The translations under genes and the position numbers were made by a program. A model generated the notes under the pieces. The model saw only the letters and a program-made list of their open reading frames with translations, did not search any database and was not told the origin of the DNA. A stretch of DNA of 64,000 nucleotides, taken from assembly GCA_002269645.1 (NCBI GenBank), contig NIVC01000581.1, positions 62,001 to 126,000 of the forward strand, in the 5' to 3' direction. Below are positions 1 to 64,000 of the stretch, piece by piece. This DNA comes from Macrostomum lignano. Taxonomy: Eukaryota. The first letter of the stretch is position 1. Each line of letters opens with the position of its first letter.

Positions 1-331
1 TGATGTGACGGGGCCGGGCCATCGGTAGACTGCAGATGGATCATCGCTATAGACTACAGGCGTTCGATCTTTACTACATTAATTTGCTCGTAGTTTTAAT
101 GCAATGGAGTGCAGCTTTTTGGTGATGGTGCTTTGTAACAAATAAAGGCAAGTTCGGTTGCTCAAATACTTAAATATTAGCGAATGTGAACATTAAAAGC
201 ATTTGATTGCTTGAAATTCACCGAATTTCAGTTTCCTGATCACATGCAGTACAGCATCAAGATTGCTTCTTTTTCGGCATTGTTGGACCGCATTTGGCAC
301 TGAAGAGTTGGAACGAAGTTTAAGTTGCTAC

Positions 332-520
332 CGACACCGCTCCCGACCTCCTTCAGTGGGCACCACCGCTCCCGACCTCCTTCAGTGGGCACCACCGCTC
401 CCGACCTCCTTCAGTGGGCACCACCGCTCGTTCCTGACCTCCTTCAGTGGGCACCACCGCTCGATCCTGACCTCCTTCAGTGGGCACCACCGCTCGATCC
501 TGACCTCCTTCAGTGGGCAC
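332..520. repeat. Minisatellite, 29-33 bp unit (caccaccgctcccgacctccttcagtggg), ~6 copies
   Basis: Direct tandem repetition; generates spurious ORFs 263..682 and 325..696. Confidence 0.9.
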
Positions 521-1027
521 CAACACAAGCCTCAGCCTACAACGCTAGTCTTGTTCATACGCCAATGTGCGTTTCAAGCAAGAAGACCCAGAAGGAATAT
601 ATTGTGCACAAAAATGAAGTCAAGCAGACGCACATTGTCAGTCACTGTTTGTCAGAAATTCCTCATGTTTTTATTTATTTAATTAAGTCTCATTGAAATA
701 TGATCCATATTTATTTTATAACATTCAACTAGAATTATTTCCATCAAATTTTAATTGATAAGATCAGGGAAAAATCATGACGAACTTACAGGTAAAATTA
801 GCACTTGGGATCATCTTTTGACTAAATTTCGTATAGCGCGTTTGCAAAAGAAATTACTGGGAGTTTTTCTAGCCTTTTTGTGGTTTTTGTGGGGACTTTG
901 ATGTCTAAGGACAGCATGCTTACACAGACTCAAGATTTGGAGCTTTTGTTAATGCTGCTGTCTATGCGTGAGCAGTCTCTGATGGCGCTAGCTGGTCTTT
1001 TGGCCAATAAGGATGAACTTGGCATGC

Positions 1028-1237
1028 TCAATGATGATGTCCGTCGTGCATGTGATGATCATGTCCGTCGTGCATGTGATGGTCATGTCCGTCGTGCGGA
1101 TGATGGTCATGTCCGTCTTGCCGGGTCCTCAGTTGATTCCTCAGCAGCATTTCGCCAGCGCTGAGGGCCTCCGTGCTGACCGCCAGCGCTGCCAGGCTCG
1201 TCACAACGAATGTTAGGATCGCGATAGTCGATGTCAT
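1028..1237 (-). CDS. Small secreted histidine-rich protein A (69 aa, single exon): signal peptide + EALSAGEML motif + DGHDHH(P/M)H repeats
   Basis: Internal Met of ORF 1028..1486 gives MTSTIAILTFVVTSLAALAVSTEA (signal-peptide-like), then LSAGEMLLRNQLRTR and 30 aa containing 15 His. The non-repetitive N-terminus is homologous to the 3814-4239 ORF. AATAAA-type signal downstream (tttatt on + near 669). Confidence 0.75.
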   Translation of the reverse strand: MTSTIAILTFVVTSLAALAVSTEALSAGEMLLRNQLRTRQDGHDHHPHDGHDHHMHDGHDHHMHDGHHH

Positions 1238-1368
1238 GCTGGCGGTTGATCGAGCTTGCTGGTACGAGGCTGCAACTTGAGAGTATTTGCCCACTACTTG
1301 CTTTGGCTGTCGCTTGCTCACTGAACCTGAGAGGCTGCCCCAACCACCGCTCCGGCCTGCATGTGGCC

Positions 1369-1378
1369 TTTTATTATA
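1369..1378 (-). promoter_or_regulatory. Possible TATA-like element (TATAATAAAA) upstream of His-rich gene A
   Basis: Motif lies ~130 nt upstream of the ATG at 1237 on the minus strand; position only, no functional data. Confidence 0.25.
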
Positions 1379-1745
1379 CTGTGCTGCGGCAGTGACACTT
1401 TCGTCTGTGGCTGAAACCGTTGGCCTGTAGGCGCAATTTCTCAAGCTTAAGGCCTGAACTGTTATGCCGAGCGAAACTTTGGCCATAGACTATTATCTGC
1501 TTGTCCCAGCCCGCGTAGCTGGATCGCTGAATTCAGAAAAGTACAACGATTCAATATAGCTGGTAAGAATGCAAACAGTTTCGAAAGACTTTATTGAGCG
1601 ATCCATCTTGATCATTTAGTATCTGGGCCCGTTTGTACTTTTAGTCAACATCAAGAATTCGCTTTTTTGTCATACTCGTAGATTTAAAGACTGGGTGGCT
1701 TTCCAAATAATAGTGGCTAACAAATAAATCTGTCATTCTACGAGT

Positions 1746-2105
1746 ATCCACTGGTCCTTGCCTCTTATCCACTGGTCCTTGCCTCTTATCCACTGGTCCT
1801 TGCCTCTTATCCACTGGTCCTTGCCTCTATCCACTGGTCTTTGCCTCTATCCACTGGTCCTTGCCTCTATCCACTGGTCCTTGCCTCTATCCACTGGTCC
1901 TTGCCTCTATCCACTGGTCCTTGCCTCTATCCACTGGTCCTAATTGCCTCTATCCACTGGTCCCTGCCTCTTATCCACTGGTCTTTGCCTCTATCCACTG
2001 GTCCTTGCCTCTATCCACTGGTCCTTGCCTCTTATCCACTGGTCTTTGCCTCTATCCACTGGTGTTTGCCTCTATCCACTGGTCCTTGCCTCTATCCACT
2101 GGTGG
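1746..2105. repeat. Minisatellite, 20-21 bp unit (atccactggtccttgcctct)
   Basis: Direct tandem repetition; explains ORFs 1758, 1841, 1861 and 1944. Confidence 0.95.
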
Positions 2106-2639
2106 TCCTTGCTTTTTCTATCCATACAAGAACAAGAAGAAAATGGGACAAAACGCCGAGTGCGTGCCAGTCTTCGGCGGTAGGGTGCCTGCAGCGTCAC
2201 CCAGTAGCTCTTGCATCACCGGCTGTGGGCAGTACCACTCATCGCGGATGATTTGGCCTGCCAGGCAGATTCGGCGATGGCACAAAAACTTTGTCATTAA
2301 TTTGTTTGATGAGGGACTGATTATTTCCTGACAATTTATCTGCAGTCTTTACCTGAGCTGCAGGCGAAGCTAGCGTTTGACCTAAGCTGCGATATCATTG
2401 CACCGCGCAGGAGGTGTCTATCAAGGCTGATCTGGGACTACCATGAGTAACTGGGCGCCGGAGGGACCTTCAGGGCCGTATAGGAGTTGGAGCGCTGATC
2501 GAACCGAGGCTGTCGCCTCGGCGTTCCGGCGACACTACAGCTGATGGGCGCAGAATGAGCTGCACGAACTCTTAATTCGCCGCCATCGTAAACGCGCTGA
2601 CACTCCCGCTGCCAGACAATCTGACGCTGCCGTCTGAGA

Positions 2640-3140
2640 CGCCGTCGCTGGAGAAGAGCTTCAGCATGTGCCAGTAAGCACAGCCGACGTTTTGAGGCTT
2701 GCCCAATTGTCGCCGGGCGGGAAAGCGCTGGGTCCGGACGCCATGCAGTTAGGTCGCCAGAGTACCGGCCGCGTACTCTTCGGCGAGGATCGGCGCCCAA
2801 CGAATGGGCCACGGAATACATCGCAGCTATTCCTCTCAGAAGCCGCACAGCACAACCTTGAGGAGGAGTATGAGGGCATCGATCTGCCTTCGGTCGTGGA
2901 GTAGTGGCACAAATTCTGGCTTTTCGCTGAGGCATCGAAGAGGCGCGGATACGCTAGCAGATCCTGATGTTATCTTGGGGATTCGCAGATATACAGATTC
3001 ACAGATTTGTAGATTATGTATTTGTCGATGGATAAGTACATGTAGGGCTGCGTTCCCAATGGTGGTGCCAAATCAGCTGGTTTCCGCCATCATGGCGATG
3101 TGCTGTGACACGAAACTGCGTGTCAACACCGGACGGCCTA
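2640..3140 (+). mobile_element. Possible decayed non-LTR retrotransposon (RT-region) relic
   Basis: Translations VSTADVLRLAQLSPGGKALGPD (resembles the LINE pre-RT K-A-P-G-P-D-G motif) and LVSAIMAMCCDTKLRVNTG (resembles the RT segment before QG). Broken by stops and frameshifts; no YADD seen. Confidence 0.3.
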
Positions 3141-3813
3141 TCGAGACCTGACAGCTGTAGACTCGCTCGAATAGCCAGATCAAGCGGCGCACGCTGGCCT
3201 GCTACTCGTCGACTTCAAGATCGGCGACAAACGAGTTCCAACGCGGCACCACTCTGTTATCATCGCACCGGCCCAGAGCGTCCGAGCGTTATTAATCCTT
3301 GCCACCATCCCCGCCTCCATCAACAGTATTCAGGGCCTCGCGACTATGGCAATTTGATAATTATTTAAACGCAAGAACTGACACAGCATTGTTTCTGATT
3401 TAAATTACTGATTTCTGATTTAATTTTCTCCAATTTACTTCAATTTCTTATTTATTTCAAGTGCATCGATAGCAGAATCAAAGCAAATAATTGGTTAGTT
3501 TTTACATGCAGGACTGATTAGCATTTTGCAACAGATGTAATCATGCAATAGCGGACACTAGAATTGAAATAAAAGGCGGAAAGATGCTTAGATGAAGGTG
3601 CGATCAATATAGAGTTTTCTGTTGTGTTAGGATTATGATTTGTGTGGATAATTGGACTGATTGGCCTACATGTACGTACAATGACAAGTTGGAGTGGATT
3701 CGAGGAAGCGGAATAAAACTTCAACATGCGAATGCCTGTCACGTTTTAGTCTTCTGGCTTGAATTCAGTGACCACGATATTAGTGATGATGGTCGTCATG
3801 GTGGTGATGACCG

Positions 3814-4239
3814 TCATGATAATGATGATGACCGTCGGTGATGGTGATGGTTGTCATGGTGATGGTGATGACCGTCATGGTGGTGGTGATGGTCGTCATG
3901 GTGATGGTGATGACCGTCATGGTGGTGGTGGTGGTGATTGTCGTCATGGTGATGGTGATGACCGTCATGGTGGTGGTGATGGTCGTCATGGTGATGATGA
4001 TGACTGTCATGGTGGTGGTGATGGTCGTCATGGTGATGGTGATGACCGTCATAGTGGTGGCGATGGCCTTCATGTCGGTGGCGATGGCCTTCTTGGTGGT
4101 GGTGATGGTCGTCATGGTGGTGGCCGTCATTGGCTAGTTCGAAGAGCATCTCGCCAGTACTGATGGCGTCGGCCTTGGTCAGCAGGGCAGCGGCGCTCAT
4201 CAGGCCGACTGCCAGAAGTGCGATCAAATACGAGCTCAT
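3814..4239 (-). CDS. Small secreted histidine-rich protein B (141 aa, single exon): signal peptide + DAISTGEML motif + D(G/D)HHHHH repeats
   Basis: MSSYLIALLAVGLMSAAALLTKADA is signal-peptide-like. 63 His counted in the translation. Shares the [ED]A[LI]S[AT]GEML motif with gene A, including synonymous nucleotide differences. Confidence 0.8.
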   Translation of the reverse strand: MSSYLIALLAVGLMSAAALLTKADAISTGEMLFELANDGHHHDDHHHHQEGHRHRHEGHRHHYDGHHHHHDDHHHHHDSHHHHHDDHHHHHDGHHHHHDDNHHHHHHDGHHHHHDDHHHHHDGHHHHHDNHHHHRRSSSLS

Positions 4240-5542
4240 TGCTAGCGGCGTAGTGGGTGGTCCTATGCCAGTGAAAAACGTGTGGTGCTCTCGTATCTAG
4301 CAGATCGGAAATTAGCTCAAGCTGCTGCAGCTCTCACTTAAACTGCTGCGCTCGAGACTCAGCCCATCGAACCTGTCTCCACAGTCCAGTCTTGTCTGTG
4401 TAAAAAACCCTGGCGTTGATGCCACAAATACGTCTATGGCAGCATTGGGAAACGAATTAACTCATGGCTTCTTTAAACAGATATTTGTTTTTTTAATGCA
4501 TTTCAGCGCAGAATTTGATTGAGGTCTTGCTATAGGCTGACTGTAGTTAAATGCACTTTTTAAAATCAATAGACTTTAAGAAGCAGCACACATGAGAACT
4601 GATGTCCCCAATTGCTTAGTTGTACATGTATGTGTGGGCATGAAAAATCATAGGACAACAACAGCAAAATGATTTGCTCATGAATTCGTACGCACTGTGC
4701 CAGTCAGCCAGTGGCTATATTTATGTACAGGTGTGTTTTTTTGTACACGCCTTTTATACATATGTCGCACTTTGACAGTAAAAGCAGTGGTAAATGGGAG
4801 ATACTTGGATATGGAGCATCGTTGTGGTTTTCGGCCTTGCTTTTTCCCTATGGTCATGCAGTGGAGATGGCTGAATGATGATGTTCTGACTTTATCTACT
4901 TTCACTTAATGACGTACGAGGCTTTTCTCTAAAATTTACAATATGTATATATAAACCAGAATAATTGCATGTTTCTAAACCAGTACATGTACCTGTGTAG
5001 GAAAATGACAACCACCAACTTAACACAGCTGTACGAGTATACAGTGTACGTAAAAATATTTTCAATTTACAAATATGAATTCTTTGATAAAGATATGAAG
5101 ACTTTTTGCCATTTCGGTATTCCTTATTTATCCATTATTCCACTCCGTTTACCTACTATACTAAACAATCCACCAAAATGTTTTCATTTTCTACGATGAT
5201 ATCAGGGCGCGCATATGCCTACTGCACTGTCTTCAATGTCGTGGAGTAGTGGTGCATCCTGGCTTTTCGCCAAGTCATCGAAGAGGCGCGGATACGCTAG
5301 CAGATCCTGATTGTTATCTTATCAGGATTGGCTTATTCCCGATTCTAGAACAAGAATCAGTTTGAAACTTTTAATTTTGCTTGTTTCATTAATTTTCCGG
5401 GCTCAAAACTAGCTGTTTCTTGAACGAAAATTTCTCGTTTTACTGCTGTGTTCTAGTTTCTAAGCTATGGAAATCTATGTTACCGATTCTTTTGAGCTAT
5501 ATTTTATTCCTCGTGGCTTGTCTTCTCTCTAAAAAAATAAAT

Positions 5543-6010
5543 AATCAGCGGTCCCAGTGCGTGACAACGATTGTCTGGCGAGCGCCGGTAGGCGGGAGCC
5601 ATAGACAAATCGTTGTCACGTGCTGCGACCGCTGATTCTTTGCATTGTTTTTCTGTTTGACGATCCTACAGACAATGCATTGTTTGTAGTAATGATTGTT
5701 CTGCATAAAATATGCGAATAATGATCGTCAAATTGCTAAACAATGGTCAGACACACGTGCGCTAACGCACAGCGATGATTGAATGGATTAATAATTAGCG
5801 GTTGCAGTGCGTGACAACGATATCTGGCGAGCGCCAGCTTATGCACGAGCCATAGACAGTTCGTTGTCACGAGCTGCGACCGCTAGCTGATTCTTTGCAT
5901 AATTGTTTTTTCTGCATTGTCTAGCAATTTGACGATCATCATTCACATTTTTATTTATCCATTGTTCTGCATAAAATGTGCGAACAACAATCGTCAAATT
6001 GCTAAACAAT
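5543..6010. repeat. Tandem duplication of a ~250 bp unit containing two fold-back hairpins (A: 5543-5637 and 5796-5885; B: ~5655-5745 and ~5917-6010)
   Basis: Arm cagcggtcccagtgcgtgacaacgattgtct pairs with agacaaatcgttgtcacgtgctgcgaccgctg; tagcaatttgacgat pairs with atcgtcaaattgcta. Confidence 0.75.
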
Positions 6011-6052
6011 ACATTTCAGTGCATAAAAATGTGAAAAGTGATCGTCGAATTG

Positions 6053-6914
6053 CAGTGTACGTTGGGCACTTCCGTTACCGAGAAACTTGCAAATGGTAAC
6101 GCAAGTTAATTTTTCGAAAAGCGGTCCTTACGCAAGTTACTTTTTATTTTAGTAACGGAGTAAACGGTAAGTTACTCAAATTTCGGAAGTCCGTTACAGT
6201 TACTTAAACAACAATCGCAATATTTAAATTAAAACTGAAATGCTTAGCTATTACGCCGGTTGTCACATGTTTTTGCATTTTTCATTCCTAAATTCAAAAT
6301 TAAGTGAATAGTATCATATGGTATTGCGCTTAAATTAATGAAGAAAAACTTGAAACATGTTTTACTTTGTTATAATTTCGGTGAAATATTTTCGCTTTTC
6401 ATTTTCAAGTTACTAAAAATTTTCAAGTTTGATTCTGCAAACATACATACAACCAAAGAAAGAAATTCATATCATCTGTAGCCTCTGCACAAGTCCCTCC
6501 ACTGGCACTGCAGTACACTACACCATTGTATACAGTTCTATTTACTTTACTCTATTGAATTATTGATATTCGTTTATTTTATCATTTATAATTTTAATTA
6601 TTGATTGCCATTGCCCATTGGTCCTTCTACTTGCCTCACATGGTGTCGCCAATTCCTGTCTCTGTCTGTTAATTGGTTAATACCAATTCCCAATGACAAA
6701 TTTCGGTAACAACAATGTGAAAAAATGTGCAATGTGAAAAAAGCATAAAATTTTGTTAATAACATGGGTAATGGAAGTGAGTAACGGACAGTAACTTAAA
6801 AGTTACCTGGTTTTTTTCTAAAGTTACTAGGCTAATGTAAGTTACTTTTTAAAAATTGGTAAATTAAGTTACCGTAACGCAAGTTACCTTTTTTGAATAA
6901 CTTGCCCAACACTG
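6053..6914. mobile_element. Non-autonomous hAT-type DNA transposon (~860 bp)
   Basis: Termini cagtg(tac)gttgggca ... tgcccaacactg are inverted repeats. Flanks tcgaattg (6045-6052) and tcaaattg (6915-6922) form a 7/8-matching 8-bp TSD. Clustered GTAAC/GTTAC subterminal motifs at both ends; no ORF. Confidence 0.8.
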
Positions 6915-7984
6915 TCAAATTGCTAGAAAATGTATTAATATAATCAAACACTTCATTAATTCTCCAACATTTTTGAACCATTTGTCACCATATTAGAATT
7001 TTTAAAAATCTAACAAAAATGAAAACCCAAGTTTCAATTTTTTAGGTCTGCTAATATACTTCTAGGCTTTCCAAAATTATAAGCAAAAGGTTTTAGAGCC
7101 TAGGGCCTATCTATCTTGAAAAAAATCATTCTTAGAAATAAAATTATCAAAAACAGAATTCAGTCCATTTTTCACCTTTCTTTGAATTCTCATTAAAGTT
7201 AAAGGCATATCAGGTCAGGACACATTCTTTTGAATAGGCCCTATATTTAACCCCCTTTACATGTCATAATCTCTTAGGCTTAGCCGTGGCATAGGTACCT
7301 GATTCTACAAAAGTTCTCACTAATTTGGCAAATTTAAACAAAACTGAATTGAAACCTTTTCTATACCTTTTGCACATAGGCCTATCCCAAGTCCCAACTA
7401 CAGGCCTATGTCATAGCTCATCATATAGAATGGCCTGGGTGCAGTTGAATTCGTCATGCTACTTATTAAATAAATATCAAAGAACACTCATTGCAGCTAC
7501 CAATCTATTTGATATTCTACTATTAGTCTATTAAAGCCAAGTAGCCTAGGCCTAGTAGGGTTTAGGTACTTGTACTATAGGTCTATGAAGATTGAATTTA
7601 GACTGCTAGAGGGTGGCACTGTTTTAGGAATCTAGGCGGTAAGTCTAATCAAGACTATATCTAGACAGTAACAGGTCCCAGAAAGGTTCCTAGGTTTAGT
7701 TGTAGGCCTATTGCCTATAGTAGCTATACTAGCAATCTAGTGCCTCCTTTGGCTTTGGGGTATGCAATACAAAAGGAGCAAAAATTATTCATGGAAAAAA
7801 ATTAAAAAAGCATCTTTTCTTAAGTCAAGAACCAATTTTGTCTACAGTTTTATAAACCACCTTATCAAGTACAATTGTCATAGACAAAGATGTTTATTAT
7901 GAATATCTTTCTTTTTTCTAAAATTAACAAAGATAATAAAATAAAGATAATAGACATTCCAACTGAATAGAAAACATCTCCAAG

Positions 7985-8330
7985 ATAGCAAGCATCCCCG
8001 CAGATAGCAAGCATCCCTGGATAACAAGCATCCCCCTAAATAGCAAGCATCCCCCTAAATAGCAAGCATCCCCCTCAATAGCAAGCATCCCCAGATAGCA
8101 AGCATCCCCCTAGATAGCAAGCATCCACCCAGATAGCAAGCATAGGCCCTACCCATACCCCTAGATAACAAGCATCTACCCAGATAGCAAGTATTCTGCA
8201 GATAGCAAGCATCCTGAATAGAAAGAATCCTTGGTTTATCAAATGCAGTAATCCTTGGTTTATCAAGTGCAATAATCCTTGCCTTATCAAGTGCAGAAAT
8301 CCTTGGTTTATCAAGTGCAGTAATCCTTTG
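7985..8330. repeat. Two adjacent minisatellites (~20 bp agatagcaagcatcccc; ~24 bp aatccttggtttatcaagtgca)
   Basis: Direct tandem repetition. Confidence 0.85.
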
Positions 8331-9019
8331 TAAGCAAGTAAGGCTAGGTCAAGGACAAAATGTATTAGGCCTAGAAAACAGTAAAGTTGTTGATTAGCAT
8401 GCTTAAGCCAAGCTATACTGCCTATTTGCTAGCCAATATTGCAACATTGATTTATATAAAAATGACTAAATTAAATAACTGAATTAGATGAACTTCAAGT
8501 CATATATTCCATGTTTTTGACTTTATAACCTATATATAATCCTAATGCAAATATTGCTAGGCCTATAAATACTGCAAGAACTCCTATTGGCAAAGATAGA
8601 TATAAAATTGACTTAGCATTTTGTTAATTGCTTATTAGTAGTATGCAACTATCTCTAGCAAAGTTCTTAGCCTAGGCCCCTCCAAAATTATCTTATCCAT
8701 ATATCATATTTATGGGATAACAAGCTGTTGAAACCCGCGGATTTTGAACCCGGGGAATTCCAATCCCTGGAACTACTTTTGCATGTATTCTGAAATCTAA
8801 GGCAATACACAAACAAAAACTTGTTAATAGTTAGTAAGATAGAGGTAGACATAAAATGGAGCACATTCGTGTAAAATTAGGGTTTGAGGCAAACATTGAT
8901 ATTGTTGGCTGGGGGTACTCCGCAGAATGTCAGGCAATGTCTGTCTGACTTTAAAACATGTATTGGCAAACTCTGGCCTCTCCCTGACTCTCCCTATGTC
9001 CATTGGATCCTTTAAAATT

Positions 9020-9692
9020 TCTATCGTCTCTTCTGTTTCCTTTCTTCTCTCTCGTCCCTCGTCTCTCCTCTCTCCTCTCTCTTCTCTCCTCTCTTCTCTC
9101 GTATCTTCCCTCATCTCTTCCTTATTCTTTTCTCTCTCCTCTCCTCTCTCCTTTCTACTTTTCGTTTTCTCTCCTCTCCTCTCCTCTCTCCTCTCTCCCA
9201 TCTTCTTTCGTATCCTCCCTCATCTTTCTTCTCTTTCATATCTCTTATCTCATCTCTTCCCTCTTCTTTTCTCTCTCCTCTCCTCTCCCCTCTCTACTTT
9301 TTCGTTTTCTTTCTCCTCTCCTCTCTCCTCTCTCCCCCTCTTCTCTCGTCTCTTCCTTCTCCTCTCTATTCTTTTCTCTCATATCTTAACTCTCTCCTCT
9401 ACTCTCTCATCTCTTAACTCTCTCCTCTACTCTCTCATCTCTCCTCTCTACTCTTTCCTGTCTCCTCTCTCCCCTTTTCTCTCGTCTCTTCCCTCACCTC
9501 TTTCCTCTCTCTCTTTCCTTTTATCTCTTTTCTTGTTTTATCTCTTCTCTCTCCCCTCGTCGCTCGTCTCTTCCCTCACTTCTCTTCTCTCTTGTCTCTT
9601 CCCTCACCTCTCTTCTCTCTCGTCTGCTCTTTCATCTCTCCTTTCTCTTCTTTTATCTTTTCTCAATTATCTCTTCTCGTTTCTCTCTGCTC

Positions 9693-9784
<92 letters not shown>

Positions 9785-10680
9785 TTCTCTCTCTCTCTTT
9801 CTCCCTCTCTCTCTCTTTCTCTCTCTCTCTCTCTATTTCTCTCTCTCTTTCTCCCTCTCTCTCTCTCTCTTATCTCTCCTCTCCCATCTATCTTCTCCTC
9901 TCTTCCCTCTTCATTCTCCTATTTCCTCTTCTCTCTCCCTGTCTCTCCTCTCTCCTCTAGTCTCTGTAATCTCTTCTCTCTTATCTCTCCTCTGTTCTCT
10001 CTACTCTCCCATCTCTCGTCTGTTCACCCTCATCTCTGCTCTCTCATCTGTCATCTTTACTCTCTTATACGTTCTCTCACTTATCTCCTCTGTACTCTTC
10101 TCTTCACCTCTTCTGACTCCTCTCTTTCCTTACTCCTCTCTTCTTTTCTCTTCCCTCTTCTATACTCTCTCTCCTCTATTATCTTCTCTCGTCTCTCTGC
10201 ACTCTCCTCTCACCTTTTTCATCTCTCATCTTTACTCTCTCATCTCTCCTTTAATCTTTCTCATCTCTACAATCTCATCTCTCCTTTCTCCCCTCTTCTT
10301 ACACCCCTCTCTTATCTCTATCTCTTCTCTTCTCACTCCTCTCTCCCCCTCTTATCTCCTCTCTTCTCTATCCTTTCTACTCTCTCCTCTCTAATCTCTC
10401 CTCTCCTCTTGACCCTCTGTCATCTTCTTTCTGCTCTCTCATCTCTACTCTCTTCTCACTCTTCTCTACTCTCCTCTCATCGATCCTCTGTCTCATCTCT
10501 CCCCTCTTCTCACATTTACTCTTTCCTCTCCCTCCTTTCTCCCCTCCTCTCGCATCTTCCTCACTTCTTCTCTGCTCTCTCCTCACCACTTGTCTCTCCT
10601 CTTATATTCCATGTTTTCTCATATCCCCCTCTCGCCTCTCCTCTCTTCTAATAGTCTATTCCTTCTCCTTTCCACTCTCA
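9020..10680. repeat. Polypyrimidine CT-rich low-complexity tract with a (CT)n core near 9700-9870
   Basis: Almost purely C/T on the + strand; produces the spurious 574-aa Leu/Ser ORF. Confidence 0.95.
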
Positions 10681-11329
10681 TCTGGCCCGCACATAATCTG
10701 GATTCTTTATCTGGCTTTTGAAGTAAAAGTCTGCCGATCCCTGCTTCGAAAGCCAGTTTGTGGGACGTACTACTCTCATCGTTGTTCTCATGCTTTGATC
10801 ACGTCATCTTTCTTGCCAATTTGCAGCCCTGAAAGGAATTTTTATATTTTCAGCTCCACTGCAGTCTGCATCAGTCTAACAACCAAGGAAATACGCATTT
10901 CTTAGGAGGCCATTTAAAATTTACACACTACTTTTAAAAGAAACCTAAAATTTCCATGGGTGTGCCTAATTTAGTAGGGTTTTATTGCATTGTGCATTGC
11001 ATTGCATCGCCTTTTCATAAATCTTTCGCTTTTACAAACCGCTTTTCGCTTTCACTTTCTTGCTGGATTCCCTCGATTTGCCAATTGCCATCCACTGTTA
11101 AACTGCTGCAGAGTTTGCCAATACAGAGGAGGGGAGGGCATTGATTAGAATTTCTCACTAATTAAACTGTTATGGCTAAACGTAGCCTCTCCACTCTCGG
11201 GGTGCGAGAAGGCTATAAAAAAAAGTTATTCCAAAACACTGTACATTTGCTATGTACATTCAGTCCTATCGCCTGATCCTTCGTCTGGCTCTGGGGGAAT
11301 GAGTGAGTGAGTGGCACAAACAACAGAAA

Positions 11330-11980
11330 AAGCAGACAAACTTCACATGCTTACGTACAGTTTCAGTTCTGATTGAGTTAGAGAGTTGAAACTTTACATT
11401 TAGACAGAGAATGAGTCAATGAAGAATTGTGTTAAGTTTGAAGTCAATCGATTCACTTGGAGCAAACTTATGGCAGCTGAAAGTTAGTCAATTTTGAAAC
11501 CCTTTTACACATCGGGCCCAGATCGGGAAAGAGAGGCAGGCGGGCGGAGGTTGGGGTGGTTGCTACGCTGAAAAAAACAGCCTAACTTTAAAAGTGCACA
11601 GCGGCTTTCAGGATTAACTTTGAGATTTGAAATTTTACACGATTGTGTCAAAATAGTTGAAAATTGCCTGTGTCAAATTTGAAGAGAATCGGTAGAAGTG
11701 GAGCGGCGCTATGGAGGATTTAGTGAAAAAATCGCGAATTTTGAGCAGTTTTTTGTACTTTTAGGTAGGAAGACTTGAGTCTAGGAAATTAATAGGTAGC
11801 CTAAGACATTCTCCGTAGTAAGTTTAGGGTGGGTGTAAAGTTTGGTGTCATTTGGTTGAGCGGTTTGGGAGTCCATAGCGATCAAAATTGTCCACACACA
11901 GACAGACACACACACACACACAGACAGACACACACACACACACAGACACACAGAGTTTTGATTTTTATAGGTAGAGATAT
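11330..11980 (-). mobile_element. Probable non-autonomous interspersed element, Helitron/Helentron-like, with a (CA)n/(CAGA) tract near one end
   Basis: Minus strand begins a|tctctacctataaaaatcaaaactctgtgtgtctgtgtg (5' TC followed by a microsatellite, as in non-autonomous Helitron-type elements). The other end is not defined. Confidence 0.3.
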
Positions 11981-12195
11981 AATTTATAAACTATCCATAT
12001 TTGAATTCTAAAGAAATAATTATCCTTTGTTTTTTTCTTGTAGTACATTTTGCCACATTATAGATTGTAATGATCATGCAAAACATAGGCCCTATGCTAG
12101 AATGTAAAGTACCTAATCAGAATTTTATACAAAATATATGCTAGGCTTCTCATAGCCAATATAGTATATCTATAGAGACATGTGCTTGGGCATAC

Positions 12196-12339
12196 CCTAG
12201 GGATTCAACTAGCCATTTCTATTGGCAACACATACACGTAAGTTGCTATTGGACAGAATAGTAATCATGTGACTGCTCTTAGCAAATAGCGACTTACATG
12301 TATGTGTTACCAATAGAAATGGCCAAGTGATTCCCAAGG
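12196..12339. mobile_element. ~145 bp fold-back / MITE-like element
   Basis: gccatttctattggcaacacatacacgtaagttgctatt (from 12212) is the near-perfect reverse complement of the arm ending at 12323; weaker pairing extends to 12196/12339. Confidence 0.6.
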
Positions 12340-13633
12340 TTGTGTATGTATATATAGAAACATTATACTAAGTATATCCGAACTTCAATTGCCAAGCCAA
12401 CTTTAAGGGCCTATCCTAGAAATTTCTTATTTCCTATAAGATTTCCAATATAGTCAACTGCCTAGGGCCTATTTATAATGCAAAATCAATTTTTTAAGTT
12501 GAAAGAAAATTGCCAATTGTTGATTCATAATAAGCAATTAATTATTGACTAATAATAGCTAAATTGTGCAATTTGAACTACCAATAACAGCAGTATGAAC
12601 AAGCCTTTAAGTCATACATGCGCAACTGCTGGCCAACCTGGTCAATCTGGCCACCATAAATTGTGGTGGAACAGGGGTAAGTCGCAAAAATGCCTAGCCT
12701 AGAGAATATGGACGTAGTACTAATTAGATGACGAGGCATTTAGCCCTTATAGGACATTATAAAGCATTAGGGTTTCTTTTACAAGTAAGTCGCATTTTTG
12801 GTCAAAAAGTAAGTCGCATGGCCTGTGTAAATCAGGGGGGTTGTGCATGTATGCTTTAAGTTATGGGTATCATCTTTTTCTATTACTTTTGTATCATTGG
12901 TTTAAAACATTGTTCAGTCTAGCAAAAAATGAAAGGCAGTGACCCTTGTCTATTTTAACTTATTTTTGTCTAAATGCAAATTAGGAAAACATTTTACTAT
13001 CTAATAGAACTATATATAGATTCTATGGCCCAATCCTAATGAGTTCAAGCAAATAGATTTATCTCAAATAATATGCATAGTTTTATATATTTCAACTAAA
13101 TATTGATCCCTAAACTATATGTATAAGGAAGTTATAATAAGAGAAAATGTTAATAGCTAGAAATGAGAGCATATATTAAAAATGGTTTGCTACCAAGGCA
13201 TTTATTCATCTATTGTCCTATATGCCATGCTATACAATATTTAAATTTAAACTTGAATGATAAGTATAAAGCATAATTTGAAGTAACTTAAATTTTATTA
13301 CTTTAAGAATAGATAGAAACCTTGTATACCCACTGAATATTAATACCATTTCATATTTATTTAATCTTTATATTAGGCATTTTAAACCAGTTATCAAATC
13401 AGATAGACAATACTTTTGAGCAATATTAGTCTCTATGTTTCTTTCTATTAGAAAATTACACCAAGTTTAAGATTTATTAGCTAACAATTCTAATAGGTAT
13501 AATAATGCACACCTAGCCATTAATTAGTCAGGAGTAGTCAGTTAATATGTTCTCTAAAATTTCGGAATGAAATTTCCATCTTGAACTGAAAGTATGGATA
13601 GAACTGCATCTGACTGGTATAAATAACTGCAGC

Positions 13634-15496
13634 ATGGAGGACCCTGCCGGCTTTGTTACCATAGAAACTCCAAAGGCAGCTGTCGGCGACCTGGACTTCA
13701 CAGGCAACCAGCTGAGCCCACAGGCGCCGCTGGGCATCAAAGACGCGCTGTCCTGGCGCCGGCTGCAGCTGCGCCGGGCCAAGCTGAAGGCTGCCAGCCG
13801 GACTTCCGCCCTGCTGTCTGGCTTCGCCATCGTGGCCATGGTGGAGCTGGAGATCGGGCAGCGGCCCGTGCCCGACTGGCTGCTTGTGGCCTTCGCCTGT
13901 GCCGCCTCTCTGCTCATCGCTGTGCACATGCTGGCGCTCATGATCAGCACCTGCATCCTGCCCAACCTGGGGATCGCCACTCCTATGGATGCAAGGTGGG
14001 TCCGGGCAGGGTCAGATTTATAGCTCACTGGCTGCCCATCTCTCCTGCATTCACTGACTGCTGCTGCCCACCACCCCTGCATTCACTGACTGCTGCTGCC
14101 CACCTCCCCTGCATTCACTGACTGCTGCTGCCCACCTCCACTGCATTCACTGACTGCTGCTGCCCACCACCCCTGCATTCACTGACTGCTGCTGCCCACC
14201 TCCCCTGCATTCACTGACTGCTGCTGCCCACCACCCCTGCATTCACTGACTGCTGCTGCCCACCACCCCTGCATTCACTGACTGCTGCTGCCCACCTCCC
14301 CTGCATTCACTGACTGCTGCTGCCCACCACCCCTGCATTCACTGACTGCTGCTGCCCACCACCCCTGCATTCACTGACTGCTGCTGCCCACCTCCCTTGC
14401 ATTCACTGTCACTGACTGCTGCTGCCCACCTCCCCTGCATTCACTGACTGCTGCTGCCCACCACCCCTGCATTCACTGACTGCTGCTGCCCACCTCCCCT
14501 GCATTCACTGACTGCTGCTGCCCACCACCCATGCATTCACTGACTGCTGCTGCCCACCACCCCTGCATTCACTGACTGCTGCTGCCCACCTCCCTTGCAT
14601 TCACTGTCACTGACTGCTGCTGCCCACCTCCCCTGCATTCACTGACTGCTGCTGCCCACCCCTGCATTCACTGACTGCTGCTGCCCACCACCCCTGCATT
14701 CACTGACTGCTGCTGCCCACCTCCCCTGCATTCACTGACTGCTGCTGCCCACCTCCCCTGCATTCACTGACTGCTGCTGCCCACCCCTGCATTCACTGAC
14801 TGCTGCTGCCCACCACCCCTGCATTCACTGACTGCTGCTGCCCACCTCCCCTGCATTCACTGACTGCTGCTGCCCACCTCCCCTGCATTCACTGACTGCT
14901 GCTGCCCACCACCCCTGCATTCACTGACTGCTGCTGCCCACCTCCCTTGCATTCACTGTCACTGACTGCTGCTGCCCACCTCCCCTGCATTCACTGACTG
15001 CTGCTGCCCACCCCTGCATTCACTGACTGCTGCTGCCCACCTCCCCTGCATTCACTGACTGCTGCTGCCCACCCCTGCATTCACTGACTGCTGCTGCCCA
15101 CCTCTCAGTCACTCATTGGCTGCCTCTCTACTCAAGCTCGTATTTGCCCGCAGGTCGATCCGCGAGTCTCCGCACGACAAGATGCGGGTGTTCATAGAAA
15201 TTGCATGGGTATTCAGCACCGGCCTGGGCATACTACTGTTCCTAGTAGTAGTTGTTCTGCTTGCCTGGGTGAAATTCCTGACTGTGTCCCGTGGCGCAGC
15301 TATCGGTGCCACGGTCATCATCGCGCCCGTCGTGCTGCTGTTCCTGGTCTTCTCGCTGCTGTTCTACCGTCAGCTCACGCTGCACAAGTTCCAGCGCGCC
15401 ACCAAGCTGGTCCAACGGCTGCAGCGCGACCTGAAGGCGTTTGGCGACGACCCCGGGGTCGCTGAAGACGTTGACGACGTCGTTAAGGTGGTGTGA
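13634..15496 (+). CDS. ORAI: Orai (CRAC channel pore subunit) homolog, 2 exons: 13634-13995, 15154-15496
   Basis: [33 protein letters not shown] (TM1), [15 protein letters not shown] (TM2), [15 protein letters not shown]...WVKF (TM3), FYRQLTLHK (TM4/nexus). The GT..AG phase-2 intron joins both exons in frame. Confidence 0.95.
14045..15102. repeat. Intronic minisatellite, 32 bp unit (cccctgcattcactgactgctgctgcccacc[a/t]), ~33 copies, in the Orai intron
   Basis: Direct tandem repetition. Confidence 0.95.
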
Positions 15497-16094
15497 ATGC
15501 CTGCCGAAACTCACGTGATGACTGCGCGCATTTCGCTTCAGTTCTGTTTGAAAATAATCTGAATTCTCTGTGATGGCGCGTGGCAAAGGTGCGTGAGAGT
15601 AGTTATAGGAGGGCAGTACGAATGTGGACTCAGGCATGCAGGCGAAATGCTTGTGAGGTGTGCGTGTAGTCTGACAGTCGCATAATCAGTACATCAGTGA
15701 TTTTAGTTTCAGTTCTGTGTGAATTCCACTTACTGGACTGAATCTCTTTCATGTGTTTTCCAGTTCGCTGGTGTCCTGTGGATTCTCTGAAATATTGTAC
15801 AAATTTTGTATATTGCTGTGTTGCATTGCTGTGTCCACTGCGGTGAATACTGCTGCGTGTTTTTCATATTTGCGGTCGCATATAAAATGCAAGCATATAG
15901 ATTGATTCTTTGCTTATTTCGTCTTTGAGTTCCTCTGGTTTCTGAGTAACTGACTTCTGGCAGACTTTTCATTCCCACAATACAGAGAAAGTAAAGATTC
16001 TCCTGTTTTGAAACCACGTTTTGCAAGAAGCAATCGGTTGTTCTTTTGTAATTCATTGGTTACTGGTCAGTGGGCTGAAAGGTAAATAAGAGGA

Positions 16095-17150
16095 TAGTGG
16101 TGAATGGTCAGGAGAGTGATGGAGGTGATTTGTGAGGAGGGTGATAGAGGTAAGTTGTCAGGAGGGTGATGGAGGTGAATTGTCAGGGGTGGAGGTGCGT
16201 TGTCAGGACGGTGATGGAGGTGAATTGTCAGGGGTGGAGGTGCGTTGTCAGGAGGGTGCTGGAGGTGAGTTGTCAGCAGGGTGATGGAGGTGAGTTGTCA
16301 GGAGGGTGATGGAGGTGAGTTGTCAGGAGGGTGATGGAGGTGCGTTGTCAGGAGGGTGCTGGAGGCGCGTTGTCAGGAGGGTGATGGAGGTGCGTTGTCA
16401 GGAGGGTGATGGAGGTGCGTTGTCAGGAGGGTGATGGAGGTGAATTGTCAGGGGTGGAGGTGCGTTGTCAGGACGGTGATGGAGGTGAATTGTCAGGAGG
16501 GTGATGGAGGTGAGTTGTCAGGAGGGTGATGGAGGTGAGTTGTCAGGAGGGTGATGGAGGTGCGTTGTCAGGAGGGTGATGGAGGTGCGTTGTCAGGAGG
16601 GTGATGGAGGTGAATTGTCAGGGGTGGAGGTGCGTTGTCAGGACGGTGATGGAGGTGAATTGTCAGGGGTGGAGGTGCGTTGTCAGGAGGGTGCTGGAGG
16701 TGCGTTGTCAGGAGGGTGATGGAGGTGACTTGTTAGGGGGTGATGGAGGTGAGTTGTCAGGAGGGTGATGGAGGTGAATTGTCAGGGGTGGAGGTGCGTT
16801 GTCAGGACGGTGATGAAGGTGAATTGTTAGGGGGTGATGGAAGTGCGTTGTCAGGAGGGTGATGGAGGTGAATTGTCAGGGGGTGATGGAGGTGAATTGT
16901 CAGGAGGGTGATGGAGGTGAGTTGTCAGGAGGGTGCTGGAGGCGCGTTGTCAGGAGGGTGATGGAGGTGCGTTGTCAGGACGGTGATGGAGGTGAATTGT
17001 TAGGGGGTGATGGAGGTGCGTTGTCAGGAGGGTGATGGAGGTGAATTGTCAGGAGGATGATGGGGGTGGGTCTTCAGGGGGGTGATGGAGGTGAGTTGTC
17101 AGGAGGGCGATGGAGGTGAGTTGTCAGGAGGGCGATGGAGGGACAGGGTA
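16095..17150. repeat. G-rich minisatellite, ~25 bp unit (ggagggtgatggaggtgagttgtca), immediately upstream of SUZ12
   Basis: Direct tandem repetition with 21-25 bp variants. Confidence 0.95.
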
Positions 17151-17314
17151 AGGGGGCAAAGGGGAGGCAATGAGGCTGGCAGTTATGAGGGCTAGTATTG
17201 ATAAAAAGGATAGGGAACGTGCGCTGAGTATAATAAAGACCATGAGAGCAGGGCAAGGAATGAGAGAAGTAATTCTGAATAAGTTGATGTTTACTGCTGC
17301 GCCCAATTGCAGCC

Positions 17315-20300
17315 ATGGTGAAGGCCGGTCAGCAGCAGCGCCAATCAACTGGGCCGTCTGAGTCGTCAGGCTGTCTGCCCCGCGTGGCTTCGAGCACCTC
17401 GTTGAGCAGCCTGGCGTCCTCGGCCGGGGCTGGCGGCGGCAACGGCAAGGCGGCGACCTCTGTGGCAAAGCCGGAGCCGCCAACTGAGGAGGCCATGGCG
17501 CATGCAGCCTTCATCGGGGTGCTCTCGCCGCCCACTCACCTGTACCGCTACCTGGCCATGCGGCACCGGACGTCGCCAATATTTCTGACCCGCAGCCTGT
17601 CCTACATTGGCCGGCCAGTCGGCAGGTCCGGCAGCCGCAGCCTGGCCGAGTCCACCGCCGCCCTGGCCGGCCGGCCCGTGGCTGCCCCGCCAGAGCTGCC
17701 GGCGGAGACGCCAGCCTGGGATTTGCCGCGCAACGCCTCGCTGGAGCTGCGCTTTGCCGGCTTCTTCGACTCGAACCGGGAGAAGGAGTGGGTGACGGTG
17801 TCCGCCCGCCTGGACCTGGCTGTGGTGCACCGCTGCTACAACAGGCGCAAGTCCACCCGGTCCAGCGGGCAGCGCCACTTGGCCTGCCTGTCGCTGGAGT
17901 GCAACCCGTACTCCCGGACTCAGCGGCCGCACCGCAACGGCCACGGCAGCGCTGGCGCCGACTCGGAGCCGCCTGCCGACTTCACCGTGCTGAACAAAGA
18001 CCTGCGCGATCCGCAAGCCAACCGGATTGTGCAGAGCTACCTGCTGCTGCGGGTCAGCGCCATGGAGAAGAGGAACTACTCCAAGATGTACGACTCTCCC
18101 CCCGGGGCCAGGAAGTCGCACAAGAAGGACGTGACGGAGTACCCGGTGCAGTATTGCGCCGTGCTGCCGCTGTTTAACCACGGCCGGGCCCAGACCTGCA
18201 CCAGTAGCGGCACAGCCATCGACTGCCCGCTGCAGCTGTACACCGGCGAGTACGAATGCCGCCTGGAGTGCCTGGGCGCCGAGGAGCCCGCCGACCTGGT
18301 CAGCGCCTCCGCCCGGGTGCTGCAGGAGTGGCACGGCAGCCGCATCCGGCCGGCCTCGGCAGAGGCTAGCGAGTACGAGCGGTGGCCCGTGGTTCGATTC
18401 TCAGCTCGCTGGACCGGCGTGACCGGGGAGCCGGCGGGCGCGGAGGCTCTGCAGCAGCCGCCTCAAGCGGAGGCGCAGGCAAAGGAGGAGCAGCTGCAGC
18501 AGAAGTCGCGCAAGCGGCAGCACAGCGGCACCGCCAAACAGTCGGCCGGCAGCAAATCCGGCGCTGGAGGCGACTGGCGGGTCATTTATAATTTTTATCA
18601 CGCTGGGCGATGTCGCCAGTGCACTGAGGTTGGTGACGACCGCCGTGACCACGAGATGCTTTACCGAATCGGGTCTCCACTTCGCCACTAATATCCTTGG
18701 TGACTATTTCCACTCCTTGCCCCCGAATTCCCCCCACTCTTGCATCCGCGCCGGAATCCCCCCCCATTCTTGCATCCGCCCCGGAATTCCACCCATTCTT
18801 GCATCCGCCCCGGAATTCCCCCCATTCTTGCATCCGCCCCCGAATTCCACTCATTCTTGCATCCGCCCCGGAATTCCCCCCATTCTTGCATCCGCCCCCG
18901 AATTCCACTCATTCTTGCATCCGCCCCGGAATTCCCCCCATTCTTGCATCCGCCCCGAATTGCACTCATTCTTGCATCCGCCCCGAATTCCCCCCATTCT
19001 TGCATCCGCCCCGGAATTCCCCCATTCTTGCATCCGCCCCGAATTCCACTCATTCTTGCATCCGCCCCGGAATTCCCCCCATTCTTGCATCCGCCCCGGA
19101 ATTCCCCCGATTCTTGCATCCGCCCCGGAATTCCCCCCCCATTCTTGCTCTTGCATCCGCCCCGGAATTCCCCCCCCATTCTTGCATCCGCCCCGGAATC
19201 CCCCCCCCATTCTTGCATCCGCCCCGGAATTTCACCCATTCTTGCATCCGCCCCCGAATTCCCCCCATTCTTGCATCCGCCCCCGAATTCCACTCATTCT
19301 TGCATCCGCCCCGGAATTCCCCCCCCATTCTTGCATCCGCCCCGGAATTCCACCCATTCTTGCATCCGCCCCGGAATTCCCCCCCCCATTCTTGCATCCG
19401 CCCCGGAATTCCACCCATTCTTGCATCCGCCCCGGAATTCCCCCCCATTCTTGCATCCGCCCCCGAATTCCACCAATTCTTGCATCCTCCCGTGCAACAT
19501 ACCGGCCCTCAAAATCCATATTCGCCTTGCCAAATTTCCACATGCATCCGCACCCACGCGTCCTCCAGGTGGACGGCCTCCGCTGCCCCTGGTGCGACCT
19601 GGACTGTCGCCAGGCCAACGGCCTTCTGTGCCACCTGCGCGCCTGCCATTCGCGCCTGGCCTTCGCCAGCATCTCCGAGACCTCCGCCGTGAAGCGTCGC
19701 CGCCTCCTGCTGGAGGTCCGCATCAACTCCGACTACAACGGCGGCTATGAGGGCGACCCGGCCTGTCTGTTCCGTTCCACCGGATTCGAACCCACGCCCT
19801 TCCCGGCCCGCCGGCTGCCGTTCACCCACCTGATCCACTGGCGCGGGGCCGCCTGCTCCGCCCAGCAGACGCTGGTGGCGAACCCGCGCCCGCTCGTCAG
19901 CGGGCACACGCGGCAGTATTTCCACTCGCAGACCTGCGTGCCGCTGCTGCCCCAGGAGATCGATGCCGACTCCGAGGACGAGATCGCGCCGGACTGGCTG
20001 CGCCAGAAGTACTCTCGAAACCTGGAGGACTTTACGGATGTCAACGAAGGCGAGAAGGCCGTGATGATGGCTTGGAACCTGCACGTGATGACCTGGGAGG
20101 GCGGCCCCGTAACAGGGCAGCACCAACTGCCGCAGCTGTGCAGCACCTTCATCGACCGCTGCGCGCCCGACCTGCTGGCCCGCGGCCTGCGCGGCAACCT
20201 GCTGTTGCACCTGGCCAGCCTCACCGACTACGGCCTGGTGCGGCCCGACCTGCTCTATGAGCTGCTGCTGCGCGTCAATCAGCTCGCTGGTGACCAGCCC

Positions 20301-20324
20301 CAGCCCATGGCTGTGGATGCCTGA
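17315..20324 (+). CDS. SUZ12: Polycomb protein SUZ12 homolog (PRC2), 2 exons: 17315-18628, 19569-20324 (~689 aa)
   Basis: HAAFIGVLSPPTHLYRYLAMRHRTSPIFLTRSLSY (N-terminal conserved box), C2H2 finger CPWCDLDCRQANGLLCHLRACH, VEFS box GHTRQYFHS...DSEDE...WL...DFTDVNEGEK...WN. The phase-0 GT..AG intron joins RQCTE|VDGLRCPWC, matching SUZ12 RQQTEAREDLHCPWC. Confidence 0.95.
18718..19488. repeat. Intronic minisatellite, ~28-31 bp unit (cattcttgcatccgccccggaattccccc), in the SUZ12 intron
   Basis: Direct tandem repetition; explains the overlapping repetitive ORFs from 18630 to 19750. Confidence 0.95.
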
Positions 20325-20934
20325 CCTCAGTGCCATCGGGCAGGTCGGAGCAGCATCAGTGCCGATTCCTCGCATCTTGCTGCCTGGCTCAAGCTTGACT
20401 GTCTTGACTGCTCACCCTGCCACTCAGGCTGTACCTGATCGCAGCAGTTACTCTTCATTTCACTGTTCCTGTGCTTGCATTTTAATTCCCTAACTTTTTC
20501 AGCTATAACAATTGTACTAATAAACCTCCTCAACTAAAAATTTTGCTTATGCGTTTGTCTTGTAAAACTGTGTTCGTTGTCTTTAATTGTAGTCATATGC
20601 CTTAATCTTCTTCAGCTTTTCAATTATCGTGAAATCTTACAATTTGACTGCCGCTGTATCCTTGCTGTCTCGCCGCCATGTGCTGCCTGTCTCTGATTGG
20701 CAGCCAACGGTTTTCGATCCGTGCTGGTTCGATCAATTCGGTGGCAAATATTATCAACATTTGCTGTTCCCTGTCTGACTGATAATATACTAGCTGTGCT
20801 ATAATAATGCTTTACTACCCACGTATTCACTGGACTGTCTGTCTTGTTGATCTCCACTTGTTCAGGCCTCTGCTAAGGAATTTGTATCAGTATGTACTGA
20901 TTTTACTGCTCCGGATTTTTGTTGAATAGCAGTT

Positions 20935-22040
20935 GACACACCTAATCTCCACTCAGTCACACAGATGGGTCAGGTGCAGCTGACACCCCAATCTCCACTC
21001 AGTCACACAAATGGGTCAGGTGCAGCTGACACCCCCAATCTCCACTCAGTCACAGATGGGTCAGGTGCAGCTGACATCCCAATCTCCACTCAGTCACAGA
21101 TGGGTCAGGTGCAGCTGACACCCCAATCTCCACTCAGTCACACAAATGGGTCAGGTGCAGCTGACACCCCAATCTCCACTCAGTCACACAGATGGGTCAG
21201 GTGCAGCTGACACCCCAATCTCCACTCAGTCACACAGATGGGTCAGGTGCAGCTGACACCCCAATCTCCACTCAGTCACACAGATGGGTCAGGTGCAGCT
21301 GACACCCCAATCTCCACTCAGTCACACAGATGGGTCAGGTGCAGCTGACATCCCAATCTCCACTCAGTCACAGATGGGTCAGGTGCAGCTGACACCCCAA
21401 TCTCCACTCAGTCACACAGATGGGTCAGGTGCAGCTGACACCCCAATCTCCACTCAGTCACACAGATGGGTCAGGTGCAGCTGACACCCCAATCTCCACT
21501 CAGTCACACAGAGGGGTCAGGTGCAGCTGACACCCCAATCTCCACTCAGTCACACAGAGGGTTCAGGTGCAGCTGACACCCCAATCTCCACTCAGTCACA
21601 CAGAGGGGTCAGGTGCAGCTGACACCCCAATCTCCACTCAGTCACACAGAGGGGTCAGGTGCAGCTGACACCCCAATCTCCACTCAGTCACACAGAGGGT
21701 TCAGGTGCAGCTGACACCCCAATCTCCACTCAGTCACACAGAGGGGTCAGGTGCAGCTGACACCCCAATCTCCACTCAGTCACACAGATGGGTCAGGTGC
21801 AGCTGACACCCCAATCTCCACTCAGTCACACAGATGGGTCAGGTGCAGCTGACACCCCAATCTCCACTCAGTCACACAGATGGGTCAGGTGCAGCTGACA
21901 CCCCAATCTCCACTCAGTCACACAGATGGGTCAGGTGCAGCTGACACCCCAATCTCCACTCAGTCACAGATGGGTCAGGTGCAGCTGACACCCCGAAATG
22001 TCCACTCAGTCACACAGATGAGTCAGGTGCAGCTGACAAT
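20935..22040. repeat. Intergenic minisatellite, 46 bp unit (gggtcaggtgcagctgacaccccaatctccactcagtcacacagat)
   Basis: Direct tandem repetition between SUZ12 and SCO. Confidence 0.95.
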
Positions 22041-22107
22041 GATCAGTCACAGCTAGGTTGGTCAGAGCAATCCTGTTACTTTTCACCCGCGCCGCACTAC
22101 AGCTCCC

Positions 22108-22187
22108 ATGTCGAGTCTCCTTTGGCAAGCTGTGTCAGCGCGCAGCCTTCGGTGCCTGTGCCGCTGTCCCCCAGCCCGGCTGATGTC

Positions 22188-22220
<33 letters not shown>

Positions 22221-22968
22221 TCATGAGCAGTACAAGCATTCGCAGCAGCAACAACAGCAGGAGGAGGATGCGAAACGCAGGAAGAAGCTGGCCGTGTTGT
22301 CCTGCGCCCTGACCACCACGGTATTCGCTGGTTTCTACGTGTGGAAAGAGTCCCGCCTGCGCCAGCTGGAGGCCCAGGTGACGCAGGGTCGCGTCGGCTC
22401 CGAGTCCTCTTTCGGTTCCTCGTCGGTTGGCCGCGGCGGTGGTCAGTCCGACGGCGCGCTAGCAGTCGGTGGTGACTTCCGCCTGCTCGACCAGCGGGGC
22501 CGCTACGTGTCCCGGGCGGAGCTGTCCGGCAACAGCGGCTGGTTATTGCTGTACTTCGGCTTCTGCCACTGCCCGGACATCTGTCCCGAGCAGATGGAGA
22601 AGATGGCCGAGGTTGTGGAGCGGTTGCGGCTGGCCAAGGACCCGCTCCGGATCACCCCGGTATTCGTGAGCATCGACCCGGAGCGCGACACGCCAGCCCT
22701 GGTCAAGGAGTACATCGCTGATTTCAGCGACAAGTTCATCGGCCTCACCGGCACCAAGGCCGAGGTTGACGAAGTAGCCAAGAAGTACAGAGTGTACTAC
22801 AGCAAGGGCCCAGTTGACCAGGACGGGGACTACATAGTGGACCACGCGATCATCATGTACCTGGTGAGCCCGGACGGTAGCGTAGTGGATTACTACGGCC
22901 AGACCAAGACTCCGCGCGAGATTGCGGGCTGCATCGCCAAAGTTGTCAAAAGTCATCGTGCGGCGTGA
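22108..22968 (+). CDS. SCO1: SCO1/SCO2 mitochondrial copper chaperone for cytochrome c oxidase, single exon, 286 aa
   Basis: Targeting-peptide-like N-terminus, polyQ, TM segment, GGDFRLLDQ, LYFGFCHCPDICP (CxxxC), FVSIDPERDT, YRVYYS, YIVDH. Confidence 0.95.
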
Positions 22969-25686
22969 CGCAGCCAGACTGCAGTTCAGCTCTTCCCGGG
23001 AGCTGCACCTGCAATTGCTTTTTTATTGCTAGTGCAAATTCAATCGCTGTTAGAAATATCTGGCTTTACCTGCAGTGCGCTCTGCACTCATTCAGCTAGA
23101 TTCAAAACTGTTGTAACTCTTAAATAGACTGTTATTTAATTGGCTGCTCACATTCGCATTAATTATGTGCTTCGAAAAACTTCTTACCGGCTCGCTCTTG
23201 TGCATTCCTATTCCTTTCTGTCTGGGTCTCTAAGCTATTCTGAAAAATGTGTGCTAAAGTACAAGTACTCGAGATCGAGCAAATAACTAGATTTGCCTAG
23301 TGAGTACCATCATACCGTGGATTCGTGCTCTGTGCGCAAAACATACATAAAGGTGCGTTCATGATAAAATATATAGCTCGTAGAAGCTTCCACTGAGATT
23401 TTCTGCCTACATGTAAATACTCGTACGCTCGTACGTACATTTATTGAATAAAGTGCCAAATACTCTTAGAAAATTGAGCATGCTTGTATAATTCATTTAG
23501 CAGTATACGGTTTAAGTAATAATTACATCTTACATGTGCGTACATGTAGCATACATGATTGTACATCATCCGAATAGAAAAATTCAAGCTCAGCTGCTGA
23601 ACCTGCTGCAAGGACAACTTGAGTAGAAGGTATTGAGTAAATCTATATGGTAAGATTTGTTTGGAAGACAACTTTTCGCCGAAAAATACACTACAGGATA
23701 AAAGGTTTGAATTTCTTTAGCACAAAAATTGTTATTGCTTTTGATAGGAGGCAGATCCTGTGTTCATGTTTTGAATATGTTGCGCCTTTCTTATTCCTCT
23801 ATCGATATATAGCTTTTCGTTCAGAACTAGTTTTAAAGGCAGGTTTCACCGGAAAAATACCCGACGGAGATAGGAAATTTCACGATTTTCAACACTAAAA
23901 CAGTGATTGGGTCTCTTTACAGTGTCAGAGAAAGTCAAAATCACACTATTTTGTGCCTCACATGCTGCTCTAACGACGCATTAATCAATTTTTCATGTTA
24001 AATTGGTCTTGTCATTATTTTAAACGTTTTTTCAAGTGAAATAATTATCTATGGGCCTTTAAATAACTAAGGAAATTGACGCCCAAAATGGCATGCACAT
24101 TATCTGTTACTGCTTTACCTACTGCACATGTGACCTGGGATTTCGAACGAAAAAAAAAATAAGTCGACCGGCGATGCGTTCTTTGTTTATTTCAAATTTC
24201 AACTCAGAAAAAGAGAAATAGAGATTATAAAATTATTTTATAAAGTCTTAGGAGCCCTAATGGTTCCGAGTATTTACTTTTTACGGTTTGCAAATTCTGC
24301 AAAGGCAGACAAATATTAATAGTCTTAATAGACGTCTTTAAAGTCTTAATAGTTTAATAGAAAGTTGAATAGGACTAACCAATAGAAACTAATCAGTCTT
24401 CTCCGGATTGTAACTTTTAAACAAAATTGAAAATTTCGCACTAGGGAATATTTTAGATCGACTCTGAGTAAAGGCATATCTGCGCATTTTTTATAGAATA
24501 TTTCGAGAAATAGTTTTTTTATTTTTTTACAACAAGGATGTGAGGGAAGCTTCATTGCATTTGACTTCGTTTAACGTTACAATATTGAAACAATGCGTTG
24601 CGAGAAATACGAAATTCTTTAGCCAATCTGGGACAACTTTAACGCTGCTAAAACGTCTATATGTTGCTCTTTTTAGTTTATTACAAGTGTTTTACGTAAT
24701 ACAAAAATTATCAACAACTCAAGCTCATTACAATTTACAACATGACAGAAATCTAATCAACTTTGACACTCAGTCACCCATAAGATTATGTATTAGTCTA
24801 CAAATCGCTAAAACGTAAATTTAAATAAATATTTTGAGTCAGAATTTTAGTAAAAAAATACCAATGTATTATGAATGGTCTCATGGCAAATAATTTTTAA
24901 ATACATTTCCCATGAGTGCATGAGTCCTACCTATGCTATGCAGTGTGGGTGTCTACATGTGTGTGTATGTGTGTACTTGTGTGTGTGTTTGATGCTATTA
25001 TAATAAATTACTACTACAACTAAAATTCTATATAGTGTCCCTAAATGTATGTGAAATTATTTTCCTTGTTCTTGTCTTTCTTATGTTGCAAAAATACAAC
25101 TTTCTTATGGTCTAAGTAGCTATGAGTTGAATGAATTTAATATGAATTGAAAGCTATATATGAATTCAATAAATAGCTATAATTATTGAAACTTGCGTTT
25201 ATAAAAAAATATTGGTTTTTCTATTTTCACACGTCACAAAGAAGCTCTTAAAGAAACAAAAGCAAAATTATTATTGCTTCTTTAACTTTTTGAGATGTTG
25301 ACTTAAATTTCATAATTTATTTTAAATATATGTATTTTGAATGAGACATCAGGCAATGTAGTATAGAATGCACCTTAGTTTTCTTGAAATCTTTTTATGA
25401 TGGTCTAAACAATAGCATATTAAAAATCTATTGACTATATATGAGTCAATATTTAAACAGCTTTAGATAGTTTTATTTTACTCAGTTTTTCTTAAAAAGT
25501 TTTTCAAGGTCTTTGTAAATTGAAAATATTTTAGTTTTTTAATATTTAATTTGTTTATAAGTTTAGATTTAATCAACTTCCGCTGGTTCTGCAGACTCAG
25601 CATGCCTCCCAGCTGACTGAACTGTCAGAACTGCACTGTTGGCAGCAATCAGCAGCTACGCGCCCGCACCTACTCACTTTAAACTA

Positions 25687-28600
25687 ATGATCTCCAACGG
25701 GCTCAGTCCGCTGCGAGTCATCTGCGAGCTCGATGGGCGCAGCTCCACCCTTGGCCAGTTCCCACAGCCTCTCAGCCTCTCCCAGCTCAGCGCCTCTCTG
25801 CGCAGCGTCTACGGCCGCCAGCTTAAAGTGCAGTTCACCATGCCGTGCGGCTCCGTGCAGCCAATCAGAAGCCAGCAGGACCTCAACACCATTGTGACCA
25901 TCGCCGCTGACCACTACGAGCAGGAGGCCGGCACCCTTCGTCTGCGACTCCAACCGGAAAGCCCGGACGCCACCACAAGTGAGTAGCCTGAAGTGTCGAA
26001 TTGTTTTGTGTGGTTCTAGATAGAGTGAATGTTCCGAAGGACTTGCAAGCATTGGAGCCTCAGTCTTCACGCCCGTGTGTTGAATATTTTTCGCACCGCC
26101 GCAGGTCCCGAGTCGCAGCCGCCCGCCCCGCCCAGCTTCCTGTTGCCCGAATTCCCATCTCGGTTCAGCGCCGCGAGCGCTCAACCTCGGAGCGGCGCAA
26201 CAGCCGCAGCTCCAGGCTGTCCGACGCGGGGGTCAGCGAAGATGGCGCCGTGCAGAAGGAGCAGCTGGCGCCGTTCGTTCCAGCCAGGCACCCCAGCGGC
26301 CAGGGACTCGACTCGGTTGCGGACAACTCGGACAGTGAGTCGCGAGGAGTTTCTCCTACCTGTAGCTTCTATAAGTAAAACCCCATGTGCGTTACAGCTG
26401 GCCAGTATGCCGGGGGGGCTTTCGAGTCTGGCCCAGCGATCGACAGCTGGGGAACAGTTGGAGAAGGGACAAGTGCGCTCCCCTAGAAATGGGACCAAAC
26501 TTGATCTCTGTTTAAAGCTGAGCAGCAGCTGAGGGAATCACAACTGACATGAGTTCGCAAAACAAAACGCAAGTCTGTTTTGTGCTTAGAAAAATTAAAG
26601 GCGAGCTTTGAAAATTGGGACTGCAAAGTTTTACTTCCAGAATGGGTTTAAAGATACTGACGTCTATTTATAGAACTGACTATTCCGAGCAGAATAAAGC
26701 AACCATTAAAATCTGTTCAATCCAGAAGGAATCGGCCTTCCATGTCCTTCCATGTCTCAGTGATCCCGGATCACCCACAGCCAGCTAGCGGGCAAGTTGC
26801 CCTTCCCGAGCACGTGCACGGATAGATAGAGGAATATCGATCGCAGGCAGAGCTCTCACATCTGTGCACCAAGGACTACTTAAGTAGAATGACATGAAAC
26901 TTGGTTTCCTGCAAAATTTTGGATGCAGGTTTTACCATGCAAAAGAGTAAATTACGGAGAATGGGGCTTTTCATATTTTCAGCACAAAAATTGCTGTTGC
27001 TATTGATGGGAGGCAAACCCAATGTTCATCTTTTGATATGGTTTGACTTTCTTTATAGCTCTATTGGTATTCGTGAAGCTTTTTTGTTTTGAAAGCCAGG
27101 ATTTTATGTATATTTTGCACCCTATGTACAATCGCACATGTCCTGTGCCTAAAAATCATAAAAATGGCAAAAAAATGCACTAAGTGGTTTTATGAATCTA
27201 TTTTAGTATCCTTTGTCTATTGACTGTGCAACAAAAAGCTTTACGAATATCAATAAATCTGTAACAAAGGCAAGTCATATCAAAAGATAAGCACTGGGTC
27301 TGCCTCCTATCAAAAGCAATAACAATTTTTATGTTGAAAAAATGAAAACCTCTTATCTCCGAATGTACTTTTCGGTAAAACCTGCCTCCTAAAAATTTCC
27401 AACAAAAGTAGTTTCGCGTCCTCCTACTCGAGTAGTTCCTGCTGTACACCTGCAAGCCAAGATCCGTACGAGCTGCAAGAACCCCGGATTAAAATTTGGC
27501 CACGCTCCGCGGGTCCGGAATCGAACCCCGGCAGCTTTCGTGACAGCAGCCGACAGAACCTCGTTTCCTTCCAGTTGGCCAAATCGCTCTGAACTTCGAG
27601 AAGTGCACCTTCCTTGGCCAGGGCTCCTTTGGCAAGGTGTACAAGTGCGAGGATTTCAACACTGGTCGCATCTACGCCGTGAAGGTGGTGGAGCTGAACT
27701 CGCACAGCCTGGAGTCGCAGGCCGTTCGCTCCCTGGAGCAGGAGATCCGCCTGCTGCGCGCCATCGAGCACCGGCGCATCGTGAAGTACTTCGACTGCCG
27801 GCGGGAGCCCAACCGGCTCTGTATTTCATGGAATTCATGCCGGAGAACAGCCTGCGGCACTACATCCGCGCCCGCGGACCGCTGAACGAGAAGGCGGCCA
27901 TGCGGTTCACCCGGATGGTCATGGAAGGCCTTCACTTCCTGCACAGCAGGGACATCATCCACAGAGATGTCAAGGGTGAGCTGCTGGCGTGTGGGATGGG
28001 ATCACCGCGATGTCATGGGTGGGAGGTGGGTCGGAATGTGCTTTCTGGGGTATGGAATCGCCTTGAGGTCATGAAGAGCGGCTGGTGGGGGTGTGGGATC
28101 ACCTCAAGGTCATTGGGAGCGTCTGGCGGGGGTGTGGGATCACATCAAGGTCATTGGGAGCGTCTGGCGGGGTGTGGGATCACATCAAAGTCATTGGTAG
28201 CGGCTGGCGGGGGTCTGGGATCACCACAAGGTGGGGGGTGTGGAATCACCTTGAGGTCATTGGGAGCGGCTGGTAGGGGTGCGGGATCACATCAAGGTCA
28301 TTGGTAGCGGCTGGTGGGGTGTGTAATCACTGAGCCAGAATGGGGCTGCCAATATCAACCCGATGGATTCCCGCAGCCGCGAACATCCTGAAGGACTCGC
28401 ACGGCAAGGTGAAGCTGTCGGACTTCGGCGCGGCCAAGCGCATCCAGGAGATCGGCACCAGCCACTCGGTCACCGGCACCGTTTTCTACATGTCGCCAGA
28501 GATGATCGGTGGCGAGGCCCACATCGACTTTAAGACCGACATCTGGTCGCTGGGTGCCACCGTGGTGGAGTTCCTGACGGGGCAGCCGCCGTACCACCAC

Positions 28601-28798
28601 TGCGACAACCCAGCCGCGGTGGTGCTGTGCATCATGAACCACCCGGAGCACTTCCGCATGCCTGCGGAGGCCAGCGATGTCGCCCGCGACTTCATCCGGA
28701 CCTGCTTCGCGCGGCCCGCCTCCCTCAGGCCGGGCGCGGAGGAGCTGCTGCGAAACCACCCGTTCCTGCCGCCTCTCGACGACTCGCCGCCCTTCTGA
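25687..28798 (+). CDS. MAP3K3: MEKK2/3-like MAP3K paralog A (PB1 + kinase). Exons ~25687-25978, ~26119-26334 (acceptor uncertain), 27575-27975, 28377-28798; apparent -1 frameshift at ~27824-27826
   Basis: PB1-like LRVICELDG...FPQPL...SQQDL. Kinase motifs LGQGSFGKVY, AVK, LEQEI, HRDVK|AANIL, DFG, GTVFYMSPE, DIWSLG. The frames join only if one T is added in tgtatttcatgg (CIFMEF). Start codon and exon 2 acceptor are less certain. Confidence 0.85.
26914..27398. mobile_element. ~485 bp fold-back element with ~170 bp inverted arms inside MAP3K-A intron 2; related partial copies at ~23670-23900
   Basis: Left arm cacaaaaattgctgttgctattgatgggaggcaaaccc matches the reverse complement of the right arm (cataaaaattgttattgcttttgataggaggcagaccc) and the sequence at 23720-23760. 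Confidence 0.65.
28090..28330. repeat. Intronic minisatellite, ~40 bp unit, in MAP3K-A intron 3
   Basis: Repeated gtgtgggatcacatcaaggtcattgggagcg. Confidence 0.85.
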
Positions 28799-29062
28799 CC
28801 GCTGCTGGCTCGGCGCATTTGCGAAATCGAGGCTCAATGACTGGGAATTAGAGACAGGTGTTAAACAGACAAATGCTTATGGAAGTGCACCAGCTGGGAA
28901 AGTTGTGTGTGAATGCATATTTGTGCTGCATAGCGTATTATAGTACATGTATGAGACTGCAGCTCATGAGGACTGTACCATGTATACTGACTGTACATTT
29001 TCGTCTTCCCCAGCCTCATGTCAATCGTTCTTCCCAGACTTTGTGCGTTGCGTTTGTAAACT

Positions 29063-29270
29063 GGCACACCTGCAGCTCAGGCACACCTGCAGCTCAGGCA
29101 CACCTGCAGCTCAGGCACACCTGCAGCTCAGGCACACCTGCAGCTCAGGCACACCTGCAGCTCAGGCACACCTGCAGCTCAGGCACACCTGCAGCTCAGG
29201 CACACCTGCAGCTCAGCTCAGCACACCTGCAGCTCAGCTCAGGCACACCTGCAGCTCAGACACAGCTCAG
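29063..29270. repeat. Minisatellite, 17 bp unit (ggcacacctgcagctca)
   Basis: Direct tandem repetition. Confidence 0.95.
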
Positions 29271-29844
29271 AACAAAATCTGTTTATTTCGCTTATTCCAC
29301 AGCCAAGTTTAACTTGCCGCCTGAGCAGCTCGCTGTCAACTCACTGCTGACCACGCCGCACCACTGCCAACTGCTTTTGCATTTCTGTTGCTTGTTCCAT
29401 CTTTCGAGTTTTGAATTCGGAAAAAAATATCATGTTCAAAAATATTGTTTCGAGAGTTCTTCCATTTCTTTCAAGTGTCGAGATAAGTTGTGTTTTTAGA
29501 ATTTCATAAAATAAACCGCGGCGCAGATCATGCCGGAGCGAATTCGCCTCATTTGCTACGCGCACCTGTGTAAGTTTTTACAACCGCGTGCATTGCCTTG
29601 AATTTTTTTCAATTCAAATTTTGCCTCCCTAAGCTCTCTGCCAGATTTCGATTGTTTCAATTCTGGGCAGTGTGCGGTTGATCAGAAACTTTATGTGCTT
29701 GCAGTGCCAGTAATCAAATTTACGCTGGTAAACTCGATAGAACGAGCGCAAGTGCCTTACCTAACCTGTGAAATACATTTGTATTCCACCTTTGTTCAAA
29801 TCCACTTCCGCAAGACTTCAAGTCTTTGCACTTTCTTAGCTTCA

Positions 29845-32800
29845 CAGTCTTTGTTCACTCCTGTAGCTAGTGTACAGTCAGTCTTTGTTCACTCCTGTAG
29901 CTACTGTACAGTCAGTCTTTGTTCACTCCTGTAGCTACTGTACAGTCAGTCTGTTCACTCCTGTAGCTACTGTACAGTCAGTCTGTTCACTCCTGTAGCT
30001 ACTGTACAGTCAGTCTGTTCACTCCTGTAGCTACTGTACAGTCAGTATGTTCACTCCTAGCTACTGTACAGTCAGTCTGTTCACTCCTGTAGCTACTGTA
30101 CAGTCAGTCTGTTCACTCCTGTAGCTACTGTACAGTCAGTCTGTTCACTCCTGTAGCTACTGTACAGTCAGTCTGTTCACTCCTGTAGCTACTGTACAGT
30201 CAGTCTGTTCACTCCTGTAGCTACTGTACAGTCAGTCTGTTCACTCCTGTAGCTACTGTACAGTCAGTCTGTTCACTCTGTAGCTACTGTACAGTCAGTC
30301 TGTTCACTCCTGTAGCTAGTGTACAGTCAGTCTGTTCACTCCTGTAGCTAGTGTACAGTCAGTCTGTTCACTCCTGTAGCTACTGTACAGTCAGTCTGTT
30401 CACTCCTGTAGCTACTGTACAGTCAGTCTGTTCACTCCTGTAGCTACTGTACAGTCAGTCTGTTCACTCCTGTAGCTACTGTACAGTCAGTCTGTTCACT
30501 CCTGTAGCTACTGTACAGTCAGTCTGTTCACTCCTGTAGCTACTGTACAGTCAGTCTGTTCACTCCTGTAGCTACTGTACAGTCAGTCTGTTCACTCCTG
30601 TAGCTACTGTACAGTCAGTCTGTTCACTCCTGTAGCTACTGTACAGTCAGTCTGTTCACTCCTGTAGCTACTGTACAGTCAGTCTGTTCACTCCTGTAGC
30701 TACTGTACAGTCAGTCTGTTCACTCCTGTAGCTACTGTACAGTCAGTCTGTTCACTCCTGTAGCTACTGTACAGTCAGTCTGTTCACTCCTGTAGCTACT
30801 GTACAGTCAGTCTGTTCACTCCTGTAGCTACTGTACAGTCAGTCTGTTCACTCCTGTAGCTACTGTACAGTCAGTCTGTTCACTCCTGTAGCTACTGTAC
30901 AGTCAGTCTGTTCACTCCTGTAGCTACTGTACAGTCAGTCTGTTCACTTCTGTAGCTAGTGTACATTCAGTATTTGTTCACTCCTGTAGCTACTGTACAG
31001 TCAGTATTTGTTCACTCCTGTAGCTACTGTACAGTCAGTCTGTTCACTCCTGTAGCTACTGTACAGTCAGTCTGTTCACTCCTGTAGCTACTGTACAGTC
31101 AGTCTGTTCACTCCTGTAGCTACTGTACAGTCAGTCTGTTCACTCCTGTAGCTACTGTACAGTCAGTCTGTTCACTCCTGTAGCTACTGTACAGTCAGTC
31201 TGTTCACTCCTGTAGCTACTGTACAGTCAGTCTGTTCACTCCTGTAGCTACTGTACAGTCAGTCTGTTCACTCCTGTAGCTACTGTACAGTCAGTCTGTT
31301 CACTCCTGTAGCTACTGTACAGTCAGTATTTGTTCACTCCTGTAGCTACTGTACAGTCAGTCTGTTCACTCCTGTAGCTACTGTACAGTCAGTCTGTTCA
31401 CTCCTGTAGCTACTGTACAGTCAGTCTGTTCACTCCTGTAGCTACTGTACAGTCAGTCTGTTCACTCCTGTAGCTACTGTACAGTCAGTCTGTTCACTCC
31501 TGTAGCTACTGTACAGTCAGTCTGTTCACTTCTGTAGCTAGTGTACAGTTCAGTCTTTGTTCACTCCTGTAGCTACTGTACAGTCAGTATTTGTTCACTC
31601 CTGTAGCTACTGTACAGTCAGTCTGTTCACTCCTGTAGCTACTGTACAGTCAGTCTGTTCACTCCTGTAGCTACTGTACAGTCAGTCTGTTCACTCCTGT
31701 AGCTACTGTACAGTCAGTCTGTTCACTTCTGTAGCTAGTGTACATTCAGTCTGTTCACTCCTGTAGCTACTGTACAGTCAGTATTTGTTCACTCCTGTAG
31801 CTACTGTACAGTCAGTCTGTTCACTCCTGTAGCTACTGTACAGTCAGTCTGTTCACTCCTGTAGCTACTGTACAGTCAGTCTGTTCACTCCTGTAGCTAC
31901 TGTACAGTCAGTCTGTTCACTCCTGTAGCTACTGTACAGTCAGTCTGTTCACTCCTGTAGCTACTGTACAGTCAGTCTGTTCACTCCTGTAGCTACTGTA
32001 CAGTCAGTCTGTTCACTCCTGTAGCTACTGTACAGTCAGTCTGTTCACTCCTGTAGCTACTGTACAGTCAGTATTTGTTCACTCCTGTAGCTACTGTACA
32101 GTCAGTCTGTTCACTCCTGTAGCTACTGTACAGTCAGTCTGTTCACTCCTGTAGCTACTGTACAGTCAGTCTGTTCACTCCTGTAGCTACTGTACAGTCA
32201 GTCTGTTCACTCCTGTAGCTACTGTACAGTCAGTCTGTTCACTCCTGTAGCTACTGTACAGTCAGTCTGTTCACTCCTGTAGCTACTGTACAGTCAGTCT
32301 GTTCACTCCTGTAGCTACTGTACAGTCAGTCTGTTCACTTCTGTAGCTAGTGTACATTCAGTATTTGTTCACTCCTGTAGCTACTGTACAGTCAGTCTGT
32401 TCACTCCTGTAGCTACTGTACAGTCAGTCTGTTCACTCCTGTAGCTACTGTACAGTCAGTCTGTTCACTTCTGTAGCTAGTGTACATTCAGTATTTGTTC
32501 ACTCCTGTAGCTACTGTACAGTCAGTCTGTTCACTCCTGTAGCTACTGTACAGTCAGTCTGTTCACTCCTGTAGCTACTGTACAGTCAGTCTGTTCACTC
32601 CTGTAGCTACTGTACAGTCAGTCTGTTCACTCCTGTAGCTACTGTACAGTCAGTCTGTTCACTCCTGTAGCTACTGTACAGTCAGTCTGTTCACTCCTGT
32701 AGCTACTGTACAGTCAGTCTGTTCACTCCTGTAGCTACTGTACAGTCAGTCTGTTCACTCCTGTAGCTACTGTACAGTCAGTCTGTTCACTCCTGTAGCT

Positions 32801-35800
32801 ACTGTACAGTCAGTCTGTTCACTCCTGTAGCTACTGTACAGTCAGTCTGTTCACTCCTGTAGCTACTGTACAGTCAGTCTGTTCACTCCTGTAGCTACTG
32901 TACAGTCAGTCTGTTCACTCCTGTAGCTACTGTACAGTCAGTCTGTTCACTCCTGTAGCTACTGTACAGTCAGTCTGTTCACTCCTGTAGCTACTGTACA
33001 GTCAGTCTGTTCACTCCTGTAGCTACTGTACAGTCAGTCTGTTCACTCCTGTAGCTACTGTACAGTCAGTCTGTTCACTCCTGTAGCTACTGTACAGTCA
33101 GTCTGTTCACTCCTGTAGCTACTGTACAGTCAGTCTGTTCACTCCTGTAGCTACTGTACAGTCAGTCTGTTCACTCCTGTAGCTACTGTACAGTCAGTCT
33201 GTTCACTCCTGTAGCTACTGTACAGTCAGTCTTTGTTCACTCCTGTAGCTACTGTACAGTCAGTCTGTTCACTCCTGTAGCTACTGTACAGTCAGTCTGT
33301 TCACTCCTGTAGCTACTGTACAGTCAGTCTGTTCACTCCTGTAGCTACTGTACAGTCAGTCTGTTCACTCCTGTAGCTACTGTACAGTCAGTCTGTTCAC
33401 TCCTGTAGCTACTGTACAGTCAGTCTGTTCACTCCTGTAGCTACTGTACAGTCAGTCTGTTCACTCCTGTAGCTACTGTACAGTCAGTCTGTTCACTCCT
33501 GTAGCTACTGTACAGTCAGTCTGTTCACTCCTGTAGCTACTGTACAGTCAGTCTGTTCACTCCTGTAGCTACTGTACAGTCAGTCTGTTCACTCCTGTAG
33601 CTACTGTACAGTCAGTCTGTTCACTCCTGTAGCTACTGTACAGTCAGTCTGTTCACTCCTGTAGCTACTGTACAGTCAGTCTGTTCACTCCTGTAGCTAC
33701 TGTACAGTCAGTATGTTCACTCCTGTAGCTACTGTACAGTCAGTATTTGTTCACTCCTGTAGCTACTGTACAGTCAGTCTGTTCACTCCTGTAGCTACTG
33801 TACAGTCAGTCTGTTCACTCTGTAGCTACTGTACAGTCAGTATTTGTTCACTCCTGTAGCTACTGTACAGTCAGTCTGTTCACTCCTGTAGCTACTGTAC
33901 AGTCAGTCTGTTCACTCCTGTAGCTACTGTACAGTCAGTCTGTTCACTCCTGTAGCTACTGTACAGTCAGTCTGTTCACTCCTGTAGCTACTGTACAGTC
34001 AGTCTGTTCACTCCTGTAGCTACTGTACAGTCAGTCTGTTCACTCCTGTAGCTACTGTACAGTCAGTCTGTTCACTCCTGTAGCTACTGTACAGTCAGTC
34101 TGTTCACTCCTGTAGCTACTGTACAGTCAGTCTGTTCACTCCTGTAGCTACTGTACAGTCAGTCTGTTCACTCCTGTAGCTACTGTACAGTCAGTCTGTT
34201 CACTCCTGTAGCTACTGTACAGTCAGTCTGTTCACTCCTGTAGCTACTGTACAGTCAGTCTGTTCACTCCTGTAGCTACTGTACAGTCAGTATTTGTTCA
34301 CTCCTGTAGCTACTGTACAGTCAGTCTGTTCACTCCTGTAGCTACTGTACAGTCAGTCTGTTCACTCCTGTAGCTACTGTACAGTCAGTCTGTTCACTCC
34401 TGTAGCTACTGTACAGTCAGTCTGTTCACTCCTGTAGCTACTGTACAGTCAGTCTGTTCACTCCTGTAGCTACTGTACAGTCAGTCTTTGTTCACTCCTG
34501 TAGCTACTGTACAGTCAGTCTGTTCACTCCTGTAGCTACTGTACAGTCAGTCTGTTCACTCCTGTAGCTACTGTACAGTCAGTATTTGTTCACTCCTGTA
34601 GCTACTGTACAGTCAGTCTGTTCACTCCTGTAGCTACTGTACAGTCAGTCTGTTCACTCCTGTAGCTACTGTACAGTCAGTCTGTTCACTCCTGTAGCTA
34701 CTGTACAGTCAGTCTGTTCACTCCTGTAGCTACTGTACAGTCAGTCTGTTCACTCCTGTAGCTACTGTACAGTCAGTCTGTTCACTCCTGTAGCTACTGT
34801 ACAGTCAGTATTTGTTCACTCCTGTAGCTACTGTACAGTCAGTCTGTTCACTCCTGTAGCTACTGTACAGTCAGTATTTGTTCACTCCTGTAGCTACTGT
34901 ACAGTCAGTCTGTTCACTCCTGTAGCTACTGTACAGTCAGTCTGTTCACTCCTGTAGCTACTGTACAGTCAGTCTGTTCACTCCTGTAGCTACTGTACAG
35001 TCAGTCTGTTCACTCCTGTAGCTACTGTACAGTCAGTCTGTTCACTCCTGTAGCTACTGTACAGTCAGTCTGTTCACTCCTGTAGCTACTGTACATCAGT
35101 ATTTGTTCACTCCTGTAGCTACTGTACAGTCAGTATGTTCACTCCTGTAGCTACTGTACAGTCAGTCTGTTCACTCCTGTAGCTACTGTACAGTCAGTCT
35201 GTTCACTCCTGTAGCTACTGTACAGTCAGTCTGTTCACTCCTGTAGCTACTGTACAGTCAGTCTGTTCACTCCTGTAGCTACTGTACAGTCAGTCTGTTC
35301 ACTCTGTAGCTACTGTACAGTCAGTATTTGTTCACTCCTGTAGCTACTGTACAGTCAGTCTGTTCACTCCTGTAGCTACTGTACAGTCAGTCTGTTCACT
35401 CCTGTAGCTACTGTACAGTCAGTCTGTTCACTCCTGTAGCTACTGTACAGTCAGTCTGTTCACTCCTGTAGCTACTGTACAGTCAGTCTGTTCACTCCTG
35501 TAGCTACTGTACAGTCAGTCTGTTCACTCCTGTAGCTACTGTACAGTCAGTCTGTTCACTCCTGTAGCTACTGTACAGTCAGTCTGTTCACTCCTGTAGC
35601 TACTGTACAGTCAGTCTGTTCACTCCTGTAGCTACTGTACAGTCAGTCTGTTCACTCCTGTAGCTACTGTACAGTCAGTCTGTTCACTCCTGTAGCTACT
35701 GTACAGTCAGTCTGTTCACTCCTGTAGCTACTGTACAGTCAGTCTGTTCACTCCTGTAGCTACTGTACAGTCAGTCTGTTCACTCCTGTAGCTACTGTAC

Positions 35801-37400
35801 AGTCAGTCTGTTCACTCCTGTAGCTACTGTACAGTCAGTCTGTTCACTCCTGTAGCTACTGTACAGTCAGTCTGTTCACTCCTGTAGCTACTGTACAGTC
35901 AGTCTGTTCACTCCTGTAGCTACTGTACAGTCAGTCTGTTCACTCCTGTAGCTACTGTACAGTCAGTCTGTTCACTCCTGTAGCTACTGTACAGTCAGTC
36001 TGTTCACTCCTGTAGCTACTGTACAGTCAGTCTGTTCACTCCTGTAGCTACTGTACAGTCAGTCTGTTCACTCCTGTAGCTACTGTACAGTCAGTCTGTT
36101 CACTCCTGTAGCTACTGTACAGTCAGTATTTGTTCACTCCTGTAGCTACTGTACAGTCAGTCTGTTCACTCCTGTAGCTACTGTACAGTCAGTCTGTTCA
36201 CTCCTGTAGCTACTGTACAGTCAGTCTGTTCACTCCTGTAGCTACTGTACAGTCAGTCTGTTCACTCCTGTAGCTACTGTACAGTCAGTCTGTTCACTCC
36301 TGTAGCTACTGTACAGTCAGTCTGTTCACTCCTGTAGCTACTGTACAGTCAGTCTGTTCACTCCTGTAGCTACTGTACAGTCAGTCTGTTCACTCCTGTA
36401 GCTACTGTACAGTCAGTCTGTTCACTCCTGTAGCTACTGTACAGTCAGTCTGTTCACTCCTGTAGCTACTGTACAGTCAGTCTGTTCACTCCTGTAGCTA
36501 CTGTACAGTCAGTCTGTTCACTCCTGTAGCTACTGTACAGTCAGTCTGTTCACTCCTGTAGCTACTGTACAGTCAGTCTGTTCACTCCTGTAGCTACTGT
36601 ACAGTCAGTCTGTTCACTCCTGTAGCTACTGTACAGTCAGTCTGTTCACTCCTGTAGCTACTGTACAGTCAGTCTGTTCACTCCTGTAGCTACTGTACAG
36701 TCAGTCTGTTCACTCCTGTAGCTACTGTACAGTCAGTCTGTTCACTCCTGTAGCTACTGTACAGTCAGTCTGTTCACTCCTGTAGCTACTGTACAGTCAG
36801 TATTTGTTCACTCCTGTAGCTACTGTACAGTCAGTCTGTTCACTCCTGTAGCTACTGTACAGTCAGTCTGTTCACTCCTGTAGCTACTGTACAGTCAGTC
36901 TGTTCACTCCTGTAGCTACTGTACAGTCAGTCTGTTCACTCCTGTAGCTACTGTACAGTCAGTCTGTTCACTCCTGTAGCTACTGTACAGTCAGTCTGTT
37001 CACTCCTGTAGCTACTGTACAGTCAGTCTGTTCACTCCTGTAGCTACTGTACAGTCAGTCTGTTCACTCTGTAGCTACTGTACAGTCAGTCTGTTCACTC
37101 CTGTAGCTACTGTACAGTCAGTATTTGTTCACTCCTGTAGCAACTGTACAGTCAGTCTTTTTCACTCCTGTAGCTACTGTACAGTCAGTCTTTGTTCACT
37201 CCTTAGCTACTGTACAGTCAGTCTTTGTTCACTCCTGTAGCAACTGTACAGTCAGTCTTTGTTCACTCTGTAGCACTGTACAGTCAGTTTTGTTCACTTC
37301 TGTAGCACTAGTGTACAGTCAGTCTTTGTTCACTCCTGCAACTACTGTACAGTCAGTCTTTGTTCACTGTAAGTTACTGTACAGTCTTTGTTTACTCATT
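29845..37400. repeat. Large satellite array, 32 bp unit (cagtcagtctgttcactcctgtagctactgta), ~7.5 kb, roughly 230 copies
   Basis: Highly homogeneous core with degenerate edges; copy number estimated as length divided by 32. Confidence 0.98.
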
Positions 37401-37567
37401 TAGTTACTGCACAAGGTTTGCTCACTTCCAGAGGTTCTACAGTCCGTTATGTTTTTTCTTCTCAAGCTTCTACATAATCGATTGTTACGTTCCTTGTCCC
37501 CGGTGTTTTCGCATTCGGTAGCAATTACTCATAGTAGTATATTAGCTAGTGGAAGACTTTTCTCTTC

Positions 37568-40500
37568 TTGCAATGCACCAGCAGGCACGCCAGCATCTTC
37601 ACCCCTCCCCAGACTGACACTGCAGTTGCCGCAGCGCCGGTGAATCCGGTCAGCCCAGAGCCGCCGTGCCCGACCATCCGGGTGAAATGCGTCTGCAACG
37701 GCCAGCTGCGCCGGCTGGGCTCTTTGCCCAGGCCGCTGCTGCTGCCGGAGCTGCTGGTCAAAGTCCACCAGGCTTTCGGCCGCGACTGCCTGTTCTACCG
37801 CATGCCGGACGCCATGTGCGGCATCGTGCCGGTGCTGGACCAGCACGACCTGGACATGGTCATGCGCATCTCCGACGACCACTTCGGCCGCAACAGCCTG
37901 CACCTGCTGCTGGACCCGCCTGCGGGTGGCGAGGCCCAGCCTGCACTGCGTGAGTGCCGTGCCCTGAATGCCATCGACCCGCCGCTCCCTACGACCCGCT
38001 GGTCCCTACGACCCGCTGCCCCTTCGACCCGCTGCCCCCTTCGACTATATATTTTATTAAAGCCGGGGTTTAATGGGGTCCTCCGCCATCGCCTGGGTGG
38101 ACTGCGCCAAGCGCTCCCGGGTCAGCCACCTCTCATCGCTGGACTTGACGTACTCTCTCAAATCTTCAAAGAAGTACTACATGCTCCGCTTGATCATCGG
38201 CCGGAAGTCGACGCCGCTCTTTCTGAACTTGTCGCAGACTGGCGAATCGCGGCGTGGAGTGCAGCGAGTTGTTGAAGTTGGTGGCGCGCGATCCAGTAGG
38301 CCGCCAGGGCCCTGACCACGCAGTAGGCCTGCTCGATGCTCGGTCGATGAGGCTGAACCCCTGCTTGGTGATGTCCTGATGACCACGAAGTTACTGCTGA
38401 GTAACTGCTGCAGGTCCAGCCCAGAGCGGCTGATATCGCATGTCTTCACAAGCAGTGCCCCAGCGTGAGTTCTGACTCAGACTGCAGGCCAAGTAGACGA
38501 ATGAGCTCAGAGACGATGCCCATGCCATGCTGCTCCGCAGCTGTGTTCGCAAAAATTTTCGAAACCACCTGACCACCCACCATTTGCTCGTTTTTATAGT
38601 ACTTTAGTTGATGCAAAAAGTTGTCGTGCACCGCAAAAGACTACTTTTCAAGAACTCGAGGCTTGTTCTATTGGGGCTATTAATAATACAGATATTGTTA
38701 TGTGAGGCACCATTAGAGGTGTAATCTCAACCCTTGCTCTCTGAAGTCTGAACTCCTCCTTCACCCCTCCCTCTTCTGCAGCAACGGCCACTCCAGTGAA
38801 TTTCACCCAGGAGGAGCTGCTGGGCCACGGCAGCTTCGGCGCGGTGTACCGATGCGTTGACAACGACACGGGCTGCGTGTTCTCTATGAAGGTGGTGCAG
38901 CTCGAGCCGAGTGACGAGCGCGGCGCCCCAAGGTGGCGGCCATGGAGGCCAAGTTCCAGCTGCTGCGCAACATCAAGCACGAGAGCGTAGTGCAGTACTT
39001 CGGCTGCCGGCGGGAACCCTGCCGCCTGTGCGTGTTCATGGAGTTCATGGACGGCGGCAGCGTCAGGGACTTCATCAGCGAGAGCGGCCCGCTGCGGGAG
39101 GTGCTGGCCAGGAAGTACACCCGGATGGTGCTGAATGGGCTCAGATTTCTGCACGGCAACAGCATCGTGCACTGCGACATCAAATGTAGGTGGCGCGGTG
39201 CTGGCAGATTTATTGCTTATCAGAGCTTGTATTAGACTTTGGCTTGGCCCGATCCTCTCACATGGGAGGAGTTTTTGCTTTTTGCTTGTTTAATAATAAT
39301 AATTGATTACACCTGCCTCAATAAAGCCAGATGTGCAACCGATAGCCCAACCGCAGCTATTGTGTGCGGCGTATCTGAAGGTTGCGTCCGGCTGTTCAGT
39401 CCATGGAGTGGGGGGTCGCCACACACCCTCAATTACCCCAGCTAATGCTGGCACCCATTTTACAGCTGAGTGAACTGAAGCAATGCAGAGTTAAGTGTCT
39501 TGCTCAAGGAAAAAATATTTCCAGTGGAATTGGGAATCGAACCCTCGACCTTCAAGTCGTGCGTCCGACGCTCTACCCACTAGGCTACAACTCCCTAGGA
39601 TATCGATTAGTTGCTTGTTTAGAAAACGCAGTAAATGATCCGCCCGCTTGGAAATCGGAAGCACCAGGTTTCAAGACTCGCTGTCCAACTCGCCTTCAGC
39701 ACCCAGGTGTTAAAATCAGCATCCTGATCTCGCTCACAGGTGTTAAAATCAGCATCCTGATCTCGCTCACAGGTGTTAAAATCAGCATCCTGATCTCGCT
39801 CACAGGTGTTAAAATCAGCATCCTGATCTCGCTCACAGGTGTTAAAATTAGCATCCTGATCTCGCTCACAGGTGTTAAAATCAGCATCCTGATCTCGCTC
39901 ACAGGTGTTAAAATCAGCATCCTGATCTCGCTCACAGGTGTTAAAATTAGCATCCTGATCTCGCTCACAGGTGTTAAAATCAGCATCCTGATCTCGCTCA
40001 CAGGTGTTAAAATCAGCATCCTGATCTCGCTCACAGGTGTTAAAATCAGCATCCTGATCTCGCTCACAGGTGTTAAAATCAGCATCCTGATCTCGCTCAC
40101 AGGTGTTAAAATCAGCATCCTGATCTCGCTCACAGGTGTTAAAATCAGCATCCTGATCTCGCTCACAGGTGTTAAAATCAGCATCCTGATCTCGCTTACA
40201 GGTGCAAACATTCTGCGGGACTCTGCGGGCAGCGTGAAGATTGCCGACTTCAGCGCTTCCAGGCAGCTGGGCAACATCAACCAGAGCCGGTTCCCCTGGT
40301 CCGACAAGTTTGCCAACGTCTTCTACACGCCCCCGGAGGTGTTCCGCGGCGCCGAGTTCGACAGCCGAGCCGACATTTGGTCGCTGGGCGCCACGGTTGT
40401 TGAGTTCCTCACGGGCGATCCGCCGTATCACTACCTGGACAACCCGGCCAGCGTCATGTACAGAATCGTCAGCGACCGGGTCATAAATTTCTCGCTGCCC

Positions 40501-40617
40501 GAGTCGGCCAGCCAAGAAGCTGCACGCTTCATCGCGGATTGCTTTGCCGCAGTTGAGGAAAGGCCCAGCGCTGAAGAGCTGCTTCTGTATCCGTTTTGCG
40601 AGCCTTTCTGCGACTGA
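37568..40617 (+). CDS. MAP3K3: MEKK2/3-like MAP3K paralog B (PB1 + degenerate kinase). Exons 37568-37949, 38782-39185, 40202-40617; apparent -1 frameshift at ~38915-38930
   Basis: PB1-like IRVKCVCNGQLRRL...PRP...LDQHDLD. Kinase motifs LGHGSFGAVY, SMK, HCDIK|CANIL, DFS, FYTPPE, DIWSLG. Phase-1 introns at the same positions as paralog A. Could be a pseudogene or pseudokinase. Confidence 0.8.
39291..39594 (-). mobile_element. tRNA-derived SINE copy 1 (antisense, in MAP3K-B intron)
   Basis: Minus strand shows A box TAGCCTAGTGG and B box GGTTCGATTCC, then CCTTGAGCAAGACACTTAAC...CAGCTGTAAAATGGG (CORE/Meta-like central domain) and an (ATT)n tail. Second copy at 55173-55484. Confidence 0.8.
39705..40201. 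repeat. Intronic minisatellite, 33 bp unit (aggtgttaaaatcagcatcctgatctcgctcac), 15 copies, ending at the splice acceptor
   Basis: Direct tandem repetition; (40202-39707)/33 = 15. Confidence 0.95.
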
Positions 40618-41149
40618 TTTGGGCACACTTTAGTGCCATTTCATTTTGTTAAATCCACTCAAAATAATCGCTTCGACTTATAAGCATGCGACAATTCCAT
40701 ACTTTTGCTGCTTACCTGCACTGATCAGTTCGTTAAAAAATACCCAATAATATGTTGTGAATTGAAGTATAATTTTTGTATCAATGGCAGGCGATAACTT
40801 TGCGTTATGAATACGCTCGTCTCAGTTGTAAGTTGTCATTTGCGCATATCTTACAACAACAACAAACAACAACAACAAAGTATGCAGCCCTGTATGCAAG
40901 GTTACAGTTAGAGCGGGGCGCGCCGCAAGGCTGAGAGCGGACCGCTCCATTGGCAGTGTCAGGTGTTGGGCTTTTAATTTCAATCTCCGTGCGCTTGCAG
41001 TCTCGGTCGGATATCGTAAGACATGTGTGACTCTGCTTTTGCGATCTCCAGTCCCGAACAACGCCATAAGGCTTCCGCGGGGGGGGGGGGAGAGACTGCA
41101 AGCACCCCGGACAACGCAAAGCCTTCTTAATTCTACTTTTTCTCAGACG

Positions 41150-41420
41150 CGCAACTTTACCACAGTACTATTTTCAAGTGAGCCAGCGCCATAAGGACGT
41201 GACCGTCCAGTAGGAAATTAGAAAAGACCACTGTTTCTCTGCATAAAAGTCGTCTTGATTAAGAATTTCTGCACAAGTGTTTGGAACTGAGACTGACACC
41301 TAAGTTTGTGCGGTTTGAAGCACCGAAGAGTGAAGTTTTTAAAGATTTGAGCATTATCAATGAACGCCTCATCAACCAACAAATCGCAATAAACAAGAAG
41401 AAAGAAAGAAAGGTTCTCTA
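41150..41420 (+). mobile_element. Penelope-like element ORF N-terminal fragment (degenerate)
   Basis: Translation RKLEKTTVSLHKSRLD*EFLHKCLELRLTPKFVRF resembles the PLE N-terminal signature (K.EK...L.FL..C.....PKF..F). One in-frame stop; no RT or GIY-YIG follows. Confidence 0.5.
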
Positions 41421-42110
41421 AAATCAATCCCAAAGTTCTAGGTTTAAATTATGACTAGTTTAATTTAATTCTATTGCACTCATTACCTGCAAAATAAAAG
41501 GCATAAAAATCATTTATAACAGATTTGTTATAACAGTTCAGTTACAGCCTTAATTTAAAATAATGTTTTCAACCTTGACTTGTAGATATAAACCAGCCAC
41601 CTAGCGGATAGGCCGCAATAAATCCCTCATAAAAATGGGCATTAAGAAAATAAATGCTACATCTGTGCATTTATTGAAATTTTATTTGTTAGGCGTTGTG
41701 ATGAGACGGGCTTATATTTCTTTCATTTTTACAGAAGAAATTAGTTTTAAAGTACTTTCATATAATAAAAATAATGATGTAATGAAATTAATTCTAGCCT
41801 CTCCCTAGTATTAACTATTGCCTATATATTTAATCTATGGGGCCTATTTTATTAAATGTAAAAAAAATGAAGTCAAATTCGAGCCTATTATTTAGTAAGC
41901 CAAGGGTATAAGTTTTAACATGATGATGATATAGAGAACAGAGTTTAGGCCTAATGCTAAATGTAGCTTGGTTTTATTGTATTTTTCTAATCCTATTTAC
42001 CCTTTTTGAAAATACTGTTTGGGGAAGTTCTTGCATGCAACAAGTTACCAGGTCCCAAGAGATTATATAACAAGAAACAAGCTCCTAGATAATTATAGGG
42101 ACTTAAGTAA

Positions 42111-45100
42111 GTAGGGGGTCCAGTGAGAAAATTTTTTTCAATATCCAAATTTTTAACCATGCCATGTTGTAGCCCTGGATATTATGAGTGAAATGACACT
42201 AGACTTTTAAAAATTGATCAAGTAATAAAAAAGTTATGAAGTTTTTTGTTAAAAAATGGTGTTTTTTTCCTGGCAGTGCTTATCCCCACGGTACTGTAGG
42301 AATAATTTTTGTCTTATTCCAACAGTACCGTGCGAATAATTTTCTGCTTATCCGCATGGCACACTGAGGAGATAGCTGCCCTATCTTCTACATATGTCGT
42401 GCGAATAATTTTCTACTTATCCGCACGGCACACTGACGAGATAGCTGCCCTATCTTCTAGTAGTATCCTCAGTTCAAATTCCCTTTCAATAAGCTATAAA
42501 CTATTCACGCACAGCATATATATGTAGCAGATAAAAACCGATAGGGCAGCTAGTAAAGCAGAGGGAATAAAACAGAGGACGTGTAGGGCAGCTATCTCGT
42601 CAGTGTGCCGTGCGGATAAGCAGAAAATTATTCGCATGGTACCGTTGGAATAAGACAGAAATTATTCCTACGGTACCGTGGGGATAAGCACTGCCTTTTT
42701 TCCTATCTCAAATATACTTAAAACTGTGCCATTTTTGGGCAAAAAAGCATGTTTTTTGCAGTAAAATGTCTGTAACTTTTTTTCATAACTGATTTTAGTG
42801 TTTTAGGTGTTATTTTGTAGATTTTTGTTACCATAACATTTTCTGATATTTTTGTACATATATACTATTATATATATGCAGATATCTGGGGATTAAGACA
42901 AAAAAAGGAAGAAAAATTTTTTCTAGAGTACTATTGTTTGGCTTTATCATGGTATACTATACTTTCTATTAACCTTAATTTGTATTACTTTTATGTCAAA
43001 GTAATACTTGTATACTTTAATTAGTAAGATTTTTGACTTCCTACTGTAAGCAGGATATAAATGGTTGACTATTATTTTTACAAAAATGGGTCTTCCAAAG
43101 TACCACTCTGGATGTCTAAAAATTGATGTAGCTCCTGTCAATCGTAATCTTCTATCTTTATGCTGGAGTCATTCAAAAGCTTTTTGTAGTCCATCTGACA
43201 ATTGTAATGAATTGATGCTTTACTAAAAAACTTTACTAAATTATTTACTTTCATGTTTGAAAAGGACATGCCCAAATTCAGCAATTGAATCTACCTTTAT
43301 AGTTTACCTGCATCATTTGATTCATTTCACTGTGTCCACTTTTCAGCATAATAGCTTTTTGTGGTAATCCAGTCAATTTGTCTGCTATCAATTCATCTGC
43401 AGTCAGCTTGTCAGCAAATATCTGAATGAGAATTTTGTCTGCTATGCTGGCTTTCTCATTGTACTATGAGTCTACTATAGTATTACAACTATAGCTACTA
43501 CAGTCAAGCCAGTCAGGCATAATCGAGACAATGTTACAGGGTGGGTTTCAGGGCCTTGACATGAATGTAGGTCGCACCATCGGCAGTGTCCATGGTGTCA
43601 GCTGTATCAGCCAGCAGGCAGTCAAGAAAACGCAAGTGTGTGCTTTTTGTCTAGTATTATGGTGCCTACAGCGTCAGCAGCATATGTATTAGCTGCGGGC
43701 GGTACAAATTGGCTTGGATGACATGGCCTGGCAGCTAGAGACTGGAGTCGCCAACTGTGCAACAGTTTGCTGGTACAGGAGACAGGACACCAGTTCAGCA
43801 ATAGATGTCACATTAGTGACTCGCTTGTAGCCAATCTAACAATCTTAAAGGCAATACACAGTGTGATTACATTGTGTATGTATATGTATGAGAGTACGAC
43901 AGTCAATTTGTCTGCTCCCGTTTTCATCCCCATCCACTTTATCTGCAAATAGCTGAATTGACTGAGACTTTAGTCAGACTAACTGAATTGACTTTAGTCA
44001 GCTCAGCTTTACTCAGCTGGTACATTTTAGTGCTTTAATATTTTTAATTAGCTTAGCAGAATGCCTTAGTCTGCCTGCAGACACTGAACTGTCTTTGTAA
44101 CCTATGAGAGGCAGTAACAAAAGTGAAGTAGGTGTGGAACCTATAGAGGTCAAAGATGCACAATGAAGCTGCTGGCCAGGCACTTGTCTTTCCTGCAGTG
44201 GTCCCAGCTGCAACTGTGCCAGAGTCGATTTCCAGCACGCCAGTTTACCAACCTTTGCTGCTACTGTTGCCTGGTCCCCTTTAGAGAAGAGGGGCACTGA
44301 TGCAGGCCTTCAAGAAGCTGTGCGCAATCTTTGGGCCCAGCTGAAATGATCAGAGGCGATTGTGTACAAAGCTTGTCAGGCACTCATAGCAGATACTGTA
44401 CAGTATAGTTGCAGCGTGTCTGGCATCTGAAAGATCTGCAAATAAAAGATAGATTAGTGAGAAATGCATAAAAGATAAAGTATATTGTAAGTCCTGCTAT
44501 CCATTTTTGAAAAAAATTGAATATATGATTTCTTTTCAAATGTACAACCTTTCAATGTGCATTTCCCTATCTCTGTAGTGTATTTGCATGCACATGTGTG
44601 CCAACTATGCTTAATAACTTTGGTGTGGCAAAAGTTTTTCAGGATGTGCCTTTAGGACAAATAGCTTGGCCTGTTTTGCCGAAGAAACCAACTGGCTATT
44701 CTTTTGAGCTTCAAAAATTTTCCAATTTTTATGTCCCTTATGGGGATTTGCATGCATTTTGATGATTTCTGTTAAGCATACTGCGGCAAGAGCTACACTC
44801 ATCCTGTCTTGCCTAAAAGTTTCATTTTGTCACTAGAAGTAAGTAGCAAAAAGAATTAGGGTGGCCACTCTTTCCATTCAAAAGTTATGGCCATTTTAAA
44901 TTTTATATGTACATGTACATGTACATATTTTTGACCAAAAAAAGTTTGCTTAAAATGACTTGCAGGAAGTCTACACCCAATGTACAAACATTCTTAGCAG
45001 TTATGCACTCTTTTACTAAAAAACGAATCCTCCCAACCCCATATTTTCAAGCAAATTCGGCATAGTTTTGAAAATGTATGAAAATGTACACAATGTTTGA

Positions 45101-45299
45101 CAGTCTGTATCTTTGTAACCGTATGTCCTAAACATGTAAACTATATGTAGTTTTAAAGATCTATTTGTCTATTTTTCAACAAATTTAAGAACATAGCCAT
45201 ATCTTACATATTAAAAAGTTATAGCCATTTAAAGAAAACCACTTTTTTGTGTTTTTTCATTTTTTCACATGCTAAAAATAGGCTCACTGGACACCCTAC
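42111..45299. mobile_element. ~3.2 kb non-autonomous TIR DNA transposon, apparent TTAA target (Kolobok/piggyBac-type target site)
   Basis: gtagggggtccagtgag (42111) and ctcactggacaccctac (ending 45299) form a 17-bp TIR with 1 mismatch. Right flank is TTAA, left flank gtaa preceded by ttaa. Repeated aaaagttat motifs near both ends; no intact transposase ORF. Confidence 0.55.
42272..42695. mobile_element. MULE/Mutator-type MITE (424 bp) nested in the larger TIR element
   Basis: TIRs over 100 bp starting ggcagtgcttatccccacgg. Perfect 9-bp TSD ttttttcct at 42263-42271 and 42696-42704. Confidence 0.85.
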
Positions 45300-46920
45300 T
45301 TAAGTTTAGTAAGATTTTGAACTATTTTTAGTAATTTTCTGTTTTATTTATTAAATCTCATTTGCCTAAATAGACACCTTAGGCCTACTTTTAAAAATGA
45401 TCAAGTAATGAAAAACTTATATTTTTTTCATCTCAACTCTTTAAGACAAAAGCTTGGTGCTATTAAAATAATAGAAAATTCTTGGTAGGCCCTATTCTTT
45501 CATTTTATAATCATATAGCAATAGCACCATCCATATAAGAGTTGGAAATTTTGATATATAATCCCCAAAAAATGACAAAATTATAACATAAGTTAAAATT
45601 ACTCTTAAAATCAAACTTCAAAATAGGACCAATTCTAAGCACAGTATTGTAATATTAACTCTTATGTTTTGTTAGCAATATAGTTTATATTCACTTTCAT
45701 CATACAATCATGTAAATGATGAATTTATTTATAGGTGATTGTAGGACAAAACTGTAAAAGCTTGGTTTGTAGGTTTTGAATTACAATCAAACCACCAATA
45801 GTAAAATTGTATTAGAGTTGGAGAGATTGTATTTTGAAATTCTAGGAAATTTTTAGTATATTAATCAATTGATAGACATCTTGCTATTTTGTCTTGGCTA
45901 TATCCTGGACATTCCGCAACATGCAAGAATTAGACATTTATTAATGCATTTGCTTCTGGCCCCCCTCTCACTTTTGTCTTATAATTCCCCTAATAAAATA
46001 AAAATGTTTTATTATTAAATAGGGATCATAGACAAAAGATGAAAGAAAATAAAAGGGGTGCAGAAGCCATAGTATAGATCATACTAGGTGTATGTCCAAA
46101 CAAAAATAGAGTAATTACAAATGCATGCCAAAAAAATTTAGTACATGCCCATATTGCCCATTCCCAAAAATATGTTGGTGTTCTTATTAACAGATAATTT
46201 TGTTGATTTTTATGCTTTTTTGGCAATACTATTTAAAACAAAATTTATACACTCAAAGATTTGTTTAAATGCTTTTTATAAGCTAAAAAACTTAAAAGCT
46301 TTGTTTAAAAATACTTCTTTTTTATTTTTTTTCTATTTCACAATAACTCTTATGTGTGATTCTATTAAATGCATACTAGGTGTAAACGCATACTATTTTC
46401 TCAGGAGTGATGCATACCAACTGTGCATGCCTAATTTTGGCATGCAAGGCCAATGCACATCCAATTTTTTGGGCATATACTACTATATGATCTTGAGTGT
46501 GGTACAGAAGCAATTACCATAACAAATAATTTTGTTCTCAACCATGCATTGATCTTGATGGAGATATATCATTTGATGTGGACTGCATAGACTTTGTCTG
46601 TAGAATGAAGACAATCAAACTGCGAATTTGGGACTATACTAATCCATTCAATTTTGTGATATGATCCCTCTAATACAATTTTACTATTGGTATGATTGCA
46701 ATTTGAAACATACAAGCTCTTTTGGTTTTGTCTTATGATCACCTGCATATGCTTTCACCATTTAAATGATTGTGTGACAAAAGTGAATATAAGCAAATCT
46801 ATCTCATTTTTGACCTTTTTGAAATGTAGGATTTAGAAAAATTAAAGCTATATGCAGAAGAGAGTATAAAATATAATCTTTTAATTTATTGAAACTGTTT
46901 TATTACATCCTGATTCCTGA

Positions 46921-48870
<1,950 letters not shown>

Positions 48871-49204
48871 CCTGCCAGCACCTGCGCTGCCGACCTGCCA
48901 GCACCTGCGCTGCCGACCTGCCCATTCAGCTACGCCGGTCTTTTCGGCGCCTTTGCTATTCGCAAGTTTTCTCTGGTCTTTTTCAGCTTATTGTTAGTCT
49001 GTCCCGTTTTTAGTCTGTTTGTTTTTATTGCGTCTCGTTTTATTTTGAGAGCTGCTCGTTTCGCAGCATTTCAGAGCTACTTTCAAGTACATTTCCACCC
49101 ATATTTACTAGGGGAATTCATCTAATAGTTTTTGCTGCGCACAAAGTTTCAATATCAAAAGCTTCATTTTGAGCCTTTCTTGGGGGTACGTGTAGGAATG
49201 TCTG

Positions 49205-49985
49205 CAAATAATATTATCGGGATTTCCCAAAATAGTATAATTGGGATTCCCCAAAATGGTATAATTGGGATTCCCCAAAATGGTATAATTAAGATTCCCC
49301 AAAATGGTATAATTGGGATTCCCCAAAATGGTATAATTGGGATTCCCCAAAATAGTATTGGGATTCCCCAAAATGGTATAATTGGAATTCCCCAAAATGG
49401 TATTGGGATTCCCCAAAATGGTATAATTGGGATTCCCCAAAATAGTATTAGGGTTCCCCAAAATGGTATTGGGATTCCCCAAAATAGTATTGGGATTCCC
49501 CAAAATGGTATTGGGATTCCCCAAAATAATATAATTGGGATTTCCCAAAATAGTATTGGGATTCCCCAAAATGGTATAATTGGAATTCCCCAAAATGGTA
49601 TTGGGATTCCCCAAAATGGTATAATTGGATTCCCCAAAATAGTATTGGGGTTCCCCAAAATGGTATTGGGATTCCCCAAAATGGTATTGGGATTCCCCAA
49701 AATAGTATTGGGATTCCCCAAAATGGTATTGGGATTCCCCAAAATAGTATAATTGGGATTCCCCAAAATAGTATAATTGGAATTTCCCAAAATGGTATAA
49801 TTGGAATTCCCCAAAATGGTATTGGGATTCCCCAAAATAGTATTAGGATTCCCCAAACTGGTATTGGGACTCCCCAAAATAGTATAATTGGGATTCCCCA
49901 AAATGGTATAATTGGAATTCCCCAAAATAGTATAATTTGGATTTCCCGAAATTATATAATTGGGATTCCTCAAGAAATACGATTG
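49205..49985. repeat. Minisatellite, 21/24 bp unit (ttgggattccccaaaatggtataa)
   Basis: Direct tandem repetition; explains ORFs 49108, 49132 and 49164. Confidence 0.95.
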
Positions 49986-50579
49986 GAAATTCCCAATGGC
50001 CTCGACTGCACTTCTCAAACTGCAATACTATTGTGAATCCGACATTGGACAGGTCTGCGCTGTTTGTCGATGTTGCACAACCTGATTGATTATTATACCT
50101 CTTTCTGAGCTCTCTGTTAGCGATTCAAAGTTTATCAAGCGCTTTTCTGTCTATTCGGTCGTTGTCTGTCTGTCCGTCTGTGATCCGCAGTTCGAATCCA
50201 TGCCATATTATTTTATGCTTTCTGCCCCACTGTAAGCGTTCATTTGGCTTTTCTAATCCGCATTCCATTGTTATGAGCAGTGAGAATTTCACTCCCTCAG
50301 CACCGCTTCATCACACAGCTCTGTTTATTGAGTCCCTCCGCTGTTTTTACTACTGTTTACTGAAACTTGTTCACAATCGTTTTCTATGTGATAAACAGAT
50401 AAACACAATGTGATAAATATAAACAGCTGCGGCACTGGCACTCAGTGAATGCGCTGTTAAACCTCAGTGAGTCATTTATCTGCTTTATCTGCGAAGCCCT
50501 AGGCCTAGGGAGAATAGCCGCTCTTAGAATTTTATGCACCCCTAAATAAGCAGACCCTAAACACCTTTGCCATTTCCCA

Positions 50580-51522
50580 CTGCACAAGCCGGGATTAGGG
50601 CCCAGTTACTGCTAGCATTGGTGCTGTATAAACCTCAGCAGTGCCAGTGCACAAGCTGGGATTAGGGCCCAGTTACTGCTAGCACTGGTGCTCCATAAAC
50701 CTCAGCAGTGCCAGTGCACAAGCCGGGATTAGGGCCCAGTTACTGCTAGCACTGGTGCTCCATAAACCTCAGCAGTGCCAGTGCACAAGCCGGGATTAGG
50801 GCCCAGTTACTGCTAGCACTGGTGCTCCATAAACCTCAGCAGTGCCAGAGCACAAGCCGGGATTAGGGCCCAGTTACTGCTAGCATTGGTGCTGTATAAA
50901 CCTCAGCAGTGCCAGTGCACAAGCTGGGATTAGGGCCCAGTTACTGCTAGCACTGGTGCTCCATAAACCTCAGCAGTGCCAGTGCACAAGCCGGGATTAG
51001 GGCCCAGTTACTGCTAGCACTGGTGCTCCATAAACCTCAGCAGTGCCAGTGCACAAGCCGGGATTAGGGCCCAGTTACTGCTAGCACTGGTGCTCCATAA
51101 ACCTCAGCAGTGCCAGTGCACAAGCCGGAATTAGGGCCCAGTTACTGCTAGCACTGGTGCTGTATAAACCTCAGCAGTGCCAGTGCACAAGCCGGGATTA
51201 GGGCCCAGTTACTGCTAGCACTGGTGCTCCATAAACCTCAGCAGTGCCAGTGCACAAGCCGAGATTAGGGCCCAGTTACTGCTAGCACTGGTGCTGTATA
51301 AACCTCAGCAGTGCCAGTGCACAAGCCGGGATTAGGGCCCAGTTACTGCTAGCACTGGTGCTCCATAAACCTCAGCAGTGCCAGTGCACAAGCCGAGATT
51401 AGGGCCCAGTTACTGCTAGCACTGGTGCTGTATAAACCTCAGCAGTGCCAGTGCACAAGCCGGGATTAGGGCCCAGTTACTGCTAGCACTGGTGCTCCAT
51501 AAACCTCAGCAGTGCCAGTGCA
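50580..51522. repeat. Minisatellite, 67 bp unit, ~14 copies, ending ~30 nt before the COA3-like ATG
   Basis: Unit gcacaagccgggattagggcccagttactgctagcactggtgctccataaacctcagcagtgccagt. Confidence 0.95.
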
Positions 51523-51549
51523 AATTCCAACCCGCAGCAGCCCTCAGCA

Positions 51550-51807
51550 ATGAGCAGTGGCGACTCCGGCGGCGACTTCGCCCGCAGCCAGATGCGGCGC
51601 ATGGATGGCATGAACCGGGCCAGGGCCGGCCAGTTCCTGCGCGGCCGCTCCCACTCTCTGGCCCTCCTGCTTGGCCTGAGCGGCCTCGTGTGCGGCATTT
51701 ATTCCTTCACTCTGCTGCGAATGCGACAGGATGACCTGGCGCTGGACCCCGACTTCACCACCCTGCCGCCTGACACCCAGCAGCAGCCTGCCGACAGGGC
51801 CGCCTGA
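51550..51807 (+). CDS. COA3: COA3/CCDC56-like cytochrome c oxidase assembly factor, 85 aa, single exon
   Basis: GC3-rich ORF; basic segment followed by one TM helix ending GIYSFTLLRMRQDD, resembling the COA3 G-[IV]-Y-x-[YF]-T...Q-[DE]-[DE] motif; size fits the family. Confidence 0.65.
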   Translation: MSSGDSGGDFARSQMRRMDGMNRARAGQFLRGRSHSLALLLGLSGLVCGIYSFTLLRMRQDDLALDPDFTTLPPDTQQQPADRAA

Positions 51808-51816
51808 GCCACTACT

Positions 51817-52162
51817 TTGATCCCATACTGTCTTCTGATCCCATCCTGCACACGTGTCTCTTGATCCCATACTGTGTCTTCTTATCCCATCCTGCACACG
51901 TGTCTCTTGATCCCATACTGTCTTCTTATCCCATCCTGCACACATGTCTCTTGATCCCATACTGTGTCTTCTGATCCCATCCTGCACACATGTCTTGATC
52001 CCATACTGTGTCTTCTGATCTCATCCTGTACACGTGTCTCTTGATCCCATACTGTCTTCTGATCCCATCCTGTACACATGTGTCTTGATCCCATACTGTC
52101 TTCTGATCCCATCCTGTACACGTGTCTCTTGATCCCATACTGTCTTCTGATCCCATCCTGCA
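51817..52162. repeat. Minisatellite, ~42-45 bp unit (gatcccatactgtcttctgatcccatcctgcacacgtgtctctt)
   Basis: Direct tandem repetition starting right after the COA3-like stop codon. Confidence 0.9.
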
Positions 52163-52695
52163 CCTCTTCTCTAAATCCCATCCTCTCCTTTCCTGCCCAT
52201 CCCACTCTTGTCACAGTTGCGAAGGGTCTGATTACTCTGATATCCGAGTATGAAGCAAGGAATTGTCCATAGCAGTTGCAGCGCTGTCTTTTGCTGTGGC
52301 CGCTGCTGTCTGTAATTGCCCAGTTTTTCCTTCATAGTCTGAAATGCCCAGTTGAGCAAATTGAGTTTAAAATATTTGAGTCTTGATGAGCCGTCTTTTT
52401 CCCCTTGTTGCACCTGCGCAATCAGCAGCGAACTTGAAGCATTTTGCTTCTTCAAGTCTGTCGATTTAAAACAGAAACAGTAGCCGTGTCGCTAAAGTTT
52501 GCTATTTTTACTGCAAATCCGTTGATTAAGCAAATAAACAATTGAATTTGCATATGCTACTTTGCTGTGGCTGTAGCAACTGCTGATCCTTGTTTTGGTC
52601 TTGCTGTCTTTGTATCCAAGCCGCTAGCTTAACACTGTGCGAGTGTAAGGCGGAATGCTTCACCGGCAATGCCCTGTCCCGCAGCTGCAGCTACG

Positions 52696-54761
52696 ATGAC
52701 TTCGGGCATTGATTGCTTGGCCCTGAAGGCGGAGGACGCTCGCCTCATGGTGGCCGCCCAGGCCCAACTCGGCTCCAGGAACACCGACCACCAGATGGAG
52801 CAGTACGTGTTCGGCACCACCAAGGCTGGCGTCGGCGTCTTCAACTGCCGCAAGACCTGGGAGAAGATCGTGCTGGCCGCCAGGGCCATCGCCGCCGTGG
52901 AGAACCCGGCCGATGTCTTCGCTGTGGCCGGCACTGCCCAGGCTCAGCGGGCTGTGCTCAAGTTTGCCAGGTACACCGGAGCCACCCCCATTGCTGGCCG
53001 ATTCACGCCTGGAACTCTCACCAACCAGATTCAGGTTTGCTGTTTTATGATCTGTGCTGTGGGGATATCTTTGTTTTAATCACTTTTCTAGCGACTAGTT
53101 TCAAGTCGGTAACATCCTTATTAAACTGGGTAATTCACCGGCTGTCACTGCTGTCACTCCTACGGGTTCTCTGCTGTCACTCGTACGGGTTCACTGCTGT
53201 CACTCCTACGGGTTCACTGCTGTCACTCCTACGGGTTCACTGCTGTCACTCCTACGGGTTCACTGCTGTCACTCGTACGGGTTCACTGCTGTCACTCCTA
53301 CGGGTTCACTGCTGTCACTCGTACGGGTTCACTGCTGTCACTCCTACGGGTTCACTGCTGTCACTCGTACGGGTTCACTGCTGTCACTCGTACGGGTTCA
53401 CTGCTGTCACTCCTACGGGTTCACTGCTGTCACTCCTACGGGTTCACTGCTGTCACTCGTACGGGTTCACTGCTGTCACTCGTACGGGTTCACTGCTGTC
53501 ACTCCTACGGGTTCACTGCTGTCACTCCTACGGGTTCACTGCTGTCACTCGTACGGGTTCACTGCTGTCACTCCTACGGGTTCACTGCTGTCACTCGTAC
53601 GGGTTCACTGCTGTCACTCCTACGGGTTCACTGCTGTCACTCGTACGGGTTCACTGCTGTCACTCGTACGGGTTCACTGCTGTCACTCCTACGGGTTCAC
53701 TGCTGTCACTCCTACGGGTTCACTGCTGTCACTCCTACGGGTTCACTGCTGTCACTCGTACGGGTTCACTGCTGTCACTCCTACGGGTTCACTGCTGTCA
53801 CTCGTACGGGTTCACTGCTGTCACTCCTACGGGTTCACTGCTGTCACTCGTACGGGTTCACTGCTGTCACTCCTACGGGTTCACTGCTGTCACTCGTACG
53901 GGTTCACTGCTGTCACTCCTACGGGTTCACTGCTGTCACTCCTACGGGTTCTCTCCCGCCCAGCTAATTCTCACCTCCCGTAATTCTAACCAATTCCGCA
54001 GGCCGCCTTCCGCGAGCCCCGCCTGCTGATCGTGAGCTGCCCGCGCCAGGACCACCAGGCCATCACCGAGGCTCGCTACGTGAACTTGCCGGTCATTGCG
54101 CTGTGCAACTCGGACGCCAGCCTGCGCCACGTGGACCTCGCCGTGCCCTGCAACAATGTCGGCGTTCACAGCGTCGGCCTCATCTGGTGGCTGCTGACCA
54201 GACAGGTGAGGTCTTGGCACATTCGGCTTCAAGGTTTTGGCGTGGCGGTTTCAAATCACTGGGTGTGAAATTTATGGCAAAATTTACGCTAAGGGGCAAA
54301 CTGTATGTCAAAATACGCTCGTATGAAGGGCTATGTGAAGGTTTTGAGGCCTTTGCCAAGGTATTGGTGCTCAGGGTGCATGTATACACAGATCATGTCA
54401 AGAGTAAGTACTGATCACAAGTGCTGCCACCATACAGGTGCTCCGCATCCGCGGCACGATCCCGTACGACACCGACTGGGACGTGATGCCGGACCTGTTT
54501 TTCTACCGGACTCCTGAGGAGCAGGAGAAGGAGCAGAAGGCTGAGGAGGAGCAGGTGGAGCCCAGCGCCATCCCCCCTCCGGGTGCCGAGTTCACCGCTG
54601 CTCCAGCCGCCGTGGCCAACACCGAGGACTGGGGCGAGCCGGTGACGGCTCCGGCTGCCACTGTCGGCAGCTTCAGCGGGGCCACCTTCGAACAGCAGGC
54701 GGCTTCCGGCGGCATCGCCGATTGGGGCGCCGCTGTTGCCGCCGCCGATGGCAACTGGTGA
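52696..54761 (+). CDS. RPSA: 40S ribosomal protein SA (uS2 / laminin receptor), divergent; exons 52696-53034, 54002-54205, 54438-54761 (288 aa)
   Basis: [51 protein letters not shown]|[40 protein letters not shown], acidic tail with EDWG/DWG. Both introns are phase-0 GT..AG. Confidence 0.95.
53140..53950. repeat. Intronic minisatellite, 23 bp unit (gggttcactgctgtcactc[c/g]tac), RPSA intron 1
   Basis: Direct tandem repetition with a two-state C/G variant. Confidence 0.95.
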
Positions 54762-55172
54762 TTTTTGCGCACCTGGGCTTAGTGAGGCCGGACTGAGCAC
54801 TGCCGAATTGAGCGCGCTGACTGCTTGTTGATTTTGACGTGTTGATCATTGGAAAAAATACATTGCAGCTCACGGTTCCATAGCGACTCTCGCTGTCTAG
54901 CGACTTTCGATTTGGTTGGATGAAATTTTTTGGAACCTGTTTTCTCGACTTCATTATTTGTTCGTATAGTCAAAACTGACCAACCGTCAGGACCTGCGCT
55001 CAGATGTACTGTTCTCAATTGCAATTGGAGCTTTCAGGAGAATTGCAAGGAAAAACTAGATCAGAACTATTGATCATGGCTGCTGAATTCGTTTTTGGCT
55101 CCAACAAGTCATTCGAGTCTTGTGCTCAAGTAGCTCTCTGCATATACTGGTACATATGCTTTCCTGTGTTAT

Positions 55173-55484
55173 ATAATAAAAAAATTGATTACACCTGCCC
55201 CAACAGGGCCAGATGTGCAACCGACAGCTCAGCCGCAGCTATTGCGCAGCGCATCTGAAGGCTGCATATGTGCATACGGCTGTTCAGTCAAAGGACTGGG
55301 GGGGGGGTCGCCACACACCCTCAATTGCACCAGCTAATTATGCTGGCACCCATTTTACAGCTGGGTGAACTGAAGCAATGCAGAGTTACATGTAAATGTT
55401 TTGCGCAAGGACAGTCGGATCGGGAATCGAACCCCCGACCTTCAAGCCGTGAGTCTGACGCTCTAACCACTAGGCTACAACACT
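55173..55484 (-). mobile_element. tRNA-derived SINE copy 2
   Basis: Colinear with 39291-39594 over ~300 bp; A and B boxes on the minus strand. Confidence 0.8.
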
Positions 55485-57723
55485 CGTCTTTATACGCGAA
55501 GGCAAAGTTATTATATATCGTAACTAACCGTAACGGTCGCAACATCTCGGATGATTAAAAAGCTCAACAAATGTACATGTGCCGTGTACATTCAAGTCGT
55601 CCTTGTGTACATTATACATGTAGAAGTTAGGATCATTTTTTTCATTAGATCGTGAAAGTAGTGCTTGTACCGAGTGATTTAGGCTAATTTTGCCAATAAG
55701 AATTGTTAAGACATTGCGAGGACATGGGAAGAGTGAGTTCTCTAATCTCTTGCGTGTACGTACATGTAAGATGGGTTCGGCCTTCTAATCTAAAACCTTG
55801 GTCATATTTGGCTTTTCTCTTCACAACTTTCAAATGGAGTCGAAGTAAGAAAAGTAACTGTGCCGCTTAATGGATTGAAACAATAATTATGATATATGAT
55901 TCTTGTTTTGCAACATTATGTAACGTACCCGCGATAGAGCAGGTCAGAAAAGCCTCTCACCCAACCAATTAGAGTTTTCAAGCTGCCGCAGGGACCAGAA
56001 GTCATGCAGTTCCAGAGACAACCAGCAGAAAATTGGTGCTGGTAGTCGATGACTTCTTTCGTTGCTCATATGTAGGTGATGTACATGTAGTACATGTAGA
56101 TGCATAAGTCTGGCGCCCGGAGAGGGCGTTTCACCGCGATGTTAACCAGGCACTTTCGCGGGGAAAAATCGACTCCGTGTGCCGCGGAGAGAGCAGACGC
56201 AGGTAGGCCAGGAAGGAGAAGAGCTCGTAGGAAGGAGGGCAGGCGCGCTTCTTCGAGAGGTGGTCTGTCCCCCCACCCTTAATACTGTACATAGTCCTTA
56301 TAACGGCCGATTTATTATACCAAACGTCGTCGAATTTTAATGGACGAGCCGACTTGTTATACTCGATGTCCCATTTTCTGATTGGACAAGCCAAAGGTGA
56401 CTAGCTCGACTTTGATTGGCTGATCTCTATACCCCCTTTGCACTTTCCACAGGGCGATCTCTCAGGCAGACCCCATGCAGGGGGGTGACAGTTGAGTCAT
56501 GAATCATAATAAAAACTGGCCGCGGAAAAAATCCATCCAAAAATGCCACTGCCATACATCCTGACGCCCAAGAAGAGTCCACTGGACATTAATCATAAAT
56601 CATATAAAAAGTGAAAGAACAAGGACAAAAAGCAGACTGCTGGAGAAGCAACTTTCCCATCCAAACTATTTGTCGCCAAAAGTGACAGGGTTCTCGTAAA
56701 TCAAAATCGGCCAAGAGGTCAGCTTGTCATGATCTTTAGACGTAAACAGCTTAAAAAATTAACTCTTATCTCCTACAAGGTAAGACAAGAACTTCATTAA
56801 CTCCTACATGTTAATGAGGAGTTATATTTTATTATTTCTGACAAATTAATCCGTTAAGATGAAACGCGACGGATAAATAAAAGATAAAAATCAGAGAGGA
56901 GATACATGTATACATGTAGAAACACAGGTGCGATTCTAAGAATGAAAAGGTGCGTCGTCTCCTCATCACGAATCAGGGGCGTCACAGTGGATTTTATGGT
57001 GGGGGGACAAAAGCCAAGAAGTTCAACATGTACAGTACATGACTAAATTACTACTACATAAAATCGGTGTTGTCAGCCCTCATTTTGGCGACGCATTTAC
57101 GATATTTCTTCCAGAAATTGAATGATAGATTGGTATAGCAAGTATTTTTTTCATTAAAAGAATAAAATGTGTTAAAATGAACGTTTATATTTTCTGTCGC
57201 TTCTTTCTTTCTTATTCTTTCTACGTATTACTATACTACACTCCTACTGGTAGTATATACAGCAAAGAAATTATATGACGCATTGAACTTGAAGTTCACT
57301 GGAACTACAGATGTTGCATTATAGTTAGAATTCCATCAAGACGGAGAACTTCAAAGTCGGTCGCGGTGTTTAGAAAAGTAGAATCTGTATAGGAAAAACA
57401 TTTTAGAAATTAAATAATTAAATTTCGATTAAATTTAGTTTTAGAAACGTTTTGAAACATATAGACACATTTTCTTTTGCTCCTGTACAGAAAATACCAT
57501 CGATTTGTTTTTCTTTGCAAAATTGTTAGCAAGCTTGCTTGCATGAATTTAACGTCTTTGATTCCGTCGATTATTTTACTTTTAATTTTGCACCCTTGGG
57601 TCTTGGTACTGTTGAAAAAAAATACTACAGCAGATGCAGACATACGTAAACGGAACGTCCTTAATTACTTATACACAATGCATCGTCTAATTGATCGAAA
57701 TTGCGGTAAAACTTTTTTTTGAA

Positions 57724-60700
57724 ATGACAACATCTGGAAAAGACAGCGACTCTTTTGTATTGCTCGAGTCTGCTATTAAAGAAGAAATACAGCGGTTTGA
57801 GAGCGTTCATCCATGCATTTACGCAATTTATGATTTAATAGAGACTATCAGCAATCGAGAATTGAAAGACGCTATTCACAACAATCTGGTAACGATTGAA
57901 GGTACATAATTCAGTTTATAGATTGCTTCTTGTCACCTTGTGCTTGTGCTTTGCATGAATTTCTATTTATTGTTTATTATTTATTACTATAAATATTTAT
58001 TACAAATGTTTAATTTGGCCTTGGTTGGTGTTACTGTGTATTTATTTAGCATATTGATTATTTATTCTCTTAGTTCTTTATTCAAGTTTTCTTATTACTT
58101 TTATAACATGAAAGAATTCTTGAACAGTGAACAAAAATTACCCAATATTTAACCAATAACTGATAGCATTCAGACTTTATATCAATTCGATATTTTGGTA
58201 TATATTTAAAATAAAAAATCTTTGATAGTTCAAAAACATAAAGAAACACATTTTGCATTTGCAATCACTAAAATTCACAGAACTGCAGACATACTAAATA
58301 CAAATATGTAATGGATTTGCCTTGTTCTTGCATATATGAAGATATATTTGACGTGCGGCGAGTTTTTTTGAAAAAAATAGTTTTATTTTATTTTCTAAGC
58401 TCAGACTTCTTATGATATGAGTAAAAATCCTAACAAATAACATCCGAACGCACTACTGCTTCAGACGCTTTCGTCAACAGTCAGGAGTGGACCCTCAATC
58501 GGAATGTGAAAGAGCTAAAACTGGTGAGCCATGTTCAAGGATAACAACAACTTTTTAACTATCGATTTTTCTAAGAAGCGTCCCTTCGCCTCCCACTTGC
58601 AGGGCCTGCTGGGCAGCGCGGACTCGGGCAAGTCGGCGCTGGTGCATCGCTTCCTCACCGGCAGCTTCCTGCAGGACGCGTCTCCGGAAGGTGAGCCAGC
58701 GGATGGATCCCCGGCCCTGCGCTGAACTTCTTGGTTATCGTGAGAAACTTCAACCTTCATTAGCTGCATTAGTCAGCCACCACCGCTACCGAAATAACTT
58801 CTTCTGATCCGCAGTCATCAGCCAGGAAGTAAAAAATCCGTGTGTGTCTCCATTCTTTTTGCACAGCATGAAAAACCACGCGCCCAGCCTCCTGCGCCCT
58901 CATCAAGCCGGCCCCCAGCCAGCCCAGCAAGACTGCTGCTCCCCTCCCTGAGCCAGCTGCTGCTGCTGCAGACGCCAGCTGTCTGTAGTGTAAACAAAAT
59001 CCCTGGTCTCTGCAAATGCTATGGAAATCCCAAACAGGCTGCATTCAGCCTCCCGTCCGGTGAAATCCGGGTTGTTTGCTTTGCTGCTGCAATTCCTGCA
59101 GACCTTTGGGCGCTTCATCGCGCAGTGGGTCAGGTGGCTGCACCTTTGCACCAACGCTGTCTGGACATCGAGTCGCTAAATCCCTGCCTGTCCCCCCTCC
59201 CTCATCGTTTTCACCACCGCCACTCTGGGGAAGAGGGCCGGCCGGGGGGGGGGGGTAAATTGCCGTCTAGCGATGCGGTGGCTGGGGCTGAGGGAACTGG
59301 GATTGGGGGAGTAAGAATGACATTAGTGTCGTCCTTATCGTAATGCAGAATTTCACACTGTCAGTCGTATGCTCAGACTCAGTCTACTGCAAGTAGGATG
59401 AATTGAAATCTATATTATTTTATCATTTCTGAGCGCTTTTTCTCCTTATTCATGATTCGAAATTAAGGTGCTCAAAAATTAGTTCAAAATTTTGGATTCG
59501 TGTTTAATAAAAAATGAAAGACTAGGGAAACGAAAGATCCGACTCGTACTTGTGACGCTAGCATTTGTACTCTTTATGTTGTCAGTTTTAAAAGATTTTC
59601 ATTCGGCAACCCCTTCCGTTCGAATCCTAGAAAACAATACTGGACATTTAAACAAATGAAAAGCCATGAGATGCAGCTGTCTATGGCCAATAGGATGTAG
59701 CTGTCTATGGCCAACAGGATGCAGCTGTCTATGGCCAATAGGATGTAGCTGTCTATGGCCAACAGGATGCAGCTGTCTATGGCCAATAGGATGTAGCTGT
59801 CTATGGCCAATAGGATGTAGTTGTCTATGGCCAATAGGATGTAGCTGTCTATGGCCAATAGGATGCAGCTGTCTATGGCCAACAGGATGCAGCTGTCTAT
59901 GGCCAATAGGATGTAGCTGTCAATGGCCAACAGGATGCAGCTGTCTATGGCCAATAGGATGTAGCTTTCTATGGCCAACATGATGCAGCTGTCTATGGCC
60001 AATAGGATGTAGCTGTCTATGGCCAATAGGATGCAGCTGTCTATGGCCAATAGGATGCAGCTGTATGGCCAATAGGATGCAGCTGTCTATGGCCAATAAG
60101 ATGTAGCTGTCTATGGCCAACAGGATGCAGCTGTCTATGGCCATTCCCAAACCGATTTGCGTATGTTCTCTGTTCGGGCCAGTTCTGCAGCTCCTTTGAT
60201 TCCCCCCCCCACTGACCGCAGGCGGCCGCTTTAAGTGCCGCGTCGGGCTGTCCGGCGCCCCTCACCTGGCGCTTATCCGCGACGAGGCGGAGCCGCCCAG
60301 CCCGCAGTTTGCCGTCTGGTGCGACGCCTGTCTGCTGGTGTTCGCGGCCGGTCGCCCGGATAGCCTCGTTGCGGCTGCTGACCTGCGCAGGCGGTTGGCC
60401 GACGTGCGGCGACAGCCCGACCTGCCGCTGATTGTCGTTGGAGTGTTAGGTGAGCGGGACCGAGACTGACTGCTGCCAGTCTGATGCCAGTCTGATGCCA
60501 GTCTGACGTCACTCTGGTTTCAGCATTATGTCAGTCTAACGTCAGCATAATGTCAGTCTAATGTCAGCATTATGTCAGTCTAATGTCAGCATAATGTCAG
60601 TCTAATGTCAGCATAATGTCAGTCTAACGTCAGCATAATGTCAGTCTAATGTCAGCATAATGTCAGTCTAATGTCAGCATAATGTCAGTCTAATGTCAGC

Positions 60701-61112
60701 ATAATGTCAGTCTAATGTCAGCATAATGTCAGTCTAATGTCAGCATAATGTCAGTCTAATGTCAGCATAATGTCAGTCTAATGTCAGCATAATGTCAGTC
60801 TAATGTCAGCATTATGTCAGTCTAATGTCAGCATTATGTCAGTCTAATGTCAGCATAATGTCAGTCTAATGTCAGCATAATGTCAGTCTAATGTCAGCAT
60901 AATGTCAGTCTAATGTCAGCATAATGTCAGTCTTATGTCAGCAGACTCAACCACCCGCCCAGACTCGGCAAGCGAATCCCGAGCGCAGGCGGAGGCGGTC
61001 TCAAGGCAGCAGGCGGCGGCGGCAGCGGAGCTGGGCCTGCGGCAAGAGGACATGTTGTACTTTGAAGCCAGCGCCGCCACAGGTTACAATGTGGAGCGGG
61101 TTTTCACTGAAG
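57724..61112 (+). CDS. AGAP1: AGAP / centaurin-gamma, 5' part (GTPase-like domain). Exons 57724-57901, 58465-58523, 58603-58690, 60222-60449, 60945-61112; downstream exons not resolved in this window
   Basis: [24 protein letters not shown]|[38 protein letters not shown]...LIRDE...[24 protein letters not shown] match the AGAP N-terminus. All four introns are GT..AG with consistent phases. Confidence 0.9.
59670..60143. repeat. Intronic minisatellite, 24 bp unit (gcagctgtctatggccaataggat), AGAP intron 3
   Basis: Direct tandem repetition. Confidence 0.95.
60475..60940. repeat. Intronic minisatellite, 22 bp unit built from two 11-mers (taatgtcagca / taatgtcagtc), AGAP intron 4, abutting the acceptor
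   Basis: Direct tandem repetition. Confidence 0.95.
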
Positions 61113-62079
61113 GTGAGGAAGAGGCTGCATGGACGCGGGGGATTCTTGCTTCTATGTTCTTGATGAAGCACTCATTAGTTAAACTAGTTCCTAGGAGACG
61201 CTACCCCCCAGCCGAATTTTCCGCATTTCAAGCGCCGATCCAGTTCGATCAAAGGCTCCTTGGCCTCGACCGAAACTTGGCCCGCCTCGGCCCATGCTTG
61301 CGTGAACCACCGGGTTTTTCACTGGTTTGGATTTTAAAAACACATATCCAAAGTTTTCTACTTACAGTAGGCAATAAGTATGCCTGCTGAATTTTCGACT
61401 AAAATTATAAAATGCGATCTGACACGTTCTCTACAAAAAGGAACGCATGTGGAAGACAAAATAAAAGCAACATATTTGCTTCACAGGGAATCTCCATTCA
61501 TTCATTCATCAGTTCAACTTGAATCCCATGAGGATCCTAATTAGTTATTATTAAATAGTTCAAATTTCTAATACCCACCTGAAAGGGGGGCAGGCACGCG
61601 CCACAGGAAAAATTGTTATGATTTTGATCGATGCCAACAACTGGCCGCATCGCCCCTCCGGCCCTCCGCGTCTCCTCCCTGCTTCCCAAATCCCCGATTG
61701 TCGAATTCTCGCGCCGGGGTCCGGATTGGCCGGGCTCTGCAGTGTCAGCTTGCAGCCAAAGTGGCTGCCCGAATTCGCGGTTCAAGTGGCTTCGCTTTGG
61801 CCAAAACGGAACCGCAATTGGAGAGGCGAGAGAGAGATATTGTGTTGCAACTGTTCCTGCTGTGTTTGGGGGCTTGAAAATCTAAACTGTACCCCATGCT
61901 TCAGTGCTGCTGGCTGACTGTGCCAGACATCTGGCATGAAATCCAACACCTAGTTTTTAGGTAGCAAAAATATCTGCTTCACCATGCAGACACCTTTTAG
62001 CGCTTCAATGCAGCAGTTGTACATACTAAATGTAGTTTGTACATCAGCTCCATCAGTCTGTATGTGACACGGTCAGACC

Positions 62080-62640
62080 TATAAGACTCAGTGCAATGAA
62101 TTGGGTCAGCTTTATAAGACTCAGTGGAATGAATTGGGTCAGCTCTATAAGACTCAGTGCAATGAATTGGGTCAGCTTTATACGACTCAGTGCAATGAAT
62201 TGGGTCAGCTCTATACGACTCAGTGCAATGAATTGGGTCAGCTCTATAAGACTCAGTGCAATGAATTGGGTCAGCTCTATAAGACTCAGTGCAATGAATT
62301 GGGTCAGCTTTATACGACTCAGTGCAATGAATTGGGTCAGCTCTATACGACTCAGTGCAATGAATTGGGTCAGCTCTATAAGACTCAGTGCAATGAATTG
62401 GGTCAGCTCTATAAGACTCAGTGCAATGAATTGGGTCAGCTCTATACGACTCAGTGCAATGAATTGGGTCAGCTCTATAAGACTCAGTGCAATGAATTGG
62501 GTCAGCTCTATAAGACTCAGTGCAATGAATTGGGTCAGCTCTATACGACTCAGTGCAATGAATTGGGTCAGCTCTATAAGACTCAGTGCAATGAATTGGG
62601 TCAGCTCTATAAGACTCAGTGCAATGAATTGGGTCAGCTT
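62080..62640. repeat. Minisatellite, 33 bp unit (aagactcagtgcaatgaattgggtcagctctat)
   Basis: Direct tandem repetition; explains ORFs 62053, 62096 and 62101. Confidence 0.95.
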
Positions 62641-63164
62641 CAAGGAAGCGATTAGGTGCTCCGAAAGAAATTGTGAAGAAATTCTGGGGTCAGTGGGCTG
62701 AGCAATTACAGACTCCCCACTGCCACCGGCCTGCCTCATCTCAGTCTCCCTCCTCTTCCCAACCCTGCAAATCCTGCCTCGAGCTCGGTCTCAGTGCATC
62801 CACATCAGCGCCATCAGAAGCTCACCTGTCAGCAGTGAATCCAAAATTCAGTTCGGCCAGCCATTCAGCCGTGACCGCCAATTCATCCTGGGCCAGGCGA
62901 TGGCGATGCTGCCTGCCATTTTGGCCACGGGCTGGGCGATCCATCAGAGCCGGCTTGGCAGGCCGGCAGAGGACAGCGAGCGGCCCTCAGCGGTGTCCGA
63001 TTTCACCGGGGCATTGCAGCAGTGTCAAAAATCGACTTCCATTGTTCTCCCCAGAACCCCAGGCCCCATTGTGTTGTGCCGCGGCCATAAACTCGATCGG
63101 ACTCGAGATTGGGAATTGGCACTGTTTTGATGCCAATGCAGCGTCTTTTTGTGCTTAAAACACT

Positions 63165-63652
63165 GGCCAGGGACACCTGAGCTGGGATCTGGACTGCCAG
63201 GGACACCTGAGCTGGGATCTGGGCTGCCAGGGACACCTGAGCTGGGATCTGGGCTGCCAGGGACACCTGAGCTGGGATCTGGGCTGCCAGGGACACCTGA
63301 GCTGGGATCTGGGCTGCCGGGGACACCTGAGCTGGGATCTGGGCTGCCGGGGACACCTGAGCTGGGATCTGGACTGCCAGGGACACCTGAGCTGGGATCT
63401 GGACTGCCAGGGACACCTGAGCTGGGATCTGGGCTGCCGGGGACACCTGAGCTGGGATCTGGACTGCCAGGGACACCTGAGCTGGGATCTGGACTGCCAG
63501 GGACACCTGAGCTGGGATCTGGGCTGCCGGGGACACCTGAGCTGGGATCTGGACTGCCAGGGACACCTGAGCTGGGATCTGGACTGCCAGGGACACCTGA
63601 GCTGGGATCTGGGCTGCCGGGGACACCTGAGCTGGGATCTGGGCTGCCAGGG
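63165..63652. repeat. Minisatellite, 30 bp unit (gggacacctgagctgggatctgggctgcca)
   Basis: Direct tandem repetition; explains ORFs 63003, 63149 and 63155. Confidence 0.95.
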
Positions 63653-64000
63653 AAAGTTGAAAGTCGCTGTGAAATCCAAAATCACAGAGCAGAAAAACTA
63701 TTTTCAGTCCTGTTTGAGCTTGGCTTTGAGAAATTCTCGGTCAGAATCGCATTGGAGAGATTTCTGCAGCCTTGCAGTGAGGGCAGGGTTACCCGCAGGC
63801 TTCTGCAAAATGCTGCTCCACATTCTGCCCAAGTCCCCTCGGCTCGGCACACAGAGCCGCAGACAGGGCTGACAGACAGATTACCCGATAGAGACCAGCC
63901 TGCTTCTTTTGAAGGGGGGGGGGCGCCTCGAATAGATGGGATATTTTCCCCTCTCACAAGCGGGTTGTAAAATCGAATTTCCGAATGAGAGGGTTGTGAG

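Follow-up and report, generated by a model that had tools for sequence, protein, structure and literature searches.

Histatins and other secreted His-rich peptides of animals bind Zn and Cu, and their activity is often metal- or pH-dependent. Hpn of Helicobacter, ZrgA, the His loop of ZnuA and HRP2 of Plasmodium contain His runs with Asp or Gly, and are presumed to bind Ni or Zn at multiple sites along a disordered chain. LIV-1-type ZIP (SLC39) transporters have ectodomains in which a signal peptide directly precedes HxHxDH-type His/Asp clusters. His-rich proteins of hardened or adhesive materials include Nvjp-1 of the Nereis jaw, the HBPs of squid beak and the His-rich domains of mussel preCols, which are secreted and form materials that are cross-linked or cured through metal coordination. 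A mussel His-rich glue protein (PMC13022425) is a further example.

Two open reading frames, A and B, account for the only His-rich stretches in any frame of a 64-kb segment (the window, from whose first letter positions are counted) of contig NIVC01000581.1 of Macrostomum lignano, the genome of which is rich in minisatellites. Both are located on the minus strand, in gene-poor, repeat-rich surroundings, with the following features:

670..715, minus strand: AATAAA hexamers, possible poly(A) signals, 312 and 352 nt past the stop of A
1028..1237, minus strand: ORF A (69 aa), which begins at an internal ATG (1237) and ends with the stop TGA at 1028-1030
1031..1117, minus strand: His/Asp tail of A, DGHDHHPH DGHDHHMH DGHDHHMH DGHHH, a 24-bp tandem array
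1145..1171, minus strand: conserved motif of A, EALSAGEML, from the N-terminal alignment
1175..1237, minus strand: signal-peptide-like segment of A, MTSTIAILTFVVTSLAALAVS, with an uncharged hydrophobic core and A-V-S at -3..-1 of a putative cleavage site
1368..1378, minus strand: candidate TATA-like element, TATAATAAAAG, approximately 130 nt upstream of the internal ATG of A and inside a 152-aa frame
3451..3456, minus strand: AATAAA, possible poly(A) signal, 323 nt past the out-of-frame TAA of B (3780)
3780..3837, minus strand: His repeat of B continued in a shifted frame (...DGHHHYHDGHHHHDDHHH), with TAA at 3780-3782
3814..4239, minus strand: ORF B as assembled, 141 aa, stop TGA at 3814-3816
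3838..4128, minus strand: His/Asp tail of B (tandem array at 3799-4123 by TRF, period 21/42)
4144..4170, minus strand: conserved motif of B, DAISTGEML, from the N-terminal alignment
4171..4239, minus strand: signal-peptide-like segment of B, MSSYLIALLAVGLMSAAALLTKA, with T-K-A at -3..-1 of a putative cleavage site

The predicted protein A consists of MTSTIAILTFVVTSLAALAVSTEALSAGEMLLRNQLRTRQ followed by three DGHDHHxH units and a terminal DGHHH, and B consists of MSSYLIALLAVGLMSAAALLTKADAISTGEMLFELAN followed by D[GD]HHHHH units and, as assembled, the ending HHHHRRSSSLS. In both, the His array follows in frame an ATG and an uncharged hydrophobic segment, a combination shared by only 16 of the 325 ATG-initiated ORFs of 50 aa or more that the window contains. 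The cores of A and B span 16-17 residues, with small residues at -3/-1, and the mean Kyte-Doolittle hydrophobicity over 12 aa from residue 5 is 2.43 in A, with no charged residue, and 2.50 in B, with an uncharged core. By eye, putative cleavage between AVS and TE in A and between TKA and DA in B fits the -3/-1 rule; a basic n-region is absent from both copies. An AlphaFold model of B predicts a helix at residues 2-37 and a disordered tail. By these simple criteria the N-termini are signal-peptide-like, and secretion of both products is putative. The tail of A (1031-1121 by TRF) has 3.8 copies of its 24-bp unit with 91% matches, whereas in that of B the first units (DGHHHDDHHHHQEGHRHRHEGHRHHY) are older and diverged, and after them come 42-bp units that are nearly identical and encode DGHHHHH-DDHHHHH. 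His makes up 45% of B and about 57% of it after residue 30. A basic RTR site in A is absent from B. The first-pass annotation had described two minus-strand ORFs at 1028-1237 and 3814-4239 with signal-peptide-like N-termini, the motif [ED]A[LI]S[AT]GEML shared by both N-termini, tails of different repeat units (8 aa in A; 7 aa in B) and 63 His residues among the 141 of B, and all of these were found as described.

Like histatins, A and B would combine a signal peptide (putative in A and B) with a short disordered His-rich product, but histatins are cationic with approximately 25% His, whereas A and B are acidic (Asp-rich) and assembled from exact tandem units, with His reaching 45%, and neither Pfam nor exhaustive searching related them in sequence to histatins or other animal His-rich peptides. 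The His runs with Asp or Gly are shared with Hpn, ZrgA, the ZnuA loop and HRP2, as is the presumed mode of metal binding, and HRP2 is also of tandem-repeat construction, as are the tails of A and B; these proteins, however, belong to other organisms and compartments, and none has the GEML N-terminal module. The Pfam comparison with ZrgA (E = 0.97; 9.8 bits, where the cut-off is 27.4) is compositional only. Structural His-rich proteins of invertebrates are alike in their His richness (and in secretion, if that of A and B is real), but they are larger and Gly/Ala/Tyr-rich, with structured or coacervating domains, whereas A and B have Asp/His tails of 45-120 residues without Gly/Tyr-rich blocks, and the exhaustive search detected no similarity between them. 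LIV-1-type ZIP ectodomains resemble A and B in the order of a signal or signal-like segment and His/Asp clusters, but the Zip domain PF02535 was not found downstream of the tails, which adjoin stops, in A, B, the 152-aa form of A or six frames of 2300-3450; this six-frame Pfam scan covered 2300-3450, which lies between minisatellite and AT-rich sequence at 1487-2299 and 3451-3779, and detected no coding exon downstream, between B and A.

A search profile was made from both N-termini and the first His units. Compared with 5.8 billion protein clusters it gave six word-sharing candidates, none of them scoring, and run exhaustively against 1.84 billion representatives it gave no true match, the lone match being a 1268-aa TPR-repeat protein at LNNLAALLSKTNRLSEAE that was judged spurious. 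Pfam yielded nothing significant for A, B or the 152-aa form, and nothing above E = 0.09. The PDB offered only the ZnuA His loop (1pq4; E = 0.74), a compositional match. Two N-terminal patterns had 286 matches in JGI metagenomes, none of which was confirmed, and no homologue was found among the annotated M. lignano proteins of NCBI and UniProt. Full-text literature on the repeat units or on His-rich proteins in Macrostomum and platyhelminths held nothing relevant. The earlier statement that A and B belong to no named family is thus borne out in Pfam, protein databases, the PDB and metagenomes; with no homologue in any collection searched, a wider family is therefore unproven.

Local alignment of the N-termini of A and B scores 56, where shuffles average 24.7 (sd 4.6). 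The score of 56 was attained in one of 20,000 plain shuffles and in none of 20,000 shuffles that preserved the signal-peptide architecture, and in a six-frame search the match (E = 0.001) is the only one of its kind in the window. Similarity at the DNA level sets in some 8 nt upstream of the ATG and stops where the His region ends (1245-980 versus 4248-3968), whereas the promoter and UTR flanks of A and B are unalignable, which is the pattern expected if the coding sequence alone had been kept. This confined and statistically significant similarity supports the earlier view of A and B as a related pair: they are paralogues. Only one of the six frames, the one proposed, is open through the N-terminus and the tail in both copies. 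The tails by themselves lack stops in most frames, so that their openness means little on its own; their repeat periods are multiples of three (24 bp in A; 21 and 42 bp in B). As possible alternative genes, antisense Met/Val-rich ORFs and a Thr/Ile-rich frame that crosses the tails were weighed and then rejected, because over the N-terminal region they are not open or conserved in both copies. The limitation of conservation to the coding sequence and the openness of the frame point towards coding.

The frame of B is broken by roughly 2 bp near 3836-3838, where CACCATCACC/GACGG is found and the repeat unit reads CACCATCACCATGACGG. The ending HHHH-RR-SSSLS, given to B by the first-pass annotation, is indeed what the assembly reads, but it is a product of this break: in the assembled frame the stretch at 3780-3837 reads RRSSSLS before the stop. 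The alternative frame ends in ...TDGHHHYHDGHHHHDDHHH, i.e. ...DDHHH before the stop, and resembles the end of A (...DGHHH). The break is either a real 3' frameshift that removes the last 18 residues or an assembly indel. If it is set aside, both copies finish with ...D[GD]HHH directly before a stop. This favours their being genes, as do a 6-bp in-frame insertion in B, a purine at -3 of each start ATG (an A in the case of 1237) and a distance of about 310-350 nt from stop to AATAAA in both copies, if these hexamers serve as poly(A) signals. The use of rare GGA for Gly in A and the saturation of the window with non-coding minisatellites count against it.

Comparison of A with B over 32 aligned codons gave dN 0.43 and dS 0.83, a ratio of 0.52 from a small sample, with 12, 8 and 16 differences at the three codon positions. 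The motif had been said to be conserved with synonymous changes, and synonymous differences between the copies (AGC/AGT, GAA/GAG, CTG/CTC) do occur; as an argument for selection they are weak at a dN/dS of about 0.5 on 32 codons, and the purifying-selection signal is likewise weak. The ratio of the His codons CAT and CAC is 10:5 in A and 30:33 in B, whereas the bona fide genes in this window are CAC-rich, at 6:33. Exact look-up of B and of the 152-aa and 69-aa forms of A found none on record, and neither ORF is annotated. The usual length cut-off of TransDecoder may have removed the 69-aa form of A. Because the GenBank annotation also dropped transcripts that overlapped tandem repeats or repeat annotations (PMC5730564), the absence of annotation says little.

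The interpretation offered by the first-pass annotation is thus partly supported. We give an even chance to the explanation that A and B are an orphan, lineage-restricted pair of candidate genes for secreted poly-His peptides with minisatellite-encoded tails. According to this explanation, A and B would be old tandem paralogues of a gene restricted to the M. lignano lineage, each encoding a short pre-peptide made up of a secretory signal at the N-terminus, a brief linker conserved around GEML and an intrinsically disordered His/Asp tail. The tails would be coding minisatellites that expanded separately in each copy (24-bp units in A; 21/42-bp units in B), through the same slippage in replication or unequal exchange that would account for the abundance of tandem repeats in the genome. 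Once mature, the products would be acidic and poly-His, and would chelate Zn, Ni or Cu through imidazole clusters, with Asp as an additional ligand. They would work extracellularly or in secretory granules, where they might buffer or sequester metals, or be condensing or antimicrobial peptides switched by metal or pH. Metal binding is predicted here from the His content (45%), and transcription, translation, signal cleavage and every physiological role of A and B, including the sclerotisation, eggshell, stylet and defence roles first proposed, are likewise putative. An ATCUN site at the DGH of A would exist only if cleavage fell exactly before the Asp. The frameshift near the 3' end of B, if real, would sit in a genome with several redundant copies of the neighbouring gene SCO1.

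It is less probable, but a serious possibility, that neither locus makes a peptide today, and that A and B are either the decaying remains of a former, duplicated gene or an untranslated minisatellite of His codons (CAY/GAC) following an old ATG-plus-hydrophobic stretch. The broken frame of B and the difference in codon usage from the genuine genes of the window agree with this, as do the lack of an annotated or database relative and the gene-poor, repeat-rich setting, and a dN/dS of about 0.5 on 32 codons is indistinguishable from relaxed constraint. SCO1 is present in several genome copies (the annotated ones include g3 and g4), so that single copies would be expected to decay. However, the N-terminal regions have diverged by approximately 37% in nucleotides, at which stops or frameshifts would be expected to have appeared there without constraint, yet the ATG, the hydrophobic core, GEML and the in-frame His tail are kept in both copies; the flanks have diverged past alignment and the coding sequences have not; and the tails, although rebuilt from different units, are still His/Asp-rich and in frame.

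We regard it as very unlikely that the genes are incomplete, being 5' exons of larger membrane proteins, or the N-terminal ectodomains of such proteins (e.g. of the LIV-1 type, ZIP transporters being able to have a signal and a His-rich N-terminus) or, in the case of A, a 152-aa protein with an internal membrane anchor. The 69-aa form of A first reported is present, but the mechanical ORF is 152 aa long, from an ATG at 1486, and the 83 additional codons open in frame upstream of the internal ATG are unexplained; they count against a 69-aa gene and fit a longer product, as do the core lengths of 16-17 residues, which approach the maximum for signal peptides. Against this, no counterpart of the extension is conserved in B, where a TAG occurs in frame 20 codons upstream; the extension also contains the TATA-like element, which if functional would favour the 69-aa form. 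Moreover, the tails run directly into stops with no donor-like site before them, no Pfam domain was found in A, B, the 152-aa form or six frames of the GC-rich block that follows B, and the exhaustive profile search gave no transporter.

As orphan genes for secreted peptides, A and B would be, to our knowledge, among the most His-rich proteins of animals, would add an unannotated family to a model organism for regeneration and bioadhesion, and would be a tractable case of minisatellite dynamics acting on coding sequence. They would also show what annotation that is repeat-masked and transcript-filtered overlooks: by design it discards short genes with tandem-repeat coding sequence. If not expressed, they are a curiosity of a minisatellite-rich genome. 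A more specific form of the proposal, which we consider improbable, is that they represent a young Macrostomum-restricted family in which the signal-plus-GEML module secretes natural poly-His tags, the tails evolving by minisatellite expansion into tunable metal-binding or metal-curing peptides, possibly in a secretion specific to flatworms (adhesive glands, rhabdites, stylet, eggshell or seminal fluid); tail-length polymorphism from copy to copy, and possibly from individual to individual, would then be functionally consequential.

Other features of the window were also noted. A scan of its whole length with Rfam gave no match, and the Orai proteins indicated by homology search are absent from the record as gene products. 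A LINE reverse-transcriptase remnant suspected on the plus strand at 2600-2900 had no Pfam support and was dropped. A homeologous copy of A and B would be expected on NIVC01001368.1 at about 57-61 kb, 3-7 kb past record position 54,426; the 10-kb flank around SCO1 reaches only to approximately position 7100 of the window.

Two neighbouring minus-strand open reading frames (ORFs) near the start of the window, A and B, were found as the first-pass annotation had described them: each has a hydrophobic start, the motif [ED]A[LI]S[AT]GEML (the GEML motif) and a His/Asp tail, and the tail units differ, being DGHDHHxH in A and of the D[GD]HHHHH type in B.

1028-1237, minus strand: ORF A, 69 aa (sequence read)
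1031-1121, minus strand: tail of A, 24-bp tandem array (TRF)
3814-4239, minus strand: ORF B, 141 aa (sequence read)
3799-4123, minus strand: tail of B, 21/42-bp tandem array (TRF)
22105-22968: SCO1/SenC copper-chaperone gene, single exon

ORF A comprises a 21-residue hydrophobic start, EALSAGEML, LRNQLRTRQ, three DGHDHHxH units and DGHHH before the stop. Its 69-aa form from an internal ATG is present as claimed, within a longer mechanical ORF of 152 aa that begins at 1486; the 83 further open codons (1238-1486) lie 5' of the signal-like ATG. The ATG at the top of this frame has a poor context (T at -3), and B has no counterpart of the extension, an in-frame TAG being located 20 codons upstream. 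ORF B comprises a 23-residue hydrophobic start, DAISTGEML, FELAN and a 97-residue tail; its His content (63 of 141 residues) agrees with the earlier count. The terminal RRSSSLS attributed to B reads so in the assembly, but is the product of a frame break of about 2 bp in the His repeat at ~3836-3838 (CACCATCACC/GACGG), past which the repeat carries on out of phase as DGHHHYHDGHHHHDDHHH until a TAA at 3780, leaving the last 18 repeat-encoded residues and the TAA out of frame (3780-3838). With the break removed, B would end ...DDHHH*, resembling the ...DGHHH* of A. Either one redundant copy has truly been truncated by mutation here, or the PacBio-based assembly contains an indel.

Taken by themselves the tails are poor evidence: repeats of CAY/GAC/GGN lack stops in several frames, as can be seen from the overlapping ORFs across them. 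On five lines of evidence, the resemblance between A and B exceeds chance. Their N-termini are identical at 15 of 32 residues, with an alignment score of 56 (24.7 ± 4.6 after shuffling) that was equalled in 1 of 20,000 plain shuffles and in none of 20,000 in which hydrophobic core and remainder were shuffled separately. In a tblastn search of the window, the sole match of each N-terminus was the other copy. No other His-rich stretch occurs in any frame of the window, and both tails lie in frame behind an ATG and a hydrophobic core free of charged residues, which only 16 of the window's 325 ATG-ORFs of at least 50 aa have. Nucleotide similarity extends from about 8 nt 5' of the ATGs to the tail ends (1245-980 versus 4248-3968), with no alignment of the upstream or downstream flanks, and no frame but the proposed one is open across N-terminus and tail in both.

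Evidence of coding and selection, taken together, is mixed. Across 32 codons, dN is 0.43 and dS 0.83, and differences at codon positions 1, 2 and 3 number 12, 8 and 16, a pattern that favours coding without settling the matter. Position -3 is a purine at both ATGs and AATAAA hexamers lie 312-352 nt 3' of each stop; these may be gene signals, as may a TATA-like TATAATAAAAG ~130 nt 5' of the internal ATG of A, within its upstream extension. AlphaFold (single sequence) predicts a helix spanning residues 2-37, with the tail as low-confidence coil.

That no named family had been recognised was borne out: no relative was found in Pfam, in a word-indexed search of 5.8 billion clusters, in an exhaustive HMMER search of 1.84 billion representatives or among metagenome contigs, and the sole PDB match was the His loop of ZnuA (E = 0.74). 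One TPR protein from the HMMER search was dismissed as spurious. The exact ORFs are absent among annotated gene products, and the 69 aa of A presumably fall under TransDecoder's usual length cut-off. Absence of this kind is no argument against expression: the published annotation filtered out transcripts with repeat overlap (PMC5730564), and TRF-detectable repeats account for the bulk of both ORFs.

We give about an even chance to the reading that A and B are an old tandem paralogue pair of an orphan gene, each encoding a putative signal peptide, a GEML linker and a disordered Asp/His tail, the tails having been rebuilt independently by minisatellite expansion. Secreted His-rich peptides are an already known kind; lacking a detectable relative, the GEML N-terminus with an acidic poly-His minisatellite tail would be a new, lineage-restricted variant. 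Judging from composition alone, tails of this kind would naturally chelate metals, the analogues being histatins, Hpn, HRP2 and ZnuA/ZrgA loops; the candidate roles are metal buffering, antimicrobial action, granule condensation and material curing, with none favoured.

The main rival, that A and B are relics whose translation has been lost, is somewhat unlikely; it draws on the frame break in B, the absence of any expression evidence and atypical codon usage, His codons being CAT-rich (CAT:CAC 10:5 in A, 30:33 in B) relative to the SCO1, Suz12 and kinase exons of the window (CAC:CAT 33:6), in which GGA, used in the repeat of A, is rare. It is very improbable that the ORFs form the 5' ends of larger membrane proteins; the surroundings give no hint of downstream exons belonging to a transporter or another larger protein. 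The interval separating B from A contains an AT-rich stretch, a ~1.1-kb GC-rich block (2300-3450) in which Pfam detected no coding in any frame, and a 20-bp minisatellite (1745-2103); no convincing ORF was found past B up to ~13.5 kb. An 85-bp dispersed repeat flanks B (2893-2976 and 5238-5320, 89% identical), and a 1.5-kb CT-rich low-complexity tract (9027-10584) yields a spurious 574-aa Ser/Leu-rich ORF.

The M. lignano genome is recently duplicated (PMC5730564), and contig NIVC01001368.1 (locus L001), collinear with ~8.6-33 kb of the window at 92-97% identity, is a homeologous or redundant copy, in line with that duplication; locus L002 of NIVC01000581.1 (record 74105-94968) is window 12105-32968, which sets window position 1 at record position 62001. 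The SCO1 ORF (22108-22968) is 97% identical to an M. lignano protein and, with one upstream codon, is an exact annotated product of NIVC01000581.1 (assembly GCA_002269645.1, Mlig_3_7). Three near-identical M. lignano SCO1 versions in the collection, g3 and g4 among them, occur on three contigs, which illustrates assembly redundancy.

The window is full of minisatellites with units of 17-67 bp, many intronic; simple and tandem repeats make up 15% of the genome (PMC5730564). An Orai-type calcium-channel gene (13513-16456; L001 3821-5032) with a 32-bp intronic minisatellite (14031-15104) was called on NIVC01001368.1 but is absent from the called genes of NIVC01000581.1 in the collection. A polycomb gene of the SUZ12 type (Zn_SUZ12 and VEFS-box, 17315-20324) is split by an intron of 29-bp minisatellite (18719-19491), the copy number of which is unequal between the two contigs. 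Two paralogous gene fragments for MAP3K-like protein kinases on the plus strand (27540-28798 and 39382-40617) carry minisatellites of 41-bp and 33-bp units between their kinase-domain exons, the 33-bp array of the second being open in frame as (GVKISILISLT)n. A short way 3' of the first lies a 7.5-kb array (29852-37386) of ~234 copies of a 32-bp unit with 97% matches, which is also present on NIVC01001368.1.
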